42,253 bases of DNA from Rhizobiaceae bacterium (GCA_041743855.1 JBGTLX010000071.1:1-42253); one strand, 5' to 3'. Counted from the stretch's first letter, positions 1 through 42,253 are shown. Translations and numbers: made by a program. The notes: generated by a model not told the origin, from the letters alone.

Positions 1-34
1 GCCCGCGAAGGTCCGCGCTCAAGCTCTGTGTCAT
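1..34 (-). CDS. 5' end of an unidentified CDS running off the left edge (MTQSLSADLRG...)
   Basis: ATG at 34..32 on the minus strand, preceded by GAGGAGG (plus-strand 40..46) with a 5-nt spacer. Only 11 codons lie in the window, so the product is unknown. Confidence 0.3.
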   Translation of the reverse strand, partial: MTQSLSADLRG

Positions 35-322
35 CCTCACCTCCTCGCAAATCACGAAGTGCAGTGAATCAGACACCTGCTACCGCGGGAATCCCAAATC
101 CGACTCACCGTTCAGGGAAAATGCTCTAGAACGTAGCCTGCCTGGAGGAGCCGGCGGCTCCGACCGAACCACCGCGCTTCCACTTCGCCGGCTTGGCGAT
201 CAGAACGGGACCGTGAGAGCATGAGGATGGCAGTGGGGAGCATCGACAGCAACATCGGTTCGCGCCGGAGCGCGTCCGGATGGCATTGTCGTGCACCAAT
301 GGGCAGCGGGAGGCGCTCTGGA

Positions 323-1336
323 TCAGGTCGAGATCATCTTCTTCTCGATCCCGACGCCGGTCGCCACTGCGCGCGCATATTCGAGCGGAACGGTCGCCGA
401 GTCCTGGAGCGCGATCCCCGTCGAATCGAAGATCGTGATCTCGTCGTCCGAGGTGCGGCCCTTCTTTCTGCCGGTGACGACCTCGCCGATCTCGCCGGCG
501 ATATTGGCTTCGGTGATCAGCCCTTGCGAGAGCGGTACGTTGATCTCGCCGTCGGTGCGACACTGGCGTATGTCGTCGACGAAGATGCGCGCGCGCTGGA
601 GCAGCCGTCCTTCCAGCTCCTGGTCGCCCTTCTTGTCGGCGCCGACCGCCGCGATGTGCGTGCCCGGCGAGATCCAGCCGGCCATGACGATCGGCCCGCG
701 GGCCGGCGTCAACGTGACCACCACATCGGCACCCCGCACGGTCTGTTCCAGATTGGTCGAGGTCTTGATCTCGAAATTTTCGTATCTCGGCTGCTGCTCC
801 TTCGAAAAATGGTCGAGCGTTTCCTGGCTGCGACTCCAGACCCGGACCTCCGACCACGGGAAGACCGCGTTGCATGTCGCCAGCGCGCCTTCGGCCATGT
901 GGCCGGCGCCGACGATGGCGAGTTTGCGCGAGTCCTCGCGCGCCATCCATTTGGCCGAGACGGCGGCGGCAGCACCCGTGCGCATCACCGTGTGGTAGCT
1001 GCCGTCGACGATGGCCAGCGGAAAGCCGGTTTCGGGATGCGTATAGATGAGGATCGAGAAGACGGTGGGGAGATTGTATTTCTCGCGGTTCTGCTCGCGG
1101 ATCGAGACCCACTTGCAGGCGGCCGCATGCGGCTCCTCGATATACGACGGCATCGCCTCCCATTCGCCCGCGAAGCGGTCGAGCACGATGTGCCCCTTCG
1201 GGTCCATGTAGTAGCGGCCCTCGCCATGCATGCGGTAGGCCTGCTCGACGCAGTCGTTGTATTCATGCGGCTGGAGCAGTCCGATCATCTCGTTGCGGCC
1301 GAGGATGAGCGTCTTCCGGTTGGCCCAATTTTCCAT
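323..1336 (-). CDS. ornithine cyclodeaminase / mu-crystallin family protein
   Basis: 337-aa ORF with family-typical blocks YHTVMRTGAAAAVSAKWMA, Rossmann LAIVGAGHMAEG, ISPGTHIAAVGADKKGDQELE and TIFDSTGIALQD. A GGAAGGGAAGG SD lies upstream of the ATG at 1336. Confidence 0.85.
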   Translation of the reverse strand: MENWANRKTLILGRNEMIGLLQPHEYNDCVEQAYRMHGEGRYYMDPKGHIVLDRFAGEWEAMPSYIEEPHAAACKWVSIREQNREKYNLPTVFSILIYTHPETGFPLAIVDGSYHTVMRTGAAAAVSAKWMAREDSRKLAIVGAGHMAEGALATCNAVFPWSEVRVWSRSQETLDHFSKEQQPRYENFEIKTSTNLEQTVRGADVVVTLTPARGPIVMAGWISPGTHIAAVGADKKGDQELEGRLLQRARIFVDDIRQCRTDGEINVPLSQGLITEANIAGEIGEVVTGRKKGRTSDDEITIFDSTGIALQDSATVPLEYARAVATGVGIEKKMIST

Positions 1337-1390
1337 TTTTCCTTCCCTTCCTTCCGTTCGCTGACATTGTCGGGCCGGGCCGCATCTGGG

Positions 1391-2296
1391 TCAGACCGGC
1401 CAATAGGTTTTGCCCACTTTTTCACTGGTCTCGATGAAGCGCCGCATCGCACCGCTGATGCTGGCGCGCCGCCAGGCAAGATGTGTCTCCACGATGACCG
1501 GCGGTTCGGTGATGATCGGCCGCGCGGCGATGGCATTCTCGCCGCAGAAGCGCGGCATCCCGCAAAACACGGTGATTCCGGCGCCGGCTGTGACGAGGCC
1601 CAGGATACCCGTGAGGCTCGACGCCTCCTGTCCGACCGTCATCACCTGTCCGGCATTTTGGAAGGCGTCCACCACGATGCGCCGCAGCGTCGGCCATTCG
1701 GCATTGGTGCCCATCACCAGCTGTTCCCGTGCCAGTTCCTCGATCTTCAACGAGGTCTTGGCCGCCAGCGGATGCTTTGGAGGAAGAAGCGCCACCAGCA
1801 GGTGACGGGCTACCGGCCGGGACTCGATTTCCGAACTCTGGAACGACCCTTCGATGAAGCCGAGGTCGATCTCGTCCTGGAGGATCCGGTCGCGCTGCGC
1901 GGGGTTGGTCATATAGGTCAGTTCGAGGCGGACTTCCGGGTTGGCGAGGCGGAATTCGCGCGCGATGTCGGGCACCAGCGAGTGGCCGGTGATCGTCGTG
2001 TAGCCGATCCGCAGAATGGCCTTGGTGCCCGCGGCGATCAGCCGGACCGTGTTTTCCGCGATGTCGATGCGGCCGAGTATCTCCTGCGCCTCTTCGAGCA
2101 GGTAGCGGCCGCACTCGGTCAGTCTCACCTTGCGCGTCGTGCGCTCCAGAAGCTTGACACCGAGCCGGCCCTCCAGTTCCAGCACGATGCGGCTGACCGC
2201 GGGCTGCGCCATGGTCAGGCGTTCGGCCGCGCGGTGGAAGTTGAGTTCTTCCGCGACCGCGACGAAGGTGGCAAGGTGCTTCAGGTCATAGCGCAA
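1391..2296 (-). CDS. LysR-family transcriptional regulator
   Basis: 301-aa ORF with N-terminal wHTH LKHLATFVAVAEELNFHRAAERLTMAQPAVSRIVLELEGRLGVKLLERTTRKVRLTECG and a LysR substrate-binding C-terminal half. It has an apparent TTG start and is divergent from hyuA. Confidence 0.88.
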   Translation of the reverse strand: MRYDLKHLATFVAVAEELNFHRAAERLTMAQPAVSRIVLELEGRLGVKLLERTTRKVRLTECGRYLLEEAQEILGRIDIAENTVRLIAAGTKAILRIGYTTITGHSLVPDIAREFRLANPEVRLELTYMTNPAQRDRILQDEIDLGFIEGSFQSSEIESRPVARHLLVALLPPKHPLAAKTSLKIEELAREQLVMGTNAEWPTLRRIVVDAFQNAGQVMTVGQEASSLTGILGLVTAGAGITVFCGMPRFCGENAIAARPIITEPPVIVETHLAWRRASISGAMRRFIETSEKVGKTYWPV

Positions 2297-2319
2297 ATTG
2301 ATAGCGATTTCATATCAAT
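2297..2319. promoter_or_regulatory. candidate LysR-type operator (ATTGATA-N9-TATCAAT, contains T-N11-A)
   Basis: Perfect 7-bp inverted repeat arms separated by 9 bp. It lies in the AT-rich LysR/hyuA divergent region and directly abuts the LysR start codon. Confidence 0.35.
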
Positions 2320-2494
2320 CAATAGGGAAATAATTATTTCACATCGCGAAGATGGCTGTCTAGTACTTATTGTAATTGAAAAAAGCACCCGTTAGTGGTG
2401 CTGGGGTGAATAGATTAATGGGTTTTTCTGCGTTTCCTATGCGCGGATGCTGCGCGGCCGAGCCCGGCGGAATACCGGTACGGGGAGGCTGCGG

Positions 2495-4585
2495 ATGATC
2501 CGTGTCGGCGTCGATGTCGGGGGCACGTTCACGGACATCGTGCTGGAGCGATCCAACCATGGTGGCGAGCAGCAGATCGTCGTCACCAAGGTGTCGAGCA
2601 CGCCGCGCGATCAGTCCGAAGCGGTCGTGCAGGGGATACTTAAGGTCTGCGGTCTGGCCGGCGTCGAGCCGGGTGCGATCGAGGCGGTGTTCCACGGCAC
2701 CACGGTCGCCACCAACATGGTGATCGAGCGCGCCGGGGCCCGGGTCGGCATGATCACGACGCGCGGCTTCCGCGATATCCTCCACATGGCGCGCCACAAG
2801 CGCCCACACAATTTCTCGCTGCAGTTCGACCTGCCGTGGCAGTCGAAGCCGTTAGTCAGGCGGCGCGACCGGCTGCCCGTCACCGAGCGCATCATGCCGC
2901 CGACCGGCGAGATCGCGGTGCCGCTGGCCGAGGACGAGGTGAAACAGGCTGCGGAACTCTTCGCCAAGCGCGGCATGGACGCCATCATCGTGGCGTTCCT
3001 GTTCTCCTTCCTCAACAACGAGCACGAGCAACGCGCCAAGGAGATGGTCAGGTCGATCCTGCCTGATGCCTTCGTTTCTTGCTCCTCCGACGTCGTCAAC
3101 ACGATCCGTGAATACGAGCGCTTCTCCAGCGCCGCGATGAACGCCTATATCGGCCCCAAGACCTCCGCCTATCTGCGCAGCCTCGAAGCGCGTCTTCGCG
3201 CCAACGGCATCAAGGCGATGGTCCGCATCATGCAGTCGAACGGCGGCATCTCGACCATCGAGAATTCGAGCGAGCTGCCGATCGGCCTCCTCCTCTCAGG
3301 GCCTGCGGGCGGGGTGATCGGCGGCCGCTGGACGGGCGAGAATTGCGGCAAGGCCAATATCATCACCATCGACGTCGGCGGCACTTCGGCCGACATCAGC
3401 GTGATCGAGAACGGCGAGTTGCGCATCAAGAACCCGCGCGATACGGAGGTCGCCAGCCTGCCGGTCCTCGTTCCGATGATTGACATCGATGCGATCGGCG
3501 CCGGCGGCGGCTCAATCGCCTATATCGACTCGGGTGGCGCCTTTCGGGTGGGTCCGCGTTCGGCCGGCGCCGTGCCGGGGCCGGCATGCTACGGAAAGGG
3601 CGGCGACGAAGCGACGGTCACCGATGCCCAGGTCGTTCTCGGCCGCATGGATCCGGAACATTTCCTCGGCGGCGACCTGACCATCGACGCGTCTCTGTCC
3701 GAGAAGGCGATCCGCAAGCATATCGCCGAGCCTCTGAAGCTTTCGCTCGACGAGGCAGCGCTCGGCATCTTGAAGATCATCAACAACAACATGGCGCTGG
3801 CGATCAACGCCAATTCGGTTGCCAAGGGCGTCGATCCGCGCAACTTCACGCTGATGGGATTTGGGGGCGCGGGACCGCTCCATTCTGTATCGCTCGCCGA
3901 AGCGATCTTCGCCAAGGATGTCATCTCGCCGGTGCATCCGGGCATCACGGCGGCAACCGGGCTGCTCGTGACCGACCTGCAGTACGAATGCACGCATTCG
4001 ACGCTGATGGTGCTGAACGACGCAAGCGACGCGGACTTCGGCCGCGTCAACGCAGTGCTCGACGATCTGATCGCGCGCGCCAACCGCCAGCTCGACGCCG
4101 ACGGCATACCGGCCGGGCAACGGCTGTTCCGCAGCGTCGCCGAATGCCGCTATGTCGGGCAGGGGTTCGAACTGCGCGCCGATGTTCCCCAGGGGCGGTT
4201 TGGCAAGAAGAGCGCCGAAGCGGTCATCGAGAACTTCTACAACGCCCACAAGCAGGTCTATGGCCACGCTTTCCGCGACCAGTCCTGCGAGGTCGTTACG
4301 CTGCGCGTGGTCGCCACCGTGGCGGTTGATACGCTGACGTTGCCGAAGCTTGGCCATGGCGGGCGCCGCAATCCCGCCGATGCCGAACTCTACCGGCGCC
4401 GGACCGTGTTCGACAATGGCGAGGCGCTGGAAACCCCGCGCTACCAGCGCGCGAACCTTCTCGCCGACGATACGATCTCGGGCCCGGCTCTGGTCATCCA
4501 GCACAATTCCACGACCATCGTTCCGCCTGGCTACGTCGCGACCGTCATGGACTACGGCGACATGCGCATCGAGCGGAAGGGGTGA
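2495..4585 (+). CDS. hyuA: hydantoinase A / 5-oxoprolinase A family (N-methylhydantoinase A-like, ATP-dependent)
   Basis: The ORF frame is open from 2447. The ATG at 2495 follows a GGGGAGG SD and gives MIRVGVDVGGTFTD, the typical N-terminus of this family. A second ATPase block is ITIDVGGTSADIS. Length is about 696 aa. Confidence 0.88.
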   Translation: MIRVGVDVGGTFTDIVLERSNHGGEQQIVVTKVSSTPRDQSEAVVQGILKVCGLAGVEPGAIEAVFHGTTVATNMVIERAGARVGMITTRGFRDILHMARHKRPHNFSLQFDLPWQSKPLVRRRDRLPVTERIMPPTGEIAVPLAEDEVKQAAELFAKRGMDAIIVAFLFSFLNNEHEQRAKEMVRSILPDAFVSCSSDVVNTIREYERFSSAAMNAYIGPKTSAYLRSLEARLRANGIKAMVRIMQSNGGISTIENSSELPIGLLLSGPAGGVIGGRWTGENCGKANIITIDVGGTSADISVIENGELRIKNPRDTEVASLPVLVPMIDIDAIGAGGGSIAYIDSGGAFRVGPRSAGAVPGPACYGKGGDEATVTDAQVVLGRMDPEHFLGGDLTIDASLSEKAIRKHIAEPLKLSLDEAALGILKIINNNMALAINANSVAKGVDPRNFTLMGFGGAGPLHSVSLAEAIFAKDVISPVHPGITAATGLLVTDLQYECTHSTLMVLNDASDADFGRVNAVLDDLIARANRQLDADGIPAGQRLFRSVAECRYVGQGFELRADVPQGRFGKKSAEAVIENFYNAHKQVYGHAFRDQSCEVVTLRVVATVAVDTLTLPKLGHGGRRNPADAELYRRRTVFDNGEALETPRYQRANLLADDTISGPALVIQHNSTTIVPPGYVATVMDYGDMRIERKG

Positions 4586-6363
4586 GCGGCATGGTCAGCC
4601 CAGTCGATCCGATCAGCCTGCAGGTCATTGGAGGAGCGCTGCACTCAATCGCCGAGCAGATGGGCAACGTGCTCTATCGCATGAGCTATTCGTCGATCAT
4701 CCGCGAAAGCCAGGATCTGGGCGCGGGCCTGTTCGACCGCGACTACAATACGCTCTGCGAATCCGACTCGACGCCGATGCATATCGGCTCGCTGCCGGGC
4801 TATCTGCGCGGCATCGAAAAGACCGTTCCGCTGGATGCCTGGAAGCCGGGCGACTGCGTGATCCACAACCACCCATATTACGGCGCCAGCCATTCCCCGG
4901 ACATCGGCATCGTCATGCCGGTCTTTTTCGAGGGCGAACTGGTCGGCTTCTCGGCCAACACCGCGCACCATGTCGACATCGGCGCGGCGACGCCGGGGCT
5001 GGTCATCGACATTCCGGATGTCTTCGCCGAAGGCATGCTGCTCAACGGCCTGAAGCTCTACAATGAGGGCGTGCGCAACGAGCCGCTGTGGAAGTTCATT
5101 CGCGACAACACGCGCGTGCCAAGCCTCGTCATGGGCGACCTCGAAGCCCAGATCGCCTCGGCCGAGCTTGGCGTGCAACGCTTCATCCAGTTGATGCAGA
5201 CTTATGGCAAGGACACGGTCCTACAGGCGACGAAGCAGTTGATGGACTACACCGAGGCGATGCTGCGCCGAGAGATCGCGAAGATTCCCGATGGCGATTA
5301 TGTCGCCGAAGGGTTCCTCGACGATGACGGCCGCACGCGCGGCGTTACGCTGCCGCTGAAAGTGACCGTGCGCGTTAGGGGCGACGGGGTCGAGGTCGAC
5401 ACCACCGGCTCGTCGGCGCAGGTGCCGACGGCTTTCAACGTTCCCTTCGACGGATCGACCAAGGTCGCGTGCTACTTCGCTTTCCGCGCGCTGCTGCTCG
5501 ATACCTATACGCATCAGGAATACATCCCGCAGAACGAAGGCTCGTTCCGTCCGGTGAAGGTGACGTCGCCGCTGGGCTCGATCTTCAACCCGATTTCGCC
5601 GGCCGCCGCAGAAGCCCGCTTCAGCCAGATCCAGCGGCTGTGCGACCTCATCATCAAGGCTTTGGCGCCGGTGCTTCCCGACAAATGCACCGCCGGCAAT
5701 GCCGCCGTGCTGTCATTCGCCGCCTATTCCGGCGTGCGTCCGAACGGCGACTACTGGGTGTTCCTCGAAGTCAACGAGGCATCGATGGGCGGACGCCCGC
5801 AATCGGACGGCCCCGACACCGTCGAGGAACTGATGCGCAACACCCGCAACAATCCGCTCGAGGATCTCGGCATGCACCTGCCGCTGATCTGCGACCGCTA
5901 CGAGGTCCGCGATGATGTGCCGCCCGGTGCGGGAAAGTTCCGCGGCGGCGCGGGCGTGGTCAAATCCCAGCGCTATCTGACGCCGGGTTTCATGACGCAT
6001 GAATCGGACCGCAACGAGGACGCGCCCTGGGGCATTTTTGGCGGCAAGCCCGGCCATGTTAGCAAGGTCGAGCTCAGGAACACGGTTACCGGCGCCGTCA
6101 GCTACCAGCCGGCGAAGTTCTCGGGCCTGCGCACCGTCATAGGCGACACGATCACTTATTATTCTCCGGTTGGCGGCGGCTACGGTGACCCGCTGGAGCG
6201 CGATCCGGAAAAGGTGCTGGACGACGTTCTGGACGGCTTCATTACGGTCGATCACGCGCGGGACGATTATGGCGTGGTCCTGGCCGAGGTCGACGACGGA
6301 TACGGATGGGCGCTGAACGGAGAAGCGACACTGGCGTTGCGCGCGGACATGGCGCGCGGCTAA
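4582..6363 (+). CDS. hyuB: hydantoinase B / 5-oxoprolinase B family (N-methylhydantoinase B-like)
   Basis: 593-aa ORF with blocks DPISLQVIGGALHSIAEQMGNVLYRMSYSSIIRESQDLGAGLFD, HNHPYYGASHSPD and GGGYGDPLERDPEKVLDDVLDGFITVDHARDDYGVV. The GTG start overlaps the hyuA stop (GTGA); an alternative ATG is at 4591. Confidence 0.88.
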   Translation: MSGMVSPVDPISLQVIGGALHSIAEQMGNVLYRMSYSSIIRESQDLGAGLFDRDYNTLCESDSTPMHIGSLPGYLRGIEKTVPLDAWKPGDCVIHNHPYYGASHSPDIGIVMPVFFEGELVGFSANTAHHVDIGAATPGLVIDIPDVFAEGMLLNGLKLYNEGVRNEPLWKFIRDNTRVPSLVMGDLEAQIASAELGVQRFIQLMQTYGKDTVLQATKQLMDYTEAMLRREIAKIPDGDYVAEGFLDDDGRTRGVTLPLKVTVRVRGDGVEVDTTGSSAQVPTAFNVPFDGSTKVACYFAFRALLLDTYTHQEYIPQNEGSFRPVKVTSPLGSIFNPISPAAAEARFSQIQRLCDLIIKALAPVLPDKCTAGNAAVLSFAAYSGVRPNGDYWVFLEVNEASMGGRPQSDGPDTVEELMRNTRNNPLEDLGMHLPLICDRYEVRDDVPPGAGKFRGGAGVVKSQRYLTPGFMTHESDRNEDAPWGIFGGKPGHVSKVELRNTVTGAVSYQPAKFSGLRTVIGDTITYYSPVGGGYGDPLERDPEKVLDDVLDGFITVDHARDDYGVVLAEVDDGYGWALNGEATLALRADMARG

Positions 6364-6583
6364 AGGACGAATTGGGATTCGGCGGCATGGTGGTTGCGGA
6401 ATTTCATTTGCCGGCATTGCCTCCACGGAGGATAGTGACCGAAAACGGAAGAGAGACGTGCGTCACTTTCGACGGTGCCGGCCTATCGGCTTCGCTAACA
6501 AGAGCGCGGAAAACGCGGCATGCGAAGAAGCGAAGACGGCGCATTCAGGCAGCGTACCAACGCAAACGCAATGGGAGAATGAC

Positions 6584-7873
6584 ATGACGAAAACAGGCGG
6601 ATTTTTAGGCAGCAGGGCGATCTCGCGGCGCTCGATCCTCAAGGGCGGCGCGGCCATCGCGGGCTCCACGGCCATCACCGGCTTCCCGATGGTTTGGGCG
6701 CAGGCCCTCAAGGACGTTACCCTGATGCATACCGGGATGTCGTATTCGACGCTTCCCGATATCGCCAAGCAAGCCAGCCAGGACCTCGGCTTCAAGGTCG
6801 AGATGTCCGTGGTCGACCATCCCGGTCTCCTGAACCGGCTGGTTCAGGACCCGAACTCGCTCGACATCGCCGATCTCGAGATCTGGCAGAGCAAGGTCGC
6901 CGTTCCGCAGGGCGCTCTGCAGGCCGTCGAGATCGCCAAGATCAAGAACTGGGGCGAGTTGACCCCGCTCTACACGGAAGGCACGTTCGCCGGCAAGGAA
7001 GCCTCCCGACAGGGAGATTCGCCGTTCGAGTTCATCTACCGTGATGCCAAGGACGCCAACGGTTTCGCCAAGGGCAAGACCGACTTCGCGAACTTCTGCC
7101 CCGGCGTCTACAACGCCGACACGTTGGGTATCCGCCCCGATCTCGTCGGGCGCGACATTACGACCTGGGCCGATCTGATCTCGCCCGACTTCAAGGGCAA
7201 GACGGCGATCCAGAACATCCCGACCAACGGCATCATGGACGCTATGATGGCCTTCGAGTCAGCCGGCATGTTGAAGTACGGCGACAAGGGTAACCCGACG
7301 CAGGAAGAACTGACCGCCACGATCGCCAAGCTGATCGAGCTCAAGAAGGGCGGACATTTCCGCGCGCTCTGGAACACTTTCGACGAAAGCGTGAACCTCA
7401 TGGCGTCGGGCGAGGTGGTCATTCAGTCGATGTGGTCGCCGGCGGTGACCGCGGTCCAGAGCCAGGGCATCAAGTGCACCTATCAGCCGCTCAAGGAAGG
7501 CTATCGCGGCTGGGGCAACGGGCTCGGGCTGCTGGCGCATCTCGAAGGACTGAAGCTCGACGCGGCTTACGAGTACCTCAACTGGTACAATTCCGGATGG
7601 GTCGGCGGCTTCATCGCCAAGCAGGGCTACTACAGCGCCAACCCGAAAACGGCCATGGCGGCGCTGACCGAGAACGAGCGCGGCTTCTTTTACGAGGGCA
7701 AGGCGGCGACCGCCGACATCACCAGCCCGACCGGCGAGAAGACCAACTCGACAGGCGACAAGCGCGACGGCGGTTCCTACGAGGAACGCTTCGCCCAGGT
7801 CGCGGTCTGGAACAACCTCATGGACGAGGCCGAATTCCTCTACGCCAAGTGGAACGAATTCAACGCCGCATGA
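6584..7873 (+). CDS. ABC transporter periplasmic substrate-binding protein (PotD/PotF-like) with Tat-type signal
   Basis: MTKTGGFLGSRAISRRSILKGGAAIAGSTAITGFPMVWAQA is a twin-arginine-like signal peptide. A GGGAGA SD precedes the ATG at 6584. The upstream extension of the ORF (from 6458) was rejected. Confidence 0.82.
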   Translation: MTKTGGFLGSRAISRRSILKGGAAIAGSTAITGFPMVWAQALKDVTLMHTGMSYSTLPDIAKQASQDLGFKVEMSVVDHPGLLNRLVQDPNSLDIADLEIWQSKVAVPQGALQAVEIAKIKNWGELTPLYTEGTFAGKEASRQGDSPFEFIYRDAKDANGFAKGKTDFANFCPGVYNADTLGIRPDLVGRDITTWADLISPDFKGKTAIQNIPTNGIMDAMMAFESAGMLKYGDKGNPTQEELTATIAKLIELKKGGHFRALWNTFDESVNLMASGEVVIQSMWSPAVTAVQSQGIKCTYQPLKEGYRGWGNGLGLLAHLEGLKLDAAYEYLNWYNSGWVGGFIAKQGYYSANPKTAMAALTENERGFFYEGKAATADITSPTGEKTNSTGDKRDGGSYEERFAQVAVWNNLMDEAEFLYAKWNEFNAA

Positions 7874-7884
7874 GAATATGCATT

Positions 7885-7912
7885 CGGGGCGGCGGCTTTG
7901 CCCGCCGCCCCG
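7885..7912 (+). other. GC-rich intercistronic hairpin after the binding-protein gene
   Basis: CGGGGCGGCGG (7885-7895) pairs perfectly with CCGCCGCCCCG (7902-7912) around a 6-nt loop. No U-tract follows, so it is more likely an mRNA-stabilising or attenuating element than a full terminator. Confidence 0.45.
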
Positions 7913-7957
7913 ATCCAGCCTTGCTCCGGCAAGTCAAGATTGCTTTCAGGATAGACG

Positions 7958-8836
7958 ATGACTGCTGCGCCCACCGCCCAAAAATCACTTCTCCCGACCT
8001 ACCTTCAGGTAGCGCCGCTGACGATCGTGCTCGCGTTCTTTTTCGTCGTGCCTGTCGCGCTGGTCCTGGTGGTGAGCTTTTTCCGCTACCAGATGCTGGT
8101 CGGCATCGTGCCCGACTTCACCTTCAAGAATTATGTCGACCTGTTGAGCAATCCGACAACATGGACGCTTTATCAATCGACGCTGAAATTCACGCTGATC
8201 GTGCTCGCGATCACCTTCGTGCTTGGGTTCTGGATCGCCTATTTTCTCGTCTTCCACGTCCGCAGTCTGCTGATTGCGATCGGGCTCTTCCTGGTCTGCA
8301 CGGTGCCGTTCTGGACGTCGAACATCATCCGCATGATCTCCTGGCGCCCGGTGCTGGGCACGGAGGGGCTGATCAACAGTGCGCTGCTTAAGATGGGGGT
8401 CATCGACCAGCCGCTGCAATGGCTACTCTATTCGGACTTCTCGGTGGTGGTCGCTTATGTCCACCTGTTCACGCTGTTCATGATCGTGCCGATCTTCAAT
8501 TCGATGGCGCGGATTGACAAGTCGCTGCTGGAAGCCGCTGTCGACGCCGGCTCCTCGCGCTGGGACGTCATCTGGAACGTCGTGCTGCCGCTGTCGAAGA
8601 CCGGCATCGCGCTCGGCGCGCTGTTCGTGGTTACACTGGTCATGGGCGACTTCTTCATCGTCACGGTGATGAGCGGCGGCCTGTCGGGCTCGGCCACATC
8701 GGGCATCTTCAACGACCTGCAATTCCTGAACTATCCGCGCGCTGCGGCAAGCGCGGTGATCCTGTTGATCGTCGTGCTCCTGATCGCCGCCTCGATCTTC
8801 CGGCTGGTCGACGTACGCAAGGAGTTGGTGAGGTAA
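7958..8836 (+). CDS. ABC transporter permease
   Basis: 292-aa hydrophobic ORF with multiple predicted TM segments and the EAA-type loop MARIDKSLLEAAVDAGSSRWDV. Confidence 0.85.
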   Translation: MTAAPTAQKSLLPTYLQVAPLTIVLAFFFVVPVALVLVVSFFRYQMLVGIVPDFTFKNYVDLLSNPTTWTLYQSTLKFTLIVLAITFVLGFWIAYFLVFHVRSLLIAIGLFLVCTVPFWTSNIIRMISWRPVLGTEGLINSALLKMGVIDQPLQWLLYSDFSVVVAYVHLFTLFMIVPIFNSMARIDKSLLEAAVDAGSSRWDVIWNVVLPLSKTGIALGALFVVTLVMGDFFIVTVMSGGLSGSATSGIFNDLQFLNYPRAAASAVILLIVVLLIAASIFRLVDVRKELVR

Positions 8837-8838
8837 CC

Positions 8839-9672
8839 ATGTCAGGCGTAGTCTCATACGCACCGCGGCCCTGGACCTTCTACGTCCTGGCGACTCTGTT
8901 CGCGCTGTTTGTCGTCTTCCTCTACGGGCCGATGCTCGCGGTGTTGATCCTTTCGTTCCAGGGGCCATCCGCGTCGCTGGTCTTTCCGCTGCGGGATCCT
9001 TCGCTGATGTGGTTCGACGAACTGTTCAACCCGCGCAGGACAGGCGATGTGGTAGGGGCCTTCAATCGCTCGCTGCCATTGGCGGTGTTGGTGATGGTTC
9101 TGACCGTGCTGATTTCGGTTACGGCCGGCTTTGCGTTCCGGCGGCGCTTCAAGGGTGCGACGGCGATCTTCTATACGGCGATCGCCAGCCTGATCGTTCC
9201 TGGCCTCGTGCTCTCGATCGGAGCGCTCGTCACCTTCCGCTATCTCGGCCTGTCGGCCTCCTGGTACACGTCGGGCCTCGGCGTGCATCTGTCCTGGGCG
9301 TTGCCGTTCGGGCTGCTGATCATGTTTGCGGTGCTCGGTCGGCTTAGCCCGTCCTACGAGGAGGCGGCCTACGACCTTGGCGCCAGCAAATGGCAGACGG
9401 TCAAGGAAGTCGTCGTGCCCATCGTCTTCCCCGGCATGATCGCTGTCGCGCTTTTCGGCTTCACGCTCTCCTATGACGAGTTCCCGAGAAGCTGGCTCAC
9501 CGTCGGCTCCAAGAACACGCTGCCGCTCGAAATCTGGACCATGACGACCAACGTCACCTCGCCGGCGCTCTACGCGCTCGGCACGGTCACCACGGTCGTC
9601 TCCTTCCTGGTCATCGCGATAGCGCTCTCCTCGATCATTCTCATCCAACGCAAACGGTCCCGCGGAAAATGA
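8839..9672 (+). CDS. ABC transporter permease
   Basis: 277-aa hydrophobic ORF with EAA-type loop LSPSYEEAAYDLGASKWQT. It starts 3 nt after the preceding stop. Confidence 0.85.
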   Translation: MSGVVSYAPRPWTFYVLATLFALFVVFLYGPMLAVLILSFQGPSASLVFPLRDPSLMWFDELFNPRRTGDVVGAFNRSLPLAVLVMVLTVLISVTAGFAFRRRFKGATAIFYTAIASLIVPGLVLSIGALVTFRYLGLSASWYTSGLGVHLSWALPFGLLIMFAVLGRLSPSYEEAAYDLGASKWQTVKEVVVPIVFPGMIAVALFGFTLSYDEFPRSWLTVGSKNTLPLEIWTMTTNVTSPALYALGTVTTVVSFLVIAIALSSIILIQRKRSRGK

Positions 9673-10859
9673 ACAGCATGACACCAAAGGCCAGTCAGGC
9701 CCCTGCCGCGCGAGCGCAACAGGAAGACGGCGAGATCCGGCTGGTCGGGCTGACCAAGCAGTTCGGCAATTCTTATGCGGTGCAGAACATCGACCTGACG
9801 ATCCCGCACGGTTCCTATTGCTGCCTGCTTGGGCCGTCCGGCTGCGGCAAGACGACGATCCTGCGCATGATCGCCGGTCACGAAACCCCAACCTCGGGCG
9901 AGATATACATTGGCGACCAGATGGTCGTCGGCAAGCCGCCGGTCGAACGCGGCACGGCCATGATGTTCCAGAGCTACGCCCTTTTTCCCCACCTCTCCAT
10001 CCTCGACAACGTCGCCTTCTATCTGAAGATGCGCAATGTCGGCAAAGAGGAGCGGCGGCAGAAGGCGCAGGAGATGCTGCAACGAGTCCAGCTCAACCAT
10101 CTGAAGGACCGTATGCCGGCGCAATTGTCCGGCGGACAGCAGCAGCGCGTTGCGCTCGCCCGCTCGCTCATCACCAACCCGAAGGTCCTGCTGCTCGACG
10201 AACCGCTGTCGGCGCTCGATGAATTCCTGCGGCTGAAGATGCGCGGCGAACTGAAGAGCCTTCAGGACGAGCTCGGCATAACCTTCGTCCATGTGACCCA
10301 CACCCAGCCGGAGGCGATCGCGCTTGCCGACATGGTGGTGGTGATGGACACCGGCCGCATCGACCAGGCCGACACGGCCAACGTCATCTTCAATCGGCCG
10401 AAGACCCCTTATGTCGCGAGATTCATGGGCGGGCAGAACGTGCTGACCGGGACCGTCGAGAGCAGTGGTGGGGGCGTCGTCCGGCTCAAATCCTCGAACG
10501 GGTCGGTCTTCGAGGCGAAATCCGACGGAACCGCCGCCTCGCAAGAATCAAAGATGTCGATCGCCGTCAGGCGCGACCGAATCGCGATCCGCAGGGGCAA
10601 AGGCGAGGCGTCGCCGACCGATTTCAATTCGATCCCCGGCATTGTCGAGGCGACCGAATACCAGGGCAGCTACGTCAAGGTCACCATCAACATCGGCGGT
10701 GGAGTCTTCGTCGCGAACGTTTCCGATCAGGCTTACTTCGCCGAACCTGTCGGCATGGGCGATCCGGTCGTCGCCAGTTGGAACACGGACGATGTCCATG
10801 TCCTGAGCAAGGTCGATACCGGCGTTGCCGGCGATCCATATCTGGATGGAAGTCACTAG
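9669..10859 (+). CDS. ABC transporter ATP-binding protein (PotA-like)
   Basis: Walker A GPSGCGKTT, signature LSGGQQQRVALARS and Walker B VLLLDEPLSALD, plus a C-terminal TOBE-like extension. The start overlaps the permease stop (ATGA). Confidence 0.9.
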   Translation: MNSMTPKASQAPAARAQQEDGEIRLVGLTKQFGNSYAVQNIDLTIPHGSYCCLLGPSGCGKTTILRMIAGHETPTSGEIYIGDQMVVGKPPVERGTAMMFQSYALFPHLSILDNVAFYLKMRNVGKEERRQKAQEMLQRVQLNHLKDRMPAQLSGGQQQRVALARSLITNPKVLLLDEPLSALDEFLRLKMRGELKSLQDELGITFVHVTHTQPEAIALADMVVVMDTGRIDQADTANVIFNRPKTPYVARFMGGQNVLTGTVESSGGGVVRLKSSNGSVFEAKSDGTAASQESKMSIAVRRDRIAIRRGKGEASPTDFNSIPGIVEATEYQGSYVKVTINIGGGVFVANVSDQAYFAEPVGMGDPVVASWNTDDVHVLSKVDTGVAGDPYLDGSH

Positions 10860-11127
10860 ACCAATTCCAGGAGAAGTGGGAACCGGTTTTCCGTCCGGTA
10901 TTGCGACAAAAAAAGAAGTTATAAGAAGACAGGAAGCAACCAGGGGCTGCCGGCCGCAGGCGCGGCGTCGGAAACGAAGGTGATCGAGGAGCAGACGATG
11001 TAACGATCGAACGCGCACGGCAATATTGCTGTGCGTGAGGTGGGTTTATTTGTGATTTTACGCCGGCGGGCTCGAATGCTCGTCGCCAGCGTCTGAAGAG
11101 CTTTAGCCCGACTTTCGCGTCGATGCA

Positions 11128-12570
11128 ATGGCCGTCGAAGACAAGGTTGCGATCGAAATGGCACTACGGGAGCAGGAGCGAAACGTGACGGACATAGAAG
11201 ACATCGCCAGCCGGACCGCCGCGGGGATCGCTCTCGCCTATCGGTCAGGCGAGGCTGGGCCGGTGGAGGTGACGGAGTGCCTGCTCGACCGGATCGCGAA
11301 GGCGAGGGCCGAGAACGTCTTCATCACGGTTATGGCCGACCGGGCGCGCGCCGAGGCCGCAAAGGCGCAGGCGCGCTATGCATCCGGCGTCCCGCTGTCG
11401 CCGCTCGACGGCGTACCCATCGCCTGGAAGGACATCTTCGACGTTGCCGGCGCGCCGACGACCGCCGGCTCGAAACTGCTCGGTGCTGGCGCGGCAAAGA
11501 CCGCCGATCTGACTTGCGTCGCCAATGCGGCCGCGGCGGGCATGGTGGCTGTCGGCAAGCTCAACATGAGCGAATTCGCCTATTCGGGCCTTGGCCTCTA
11601 TCCGCACTTCGGCACGCCGCTCAACCCGAACGACCGAGCCACGCCGCGTTCGCCGGGCGGATCTTCGTCCGGCTGCGGCGTGGCGGTCGCCGGACGGCTG
11701 GTGCCCTGCGCCGTCGGCTCCGATACCGGCGGCTCGGTCCGCATTCCGGCAGCTTTCAACGGCGTCGTCGGGTACAAGACAAGCACGGGGCGTATCGATG
11801 CAGCCGGTCTGGTGCCGCTTGCCCGTTCATACGATACCATCGGTCCGCTGGCGCGGTCGGTGGAGGATTGCATCCTTCTGGATATGGCGATGCGCGGCGC
11901 CCTGACCACGCCAGTTCGCCGCGCCGATCCGCGTTCGTTCGTCGTGCTGGTGCCCGAAAACGTGGTGCTGGACGACGCGGAGAAGGCCGTCGTCGACAAT
12001 TTTGAGCGCACGCTGGAAGCACTCGCACGTGCCGGCGTTTCGGTGCGGCGCGAACGGGTTAGCACGCTCGACGAGATTCTCGACATGAATGCGCGCTACG
12101 GCACGCTCACCGCGGCGGAGGCCTATAGCGAGTATCGCGAGATCGTCGACGGCGACAAGGTCGATGCGATCGACAGGCGCGTCACGCGCCGCATCATGGA
12201 CGGCAAGAGGATGTCGGCCAATGACGTCCTCTCGATCCAGCGCGGACGGCAACGGCTGATTCCGAAATTCCTGGCGCAGCTCGGAGGGGCGCTTCTCGTC
12301 ATGCCGACGACGCCGATCACCGCGCCGGAAGTGGCGCCGCTGGAGGCTGACGACGATCTCTTCCATAAGGTCAATCTCAAGGCGCTGCGCAACACCATGC
12401 TCGGCAACGTTCTCGACCTTTGCGGCGTCGCGCTGCCCAATGGCCGCGACCGGAACAACATGCCGACGAGCATTCTTTTTTCTGCCGGCCATGGCGAAGA
12501 CGACAGGCTGCTTGGCTGCGCGCTCGAGGTCGAACGCATCGTTCGCGACATGAACGTCGCGGCAATCTGA
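11128..12570 (+). CDS. amidase-signature family amidase
   Basis: Contains GGSSSGCGVAVAGRLVPCAVGSDTGGSVRIPAAFNGVVGYKTS and the catalytic Lys context PIAWKDIFDVAG. The start is uncertain: in-frame alternatives are ATG 11158 and GTG 11185, the latter after GGAGCAGGAG. Confidence 0.85.
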   Translation: MAVEDKVAIEMALREQERNVTDIEDIASRTAAGIALAYRSGEAGPVEVTECLLDRIAKARAENVFITVMADRARAEAAKAQARYASGVPLSPLDGVPIAWKDIFDVAGAPTTAGSKLLGAGAAKTADLTCVANAAAAGMVAVGKLNMSEFAYSGLGLYPHFGTPLNPNDRATPRSPGGSSSGCGVAVAGRLVPCAVGSDTGGSVRIPAAFNGVVGYKTSTGRIDAAGLVPLARSYDTIGPLARSVEDCILLDMAMRGALTTPVRRADPRSFVVLVPENVVLDDAEKAVVDNFERTLEALARAGVSVRRERVSTLDEILDMNARYGTLTAAEAYSEYREIVDGDKVDAIDRRVTRRIMDGKRMSANDVLSIQRGRQRLIPKFLAQLGGALLVMPTTPITAPEVAPLEADDDLFHKVNLKALRNTMLGNVLDLCGVALPNGRDRNNMPTSILFSAGHGEDDRLLGCALEVERIVRDMNVAAI

Positions 12571-12592
12571 CGACAAGGCAAGGAGGAAAATC

Positions 12593-13003
12593 ATGGCCGA
12601 CAAACCACGTTCTGAAAGGTTTGAGCGCGGGCTGAAGACCCGCCGCGCGGTTCTCGGCGCCGAATATGTCGACCGCTCGCTGGAGCAGGCCGACGACTTC
12701 AACTGGTCTATGCAGCAATTGACCACCGAGTGGTGCTGGGACGGGGTATGGAACCGGCCGGGGCTTGACCACCGTTCCCGCTCCATACTCAATCTCGGCA
12801 TGCTCGCCGCCGCCAACCGGCCGCACGAATTCAAACTGCATATCCGGGGCGCCATCAACAATGGCCTAACCAAGGACGAGTTGAAGGAGATATTCCTGCA
12901 GATCGGGGTGTATTGCGGCGTGCCGGCAGTATTGCGGCGTGCCGGCAGCTCTCGACAGTTTCAAGATTGCCAAGGAGGTCTTCAAGGAATGGGAATTGAC
13001 TGA
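12593..13003 (+). CDS. carboxymuconolactone decarboxylase (PcaC-like) family protein, C-terminus replaced by a frameshifted tail
   Basis: RRAVLGAEYVDRSL...WNRPGLDHRSRSILNLGMLAAANRPHEFKLHIRGAINNGLTKDELKEIFLQIGVYCGVPA matches the gamma-CMD pattern. After GVPA the 19-bp duplication shifts the frame to the tail VLRRAGSSRQFQDCQGGLQGMGID. Confidence 0.75.
   Translation: MADKPRSERFERGLKTRRAVLGAEYVDRSLEQADDFNWSMQQLTTEWCWDGVWNRPGLDHRSRSILNLGMLAAANRPHEFKLHIRGAINNGLTKDELKEIFLQIGVYCGVPAVLRRAGSSRQFQDCQGGLQGMGID
12911..12948. repeat. perfect 19-bp tandem duplication (TATTGCGGCGTGCCGGCAG x2)
   Basis: Read directly: 12911-12929 is identical to 12930-12948. Removing one copy restores a continuous frame from the CMD ORF into the downstream dehydrogenase ORF. 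Confidence 0.95.
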
Positions 13004-13901
13004 ACCCTCGAAGCCCACGCTCGGGCCTGTCGCCTTCGTCGGCCTCGGCATGATGGGGCTGCCGATGTCCGCGCGGCTGCTTTCCGCCGGGTGCGCCGTG
13101 CGTGGGAGCGACCTTTCCGCCGGGGCGCGGAACACTTTTGCCGAGCGCGGCGGGCTACCCTTCGAAACCGCGCGGCAGGCGGCGCAAGGCGTCGCGATCT
13201 TGATCACCATGCTGCCCGACGGCGAGATCGTGCGCGATGCGCTGCTCGGGGAGGGCGGGGCGGCGGATGCTCTTGATGCCGGAGCGTTGGTCATCGACAT
13301 GAGTTCGTCGGCTCCGATGGAAACGCGGCGGCTTGCGGAGGATCTCGCCGCCAAAGGCATTTTCCTCATCGATGCGCCGGTCTCCGGTGGCGTCAGGAGA
13401 GCCGTCGACGGATCGCTGACGATCATGGCGGGCGGCGATCCCGGCCAGATCGAGCGGGCGCGGCCGTTGCTTCAGGCGATGGGCAATCACATCATCCCGA
13501 CCGGCCCGGTCGGCTCCGGCCACGCGGTCAAGGCGCTCAACAATTATGTCTCGGCGGCGGGGCTGGCGGCGGCCTGCGAGGCCGCCATCATCGCGGAAAA
13601 GTTCGGCGTCGATCCGAACGTGCTCGTCGATGTGCTCAACGTCTCGACCGGGCGCAACAATTCGACCGAAGTGAAGATGAAACCGTTCATCCTGTCCGGC
13701 TCATTCGCTTCCGGGTTTTCCATGGCGCTGATGGCCAAGGATCTCCGCGCGGCGGCCGATCTCGCCGGACAACTCGATCTCGAAGCCGAAGGCGCTCATG
13801 AGGCGGCAGCCCTATGGGCGAAAGCCTCGACGGCACTTGGCAAGAGCGCCGACCACACGGAAATCTACCGGTTTCTCGCCGGGGCCGGAAAAACAGACTG
13901 A
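12939..13901 (+). CDS. NAD(P)-dependent beta-hydroxyacid (3-hydroxyisobutyrate/6-phosphogluconate-like) dehydrogenase
   Basis: N-terminal dinucleotide fold VAFVGLGMMGLPMSARLL and family block GSGHAVKALNNYVSAAGL. The real start is uncertain (GTG 12939 or TTG 12996). The first ~18 codons are actually the displaced CMD C-terminus PAALDSFKIAKEVF. Confidence 0.8.
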   Translation: MPAALDSFKIAKEVFKEWELTEPSKPTLGPVAFVGLGMMGLPMSARLLSAGCAVRGSDLSAGARNTFAERGGLPFETARQAAQGVAILITMLPDGEIVRDALLGEGGAADALDAGALVIDMSSSAPMETRRLAEDLAAKGIFLIDAPVSGGVRRAVDGSLTIMAGGDPGQIERARPLLQAMGNHIIPTGPVGSGHAVKALNNYVSAAGLAAACEAAIIAEKFGVDPNVLVDVLNVSTGRNNSTEVKMKPFILSGSFASGFSMALMAKDLRAAADLAGQLDLEAEGAHEAAALWAKASTALGKSADHTEIYRFLAGAGKTD

Positions 13902-13913
13902 GGAGACGAAGCC

Positions 13914-14852
13914 ATGGCCCGGATTATCCACACCGCGTCCGCCCAGATGGGGCCGATTGCGAAATCCGAAACGCGCAAGGACACGGTCCGGCGCCTTCTC
14001 GCGCTGATGCGCGAGGCCAATGGGCGCGGCGCCGAACTCGTCGTCTTCACGGAGATGGCGCTGACCACCTTTTTCCCGCGCTGGCTGATCCAGGATGAGG
14101 CCGAGCTCGACAGCTACTATGAGGCCGCGATGCCGGGGCCCGACACGCAGCCGCTCTTCGACGAGGCGAAGAAGCTCGGCGTCGGTTTTTATCTCGGCTA
14201 CTCCGAACTGGTTGTGGAGGAGGGCCGCAAGCGCCGCTTCAACACCTCGATCCTGGTCGACCGTTCCGGCGCCATCATCGGCAAATACCGCAAGGTGCAT
14301 CTGCCCGGCCACGCCGAGCCGCAGCCGGGTCGCACGCACCAGCATCTGGAGAAGCGTTATTTCGAGCCCGGCGATGGCTTCAAGGTCTGGCGCGGCTTCG
14401 GCGGTGTGATGGGGATGTGCATCTGCAACGACCGCCGCTGGCCCGAAACATACCGCGTCATGGGCCTTCAGGGCGTCGAGATGGTCATGCTTGGCTATAA
14501 CACGCCATACGATCATACCGGCCATAAGGACATCGACAGCCTGACCCAGTTCCACAACCATCTGTCGATGCAGGCCGGCGCCTACCAGAATTCCACCTGG
14601 GTGATCGGCACGGCCAAATGCGGCGTCGAGGAAGGGTCGAACATGGTCGGGCAGAGCGCGATCATCGCGCCCTCGGGCGAGATCGTCGCGCAGGCGGTTT
14701 CGCTGGAGGACGAGATCATCACGGCGCGCTGCGACCTCGACCTCGGCACGCGCTATCGCGAGACGATCTTCAACTTCGCCAAGCACCGCGAGCCGGAGGC
14801 ATACAGGCTGATCGTCGAGCAAAAAGGAGCGGTGCCGCCGCCCGAAGTCTGA
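13914..14852 (+). CDS. hyuC: N-carbamoyl-D-amino-acid hydrolase (D-carbamoylase), nitrilase superfamily
   Basis: Glu-Lys-Cys triad contexts VVFTEMALTTFFPRW, GKYRKVHLPGH and GMCICNDRRWPE. From memory there is strong block-by-block resemblance to Agrobacterium D-carbamoylase (HLEKRYFEPGD, SMQAGAYQN, IFNFAKHREPEAY). Confidence 0.88.
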   Translation: MARIIHTASAQMGPIAKSETRKDTVRRLLALMREANGRGAELVVFTEMALTTFFPRWLIQDEAELDSYYEAAMPGPDTQPLFDEAKKLGVGFYLGYSELVVEEGRKRRFNTSILVDRSGAIIGKYRKVHLPGHAEPQPGRTHQHLEKRYFEPGDGFKVWRGFGGVMGMCICNDRRWPETYRVMGLQGVEMVMLGYNTPYDHTGHKDIDSLTQFHNHLSMQAGAYQNSTWVIGTAKCGVEEGSNMVGQSAIIAPSGEIVAQAVSLEDEIITARCDLDLGTRYRETIFNFAKHREPEAYRLIVEQKGAVPPPEV

Positions 14853-14911
14853 TCAGGGCTGACATTCCGGTTCCAGCCGGGCAGAATGAATTCCAATCAA
14901 GGAGAACGAGC

Positions 14912-16369
14912 ATGTCTACAGTCATCAAGGGCGGCACCATCGTCGCCGCGGACAGGACCTACGAAGCGGACGTCTTGATCGAGGGCGAAAAGATTGCCGC
15001 GATCGGCCCGAACCTGAAAGGCGACAAGGTGGTTGATGCAGGAGGCGCTTACATCATGCCGGGTGGCATCGATCCGCACACCCATCTCGAAATGCCCTTC
15101 ATGGGCACCACCGCGGCCGAAACCTGGGAGAGCGGCACATTCGCCGCGGTTTCGGGTGGAACCACGCTGGTCGTCGATTTCGTGATCCCGGGCCCGGACG
15201 GCATGCTCGTGGCACTCGACGACTGGGAGGCCAAGGCCAAGCGCCAAGCCTCGTCCGACTATTCGCTGCACATGTGCGTCAACGGCTGGTCCAAGAAGCA
15301 TTTTGACGAAATGCCCAAGGTGATCGAGCGCGGCATCAACACCTTCAAGCACTTCATGGCCTACAAGGGCGCGCTGATGGTGAACGACGACGAGATGTTC
15401 GCCTCGTTCCAGCGCTGCGCAGCGCTGGGCGCGCTACCGCTGGTCCATGCCGAGAATGGCGACATCGTCGCGGCCCTCCAGGAAAAATACATGACGGAAG
15501 GCTTGTCCGGCCCGGAGGCACATGCCTATTCGCGTCCGCCCGAAGTGGAAGGCGAGGCCACCAATCGCGCCATCATGATCGCCGATGCGGCCGGCGTGCC
15601 GGTCTACATCGTCCACACGTCGAGCGAGCAGGCGCACGAGGCGATACGCCGTGCGCGCCAGAAGGGCATGCGCGTCTATGGCGAGCCGCTGATCCAGCAT
15701 CTGACGCTCGACGAGAGTGAGTACATGAATAAGGAATGGGACTACGCGGCGCGGCGCGTCATGAGCCCGCCCTTCCGCGACAAGAAGCATCAGGATTCGC
15801 TGTGGGCGGGGCTTTCGTCCGGCTCGCTGCAGGTCGTGGCGACCGACCATTGCGCCTTCACGACCGAGCAGAAGCGCACCGGCATCGGCAATTTCACGAG
15901 AATCCCCAACGGCACCGGCGGGCTCGAAGACCGGCTGTCCGTGCTGTGGACCAAGGGCGTCGAGACGGGCCGCATCACGCCCAACGAATTCGTCGCCGTG
16001 ACCTCGACCAACATCGCGCAGATCCTCAACATCTATCCGCAGAAGGGCGCGATCCTGCCGGGTTCCGACGCCGACCTCGTGGTCTGGGATCCGAAACTGT
16101 CGAAGACGATCTCGGCGGTCAACCAGAAGTCGATCATCGACTACAACGTGTTCGAGGGCTTCAAGGTGAACGGCCAGGCGCGCTACACGCTGTCGCGCGG
16201 CGAGGTGGTCTGGTCATACGGCCAGAACTCGCAGCCGAGGCCCGGCTGCGGCAAGCTGGTCAAGCGCAAGGCTTTTCCAGCCGTCAGCAAGGCGCTGTCG
16301 ACATGGAAGGAACTGACCGCACCGCGCGCCGTGACGCGCTCGGCCGAGCACATGCCGATCGGGGTGTGA
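14912..16369 (+). CDS. hyuH: D-hydantoinase / dihydropyrimidinase (cyclic amidohydrolase)
   Basis: MSTVIKGGTIV...GGIDPHTHLEMPF (HxH), FKHFMAYKG (carboxylated Lys context), VHAENGD, IVHTSS and VATDHCAF. AAGGAGAA SD before the ATG at 14912. The long upstream ORF extension (from 14618) was rejected. Confidence 0.9.
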   Translation: MSTVIKGGTIVAADRTYEADVLIEGEKIAAIGPNLKGDKVVDAGGAYIMPGGIDPHTHLEMPFMGTTAAETWESGTFAAVSGGTTLVVDFVIPGPDGMLVALDDWEAKAKRQASSDYSLHMCVNGWSKKHFDEMPKVIERGINTFKHFMAYKGALMVNDDEMFASFQRCAALGALPLVHAENGDIVAALQEKYMTEGLSGPEAHAYSRPPEVEGEATNRAIMIADAAGVPVYIVHTSSEQAHEAIRRARQKGMRVYGEPLIQHLTLDESEYMNKEWDYAARRVMSPPFRDKKHQDSLWAGLSSGSLQVVATDHCAFTTEQKRTGIGNFTRIPNGTGGLEDRLSVLWTKGVETGRITPNEFVAVTSTNIAQILNIYPQKGAILPGSDADLVVWDPKLSKTISAVNQKSIIDYNVFEGFKVNGQARYTLSRGEVVWSYGQNSQPRPGCGKLVKRKAFPAVSKALSTWKELTAPRAVTRSAEHMPIGV

Positions 16370-16411
16370 ACGGGGACGGGATCGACACTCCCTTCCGTTT
16401 CGCTTCGCGAA

Positions 16412-16440
16412 CCGCCTCTCTCCATAGGGGGAGAGGGCGG
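16412..16440. other. GC-rich hairpin between convergent genes (rhizobial REP-like CTCTCC...GGAGAG motif)
   Basis: CCGCCTCTCTCC / GGAGAGGGCGG forms an ~11-bp stem with one bulge, 43 nt after the hyuH stop. There is no U-tract. Confidence 0.3.
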
Positions 16441-16449
16441 CCTTGGCTC

Positions 16450-17066
16450 ATGTCAATGCAGGGTCCATGTCCGAAGGATTCTGTACTCCGTCAGCCACAG
16501 CCTGCTTCGGGATCGATCGCGCGCGTCGGCAGGAATTGCGGATTGTAGGAAAGCGTGAGGTGCGGCTGGAACTCTTCCGGTACGCGGTATTGAAATCTAC
16601 GCAACCCGGCGCCGAGCGCCGCGTGCACAGATCCATCACCGGACCCTCATCCGCCAGTAGCACCAGCGGATGCTCCAGAGGCCTGCCCTTTTTGGAGATG
16701 CCCGGAAAGCTGCCCATGCGGCTGAAGGTGATATCGAAGGGCGGTATCTTGACCGTGCCGGCTGCCAGGCCTGCCGCAATTCGTCCTTGCTGCGCAGCCA
16801 TTGTGATCGCTGATATGCACGAGCGATGTGTGAAAGCGATCATTGAACAGAAGCCGGCCGGAAAGGCTGTACTCCTGCGATGCATCGCTGCCTGTCCGTT
16901 CGGCCGCTTGCTTTGCGGACGCGTCCGGGAACAGGCCAAACATCCGCTCGGGCCCTTGCGGCCTCGGCGACAGATCGGACAGGAAATCGAACTCGCCCTG
17001 TTTCAGAATAGGTATACCCCCGGCCAGACAAGCCGGCTCCACTACGAACAATAGGGAACAAATCAT
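16450..17066 (-). pseudogene. 2'-5' RNA ligase / 2H phosphoesterase (LigT-like) pseudogene with several frameshifts
   Basis: Family blocks are spread over three minus-strand frames. They are ERMFGLFPDASA...DRFHTSLVHISDH (first HxT/S motif), VKIPPFDITFSRMGSFPG...RPLEHPLVLLADEG, LHAALGAGLRRF...FQPHLTLSYNPQF (second HxT motif) and WLTEYRILRT. Confidence 0.7.
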
Positions 17067-17103
17067 AAACGCAACACGCGAGTCAACAATCGCGGCGCTG
17101 GAG

Positions 17104-18492
17104 CTAGATCAGCCGCCCGACCTCGTTGCGGTCGGCGATCGACCAGAGGTGCGGCATCAGTCGGTCAATGCCAGCGCTGTCGAGGCTCTTGCCGTAGGCG
17201 GCCAGCCGCCGGGCCTTGGTGTCGATCTCGTCGCGGGACAGCGTGTTGCCGGGATCGCCCTTCGGCTCGTCGACCCGGCCCTCCAGCACCTTGCCGTCGG
17301 TGGTCGTAACCGACACCTTGCCGATCCAGCGGTTGGGATAGGCGGCATCGACCTCGGCATCAAGCTTCATCTCGACGCGGTCGAGGAAGGACCGCGCCGG
17401 CGCATCCGCGAGATAGCCATCGAATTCCACCATGCCCGCCCGCCTGTGCGTGGCGATCAGGCCGAGCGTCGCCGGCATCGAGAATTTAGCCTGGTGGACG
17501 GTCACCGGATCGGTCACCGGACCGAGCACGTCGATCGCGCCCTGGTGGACATGCGCGGTCACGCGGGCGATGCTCTCTGGCGTCAGCTTGTTTGCCTCCA
17601 TCACCTGCCGCAGCGCGTCGGCGGCCGGATGCGTGTGACGGCATGAGGCGTGGAACTTGAACGAGGTTTCCAGCACCGCCCAGCGCGTACCGAGGCGACC
17701 GGTCAACTTCGCCGGATCGGCGTCGGTCGACATGCCCGCCGCCAAGCCTTGCTTGCCCTCGAGGACGCGCTTCGCGCCGGTGAAGCCGTCCTTCGCGAGG
17801 AATGCGGCCGCCAGCCCGTCGGCGGCTGCCTTTGCCGCGTGAAGCTGCTTGGAATCGGCCGCATCGCGCAGAAATTCCCAAAGCCCGGCGGCCTGCGTTC
17901 CCGCGGAGCCGATGGCGTGCAGCATTGCGGTTTCATCGAGGCCGAGAAGACCTCCCGTCGCCACCGCCGCCGCGATCGTGCCCGCCGTCCCCGTCGTGTG
18001 GAACACCTTGTAATGCGAACGGCCGAGGAACTCGCCGACGCGGATGCCCGCCTCGTAACCGGCGACCGAAGCAGCGATGAAATCGCGGCCCGACATGCCG
18101 AGATGCTGGGCGGTCGCCAGCGCCGCGGGAAAGACGACGGCCGCTGGATGGAACACGGAGCCGTTATGAACGTCGTCCTGCTCGGAAATGTGCGAGGCGG
18201 CGGCGTTGACCATGGCCGCAAACAGCGGCGAGGTCGTCCTGCGCGAGGCGAGCATCTCCGCCCGTCCATCCGGCGGACCCATCAAATCTGCGAATTTCTC
18301 GAGGATGGAGATCGCGCGCTGGCCGTGCCCCGACAACGTGGAGCCCACCCAGTCGACGAAGAAATCCACCGTCCGGTCGATGACCGGCTGGGGTATGTCC
18401 TCGTAGCGCAGCGTGGCCGCGAAAGCGGCGAGACCGGCGCTCTCCCGGCCGGTTGCTTTGGCCAGCAACGGGTTGATTTCGGTTGCGCTCAT
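17104..18492 (-). CDS. MmgE/PrpD family protein (2-methylcitrate dehydratase-like)
   Basis: About 462 aa from MSATEINPLLAK. Family blocks are AAMVNAAASHISEQDDVH, FHTTGTAGTIAAA, GSAGTQAAGLWEF and SFKFHASCRHTHPAADA. The 16-codon upstream extension was rejected. Confidence 0.85.
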   Translation of the reverse strand: MSATEINPLLAKATGRESAGLAAFAATLRYEDIPQPVIDRTVDFFVDWVGSTLSGHGQRAISILEKFADLMGPPDGRAEMLASRRTTSPLFAAMVNAAASHISEQDDVHNGSVFHPAAVVFPAALATAQHLGMSGRDFIAASVAGYEAGIRVGEFLGRSHYKVFHTTGTAGTIAAAVATGGLLGLDETAMLHAIGSAGTQAAGLWEFLRDAADSKQLHAAKAAADGLAAAFLAKDGFTGAKRVLEGKQGLAAGMSTDADPAKLTGRLGTRWAVLETSFKFHASCRHTHPAADALRQVMEANKLTPESIARVTAHVHQGAIDVLGPVTDPVTVHQAKFSMPATLGLIATHRRAGMVEFDGYLADAPARSFLDRVEMKLDAEVDAAYPNRWIGKVSVTTTDGKVLEGRVDEPKGDPGNTLSRDEIDTKARRLAAYGKSLDSAGIDRLMPHLWSIADRNEVGRLI

Positions 18493-18499
18493 GATCGCC

Positions 18500-19657
18500 T
18501 CAAAAAGATCGCGGCAGGCCGAGGATATGTTCGGCCACATAGGACAGGATCAGGTTGGTCGAGATCGGGGCGACCTGGTAGAGGCGCGTCTCGCGGAACT
18601 TGCGCTCGACATCGTATTCGGCGGCGAAGCCGAAGCCGCCATGGAACTGGATGCAGGCATTGGCCGCTTCCCACGAGGCGTCGGCTGCAAGCAGCTTGGC
18701 CATGTTGGCCTCCGCGCCGCAGCCCTCATGGGCGTCGAATTTCCGCGCCGCCTCGAAGCGCATCAAGTTGGCCGCCTCGACGTTGACAAAAGCCCGGGCG
18801 ATCGGAAATTGCACGCCCTGGTTCTGGCCGATCGGCCGGTCGAAGACGATCCGCTCTTTGGCGTAAGTGCTTACCTTGTCGATGAACCAGTAACCGTCGC
18901 CGATGCATTCGGCGGCGATCAGCGTACGCTCGGCGTTCAGCCCGTCGAGGATGTAGCGGAAGCCCTTTCCTTCCTCGCCGATCAGGCTGTCAGCCGGAAT
19001 CTCGAGGTTGTCGAAGAACAGCTCGTTGGTCTCGTGGTTCACCATGTTGCGGATCGGCGTGACTGTCAGACCTTTGCCGATCGCCTGATGTACGTCGACG
19101 AGGAAGATCGACAGGCCTTCGGACTTCTTCCTCACCTCCGCCAGCGGCGTCGTGCGGGCGAGCAGGATCATCAGGTCGGAATGCTGGACGCGGGAAATCC
19201 AGACCTTCTGGCCGTTGACGACATAATGATCGCCTTTTCTCACGGCCGTGGTTTTCAGTTTCGTAGTATCCGTTCCGGCTGCCGGTTCGGTGACGGCCAT
19301 CGACTGGAGACGCAAGTCGCCGGATGCGATCCTCGGGAGGAAAAAATCCTTCTGCGCCTTGGAACCGTGCCGCAGCAGCGTGCTCATATTGTACATCTGG
19401 CCGTGACAATGGCCGGCATTGCCGCCGGAACGGTTGATCTCCTCCATCACCACGCTTGCCTCAGCTAGGCCAAGGCCAGAGCCGCCGAATTCTTCCGGGA
19501 TCATCGCCGCGAGCCAGCCGGCTTTGGTCAGCGCGTCGAGGAACTCGACCGGATAGGTCGCGGCCTGGTCGTGTTTGCGGTGGTATTCCGGCGGAAATTC
19601 CGCACATAGCGCGCGCAGCGCCTCGCGCATCTCTTGATGGCGGGGCTTCGGGATCAT
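18500..19657 (-). CDS. acyl-CoA dehydrogenase family protein
   Basis: 385 aa with blocks MAVTEPAAGTDTT, GQKVWISRV, IGQNQGVQFPIA, FHGGFGFAAEYDVERKFRETRLYQVAPISTN. The start overlaps the upstream CoA-transferase stop (ATGA). Confidence 0.88.
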   Translation of the reverse strand: MIPKPRHQEMREALRALCAEFPPEYHRKHDQAATYPVEFLDALTKAGWLAAMIPEEFGGSGLGLAEASVVMEEINRSGGNAGHCHGQMYNMSTLLRHGSKAQKDFFLPRIASGDLRLQSMAVTEPAAGTDTTKLKTTAVRKGDHYVVNGQKVWISRVQHSDLMILLARTTPLAEVRKKSEGLSIFLVDVHQAIGKGLTVTPIRNMVNHETNELFFDNLEIPADSLIGEEGKGFRYILDGLNAERTLIAAECIGDGYWFIDKVSTYAKERIVFDRPIGQNQGVQFPIARAFVNVEAANLMRFEAARKFDAHEGCGAEANMAKLLAADASWEAANACIQFHGGFGFAAEYDVERKFRETRLYQVAPISTNLILSYVAEHILGLPRSF

Positions 19658-20817
19658 TGCTCAGCCTTGCGTTCGAGGAGGTCCGAAAGACCGAATTCGG
19701 CAAGAATGGACGCCGTGTGCCCGCCCAGCGCGGGCACCGGATCAATGCGCGGCTCCCAAGCATTTCCGCTGATCGGCTTCAGCGCTGGGAGGGCTCCCGC
19801 CGGCGAATCCACTTCGCGCCAGCGGTCGCGTGCGGCAAGCTGGGGATGGTCCCACAGGGCGGCCATGTCGTTGACGCGCGCCGTGCCGATACCGGCCTGC
19901 TCCAGCCGTGCGATTGCTTCATCCGTCGCAAGAAAGCCTAGAATGCCGGCGATCACCGGCTCCAGAAAATCGCGATGTCCGGCGCGGCCCGAATTGCCCT
20001 TGAAGCGCGGGTCCGCGGCAAGATCCTCGCGCATAAGCACCTGTCCGGCGAAAGACGCCCATTCGCGATCGTTCTGCAGGCCGAAAAACACGCTGCCGTC
20101 GGCCGTGGCGTAGGGGCCGTAGGGGTAGATGGTCGCATGGCCGGCGCCGCTGCGCGGCGGCGGTTCGGCTCCATCGAGAGCGAAATACATCGGAAATCCC
20201 ATCCACTCGGCCATGGCTTCCAGCATCGATACCTCGATGTGATCGCCACATATGGTCTTCCCGCGATGAAGAAGTGCTGCGAGGATCGAATGGTAGGCGG
20301 TAACGCCGGCCGCGATGTCGGCGATCGAAATACCAGCCTTGGCCATCTGGTCAGGCGAGCCCGTTACGGAAAGAAAGCCGGCTTCCGCCTGGATCAGGAG
20401 GTCGTAGGCCTTGCGGCCCTCGTCCGGACCGCCGCCACCGTAGCCCGAGATGGAGCAGGTAACGAGGCGGGGATTGGCTTGGCGCAACGCCGCCGGATCG
20501 AGACCGAGCCGCTCCACCGCTCCCGGCGCGAGATTCTGCACGAAGACGTCGGCCTCGGCGAGGATTGCCCGCAGCGCCTCGATCGCGCCTGTGTCCTTCA
20601 GATCGAGCGCGAGGCTCTCCTTGGAGCGGTTGGTCCAGACGAAATGGCTCGCCAGGCCGCGCGCCCGGGTGTCGTAGGCACGGGCGAAGTCGCCGCCGTC
20701 CGGCCGCTCGACCTTGATGACGCGGGCGCCCTGATCGGCGAGAAGCCGCGTGCAGTAGGGCGCGGCGATGGCCTGTTCGAGCGAGACGACCAGAAGCCCG
20801 TCGAGCGGCCGGCTCAT
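19654..20817 (-). CDS. family III (CaiB/BaiF) CoA-transferase
   Basis: 387 aa from MSRPLDGLLVVSLEQAIAAPYCTRLLADQGARVIKVERPDGGDFAR, the typical family III N-terminus. The ATG at 20817 overlaps the upstream gene stop (ATGA). The 115-codon upstream extension of the ORF was rejected. Confidence 0.88.
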   Translation of the reverse strand: MSRPLDGLLVVSLEQAIAAPYCTRLLADQGARVIKVERPDGGDFARAYDTRARGLASHFVWTNRSKESLALDLKDTGAIEALRAILAEADVFVQNLAPGAVERLGLDPAALRQANPRLVTCSISGYGGGGPDEGRKAYDLLIQAEAGFLSVTGSPDQMAKAGISIADIAAGVTAYHSILAALLHRGKTICGDHIEVSMLEAMAEWMGFPMYFALDGAEPPPRSGAGHATIYPYGPYATADGSVFFGLQNDREWASFAGQVLMREDLAADPRFKGNSGRAGHRDFLEPVIAGILGFLATDEAIARLEQAGIGTARVNDMAALWDHPQLAARDRWREVDSPAGALPALKPISGNAWEPRIDPVPALGGHTASILAEFGLSDLLERKAEQ

Positions 20818-21668
20818 CCGAGCTTCGCCTCTCCGGTCATGGCCAGATCGCCATCTGCATTGGCCGCCCACAGCTTCACTAAACCGTCGGCTCCCGGCGG
20901 GTTTCCGTTGATGCTCATTTGCGCGCCGTCGAACAGCGGCGAGACGGCGCGAAACGAGAACGCCTCCATCCACGCTTGCGGCGCATGGCGGCGAACAAGG
21001 TCGAGCAGGAGCGTCGCGATCAGCGGCCCGTGGACGACCAGGCCCGGATAGCCCTCTTCCTTGGTCACGTAGTCGCGGTCGTAGTGGATACGATGGCTGT
21101 TGAAGGTGAGCGCCGAATAGCGGAAGAGCTGGACGGGGTCGGGGGTCAGAGTCCGCCGCCACTTACCCTGTGCTGCCTTCGACGGAGAGGCCTTGACGGC
21201 CGGCGCGTCGAGGCCGCGATAGACGATGTCGTGCTCGTCGATGATCGCCGCCGCTTCGCCGGCGCGGCCGATCTCATGGCGGACGGTTACGAGCACCAGC
21301 GGCCCGTTCGCTCCCTCTTTCCGTTTGACGGCCTCGATGGTCGAGCGCCGGGCGACGCGGTCGCCGACGCGAATTTGGCCCGGAAACGAAATCCGGCTGC
21401 CCGCCCACATGCGGCGTGGCAATTCGTGGACGGGCGGCAGGAAGCCGCCGCGTCTGGGATGGCCGTCGGGCCCGATTTCGGAAAGACGGGCATTCGGAAG
21501 GAACAGCAGCCAATGGCCGAGGGGTAGAACAGGATCGCCTCTTTCAGGCTCCGGTTCGTTGCGGTCGAGCGTTGCGGCCAGCCGGTGGAGCGGTCCGGCG
21601 GCGGCGATGTCGCTGCTCACTTCACAGCGGCCGATCCAGTCCGAGTAGTCGCCCTCCGTATCGGTCAT
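20814..21668 (-). CDS. double hot-dog MaoC-type (R)-enoyl-CoA hydratase (itaconyl/mesaconyl-CoA hydratase-like)
   Basis: 284 aa. The C-terminal half has FRYSALTFNSHRIHYDRDYVTKEEGYPGLVVHGPL (MaoC dehydratase pattern). The N-terminal half is a second hot-dog-like module. Confidence 0.75.
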   Translation of the reverse strand: MTDTEGDYSDWIGRCEVSSDIAAAGPLHRLAATLDRNEPEPERGDPVLPLGHWLLFLPNARLSEIGPDGHPRRGGFLPPVHELPRRMWAGSRISFPGQIRVGDRVARRSTIEAVKRKEGANGPLVLVTVRHEIGRAGEAAAIIDEHDIVYRGLDAPAVKASPSKAAQGKWRRTLTPDPVQLFRYSALTFNSHRIHYDRDYVTKEEGYPGLVVHGPLIATLLLDLVRRHAPQAWMEAFSFRAVSPLFDGAQMSINGNPPGADGLVKLWAANADGDLAMTGEAKLG

Positions 21669-21676
21669 CGCGAGCC

Positions 21677-22090
21677 TCAGGCGACCTCGAAGCGGATCGG
21701 CTGCGCGCCTTCCCAGAGCGCCAGCCGGCCGATCTCCGGCAGCCTGTCCAGTCCGGAGGTGAGCGTGATGAAGTGGCTTCCCGCAAGCTGTCCCATCTTG
21801 CTTGCGAAATGCACGCCCCCATAGGCGAGCAGGATCTCTGTTTCCGAAATTCCGCCCGGATAAAGGATGATCTGGCCGGGGGCGGGAAAGCTGGTGTGGT
21901 TTTCGTACGAAACGCCGAAATCGAGGTCGCCCAGCGGGATCCAGACCGCCTCGCCGCTCCAGCGGACATGCACGATCTTACCGTCGAAGGGCAGCCGGCT
22001 GCGAAAGGCTGCACACGTCTTCGGTGCCCACTCCTCCTCGAACCGCGCATTGAAGATCATTCCGGCAATCGATATCTTAAGAGCGGTCAT
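21677..22090 (-). CDS. DUF3830-like (cyclophilin-like fold) protein
   Basis: 137 aa. MTALKISIAGMIFNARFEEEWAPKTCAAFRSRLPFDGKIVHVRWSGEAVWIPLG resembles DUF3830 proteins from memory. It is the first gene of the minus-strand operon, with an 8-nt gap to the next start. Confidence 0.6.
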   Translation of the reverse strand: MTALKISIAGMIFNARFEEEWAPKTCAAFRSRLPFDGKIVHVRWSGEAVWIPLGDLDFGVSYENHTSFPAPGQIILYPGGISETEILLAYGGVHFASKMGQLAGSHFITLTSGLDRLPEIGRLALWEGAQPIRFEVA

Positions 22091-22145
22091 GTGGGTTCCA
22101 GTGGTTCAATTAGCGGATCAGATCGGGCAATTCAAATCCCGCATC

Positions 22146-22169
22146 AATTGATGCGGGATAAGTATTAAT
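22146..22169. promoter_or_regulatory. perfect 24-bp palindrome ATCCCGCATCAATTGATGCGGGAT (candidate operator)
   Basis: Read directly. It is centred in the AT-rich 202-bp divergent region between DUF3830 (-) and the deacetylase-like gene (+). Confidence 0.5.
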
Positions 22170-22207
22170 CAGCGCCAATCCAACCTTAAGTCCCTACCAT
22201 CCATAAA

Positions 22208-22225
22208 GAAAAATCTGGATTTTTC
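22208..22225. promoter_or_regulatory. second palindrome GAAAAATC-TG-GATTTTTC
   Basis: 8-bp perfect inverted arms with a 2-nt spacer, in the same divergent region, ~70 nt upstream of the ATG at 22293. Confidence 0.35.
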
Positions 22226-22292
22226 AATCCTGTCGTGTTCCTATTTGATGGATCACCGAGCCGTATGGGCGGCCGGAATGGGAGAGCGAAGC

Positions 22293-23198
22293 ATGGCGAA
22301 GAAAGAAATCATTTGCGCGTTCGGCACCGACATCGATTCGGTCGCCGGCTGGATCGGCTCCTACGGCGGTGGGGATTCGCCCTCGGACATCCAGCGCGGC
22401 ATTTTCGCCAGCGAAGTCGGCAACATACGCCTTCTCAACCTTTTCAAGAAATACGGCCTCAAGACCAGCTTCTTCATTCCGGGCCATTCGATCGAGACGT
22501 TCCCGGATCAGGTCAAGCGGATCGTCGACGAAGGCCACGAGATCGGGGCGCATGGCTATCTGCACGAGAACCCGATTGCGATGACGCCGACCCAGGAAGA
22601 GGCGGTGCTGGTCAAGTGCATCGACCTGATCGAGAAACTCTCCGGCAAGGCGCCGCGCGGCTACGTTGCGCCTTGGTGGGAGATGTCGGCCTCGACCGCC
22701 GGCCTGCTGCAGAAATACGGCTTCAAATACGACCATAGCCAAGGCTACCGCGACTTCCAGCCCTTCTATGCGCGCGTCGGCGACGAATGGACCGTCATCG
22801 ACTATTCCAAGAAGGCCGAGGAGTGGATGAAGCCGCTCAAGCACGGCAAGGAGATCGATCTCGTCGAGATCGGCGCCAACTGGTATGTCGACGACCTGCC
22901 GCCGATGATGTTCATGAAGAAGGCACCGAACAGCCACGGCTTCGTCAATCCGCGCGACATCGAGGAACTGTGGCGCGACCAGTTCGACTGGGTCTATCGC
23001 GAGATGGATTATGCAGTGTTTCCCTTCACCATCCATCCCGACGTCAGCGGCCGGCCGCAGGTTCTCCTGATGCTGGAGCGCCTGATCGACTACATTAACG
23101 GGCATGAGGGCGTGAAGTGGATGACCTTCGAGGAGATCGCCGAGGATTACCGCCGGCGCTTCCCGTTTGCCGGCGGCAAGCGTCCCGAAGTCATCTGA
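22293..23198 (+). CDS. polysaccharide deacetylase / PuuE-allantoinase-like family hydrolase
   Basis: [20 protein letters not shown]...[37 protein letters not shown] is the NodB-homology pattern. Length ~301 aa. The upstream 16 codons of the ORF were rejected. Confidence 0.8.
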
Positions 23199-23271
23199 CT
23201 GGATCGGCTTCACATTCGACAGAACATGCAGGCGGCGCTACCGTCGCCGCCTGCTGAAACAGGAGGTCGCC

Positions 23272-23574
23272 ATGTGCTCGAGCTGCGGGTTTCCGGCTGC
23301 CCCCGGTCACTGGACCGAGGCAGGCGCGGCAAGCGCGCCCGACCGGCTGCGCGCGCGTTTCCGGCGCGTTCAGGTGCTCCAGTCTGTCCTTCCGGCCTAT
23401 GGTCTGGCCGCGCATGACGGCGCTCAGGTGCCCGGCATCCAGATCTCGACGCTTTCCGGCGACCATACGATCGTGCGCGATCTCGAAGAGGTCTGGGCGG
23501 CGGCCGAACGGCTTTTCGGCCGCCCCGTCGATCCGCTCGACCCGCACTTCCTCGGCGAGGACGAGGCCGACTAG
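23272..23574 (+). CDS. conserved-looking hypothetical small protein with N-terminal CxxC (MCSSCGFPAAPGHW...)
   Basis: 100 codons. AGGAGG SD 5 nt upstream of the ATG at 23272, and the stop overlaps the COG0523 GTG start. I recognise no family. Confidence 0.55.
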   Translation: MCSSCGFPAAPGHWTEAGAASAPDRLRARFRRVQVLQSVLPAYGLAAHDGAQVPGIQISTLSGDHTIVRDLEEVWAAAERLFGRPVDPLDPHFLGEDEAD

Positions 23575-24560
23575 TGCTGGGCGATCCTGATGGCCGTATG
23601 CGGCTCACCGTGCTCGGCGGATTTCTGGGCTCGGGCAAGACGACTTGGCTGCGGCACCAGTTGCATGACGGGTTGCTGAAGGACGCCTATGTGATCGTCA
23701 ACGAGGCTGCGGAAACGCCGGTTGACGATGCGCTGCTGTCGCGGGCTGCCAATCTTTCGGTGCTCGCCGGAGGCTGCGCCTGCTGCGATGGCAAGGCGGA
23801 TCTCATCGCGCTGCTCCGCCGCCTTTGCGACGAGCGCAGCCGAACCGAATCGGACTGCAGGCGGCTCGAGCGCATCGTGCTGGAAACCAGCGGGCTTGCC
23901 GAGCCCGGGCCGATCGTCGAGGCCATCCGCGCCGATCCTGTTCTCGTTCATCACATCGTCGTTAGCGAGATCGTCGTCGCGGCCGATGCGCTGCACGCGC
24001 TGACGCAGCTCCGTACCGAACCGCTTGGGCGCCGTCAGGTCGAGATGGCGGACCGACTGGTCGTCACCAAGGTGGACGAGGCCGGCGAAAACGCTCTCGC
24101 GCGCCTGCTGGCCACGCTTCGCGTGGTCAATCCGGGCGCGGCGATCTCCGCCGCTGTCCAAGGCTCGTCCGTTGCGCTGCCTGAATTCGCAGGAGTGGAG
24201 GCTGAGTATCTTGCTGATCTGTCTGGTGGTGAAACGCGGCCCTCGATCTTTCCGACCAGGCTGATGCTGGACGAAACGATCGACTGGACTGCATTCAGCG
24301 TCTGGATGTCGGCGCTGCTGCATGCGCGCGGCGACGACGTGCTGCGCGTCAAGGGGGTGGTGAGGACGCCGGCCGGCCGGCTTCTGCTCCAGAGCGTACG
24401 CAAGATCGTGCAGTCGCCGGAGATCCTGCCGGAGCAGGAAAACGGCCCTGACCGCGAGGACGACACGATCGTTGTGATCGGCAGGGGCTACCGGCCCCAG
24501 GATCTCGAACGCTCGCTGCGTCATTTCGCTGGGGCGCGACTATCAAGGGGGCTGCCGTGA
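23574..24560 (+). CDS. COG0523 / CobW-family G3E P-loop GTPase (putative metallochaperone)
   Basis: Walker A GGFLGSGKTT, metal motif GCACCD (CxCC), ETSGLAEP switch and VTKVD (NKxD-like), plus a CobW C-terminal domain (RVKGVVRT). An alternative start is ATG 23598 (MRLTVLGG). Confidence 0.85.
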   Translation: MLGDPDGRMRLTVLGGFLGSGKTTWLRHQLHDGLLKDAYVIVNEAAETPVDDALLSRAANLSVLAGGCACCDGKADLIALLRRLCDERSRTESDCRRLERIVLETSGLAEPGPIVEAIRADPVLVHHIVVSEIVVAADALHALTQLRTEPLGRRQVEMADRLVVTKVDEAGENALARLLATLRVVNPGAAISAAVQGSSVALPEFAGVEAEYLADLSGGETRPSIFPTRLMLDETIDWTAFSVWMSALLHARGDDVLRVKGVVRTPAGRLLLQSVRKIVQSPEILPEQENGPDREDDTIVVIGRGYRPQDLERSLRHFAGARLSRGLP

Positions 24561-25177
24561 CCAGCGACGATGTCTATCGCCAGCAGCAGTTCGGCCAGAA
24601 GACCGGCTTCGGCAAGACGCCGGCGCTTCTGGTCGTCGATTTCGTCAACGGCTTCACCGATCCCGAAATCCTCGGCGGCGGCAACATCCTGGACGCGGTG
24701 GCAGCCACGGTCCCGCTGCTGGGTTTCTTCCGCGCGCGCAAGCTCCCGGTCATCTTCACGCGCATCGTCTATGCCGACGACGGATCGGATGCAGGCATTT
24801 GGTGCCAGAAGGTGCCGCGCCTGCGCGACCTGACCGAGAACGCGCCGGCGAGCCAGGTCGTGGCGACGCTCAACCCCTGCGCCGGCGAGTTGGTCATCCG
24901 CAAGACGCAGGCTTCGGCCTTTTTCGGCACGCATCTTGGCGCCTGCCTGATCTCGAAGAGCATTGACACGCTTGTGGTTGCGGGGTGCACGACCAGTGGT
25001 TGTGTCCGCGCCAGCGTGATCGACGCGATGAGCATGAGCTACCGGACGGTCGTCGCCACCGACTGCGTCGGCGATCGTGCGATCGAACCGCACCGCGCCA
25101 ACCTCTTCGACATCGGCCAGAAATATGCCGACCTTCTGGCGGCCGAAGAAATCACTGCCGCGCTCGCTCGCGCCTGA
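24557..25177 (+). CDS. isochorismatase-family cysteine hydrolase (N-carbamoylsarcosine amidase-like)
   Basis: 206 aa. Asp-Lys-Cys triad contexts are ALLVVDFVNGF, VIRKTQASAFFGT and LVVAGCTTSGCVRASV. The start overlaps the COG0523 stop (GTGA). Confidence 0.82.
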   Translation: MTSDDVYRQQQFGQKTGFGKTPALLVVDFVNGFTDPEILGGGNILDAVAATVPLLGFFRARKLPVIFTRIVYADDGSDAGIWCQKVPRLRDLTENAPASQVVATLNPCAGELVIRKTQASAFFGTHLGACLISKSIDTLVVAGCTTSGCVRASVIDAMSMSYRTVVATDCVGDRAIEPHRANLFDIGQKYADLLAAEEITAALARA

Positions 25178-25318
25178 CGCTGCCTCAATAAGGGCGAGTG
25201 CGTGAAGCCCCGCCGCCAGCACCCGAATGCCGTCGACGATGTCAGGCATCGAGGAGAATTCTTGCGGCGTATGGCTGCGGCCGTCCTTGCTGCGCACGAA
25301 GATCATCGAAACCTTGGC
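25178..25318 (-). pseudogene. 3'-terminal remnant of an M20 amidohydrolase (N-carbamoyl-L-amino-acid / allantoate amidohydrolase-like)
   Basis: The minus-strand reading AKVSMIFVRSKDGRSHTPQEFSSMPDIVDGIRVLAAGLHALALIEAA matches the conserved C-terminal block of this family. Everything upstream is cut off by the ISL3 end at 25319. Confidence 0.55.
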
Positions 25319-26250
25319 GGGTCTTCCTCAAAGTGTGTGGTAGTTGGGCGGATGGAGCGGCAGCATTCTTGCTCGCAGAAGTTCAGCGCTTGCGCGACCA
25401 TACATTGCGCGTGTGAGGGTCTTCAGCCTGTTGACCTGCCCTTCGGTCTGGCCGTTGCTCCAGGTTGCTCAACGGCATTCCTCACAGCATCGAGGTCTCG
25501 GTTCAGCGTTCGGACGAAGCGCTGCATGGCATAGATGCCCATCTCAGATGCATCGTCCAGCCAGTCTTCCAGCTTCGAAACATCTTTGCTCCGGAAAATG
25601 CCATGAAAGCGCATGGCAAGGCTGCACATTACGGCGAAATCTCGCGAGGCTTCCTTCAGGGCATCGACCTTTGCCGCTTGCTCTGCTGTCAGCAACCCTC
25701 GCGGCTTGACGACGCAAAGTGCAGCAGCGACGATCGGCGATATCACATGGCCGGTTGCGGGATCCAAGACGCGGATCCGGGTCGGGGCCGATGGCGCGAC
25801 GATCGTGGAGGCTAAGGGAGCAATGTCCGTTCTTGCATCGTTGGCGCGTCGCCACGTGGTCAGAAGCCGCTCCAGGTTCGAGAAGCTGCAGGTGTAACCG
25901 CGACGTTTGATCTCGTCGAACAGATCGCGACCTCGGACACCACCGTCGTTCCGACGCTGCGATAGATACTCGTGGAAATAGCGGGGCGTACTCGGTCGCG
26001 GCGCGGCTGGGCGTCGGTCCGGAGGTGCATCGAACTTGAGCCATTTTGCAATGGTGCGCCGACCGAAGCCGGTTTGTCGAGCAATGTTGTCGATAGACAT
26101 TCCCGTGTCACGGAGGGTTCGCATTGTGTCAAAGACGGCTTGCCTTGAGTCAAAGACGGCTTGCCTTGAGTGGCGGTGCGTCTGCCGGGCAAGCTGCCGT
26201 CGCGTCAACATCGTGCGTTGCACACCCGTCAGGTGGAGGCGGTGAAGTGT
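25319..26250 (-). mobile_element. ISL3-family IS, copy C: 3' portion only, degenerate
   Basis: Terminal repeat GGGTCTTCCTCAAAGTGTGTGG at 25319. Transposase C-terminal blocks are GYTCSFSNLERLL, ATGHVISPIVAAALC and WSNGQTEGQVNRLKTLTRAMYGRASAELLRARMLPL. There is a 1-nt frameshift before WSNG. The inner boundary (~26250) is approximate. Confidence 0.75.
26128..26169. repeat. perfect 21-bp tandem duplication inside ISL3 copy C (GTCAAAGACGGCTTGCCTTGA x2)
   Basis: Read directly. It is in frame and duplicates SRQAVFD in the transposase remnant. Copy A has a single RQAVFE at the homologous place. Confidence 0.95.
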
Positions 26251-26600
26251 CAGGGGAACACCTATCGCTACCAGGCAATCCGGCGTGGGAAGGTGTGGTC
26301 GGTTCGTGTCAGTGCATGGTCCGGCGACATCGTCAGCGCGCGCGCGATTGGCTACTACTGAGGTCGATTTCTTCGGGTTCGGTCGGTTGCGCCTGTCAGA
26401 TACTGAGATCAGATGCCTGGTCCCTTTGCGTTTACACCGGTGCGCCATGCCTCGCAGAATGAATATGCCATCTCGGTTTCGCGTGACAGTGGTTGCGCTT
26501 TGCGGCCTACATTCTTGGCGGTCCGTCGTTTACTGTTGGTGTAGATATGTCGGTACTCGCGGGACATCTCCACTAAGCTCCCAATTCTTGGGCGAAGAAG

Positions 26601-26815
26601 ATGTTCATGAGCAAGGATCAACGCGAGATCGCGCGCAAGCTTCGTATTCTTCAGCACGCTGATGAGACCGGTCACGTCGCGATGACATGTCGATATTTTG
26701 GCGTCGGCCGCAGCAGTTTCTACCGGTGGCGTGAGGCTTACCGAAAACACGGTGACGCCGGTCTGGTGAACCGGCCGCCGATCCCGAAGTGGCATGCCAA
26801 TCGCACGCCGGACGG
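26601..26815 (+). mobile_element. IS481-family transposase 5' fragment (HTH N-terminus only)
   Basis: MSKDQREIARKLRILQHADETGHVAMTCRYFGVGRSSFYRWREAYRKHGDAGLVNRPPIPKWHANRTP is the typical IS481-type N-terminal HTH. No DDE domain follows. The boundary is approximate. Confidence 0.6.
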
Positions 26816-26829
26816 GGTGTTCACCAGCG

Positions 26830-27290
26830 AGGATCTGGGAATACAGCATGCGCTCAATCGATTCATGAAGCCCGGTTCCGATGTTTTCATCGATCTTTCG
26901 GTCGGTACGCCATCCGAACTGGAGCAGCAGGTTGCCGATGGCGGCCGCGACATCGTCATTGGGCCGTTTTCGCAGAAGGCGCCGGGCGTCGTGTACCGAA
27001 ACTATTGCGATGAACCGCACCTCCTCTATTGCGGCCGGCAACACCCGTTATTTACCGTGCCTGAAGCGCGGATTGACCAGGACGCCATCGAAGCCGCGCG
27101 GTTTTCAGTGCGCAGCTACCGCCACTTCGACGATCTCTATCTCGTGGGAGACCCCAGGGCGAGCGCGTCGGTGGTCCATATGGAAGCACAATTGATGCTG
27201 ATCCTGTCGGGCAATTTCATCGGTTTCCTGCCATGTCACTTTGCCCTGCCCTGGATCAAAGCCAGTGAAATGCGGGCAATCAAGCCATGA
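26830..27290 (+). pseudogene. LysR-family regulator fragment (substrate-binding domain only), fused in frame to the IS481 fragment
   Basis: FIDLSVGTPSELEQQVADGGRDIVIGPF...LLYCGRQHPLF...GNFIGFLPCHFALPWIKASEMRAI has the LysR_substrate pattern. No wHTH is present. It is part of the single 229-aa ORF 26601..27290. Confidence 0.55.
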
Positions 27291-27407
27291 TGCACAAGGT
27301 CGCATACCGCAAGGCCGATGCCGGACGTTTGCTTGTTCAAGCATTTTTGAAAACACTGCTTGACTTCAGGCCAGCGGGCAGGAGCAGCAAGATTGGTGAA
27401 TGACCCC

Positions 27408-28022
27408 TCACACCGAGATTGCGTCCAACAGCACGCGGTTTTGCCGCCGGATCGCGGCGCGCAACTCGTTGATCGTCGCGTCAGCCTGCTTCACGAATTC
27501 GATGAACATCATGTTCATATTGTTGAAGACGAGTTCGCCCAGCGCCCGCCCGTCGGCGTCGGCGCTGACGTGGCGCAGATCCTGCAGGCGAACGATGAGC
27601 GCGCAGATCTGGTCGGTCAATGCGCGGTCGAGCGCCGTATAAGTCCGGCCGAACGGGCTTTCCGGCTGTTGCATGGAGATCGCCATGGCTTGGCGCCACA
27701 TCTCCTTGCTGAGATAGATAAGCGAGTGCTCGACATAGATGCCGATCAGCGTGTCGATTGCGTCGCCGACATTCGTCGGCGGGTTGGCGACGACGCCGCG
27801 GCCGGCACGCAGCACCGCGTTCACCTCCATCGAGACGATGGCGACCAGTATGTCGCCCTTGTTCTGGTAGTAGTTGTAGATCGTTCCGACCGAGACCTCG
27901 GCCTGCGCCGCGATCGCCTCGATCTTCGAGCCCTCGTAGCCCGCCTCCCGGAACAGCTCTGCCGACGCTTCCAGGATGCGCTGGTGACGATCCGCCTTGT
28001 GCTTGGCCCGCAATCCGCTCAT
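27408..28022 (-). CDS. TetR/AcrR-family transcriptional regulator
   Basis: 204 aa. The N-terminal HTH is RILEASAELFREAGYEGSKIEAIAAQAEVSVGTIYNYYQNKGDIL. It is divergent from the ABC importer. Confidence 0.88.
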   Translation of the reverse strand: MSGLRAKHKADRHQRILEASAELFREAGYEGSKIEAIAAQAEVSVGTIYNYYQNKGDILVAIVSMEVNAVLRAGRGVVANPPTNVGDAIDTLIGIYVEHSLIYLSKEMWRQAMAISMQQPESPFGRTYTALDRALTDQICALIVRLQDLRHVSADADGRALGELVFNNMNMMFIEFVKQADATINELRAAIRRQNRVLLDAISV

Positions 28023-28111
28023 TCGCGATACCTGCCACGAAATCGGAATTGACTCAAATTTGGAATTGGTTCAGTTTTTCGGATGAGTCATCACGGCAGG
28101 GAGAATAAGCA

Positions 28112-29194
28112 ATGTCGATCAATCCCGTTTCCGTCCTGAAGAGCCGGGCACGGGCTGTCGCGGCAGCGACAGCGCTCGTCTCCGTGCTCGCCGGCGCCGG
28201 CGCGGTTTCGGCGCAGGAGCTGAATGCGCTGATCTGGTGCGACCACGCCGATCCGGCATTGCTCCAACCATTCGAAGAGGCCAACGGCGCCAAGGTCAAC
28301 ATCAAGGAGTTCGAGGGCACCGGGGCCGGCCTCGCCATCGTCGAGCAGTCGCAGCCTGGCGACTGGGACGTCATGGTCATCGATTCGATCGACGTGCGGC
28401 GCGGCGTCGAGAAAGGCCTGTTCGAGGCGCTCCCGGAAGACCAGTTGCCCTTTGCCGACCTGTTTTCCGAGGTGAAGATGGACGGCGCGACCGTGGTCGA
28501 CGGCAAGCGCTACGGCATCACCGAGAAATTCGGCTACAACACGATCGGCTTCAACAACGCCAAGGTCGATCCGGCCGACATGCAGTCGCTGGCTTCACTT
28601 ACCGATCCGAAGCTTAAGGGCCGCATCGCCATCTACGACTATTACCTCCCCGTCATCGGCATGGCAGCGCTTTCCATCGGCAAGAAGACGGCCGAACTCA
28701 CCGAGGCCGACCTTCCGGCCCTGAAGGAGGTGCTTTTAAAGATGAAGGCCAACTCGAAGCTCGTGGGCGATGTCGTCGCCAGCCAGACGGCGCTGGCCAC
28801 CGGCGAGGTGGATGTTCTGGTCGGCGGTGGCGAGTGGGTCACGGCGGGTCTTGCGAAGGAGAACCCTGCGCTCGATTTCTCGATTCCGGCGGAAGGCGCG
28901 GTGCTATGGTCGCAGTCGCTGGCCATGTTCAAGGATTCCAAGAACAAGGAGCTTGCGCTCAAGTTCATCCAGTATGTGATGAGCCCCGACGGCCAGGCGC
29001 GCCTTGCCACCTCATCCTGCTACTGGGGCATGCCGGCCAGCACCAAGGCGGCGCTGACCGACGAGCAGAAGAAGACGCTGCGCTTCGACGAGCAGCCCGC
29101 CTTCCTCGCGCGCGCCCAGCCCTACCCCTCGCCCGACGCCGACCTCGACAAGAAAATGCAGGATCTCTGGACAGAAATGCTGCAGGCGCAGTGA
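28112..29194 (+). CDS. ABC transporter periplasmic substrate-binding protein (PotD/PotF-like)
   Basis: Sec signal MSINPVSVLKSRARAVAAATALVSVLAGAGAVSAQE, 360 aa, GGGAGAA SD. Confidence 0.82.
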   Translation: MSINPVSVLKSRARAVAAATALVSVLAGAGAVSAQELNALIWCDHADPALLQPFEEANGAKVNIKEFEGTGAGLAIVEQSQPGDWDVMVIDSIDVRRGVEKGLFEALPEDQLPFADLFSEVKMDGATVVDGKRYGITEKFGYNTIGFNNAKVDPADMQSLASLTDPKLKGRIAIYDYYLPVIGMAALSIGKKTAELTEADLPALKEVLLKMKANSKLVGDVVASQTALATGEVDVLVGGGEWVTAGLAKENPALDFSIPAEGAVLWSQSLAMFKDSKNKELALKFIQYVMSPDGQARLATSSCYWGMPASTKAALTDEQKKTLRFDEQPAFLARAQPYPSPDADLDKKMQDLWTEMLQAQ

Positions 29195-30042
29195 GCGCTG
29201 GCGTAAGCGCGATTTCCAACCGCGCGCTTCCCTGGGCGCTGGTGACGCCGGCGCTCGGCTGGACCCTGCTGTTCTTCGCGCTTCCCTTCGTCGGCATGGG
29301 GTTCCTCAGCCTCACATCGCTCGATGGCGATGGCCTAAGCCTGGACAATTACGCGCAGTTCTTCGCCAACCCGTCCTACCGCCAGGCGCTGGTCAATTCG
29401 CTGGAAGTGACCGCAAGCGTCACGATCGTGTCGGTCCTGCTCGCCTATCCCTTCGCCTGGATTTTGGCCGAGCAGATTCCGCTGCGCTACCAGCGCGCAG
29501 CGCTTCTACTTGCGGTGCTCCCGTTCTGGACATCTTATGTCGTGCGTTCCTATTCATGGCTTCTGGTGCTGGCTCAGAACGGCGTGGTCAACCGAGCGCT
29601 GATGGGATCCGGGCTTGTCACCGAACCCATGCAACTCGCCAACACCCGGTTTGCCACCGTCACCGGCTTCGTACATTTCTTCATCATGCTTTTGACGCTG
29701 ACGATCTTCGCCAATCTGAAGCAACTCGGTCCGAGTTACCGCAAGGCCGCCGCCGACCTTGGCGCGGGGCCGGTACGGACTTTCCTGCATGTCGTGCTGC
29801 CGCTGACGCTGCCCGGCATCATGGTGGGCGCATTCCTCACCTTCGTTCTGGCGATCGGCGATTACATTACGCCGCAGATCCTCGGCGGCAACAATGAGTT
29901 GCTGATGCCGCAACTGATCATGATGCAGATCGGGCGGCGCGGCGACCTGCCGCTCGCCTCCTCGCTTTCGATCATCCTGATGGCGGTGGTCACCATCGCC
30001 TATCTCGCCTGCGCGCGCTGGCTGAAGATCGAGCGGACCTGA
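29191..30042 (+). CDS. ABC transporter permease
   Basis: The GTG start overlaps the SBP stop (GTGA). It is hydrophobic with EAA-type loop LGPSYRKAAADLGAGPVRTF. The long upstream ORF extension (from 28834) was rejected. Confidence 0.82.
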   Translation: MSAGVSAISNRALPWALVTPALGWTLLFFALPFVGMGFLSLTSLDGDGLSLDNYAQFFANPSYRQALVNSLEVTASVTIVSVLLAYPFAWILAEQIPLRYQRAALLLAVLPFWTSYVVRSYSWLLVLAQNGVVNRALMGSGLVTEPMQLANTRFATVTGFVHFFIMLLTLTIFANLKQLGPSYRKAAADLGAGPVRTFLHVVLPLTLPGIMVGAFLTFVLAIGDYITPQILGGNNELLMPQLIMMQIGRRGDLPLASSLSIILMAVVTIAYLACARWLKIERT

Positions 30043-30043
30043 C

Positions 30044-30826
30044 ATGCGCCGCACCATGAAAATCCTGTCGGCTCTCTATGCCGTGCTGATCTACGGCTTC
30101 ATCTTTCTCCCCGTAGTCGTGCTCGTGCTGTTTTCGCTGCAGGCGACGTCCTTTCCGATACCGCCCTTCACCGGTCCATCGACGCGCTGGTACGAGGCCG
30201 TGCTATCGGACGCGCGCCTGACTTCGGCGCTCGGCAATTCGCTTGTAGTCGCAGCGCTGTCGTCGCTTGCAGCCGTCTTGCTCGGCTTTCTGGCGGCATG
30301 GGGCTTTGCGCGGTTCCATCTGCCGCGCGCCGCTTGGCTGCGCGGCCTGATCACCCTGCCCCTGACTGTCAGCTATCTCATCATCGGCATGGGGTTGCTT
30401 GTCGCCTTCAACTGGGCCGGCATTCCCAAATCGCTCCTTTCGGCCGGCATCGGCCATGTCGTCATCAACCTTCCGCTCTGCTTCGCCATCATCTACAGCC
30501 AGATGGGCGACCACCAGATCGGCATCGAGCGGGCGGCGCGCGATCTCGGCGCGCCGGAATGGAAAGTGCTGATGCTGATCACCGCGCCGGTGATGGCCCC
30601 GGCGATCTTCGCAGCCTTCTTCCTTTCGATGACCTTCTCCTGGGACGAATTCGTGATCGCCTTTCTGCTGACCCGCTTCGACACCACCCTGCCGGTCGAG
30701 ATCTGGAACCTCATGCGCTCCGGCCTCAATCCGAAGACGAACGCGGTCGGCTCGCTCGTCTTTGCGGTCTCGATCCTCGTCGTTGTCGCCCTCGAAATCG
30801 CGCTTCTGCGCCGAAGGCATCCATGA
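30044..30826 (+). CDS. ABC transporter permease
   Basis: 260 aa, hydrophobic, with EAA-type loop IGIERAARDLGAPEWKV. Confidence 0.85.
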   Translation: MRRTMKILSALYAVLIYGFIFLPVVVLVLFSLQATSFPIPPFTGPSTRWYEAVLSDARLTSALGNSLVVAALSSLAAVLLGFLAAWGFARFHLPRAAWLRGLITLPLTVSYLIIGMGLLVAFNWAGIPKSLLSAGIGHVVINLPLCFAIIYSQMGDHQIGIERAARDLGAPEWKVLMLITAPVMAPAIFAAFFLSMTFSWDEFVIAFLLTRFDTTLPVEIWNLMRSGLNPKTNAVGSLVFAVSILVVVALEIALLRRRHP

Positions 30827-31890
30827 CCGCGCCGCTGGTCGAGGTACGCGCCGTCTCGCATCGGTTCGGACAGCAGACGGTCCTGAAGACCGTCTCGCTC
30901 AGCATCGATCCCGGCAGCTACACCGTTCTGCTCGGACCATCGGGCTCCGGCAAGACCACCTTGCTGTCGATACTGGGCGGTTTTGTCGTGCCGTCGGAAG
31001 GACGGGTGTTCATCCGCGGCGAGGATTGCACCGCGCTTTCGCCGGTCAGGCGCCCGACCACGACCGTCTTCCAGGACTACGCGCTGTTTCCGCATATGAG
31101 CGTCGGCGCCAATGTCGGCTTCGGCCTCAGGATGCGGGGCGTTGGCGCGTCCGAACGCGACGGACGCGCCCGCGACGCGCTTTCGCTGGTCGGCCTTGCA
31201 GACGCCTTCGACAAAAAGCCGCATCAACTGTCCGGCGGCCAGCGGCAGCGCGTGGCGCTAGCGCGTGCGTTGGTCGTCGAGCCGGCCGTGCTCCTTCTCG
31301 ACGAACCGCTGGGCGCGCTCGACCTGAAGCTGAGGCGGCAGATGCAGGACGAGCTGAAAGCCATCCAGCAACGCGTCGGCACAGCCTTCATCCATGTCAC
31401 GCACGACCAGGAGGAGGCTATGGCGCTAGCCGATCATTGCGTGGTGATGAACGAGGGCCGGATCGAGGACGAAGGTCCGCCTGAGCGGGTTTACGCGCTG
31501 CCGGCGACGCGCTTCACGGCGACTTTCATGGGCGAGAGCACGCTCCTGACCGGGCGCGTCGAAAATGCGGCGGACGGTTCTCTCGTGATGGCGACCGGCC
31601 TCGGCAGGATTGCGGTGTCAGGCAAAGCCACGCCGGGATCAGACATTGCCCTTGCGATCCGACCCGAAAACCTGACGCTTGGCACGCCGGTTTGTGGAAC
31701 GGACCTGGGGGAGGCGCAGGTTACCGACATCGTGTTCCAAGGAAGCTTCAAACGGGTTGTGGCAATTTCGACCGTCGATCCCGCGATCCGCTTCATCGTG
31801 AAACTTGCCGCCGATACCACGGTTCATCGCTTCGACCGCGTTTTCGTCTCCTGCCGCCCCGACAACCTCGTGCTGCTGGCCCAACCATGA
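30823..31890 (+). CDS. ABC transporter ATP-binding protein
   Basis: The ATG at 30823 overlaps the permease stop (ATGA). Walker A GPSGSGKTT, signature LSGGQRQRVALARA and Walker B LLLDEPLGALD. The upstream ORF extension (from 30298) was rejected. Confidence 0.9.
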   Translation: MTAPLVEVRAVSHRFGQQTVLKTVSLSIDPGSYTVLLGPSGSGKTTLLSILGGFVVPSEGRVFIRGEDCTALSPVRRPTTTVFQDYALFPHMSVGANVGFGLRMRGVGASERDGRARDALSLVGLADAFDKKPHQLSGGQRQRVALARALVVEPAVLLLDEPLGALDLKLRRQMQDELKAIQQRVGTAFIHVTHDQEEAMALADHCVVMNEGRIEDEGPPERVYALPATRFTATFMGESTLLTGRVENAADGSLVMATGLGRIAVSGKATPGSDIALAIRPENLTLGTPVCGTDLGEAQVTDIVFQGSFKRVVAISTVDPAIRFIVKLAADTTVHRFDRVFVSCRPDNLVLLAQP

Positions 31891-32636
31891 GCGCGCTTGC
31901 CGTCATCGACGACCAGCACTGGTACGAAACGATCCGCTTTGGCGACGGCGTGACGCTGATCCACGAACCATGGATCAAGCCGTTCTTCCGCTGCAACATC
32001 TGGCATGTGCGCGGGCGCGACCAAGATCTCCTGTTCGACAGCGGCCTTGGCCATGTCAGCCTTCGCGCCCATGTGCCCCTGGTCAGCGAACGCAGGCTCG
32101 TCTGCGTGGCGAGCCACACCCATTTCGACCACATCGGCTGCCATCACGAGTTTCCGGAGCGCGGCGTTCACAAAGCCGAGGCCGAGATTCTGGCCGATCC
32201 ACGCAACGAATGGACCTGCGCCGATCGCTACGCCAACGATGCCATGTTCAACGCGTTGCCTACGGGCTGGAGCGCCTCGAAATACCGGATTCTGCCCGCG
32301 CGGGCTGGTCGCGTCCTCGAGCATGGCGATGTCGTCGATCTCGGCGACCGGGCGTTCGAGGTCATCCACACGCCAGGCCACTCACCGGGCGGCATCGCGC
32401 TGTTCGAACACAGGAGAGGTATCCTTCTCTCCGGCGATATCGTCTATGACGGGCCGCTGATAGACGATGCGTACCACTCGGACGTCGGCGACTATTTGGC
32501 GACCCTCGACAGAATGCGCGACTTGAAGATCTCGGTCGTGCATGGAGGTCACTTCCCGAGTTTCGGCACAACCCGCTACCACCAGGTCATCGACGAATAT
32601 CTGGCCCTTAAGCGCAAGCCTGGCTGCCATCTGTAG
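31887..32636 (+). CDS. MBL-fold metallo-hydrolase
   Basis: The ATG at 31887 overlaps the ATPase stop (ATGA). HxHxDH motif SHTHFDHIGCH, followed by HTPGHSPGG and VVHGGH ligand contexts. Length 249 aa. Confidence 0.82.
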   Translation: MSALAVIDDQHWYETIRFGDGVTLIHEPWIKPFFRCNIWHVRGRDQDLLFDSGLGHVSLRAHVPLVSERRLVCVASHTHFDHIGCHHEFPERGVHKAEAEILADPRNEWTCADRYANDAMFNALPTGWSASKYRILPARAGRVLEHGDVVDLGDRAFEVIHTPGHSPGGIALFEHRRGILLSGDIVYDGPLIDDAYHSDVGDYLATLDRMRDLKISVVHGGHFPSFGTTRYHQVIDEYLALKRKPGCHL

Positions 32637-32861
32637 AGTCGCCTGGCACCGCTGGTTCAGCCAGTCCAAGTTCGCCGTGATGAACGTCTATTGTGGGCAA
32701 TGCCCCGGATGAAGCGACGAGGCTTATCGAAAACTTATCGCTTCGCCTTTTGCACAATCACCGTTCGGGCATCTACGAACTCCCGTATCCCCTGCAGCGT
32801 GGTACGAGGAAATCTTCGTATTGCGATCGGGCATGATAAATTCCGATCATACATCGCGTGC

Positions 32862-33356
32862 CTATTCCCCGTAAGGCACCCAGATGTTCTTTACCTGCGT
32901 TGCCCGGCGTAAATATTCGCGGCCCTGATTGTCATCGGATATCCAGTCGCGAGCACCACCGTTCCAGACAGGCTTGAGGTTGCCGGCGGACAGCTTGTCG
33001 ACCAGCGCTGCATCGCTTGCTGAGCCGAAGTTCCACAGCGCCGCGACCTCGTCGTGCTCGGCGAGTGTTTTGACGAGGCTCGCGGTCTCCCCGTTAATGA
33101 TGCTGGCCACGCCGGCAGGAACGTCGCTGGTGTCGAGTATCTGGTAGAAGTCGGTCGCCGCCAGGGGATAACGGCCCGACGGAACGGCAACGACGCGATT
33201 GCCAACGGCCAGCACGGCATCACTAGCGAGACGAAGCCGAGAAGCGGCGCTTCGTCCGGGCAGACAAGGCCGACAATTCCAAAGGGTGACATGTCGCGAC
33301 TTGGTCGAGTGCACGGCGCCGTCGTGCTTGTCGGCAAAGCCCGCGTAGAAGAAGGG
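32862..33356 (-). pseudogene. aldehyde dehydrogenase-family 3' remnant, truncated by ISL3 copy A and internally frameshifted
   Basis: Blocks FFYAGFADKHDGAVH...HVTL (frame X), PFGIVGLVCPDEAPLLGFVSLVMP (frame Y), and LAVGNRVVAVPSGRYPLAATDFYQILDTSDVPAGVASIINGE...NQGREYLRRATQVKNIWVPYGE (frame X again). The N-terminal majority of the gene is absent. Confidence 0.65.
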
Positions 33357-35107
33357 GGTCTTCCTCAATTTGCGTGGTTCATTCGCTGTTAGAGACGATG
33401 CCGCTATGCACGGCCATGCGAACAAAAACGAAATGGTCACCCGGCCCAGGGGTTAAAATACTGGGTGTCGCGCTCACTGATGATGACAGTTGGGTTGTTT
33501 CCGCTGCTGGACCAGCGTTCGGCATCTGCCCGGATTGAGGAAAGCGGACTCGAAATCGGCATTGCTGGTTCAACCGCAGCCTTCAGGATCTCCCGGTGCA
33601 GGGCAAAACCGTGACGGTGAAGATCCGGCTGAGCCGCTGGCGGTGTACCCAAGAGAAATGTCACCGACAAACGTTCGCCGACCGGCTACCGACGGTCGCT
33701 TCTCCTTTGCGCGTCGGACAAGGAGGGTCGCGGAGATTGTCGGTCTGCTCGGCCATAGCATGGGCGGCCGTCCTGGCGAACGCTTGATGGGGCGGCTCGG
33801 CATGCCGGTCAGCGATGACACTATCCTGCGGCAGCTGAAGCGAGCTGCCACGGTCGCTCACCTCAACTCCCCGGTTCGGGTTGTTGGCATCGATGACTGG
33901 AGCTGGCGGCGATCATGGCGCTACGGCACGATGATCGTGGACCTGGAGCGCCGTTCGGTAGTCGATCTCCTTGAGCACCGCAGCGTGGCGAGTACGGTGC
34001 AATGGCTGGAGCAGCACCCTTCCATTGACATCGTGAGCCGAGACCGATGTGGGATCTATGCGCAAGCTGCTCGCGAGGGCGCGCCGCAAGCGCTCCAAGT
34101 GGCTGATCGGTTCCATCTCGTTCAGAATCTTCGGAGCGCAATCGAGGAGCAAATGAGCCTTTCCGGACGTGCCACAGGGCGGCGGGCATTGTTGCCGGAT
34201 AATAGTACCGGGAGCGAGCAAGACGATCTGACCCAAGATTATCCGCACGTTGAAGCAAAACACAGGCGCCAGGTGCGCCATGCTCATCGACAATCGCGGC
34301 AGGCGGTGTTCGAGATGGTTCACTCGTTGCGCAAGGAAGGGCTGTCCTGTTCCGAGATCGCCCATCGTACCGGCTACGGTCGACGCAGCATCGCGAAATG
34401 GCTGACTTTCGACAAGCCACCCGACCGACACAGGGCGGCGTTGAAGCCGACTTCACCCTTATATTTCGAGGCGTTTCTCACCAGTGCTGGACAGATGGCA
34501 ATCGCTGCGGCCGACACCTGTCCACGATATCAAACAGCGCGGCTACATAGGCAGCTTCTCGAATCTCGAGCGACTGCTGGCAAGCTGGCGCCACGCCGAG
34601 AGGTCAGACAAGGACCGTGCGTTGCCAGTTCCGATCATACACCATCAACCAGCCGGCGATGCTATCCCGATACGCGATCCGGAGACCGGTCATGTGATTT
34701 CGCCGGTAGTCGCCGCAGCCCTCTGCATGAAGCCGCGAGGCATGCTGACGATCAATCAGGCGAGGAAGGTTGATGCTCTGAAGCAAGGGTCGCATGAATT
34801 TGTCGTGATGCGCAGCCTGGGCATGCGCTTCCGCGGCATTTTGCGGAGTCGTGACTTGAGTAAGCTCGACATTTGGATCGATGATGCCGTCAACTCCGGG
34901 CTCGTTGCCATCGTGCGTTTCGCGCGGGTCTTACGCCGTGACATTGACGCCGTTCGCAATGCCATTCAATTGCCGTGGAGTAACGGCCAGGCAGAAGGGC
35001 AGATCAACCGTCTGAAGACGATCAAGCGCGCTATGTTCGGCAGAGCAGGCCTCGAACTCCTCAGAGCCCGCATGTTACCACTCAACCACGCAAATTGAGG
35101 AAGACCC
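33356..35107 (+). mobile_element. ISL3-family IS, copy A: full length with both ends, transposase inactivated
   Basis: Perfect 24-bp terminal inverted repeats GGGTCTTCCTCAATTTGCGTGGTT (33356-33379, reverse complement at 35084-35107). Transposase blocks are RWRCTQEKCHRQTF, VVGIDDWSWRR, ADRFHLVQNL and WSNGQAEGQINRLKTIKRAMFGRAGLELLRARMLPL. It is disrupted by an in-frame TGA (CPD*) near 33536 and frameshifts near 33700 and 34490. Confidence 0.85.
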
Positions 35108-36490
35108 GATCGGAGTCGATCGCATCGTCAATCCACGCATCCAGTGGTGCCGATCTCTTGCCGCGAAGGATGCCGTTGAAGCGCATCGCCAGGCGTCGCA
35201 TCTCGGCGAAAGCGTGAGATCCCTGCTTCAGGGCATCGACCTTCCTTGCCTGCCGGTCTGTCAACAGGCCTCGCGGCTTGATGCACAGCGCTGCGGCAAC
35301 CACTGGCGAGATCGCATGACCGGTTTCCGGATCTCGAACCGGCTCCGACTTCCACGTGTCGGGCGACACATCAACGGCCTGCTCTCTTTCGACCCGCCGC
35401 CAAGCCCCGAGAAGCCGCTCCAGATTGGCGAAACTGCCGGTTTAGCCTCGCTGTTTGACGTCATGAAACAGCTGCCGTCCGCAGCGGTTACCATCCTTCC
35501 AACATTATACCATGGCGATGTGGGATTCAGCGCTGCTCGCCGCCTGTCTGGCGGAGCCTTGAACTTGAGCCAATTCGCTACGCTACGACGTTTCATAGCC
35601 GGTCCGCCGGGCGATTTCGCTGTAGGACAGACCCTCCGCGCGCAAAGCGTGGATCTTTTCGAATATCTCCCGGCGAGATTGCCTATGTGCTAGAAGGGCG
35701 CGCCGGCGATGTGTGGCAGCGTCAACAATCGCGTCTTCCGACAGGATGGCCCTGCCAGTGGCACGTCCAGAAAGGCTCATCTGTTCTTCGATTGCCGAGC
35801 GAAGGTTCTGGATCAGATGAAACCGATCGGCTACCTGCCGGGCCTGCGGTGCGCCTTCACGGACGGCCTGCGCATAGAGACCACAGCGGTCCCGGCTGAC
35901 GACCTCGACGGAAGGGTGGTCACGCAGCCACTTGGCCGCACTCTCGACGCTGCGATCGTTCAGTATGTCGACAACCGAGCGACGCTCGAGATCAATCATG
36001 ATGGTCCCATAGTTTGTCGCACGCCGCCAACTCCAGTCATCGATGCCAACCACCCGGACCTCCGAATTGCGGTGAGTAACGGCCGCATCCCGCTTCAACT
36101 GCCGCAGGATGGTGTCGTCGCTGATCGGCATGCCGAGCCGTTGCATCAAGCGTTCGCCAGGACGGCCGCCCGTGCTGTGGCCCAGCAATCCGACAATCTC
36201 AACAACCCTCGTCGTCCGGCGCGCATACGGAGCAGCGGCTTGCCCTGGACCGGCAGATCCTGGAGGCTACGGCTGGACCAACCGTGCCGATTTCGGCTTT
36301 GCCGTCGACAATCGGGACAAATGCCGATCGCAGACCCGGCGGCGGAAACAACCCAGCCGTCATCAACGGTGAGCGCGACACCCAGTATCTTGACCCCTGG
36401 GCCAGGCGACCATTTCGTTTTCGTTCGCATGCCCGCCAATAGCGACCCGTCGCTAATGGCGAATGAACCACACAAAGTGAGGAAGAACCC
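35108..36490 (-). mobile_element. ISL3-family IS, copy B: 3'-truncated and degenerate
   Basis: Left-end repeat GGGTTCTTCCTCACTTTGTGTGGTT (reverse complement of 36466-36490). The N-terminus ILGVALTVDDGWVVSAAGSAIGICPDCRRQSRNRHGW is intact. There is a ~30-codon internal deletion after LPVQGKP, further frameshifts and a stop. Homology ends abruptly at WIDDAIDSD, exactly where copy A ends, so about 210 bp and the right repeat are missing. Confidence 0.8.
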
Positions 36491-36751
36491 CAAATCCGGC
36501 GATCGGCCAAAATCCTAGCCCGTGGGTGGTCGACTTCCAGAGCCGCTTACTTTGCTCCGAAAATACGTTTGGTCCAAGTTCAAATTTTATGTCCAGCATC
36601 TCCTTTGACGGAGACCCGTTGCAGGCTTTTAACATCTGGAGGTATTGAGAAATGGGCCAGATTGTAGTGCCTTTGATCTCCGGCCTGCAACATTGGTGCT
36701 GCGACGATGTTCGCGCTAGTATTAGAAGAGCGATGCGGGTCATAACGCTCG

Positions 36752-39700
36752 ATGCAGACGATTGAGGATTGGCTGAGCCAACTCGGCCTTGGCAAATACA
36801 TGGAGGCGTTCGTCCAGAACGACGTCGACCTTCGAGCGCTTCCGCACATCACGGAAGCCGACCTGCAGGAGCTTGGTGTCTCGCTCGGGCACCGGAAAAT
36901 CATTCTGGCTGCCATTAATGAACCTGAGCGGCCGCGCCTCGATGCACTCCCTCTTGCTTCACTTCCTCTCGAGGGATTTGAGCCTCAGACCACCGAAGTC
37001 CCGCAGGAACCGACTGCCGATCGACGGCTTCTCAGTGTGCTCTTCTGTGACTTGGTCGGGTCGACCGCGCTATCGGCGGAACTCGACCCGGAAGACATGC
37101 ACGAATTGACCCGCCGCTATCAGGATAGCGTCGCCGGCGCGATCACGCGCTTTGGCGGCTATGTCGCCAAATATCTCGGAGACGGCGTGCTTGCTTATTT
37201 TGGATGGCCCATGGCTTACGAGGACCATGCCGAGCGTTCCATTAGGGCAGGCATCCAGGCGCTCGCTGCCGTCGAGGCCTTTCAGTCGCCGGACGGCAAG
37301 CAATTGAAGGCGCGTATCGGCATCGCATCGGGGCACGTGGTCGTCGGCGACATTGCCGGCAGCAGCGCGAACGAACGCGCCTCGATCGCAGGCGACACTC
37401 CCAATCTCGCAGCTCGCCTGCAAGGCGCTGCAGCGCCTGGCCAGATCGTGGTAGCGGACAGCACGCGCCGGCTCGCCGGGCAGTCCTTCGAGATCGAGAG
37501 CCTCGCTGCACAGGAGTTAAAAGGGTTCAAATCACCTATTGCCCTGTTCGCAGTCCGCGGCGAACGAGAGGTGGAAAGCCGTTTCGACGCCACGCACACC
37601 AGCGCGCTGTCGAAATTTGTTGGCCGAACCAGTGAAATCGGCATGCTGCTCGAACGTTGGGAACTGGTTAAGGGCGGCCAAGGCCAAGCGGTCTTCGTGT
37701 CGGGAGAGGCGGGCATCGGGAAATCGCGCCTTGTCGATGCGCTCGAGGAACGGCTCCCTGAGAAACAGCATGAGCTGATTCGGTTGCAGTGTTCTCCCTA
37801 TCACGCAACATCGGCCTTCTATCCTATAATTCAGCGCCTAAGCAGGTTCGCAGGCTTCTCACCAGCCGACGATCAAACCATGCGCGCGGAGAAATTCCGC
37901 ACGATCGTTCAGCGCTACGGGGAGAATCTTTCGGATGTCGGATCGATCTATGCCGAGCTCCTTTCATTGGACGTCGGCGACGAGTTCAAGCCGCTCGACC
38001 TCTCCGCCCAGCAGCGCAAGGAACTCGTCGTCCGAACGCTGGCAAACCGGCTGCTGCTCGCGGCGAAGATCGCTCCGTTGCTGTTTATCGTCGAGGATGC
38101 GCACTGGATCGATCCGTCGACTAGTGAATGGCTGAAAGAGGTTATTAGCCGCGTGCATGGCGCGGCCATACTTGTCGTCGTGACGCACCGACCGGAATGG
38201 AACGCTGGTTGGGCAACTGGGCTCGCACAAGCGACGACGCTCGCCATCGGGCGTCTGACGAAGAAGCAGATGCGTGAGCTGATCGAATCGATGCTTGCCG
38301 ATGTTCCGGATCAGCTTGCCGACAGGATCGCGGAGCGAACGGACGGGGTACCGCTGTTCGTTGAGGAGCTCACTCGCTCGATCCTGGAGAGCGGAAACGC
38401 GACGTCGCTCAACGCTGAGATCCCTGATAGTCTGCAGGGCTCTCTGATGGCGCGGCTCGATCGTCTAACAGCGGCAGCCAAGGAGGTGGCGCAAATTGCC
38501 TCTGTGATAGGTCGTGAATTCGATCGTGGCCTGCTTTCGAAGGTTACCGGTTTTGACGAGCGGGCTCTGGACGGAGCGCTGCATCAACTCATGTCGACCC
38601 AACTCTTCGTCGTCGGCGGCGTGGTGCGGGACGCACTTGTTTTCCGCCATGCGCTCATCCAGGATACGGCGTATCAATCGCTCCTCAGCCGGCGGCGCCG
38701 GCATTATCACGAAGCCATAGTTAAGGTTCTCCTCGACGCATATCCCGATCTCGTCGTCACACAGCCCGAGCTCATCGCCCAGCACTACGTCAAGGCACAG
38801 CAAAATGAGCTTGCGTTCCCATACTGGATGAAGGCCGGCGAACGCGCGCTAGGACGATCCGCCAACTACGAGGCGGTCGATCATTTTCAGAACGCTCTCT
38901 CCATCGTGGAGCACTTGCCGGAAGGACCTTCCCAGCAACAAAAAGTGCTCGAGGCGACCATAAAGCTCGGTGAGGCACTAGGCGCCGCAGGTCGCTTGTC
39001 GGACTCCGTGGCAACATATAAGTTAGCAACGGAATTGGCGCGCGAGGCCGGCGACACGAAGGCCTTCATCCGTTCCGCGCTCGGTTTTGATCTCGCCCAA
39101 TTCCTTTCCGCGAAGCCGCTCGACGAATCGATTAAGCTTCTGACGGAAGCGATGGGCAAAATCGATCCGAACGATCAGCGGTCGCGGTGCCAGCTTCTCT
39201 GCAGCCTCGCGCGCGCATATTCCTACCTCGGCGACAGCAAGAATAGCGCGAAATGTCACAAAGAGGGAGTTAAGCTGGCTGGGCAGCTTGGTGACAAAAA
39301 TTCGCTTTTCGATTTGTCCGTTCTTTCTTTCATGACCCCGATGACCGTCAAGTCCGTTACGGAAGCAAACGATCGAACCGCTCTCCTAGACGATCTAAAG
39401 CGCCTTTCGGCCGGCATCAACGACGACGACGCGCGGGGCCGGGCACTTGCACTCGACGTCTACGTCTCCACCGAACTGGGCAACCGCGCGCGAGCTGATC
39501 GAGCGGTTGATGAGTTGGAAGAACTGGGGACGCTGCGCCAGCGCCTCAACATTCTATGGCTTGCTCGGCACGCGCGGGCCATGACGGCCATCCTCGATGG
39601 CAGATTTACGGCTGCGGAGGCACTTGCTGGAGAAGCGATGAGCCTAGGCAGAAAGACGCATGGGGCGGATGTCGAGGGCGTTTATGGAATGCAGATGTTC

Positions 39701-40306
39701 ACGATCCGACGCGAACAGAGCCGCCTCTCGGAGGTCGCACCGGTTATGAAGCATTTCATCGAGGAAAATCCGGACGAGACCACTTGGTTGCCGGGTTTTG
39801 CGCTCGTTGCGGCGGATTTGGGCTATCGGGATGCAGCGCAGCGAAGGTTAGATGAACTGGCGAGCACCGGATTCGCAATGCCGCTCGATGCGAAGCGAAG
39901 TGCGTCCCTCTCATTTATATCGGAAGTCGCCGTCGACCTTGGTGACACAGAGGCTGCCCAGAAGATCTACGACCTGATGCTCGCCTACAAAAACATGACC
40001 ATCACGGCAGGTGTCGCAACTGTCTGCTTTGGAGCGGCGAGCCGCTATCTGGGAATGTTGTCAGCCACGCTAGGCGACTTCGAGAAGGCGGCCGAGCACT
40101 TCGAGCATGCGTTGGAAATGAACGCAGCAAGCGGCTCACGACCGTGGCTTGCCCATGCCCAGGCCGAATATTCCAATCTGCTTCTCAAAATCGGTAGCAA
40201 GAAAGCGATCGAGAGAGCAATGTCTCTATCGGAAGAAGCCTCGGTAACCGCAGCCGAACTGGATATGGTCCGCTTGAAGAAAAGGTTACAGCCGACCCTG
40301 CATTAG
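36752..40306 (+). CDS. SAM domain / class III adenylate-guanylate cyclase / STAND (AAA_16-type) ATPase / TPR-repeat multidomain protein
   Basis: 1184-aa uninterrupted ORF. SAM-like aa 1-57. Cyclase core aa ~92-268 (LSVLFCDLVGST, VAKYLGDGVLAYFG, RIGIASGHVVVGDI, AGDTPNLAARLQ, ELKGFKSPIALFAV). P-loop VFVSGEAGIGKSRL and Walker B LLFIVEDAHWID. Long helical-repeat C-terminus. Weak SD; in-frame stop 9 nt upstream of the ATG. Confidence 0.88.
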   Translation: MQTIEDWLSQLGLGKYMEAFVQNDVDLRALPHITEADLQELGVSLGHRKIILAAINEPERPRLDALPLASLPLEGFEPQTTEVPQEPTADRRLLSVLFCDLVGSTALSAELDPEDMHELTRRYQDSVAGAITRFGGYVAKYLGDGVLAYFGWPMAYEDHAERSIRAGIQALAAVEAFQSPDGKQLKARIGIASGHVVVGDIAGSSANERASIAGDTPNLAARLQGAAAPGQIVVADSTRRLAGQSFEIESLAAQELKGFKSPIALFAVRGEREVESRFDATHTSALSKFVGRTSEIGMLLERWELVKGGQGQAVFVSGEAGIGKSRLVDALEERLPEKQHELIRLQCSPYHATSAFYPIIQRLSRFAGFSPADDQTMRAEKFRTIVQRYGENLSDVGSIYAELLSLDVGDEFKPLDLSAQQRKELVVRTLANRLLLAAKIAPLLFIVEDAHWIDPSTSEWLKEVISRVHGAAILVVVTHRPEWNAGWATGLAQATTLAIGRLTKKQMRELIESMLADVPDQLADRIAERTDGVPLFVEELTRSILESGNATSLNAEIPDSLQGSLMARLDRLTAAAKEVAQIASVIGREFDRGLLSKVTGFDERALDGALHQLMSTQLFVVGGVVRDALVFRHALIQDTAYQSLLSRRRRHYHEAIVKVLLDAYPDLVVTQPELIAQHYVKAQQNELAFPYWMKAGERALGRSANYEAVDHFQNALSIVEHLPEGPSQQQKVLEATIKLGEALGAAGRLSDSVATYKLATELAREAGDTKAFIRSALGFDLAQFLSAKPLDESIKLLTEAMGKIDPNDQRSRCQLLCSLARAYSYLGDSKNSAKCHKEGVKLAGQLGDKNSLFDLSVLSFMTPMTVKSVTEANDRTALLDDLKRLSAGINDDDARGRALALDVYVSTELGNRARADRAVDELEELGTLRQRLNILWLARHARAMTAILDGRFTAAEALAGEAMSLGRKTHGADVEGVYGMQMFTIRREQSRLSEVAPVMKHFIEENPDETTWLPGFALVAADLGYRDAAQRRLDELASTGFAMPLDAKRSASLSFISEVAVDLGDTEAAQKIYDLMLAYKNMTITAGVATVCFGAASRYLGMLSATLGDFEKAAEHFEHALEMNAASGSRPWLAHAQAEYSNLLLKIGSKKAIERAMSLSEEASVTAAELDMVRLKKRLQPTLH

Positions 40307-40356
40307 GCTTGGCTCGGCTTCGCGGCATCAACACGGATGACAAGGAGCTTACCTTC

Positions 40357-40617
40357 ATGCCACGCTACGTTATTGAACGAGATTTTGCGGAACAGCTCAA
40401 CCTCACGAAGGGCGCGGTTGAGAACGTCAATTTGATCAATGACCAGGAGGGCGTGCAGTGGATCTTCTCTTTCCTTAGCGCCGACAAGAAAAAGACCTAT
40501 TGCCTCTACGAGGCGCCGAACCCTGAAGCTATTCGGGCCGCGGCACGAAGAAACAATATCCCCGCGGATGCGATCATTGAAATTGGCGGGGAGATTGGGC
40601 CGAACATGTTCGAGTAG
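40357..40617 (+). CDS. DUF4242-like small protein
   Basis: 86 aa from MPRYVIERDF, with AAGGAG SD. GVQWIFSFLSADKKKTYCLYEAPNPEAIRAAARRNNIPADAIIEI matches my memory of the DUF4242 pattern. The upstream 16 codons of the ORF were rejected. Confidence 0.65.
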   Translation: MPRYVIERDFAEQLNLTKGAVENVNLINDQEGVQWIFSFLSADKKKTYCLYEAPNPEAIRAAARRNNIPADAIIEIGGEIGPNMFE

Positions 40618-40647
40618 CCACACCTCATGTCGCTTGACACTTAACCT

Positions 40648-42253
40648 GGTTCTGCCTCAATTCGTGTGGCTGAGCGGTAGCATCGCGCGCGGATTAGCTC
40701 GACACCGGCTCGACCATACATTGCGCGCTTGAGTGTCTTGAGGCGATTTATCTGGCCTTCGGCCTGTCCATTGCTCCATGGAAGCTCGATAGCGTTGTAG
40801 ACGACATCGATGTCTCGGCGCAGCACCCGGGCAAATCGCATGACCGGGATGAGTTCAGAGTCGATAGCGTCCTCGATCCACGCTTCCAATGGTTCCGACC
40901 TGCCGCCGCGCACTATTCCATTGAAGCGCATCGCCAGGGTGCGCATCGTAGCGAACGCGTGCGATCCCTTCTCAAAGGCATCGACTTTCGTGCCTGTGAA
41001 GTGGTCAACAATCCTCGTGGCTTGATGCACAGCGCTGCCGCGACCACAGGCGAAATCGCGTGGCCGGTATGTGGATCTCGAACTGGACCAAGATCGACGG
41101 TGCTTGGGGGCGGCTCATCCGTTGCCGGCCTGTCAGCCCTGCGCCATGCTCCAAGCAGTCTCTCCAAGTTTGAGAAGCTGCCTGTATATCCGCGCTGTCT
41201 GACATCATGGAAGAGATGCCGCCCGACGCGATTTCATCCTCCCAGCACTGAGCAAGGAACGCCTCGAAATACCATGGCGATGTCGGGTTCAATGCCGCTC
41301 GACGCCTATCCGGCGGCGTCTTTAATGTGAGCCATTTGGCCACGGTGCGACGTTTGTAGCCCGTCCGGCGGGCGATCTCGCTATAGGTGAGCCCTTCATC
41401 GCGCAACGCATGGATTGCTTTGAACACTTCTTCGCGCGATCGTCGATGCGCAAAGCGCGCCAGACGACGATGGGCCGCGGCATCGATGTTGTCCTCTTCG
41501 CTCAGGATCGATCGGCCTGCCGCTCGTCCCTGCGAGGTTCATCTGTTCCTCGATCGCCGTTCGAAGGTTCTGGACGAGATGAAACCGGTCGGCGACCTCT
41601 ACTGCTTGCGAAGCGCGTTCTCAGACCGCCTGCGCATAGAGGCCACAGCGATCCGGGCTGACCACTTCAACGGAAGGATTCTTCTTCGGCCAGTTCGCGG
41701 CGCTCTCGACGCTTCGATCTTCCAGAACGTCAATGACTGCGCGCCGCTCAAGATCAACAATAATCGTGCCGTAGCGGGATGACTTCTTCCAACTCCAATC
41801 GTCCAGCCCAATGACCCGGGCGGGAGAGGCATTAATTGCGGCGTCCCGTTTGAGTTGGCGCAAGATCGTGTCATCGCTGACCGGTTCCGAAACGTCGCAT
41901 CAGGCGTTCGGCAGGCCGTCCCCCCGGTGGCATGGCCCAAGTGACTGGCGATTTGCGCCGATCGCAGCGTCCTTCGGGCATGAGGAGCGGCAACAGTGGG
42001 AGCCTGATCGGAAAAGGTGCTGCGGCTACAGCCTTGAGACAGACATCGCCAGCGAGCGATGCGGAGTTCTAAGAATACAGCCTCGCCATGCGCCGGGTAG
42101 TCCTGAAGCCGTCTGTCAACGGGCGCCGAAGTTTCCCCGATTGTGGGCGTGTAAAATTCTTTATCTTGGCGGCGGGTCTTGGTCGGTGATCAGCCGAGGG
42201 ATTGATCGTCGCGTCCTTTCGTTGGAGGGCGGCCGCGCCGTTTCGGCAGGGTT
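40648..42253 (-). mobile_element. ISL3-family IS, copy D: degenerate, runs off the right edge
   Basis: Right-end repeat GGTTCTGCCTCAATTCGTGTGG at 40648. Transposase blocks are scattered over all three minus frames (LELRIARWRCLSQGCSRSTF, LGHATGGRPAERLM, VIGLDDWSWKK, LTYSEIARRTGYKRRTVAKWL, HTGHAISPVVAAALCIKPRGLL, LPWSNGQAEGQINRLKTLKRAMYGRAGVELIRAR). The left end is not reached within the window. Confidence 0.78.

Follow-up and report, generated by a model that had tools for sequence, protein, structure and literature searches.

A SAM-cyclase-STAND protein and its DUF4242 neighbour as a candidate sensor and second-messenger module in a Rhizobiaceae bacterium

In a 42,253-nt stretch of DNA from a Rhizobiaceae bacterium (GCA_041743855.1, JBGTLX010000071.1:1-42253; hereafter the window), the gene for an 1184-aa protein with nucleotide cyclase and STAND NTPase domains is followed by a small DUF4242 gene, and the adjacency of the two is far beyond chance. 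DUF4242 lies directly 3' of the cyclase gene, on the same strand, in 40/40 full-length orthologous loci, compared to 0/40 loci of paralogues that have aa 1-780 (SAM, cyclase, and NTPase) in common with the window protein and end in a different C-terminus. The strict coupling of the two genes, which are presumably co-transcribed, follows the terminal sensor module of the large protein (C-module) and persists across exchanged output domains. The SAM-cyclase-AAA architecture itself is already known, with more than 8000 homologues and an occurrence in rhizobia that was pointed out in 2015 (PMC4653623); the link between C-module and DUF4242 appears to be the new element. We found no physiological role for homologues in the searchable literature. 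Since the domains were recovered, the adjacency is conserved, and no role turned up in that literature, the sequence-only reading's description of an uncharacterised sensor and second-messenger module partnered by DUF4242 still holds. The features of the locus are as follows.

33354-36491, no strand assigned: left flank, two diverged pieces of ISL3-family transposase arranged tail to tail (megablast to ISL3 annotations)
36492-36751, plus strand: native intergenic region kept upstream of the cyclase gene (alignment to a relative)
36752-40306, plus strand: 1184-aa protein with SAM, class III cyclase, STAND NTPase, and alpha-solenoid sensor (ORF call, Pfam, model)
36755-36922, plus strand: SAM domain, aa 2-57 (SAM_1 57.6 bits, SAM_2 51.9 bits)
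37031-37552, plus strand: class III nucleotide cyclase catalytic domain, aa 94-267 (Pfam)
37613-38155, plus strand: STAND P-loop NTPase, AAA_16, aa 288-468 (Pfam, orthologue conservation)
38852-39538, plus strand: variable TPR-like helical repeats, aa 701-929 (least conserved structured part)
39539-40303, plus strand: C-module, aa 930-1184, about 255 aa (presence tracks DUF4242)
40342-40347, plus strand: Shine-Dalgarno sequence AAGGAG, 9 nt before the DUF4242 ATG at 40357
40357-40617, plus strand: 86-aa DUF4242/SCO4226-like protein of the STAND-linked clade (PF14026)
40641-42253 (window end), minus strand: right flank, ISL3-family transposase copy (direct repeats D1-D4)

The 1184-aa gene, with its stop codon at 40304-40306, encodes, from N- to C-terminus, a SAM domain, then a class III cyclase and an AAA_16/STAND NTPase, and finally an alpha-solenoid. 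This four-part order was confirmed by the ORF call and HMM searches, and the SAM-like N-terminus, cyclase, and STAND NTPase proposed earlier were all recovered by Pfam HMMs above their gathering scores (SAM_1, aa 2-55, 1.7e-15; Guanylate_cyc, aa 94-267, 3e-20; AAA_16, aa 288-468, 8e-20). The proposal of about 600 aa of TPR repeats was approximately borne out: AF2 predicts an entirely helical stretch between about aa 646 and aa 1184, but TPR_12 (aa 1098-1150) was the sole TPR HMM to pass its gathering score. The SAM assignment (PF00536/PF07647) is supported by both HMMs and by five short helices at aa 4-55 in the AF2 model (pLDDT about 70), and the domain is similar to the SAM domains of Caskin, BICC1, and SHANK (about 1e-7). 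A low-confidence linker (aa 58-90), with 0-20% identity in distant orthologues, follows it.

The cyclase domain matched PF00211 with 73 bits against a cutoff of 21.9, and phmmer matched it to Cya2 (2W01) at 3.6e-24. Its key residues are D100, K140, D144, S211, N218, R222, and K257. Alignment with the catalytic residues of Cya2 and RhGC (5OYH/6SIR) bore out the earlier assignment of D100 and D144 as metal-binding aspartates and of N218 and R222 as transition-state residues. Across 36 orthologues, D100, D144, and R222 are invariant; six Paraburkholderia/Caballeronia members of this set carry Ile in place of N218, together with K140L, so the output may be something other than catalysis in some orthologues. 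Substrate choice in class III cyclases is specified by a residue pair, with Lys plus Asp or Thr for ATP and Glu plus Cys, Gly, or Ser for GTP. K140 is the ATP-type Lys of this pair, aligning with Glu in the guanylate cyclases Cya2 and RhGC and with Lys in their adenylate-cyclase-converted mutants. At the second position, the window protein has S211 and orthologues have Gln or Ala, rather than Asp or Thr, and the product is therefore not certain. AF2 modelled the cyclase domain with low confidence. The 1184-aa protein is a predicted cytosolic class III nucleotide cyclase, most likely an adenylate cyclase.

AAA_16 scored 72.4 bits against a cutoff of 32.6. The Walker A (GEAGIGKS, G318-S325) and Walker B (EDAH, E448-H451) motifs were as first read, with GxxGxGKS and EDAH invariant in 36 orthologues. 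Behind the NTPase, a helical/winged-helix arm extends to about aa 700 and leads into helical hairpins at aa 701-929 (AF2 pLDDT 70-93), where identity among orthologues is 25-59% as computed on aa 701-860. The best Foldseek match to the AF2 model was 6MFV, a P. horikoshii STAND protein with a TPR sensor (6.4e-12), followed by Avs3 and Apaf-1. As modelled, the protein has the MalT/LAL-like STAND layout of a NOD, then a helical arm, then a repeat sensor.

The C-module carries the motifs GVYGxQMFxIRREQxRLxEVxP (core QxFxxRREQ), WLPGFAL, and GAASRYLG, with a beta-hairpin predicted at aa 1083-1095. A C-module HMM scored 312-416 bits in 40/40 DUF4242-linked cyclases and at most 10 bits in 40/40 paralogues. 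A neighbourhood census had been proposed as a check on the pairing, and it showed the adjacency kept beyond close relatives: the 40 orthologues share 36-87% identity and come from two proteobacterial classes (alpha and beta) and one actinobacterial MAG. The gap between the cyclase gene and DUF4242 is 19-96 nt in 37 of these 40 loci. Over long range, DUF4242 is the best-conserved component, at 56-69% identity where the C-module has 35-48%.

In total, 12683 representative proteins matched query aa 800-1184 at E<=1e-3. LuxR-type proteins from Ralstonia and Caballeronia share the C-module with the window cyclase, at 28-29% identity over window aa 285-1182, and DUF4242 adjoins them. In a metagenome census of the C-terminal LuxR type, DUF4242 was present at 23/30 complete loci, up- or downstream and on either strand, and missing at 7/30; C-module scores were 54-134 bits without DUF4242 versus mostly 135-287 bits with it. 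Looking up 11 representative proteins located DUF4242 just downstream of seven (two SARP, two XRE-HTH, one N-terminal LuxR, one kinase, and one OmpR-cyclase), while it was missing in 3 of the 10 informative look-ups. The earlier observation that there is no HTH output thus applies to the window protein, which has no GerE match, but not to its DUF4242-linked relatives, which carry LuxR, SARP, or XRE HTH domains or a kinase. A small gene beside a STAND transcription factor can mean a regulator and its target.

The 86-aa gene reported 50 nt downstream with an AAGGAG Shine-Dalgarno sequence was confirmed in position and by its PF14026 match (2e-20, 73.2 bits against a cutoff of 28.5, profile positions 1-76 of 76). 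STAND-linked members share the signature IERxFA...NxxGxWxFSFLSADxxKTYCLYEA...PxD. The window protein has one invariant Cys (C49) and no His, and His is likewise absent from 57/95 STAND-linked members. Its best PDB fold match was SCO4226 of Streptomyces coelicolor (4OI6; probability 0.98, TM about 0.5, from a weak model of the window protein), the type member of PF14026 (4OI3/4OI6). The two have the Pfam family and a beta-alpha-beta-beta-alpha-beta ferredoxin-like layout in common, but phmmer gave no link between them, the STAND-linked clade is set apart by an 8-aa deletion and a signature of its own, and the SCO4226 gene adjoins phoU and phoRP (PhoRP phosphate regulon) and no STAND gene. The Ni ligands of SCO4226 are His23, Asp43, Ser46, Glu74, and His76, its sites rely on His3, 12, 20, 23, and 76, and five of its Ni-binding residues are reported to be conserved in Streptomyces only (PMC4186839). 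The window protein lacks the Ni-binding histidines and keeps only the Asp (D43) of these ligands; we rejected membership in the nickel-binding equivalog NF033706 (24.5 bits against a cutoff of 125). With no histidine in the window DUF4242, the label 'nickel responsive' should not be carried over to it. Some unlinked DUF4242 genes are close to copper-related genes.

The pair sits between IS copies, as initially proposed, with ISL3 elements at 33354-36491 and from 40641 on. The left flank is bounded by 44-nt inverted repeats (33354-33397 and 36448-36491, 86% complementary), and the right copy has the same orientation as the copy at 35082-36491 and is 76-84% identical to it. The tail of the right copy abuts the DUF4242 stop codon, and homology to relatives stops at 40620. 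From directly after the left IS end, 36492-36751 aligns with an intergenic region of Mesorhizobium sp. GCA_004961265.1 that in relatives parts the cyclase gene from a divergent BBE-type oxidase gene; a search of this segment for a sigma-70-like promoter found none. The BBE-type FAD oxidase is a frequent third neighbour, adjacent in 24/40 orthologous loci and also in Ralstonia, Ruegeria, the kinase-type locus, and the nearest Mesorhizobium relative. It is not in the window, and Rhizobium orthologues likewise have no oxidase neighbour. The ISL3 elements cut the pair from this usual neighbour, with about 260 nt of native upstream sequence kept. The pair is indeed lower in GC (58.5% versus 62.8% for bases 1-33353), and GC3 of the 1184-aa gene is 0.67 versus 0.80-0.86 for four other window genes. 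In agreement with the first reading, a non-exhaustive check of 20 large window ORFs turned up no cNMP-binding domain. Across the 40 orthologous loci no cNMP-activated effector is conserved, and no conserved neighbour was found besides DUF4242 and the FAD oxidase.

Among known systems, MalT/LAL proteins share the AAA_16-type NOD, arm, and helical-repeat sensor, and precomputed Pfam TPR_MalT matches occur in close homologues of the window protein. Unlike MalT/LAL, whose output is a C-terminal HTH, the window protein has an N-terminal SAM-cyclase output, and the MalT system does not include DUF4242, the dedicated small partner here. Partner proteins, namely MalK, MalY, and Aes, modulate MalT as well. 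Rv0386, Rv1358, and Rv2488c likewise place a class III cyclase ahead of an AAA_16 STAND NTPase and helical repeats. The window protein instead ends in the C-module, without a C-terminal LuxR HTH, and has an extra N-terminal SAM domain and the canonical Lys at K140; the missing GerE match ruled out an Rv0386-type cyclase-ATPase-LuxR protein. PH0952 of Pyrococcus horikoshii (6MFV) resembles it in NOD and TPR sensor, with a TM-score that is low (0.22-0.33) because of the multi-domain arrangement, but it is only 13% identical, lacks both cyclase and SAM, and is not known to have a DUF4242 partner. The best NCBIfam match, the TOMM kinase/cyclase fusion TIGR03903 (aa 85-734), shares the cyclase and STAND core; membership was rejected at 393 bits against a cutoff of 705.75, with no Pkinase match, SAM in place of the kinase, and no TOMM genes nearby.

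We consider it somewhat more probable than its negation that the pair forms a MalT/LAL-type STAND switch with cAMP output, with DUF4242 as a candidate sensor partner on the input side. Cyclase activity would be gated by the STAND ATPase switch, and DUF4242 would act as a co-sensor, ligand carrier, or anti-activator that binds the C-module. A small molecule or redox cue, possibly connected with the BBE-type FAD oxidase often found in the locus, would set the state of DUF4242, and this state would decide STAND ADP-to-ATP exchange and oligomerisation. Class III cyclases are active solely as dimers. Oligomerisation, aided by the N-terminal SAM domain, would bring the cyclase domains together, and the cAMP made would then be read by Crp/Clr-type regulators encoded elsewhere.

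The adjacency could instead reflect co-regulation, with DUF4242 as an output or target of the STAND protein at the level of expression or activity. The variable position and strand of DUF4242 at LuxR-type loci are typical of regulator-target pairs, and afsS, which lies just 3' of afsR and is activated by AfsR, offers an analogy. However, the link tracks the sensor C-module rather than the output, paralogues with the same SAM, cyclase, and NTPase parts have no DUF4242, and cyclase and kinase types without a DNA-binding domain have DUF4242 placed as in an operon, separated by 19-96 nt. A target relationship would need re-invention for each output type, and we regard it as unlikely. That the window pair is a decaying passenger, unexpressed or non-functional after IS rearrangement removed its context, seems less likely again. 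The pair is hemmed in by ISL3 copies at either end, lacks its oxidase neighbour, and showed no promoter-like site upstream, but neither ORF is truncated or disrupted, every catalytic and signature residue is present, the native upstream sequence is retained, and Rhizobium orthologues also do without the oxidase.

Activation of the STAND switch by a metal-loaded DUF4242, binding Ni(II) as SCO4226 does or another metal, is very unlikely. The Pfam family is named for nickel-binding SCO4226, copper-related genes lie near some unlinked members, and Ni triggers SCO4226 self-aggregation in vitro (PMC4186839). The absence of His from the window protein and most STAND-linked members, the His dependence and Streptomyces-only conservation of the SCO4226 sites, the low equivalog score, and the phoU/phoRP setting of SCO4226 all argue against it. 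Least probable is an anti-phage or conflict system, in which a STAND immune sensor would raise a cyclic-nucleotide alarm with DUF4242 as effector or modulator. Avs3 is among the Foldseek matches, the pair is IS-flanked with low GC3, and PADLOC PycC models match the cyclase domain at up to 1e-17; these PycC matches, however, reflect the generic cyclase fold only and, with no conserved cNMP effector neighbour in 40 loci, led us to reject Pycsar. An Avs/antiviral STAND assignment was also rejected, as no Avs model matched at E<=0.01 in PADLOC and the neighbours are metabolic or transport genes. No defence STAND model matched the 1184-aa protein apart from a weak, sub-threshold TPR model (4.6e-4), none matched DUF4242, and what recurs beside the pair is a metabolic FAD oxidase rather than a defence gene. 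Sensor and partner are slow-evolving and orthologous across classes, and the initial hint at immunity or conflict found no support.

Under the favoured reading of DUF4242 as an input-side partner of the STAND switch, a tiny protein that accompanies one sensor part across many kinds of regulator would represent an undescribed signal-input route for STAND switches.

The pair of genes under study was first described from the sequence, and the ORF listing of the window returned the large gene as a single ORF. Pfam HMMs placed the four parts that the sequence-only reading had proposed for its product in the proposed order, all above gathering scores, and the short downstream gene, preceded by its own AAGGAG, matched PF14026 (DUF4242) at 2e-20, as had been claimed. 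The features are:

36752-40306 (+), large gene, 1184 aa
large protein aa 2-57, SAM_1/SAM_2 (Pfam)
large protein aa 94-267, Guanylate_cyc (Pfam)
large protein aa 288-468, AAA_16 (Pfam)
large protein aa 1098-1150, TPR_12 (Pfam)
40342-40347, AAGGAG (the large gene ends at 40306)
40357-40617 (+), DUF4242 gene, ATG at 40357, 86 aa

Matches of the Pfam NACHT and nSTAND models to the large protein fell below threshold. In phmmer searches of the PDB, the cyclase domain aligned with Cya2 (2W01, 3.6e-24) and rhodopsin-guanylate cyclase; D100 and D144, named beforehand as metal ligands, fell on the metal aspartates of both, and the proposed transition-state pair N218 and R222 recurred in the alignments with solved cyclases. 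D100, D144, R222, Walker A, and Walker B were invariant across orthologues (full-length matches to the large protein). At K140, the aligned guanylate cyclases carry Glu and their engineered adenylate-cyclase versions Lys; most orthologues have Lys. Adenylate cyclases have Asp or Thr at position 211, where the window protein has Ser and other orthologues Gln or Ala. Judging from these residues, the product is probably cAMP. Six Paraburkholderia/Caballeronia orthologues (loci L032, L033, L035, L037, L045, and L072) combine Leu at 140 with N218I and keep both metal aspartates, R222, the Walker motifs, the C-terminal sensor part, and DUF4242, so that the cyclase of this lineage may be degenerate or altered, and inactive or re-purposed.

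An AF2 model of the large protein, built with 47 homologues in the alignment, had a mean pLDDT of 67, with values of 70-94 for a helical solenoid at aa 700-1184 and about 70 for the SAM domain. The cyclase domain scored below 50 because the alignment was shallow, and we therefore make no structural statement about the active site. The best Foldseek matches in the PDB were 6MFV (a Pyrococcus STAND protein with a TPR sensor, 6.4e-12), Avs3, and Apaf-1, and they fit a STAND NOD plus a repeat sensor.

A database search returned at least 8000 homologues of the large protein, under names such as 'adenylate/guanylate cyclase domain-containing protein', 'AAA family ATPase', and 'class 3 adenylate cyclase/TPR repeat protein'. 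Among those listed, the closest were 87% identical (Mesorhizobium), and the identical Pfam architecture was kept down to 58% identity. An excess of SAM domains among root-nodule bacteria has been reported, located in large proteins with PF00211 and PF13191 to which no function was assigned (Seshadri et al. 2015, PMC4653623). The SAM-cyclase-AAA_16 architecture is therefore known but uncharacterised, and the large protein, with its domain anatomy and motifs intact, is a member of this widely annotated type.

The association with DUF4242 was followed in a genome scan that used one genome per GTDB species and yielded 80 loci, in which all ORFs were translated and searched by phmmer and then with an HMM made from the matches. 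An end-to-end match to the large protein was present at 40 of the 80 loci (36-87% identity), from Mesorhizobium-like MAGs, Rhizobium, Bradyrhizobium, Xanthobacteraceae, at least six Roseobacter-group genera, Reyranella, Geminicoccaceae, Paraburkholderia/Caballeronia, and one Mycobacteriaceae MAG. The adjacency noticed in the window held at every one of these 40 loci: DUF4242 lay directly downstream on the same strand in 40/40, separated by 19-96 nt at the 37 measurable loci. The other 40 loci encode paralogues that match over aa 1 to about 780 only (39-45% identity); they share the SAM, cyclase, and NTPase parts and have a different C-terminus. DUF4242 was found within the fetched flanks of none of these 40, although for seven of them the downstream flank was shorter than 700 nt, and clustering of their flanking ORFs gave no conserved partner gene.

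An HMM of the terminal sensor part (window protein aa 930-1184, hereafter the C-module) separated the two sets fully, scoring 312-416 bits in the linked proteins and at most 10 in the paralogues, and the motif QxFxxRREQ occurred in 40/40 of the former and 0/40 of the latter. DUF4242 is thus tied to the C-module, and not to the SAM, cyclase, or NTPase part. Over long range, DUF4242 was the best conserved component (56-69% identity), compared to 35-48% for the C-module, 28-44% for the NTPase, and 25-40% for the first TPR stretch. The genomic coupling of DUF4242 to the C-module is strict and portable.

A tblastn search of plasmids with DUF4242 recovered more distant copies. In Ralstonia solanacearum a divergent BBE-type FAD oxidase gene comes first, then DUF4242, then the gene for an AAA_16-TPR-GerE protein of 1021 aa. 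The Caballeronia copy is two genes away from one that encodes an AAA_16-GerE protein of 999 aa, and the Deinococcus taeanensis copy comes after the gene for an AAA_16-TPR-GerE protein of 870 aa. The Ralstonia (29%, 2e-82) and Caballeronia (28%, 2e-68) proteins align with window aa 285-1182, C-module motifs included, and have no SAM or cyclase domain, ending instead in a LuxR HTH. When 11 such LuxR-type proteins were aligned and used to scan metagenomes, 80 loci were recovered. DUF4242 was a neighbour in 49 of these, and in 23 of the 30 whose flanks measured 700 nt or more on each side; it could precede or follow the large gene, on the same or the opposite strand. C-module scores were weaker in the seven complete loci that lack it (54-134 bits, compared to mostly 135-287). 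One metagenomic LuxR-type locus, L125, has two DUF4242 copies (4567-5352 and 7035-7301). L153 seemed to encode a STAND-LuxR-DUF4242 fusion, and L151, L154, and L125 to have long ORFs that include DUF4242, but these were rejected as Arg-rich shadow ORFs in the wrong frame; in all four, DUF4242 starts at a Met of its own, so there is no Rosetta-stone fusion.

Searching aa 800-1184 against 1.84 billion representative proteins gave 12683 matches at E<=1e-3, 738 of them at E<=1e-30. A set of 35 full-length representatives carried AAA_16 (35), GerE (11), Guanylate_cyc (8), BTAD (5), Pkinase (3), HTH_3 (3), and receiver (2) domains. Contigs were looked up for 11 C-module representatives; one was uninformative, ending 55 nt past the gene. 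Seven had an SCO4226-like (DUF4242) gene 23-88 nt downstream on the same strand, and three had none:

with the gene: two SARP-type
with the gene: two XRE-HTH-type, one with the partner gene cut by the contig end and HMM-confirmed
with the gene: one N-terminal-LuxR type
with the gene: one Ser/Thr-kinase type, with ECF sigma factor and BBE oxidase genes next
with the gene: one OmpR-wHTH-cyclase type
without: REC-STAND with four module-like stretches
without: double STAND (264-284 nt downstream only)
without: AAA_16-TPR with an extra C-terminal extension (264-284 nt downstream only)

Across these proteins the association is frequent and output-independent, but not universal. L174 (27-5465; P0278) is an exception to the pairing: its 1812-aa receiver-domain STAND protein has four C-module-like stretches in tandem, yet DUF4242 is not among the neighbouring genes.

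The STAND-linked DUF4242 proteins share the signature IERxFA...NxxGxWxFSFLSADxxKTYCLYEA...PxD and an 8-residue deletion compared to unlinked members. One Cys, C49, is invariant family-wide; His is not conserved, and 57 of 95 members, including the window protein, have none. No STAND neighbour was found beside the distant DUF4242 genes of Paracoccus, Ilyobacter, Mycobacterium dioxanotrophicus, and Deinococcus deserti (31-36% identical to the Deinococcus taeanensis query). The STAND link therefore belongs to one clade and not to the whole Pfam family. A TPR protein upstream of the Ilyobacter gene was considered as a C-module relative and rejected (BLASTP E 0.13). Unlinked-clade genes at L087 (Ilyobacter pILYOP02) and L088 (an M. 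dioxanotrophicus plasmid) lie among copper and redox genes, namely multicopper oxidases, a cupredoxin, a cation transporter, and copper membrane monooxygenase subunits, a setting that may link that branch to metals or redox chemistry.

A poor AF2 model of the window DUF4242 (shallow alignment, pLDDT 57) had a beta-alpha-beta-beta-alpha-beta order, and its best PDB match was SCO4226 (probability 0.98, TM about 0.5). SCO4226 was not found by phmmer of the window protein against the PDB, and the connection consists of the Pfam match and this weak fold match only. In its genome, SCO4226 adjoins phoU and phoRP (the PhoRP phosphate regulon). SCO4226 builds four nickel sites from His3, 12, 20, 23, and 76 with Asp43, Ser46, and Glu74, and five of the binding residues (His23, Asp43, Ser46, Glu74, His76) are reported to be conserved only within Streptomyces (PMC4186839). 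The ligand histidines are absent here, and the NCBIfam nickel-binding equivalog reached only 24.5 bits where the cutoff is 125. Nickel binding should accordingly not be carried over, and the missing ligands argue against reading the module as a nickel sensor. Several Streptomyces homologues of about 80 aa were called 'guanylate cyclase' in NCBI in 2014 (PMC4186839, Figure 2 legend), a label that may have been carried over from a neighbouring cyclase-STAND gene.

Clustering of flanking ORFs gave one further recurrent neighbour, a FAD_binding_4 and BBE oxidase (PF01565 and PF08031) of about 470 aa. It was adjacent, in varying position and orientation, in 24/40 DUF4242-linked cyclase loci, compared to 2-3/40 paralogue loci, and was also present at the Ralstonia LuxR-type locus, on the kinase-type contig, and in the nearest Mesorhizobium relative. 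On a Ruegeria plasmid, cyclase, DUF4242, and oxidase share one strand. The linked loci with the oxidase, and its coordinates at others, are:

linked loci: L001, L002, L005-L009, L011-L013, L015, L017, L020-L026, L028-L031, L039
L081, 5353-6729
L085, 7376-8791
L170, 6270-7652
L175, 9086-10465

No match to the oxidase was found in the window by tblastn. As the sequence-only reading had it, the pair is flanked by IS copies and is lower in GC than its surroundings (58.5%, compared to 62.8% for the rest of the window). Three diverged ISL3-family copies make up the flanks, at 33354-36491 and 40641-42253. The left two lie tail to tail, bounded by 44-nt inverted repeats, and the right copy has the same orientation as that at 35082-36491 and is only 76-84% identical, a geometry that resembles a composite transposon around the pair. 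Homology with relatives runs from 36492, just past the IS inverted repeat, to 40620; the oxidase side has therefore given way to ISL3 sequence, and ISL3 has also inserted directly past the DUF4242 stop codon. About 260 nt of native upstream sequence is left in a MAFFT alignment, superseding an estimate of 44 nt from blastn. A promoter and terminator scan gave nothing above shuffled expectation. The codon composition of the cyclase gene is atypical (GC3 0.67, compared to 0.80-0.86 in four other window genes), which suggests that its history or its expression differs. The two ORFs of the pair are intact, and this speaks against a decaying IS passenger. Elsewhere the window holds:

2447-16366, catabolic and transport cluster: hydantoinase/oxoprolinase A and B, solute-binding protein, ABC permease and ATPase, amidase, 3-hydroxyisobutyrate-dehydrogenase-like protein, nitrilase-family CN hydrolase, amidohydrolase
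19657-21162 (-), family III CoA-transferase
28112-31887, second ABC system
221-2392 (+), 17650-18783 (+), and 22227-26448 (-), long ORFs (724, 378, 329, 317, 261, and 341 aa) with no Pfam family at 1e-5; some may be wrong-strand shadow ORFs in GC-rich DNA

The main alternative is that DUF4242 is a target of the STAND protein encoded beside it, as for AfsR and afsS, which are regulator-target neighbours. This reading fails to account for the operon-like position kept beside cyclase- and kinase-output proteins, and for paralogues with the same output that have no DUF4242. A defence function is unlikely. Apart from the cyclase fold, the only PADLOC match in the pair was to a TPR model, weak and below threshold; there is no conserved effector, and both the sensor and its partner evolve slowly.

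Tentatively, and with somewhat less than even confidence, we propose instead that the STAND-linked DUF4242, a small ferredoxin-like protein, binds the C-module of about 255 aa and in this way reports a redox state or a metabolite, perhaps one that the linked BBE oxidase makes. Together they would form a previously unrecognised, portable two-protein input device of STAND ATPases that gates cAMP synthesis, Ser/Thr phosphorylation, and LuxR/SARP/XRE transcription. In MalT, Apaf-1, and Avs, sensor occupancy lifts autoinhibition, ADP gives way to ATP, and the NOD oligomerises; by analogy, occupancy of the sensor here would relieve autoinhibition, permit ADP/ATP exchange, and drive NOD oligomerisation. 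Class III cyclases have their active sites at the dimer interface, so induced proximity would switch the cyclase on. SAM domains commonly self-associate, and this one could strengthen clustering; helping the switch to cluster an enzyme active only as a dimer may be the reason for a SAM domain on a bacterial cyclase. DUF4242 could act as co-sensor, ligand carrier, or anti-activator; because it stays with the sensor module in six or more output contexts, it would lie on the input side. More speculatively, the oxidase link would point to a metabolite or redox input.

The searchable literature, with subscription journals outside its scope, contained no description of a STAND link for DUF4242, SCO4226, or PF14026; what appears new is a terminal STAND sensor module travelling with one DUF4242 clade across outputs. 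To our knowledge, the signal is not known for most large STAND/LAL/SARP-type regulators and STAND-fused cyclases. These include many controllers of actinomycete antibiotic clusters and many of the dozens of rhizobial cyclases. For DUF4242, the pairing gives a first testable functional context, unlike the 'nickel responsive' label of the Pfam family. A small, highly conserved partner on one sensor module, shared by cyclase, kinase, and HTH outputs, is a concrete and cheap experimental handle, and opens a testable way to find which signals orphan STAND regulators receive.
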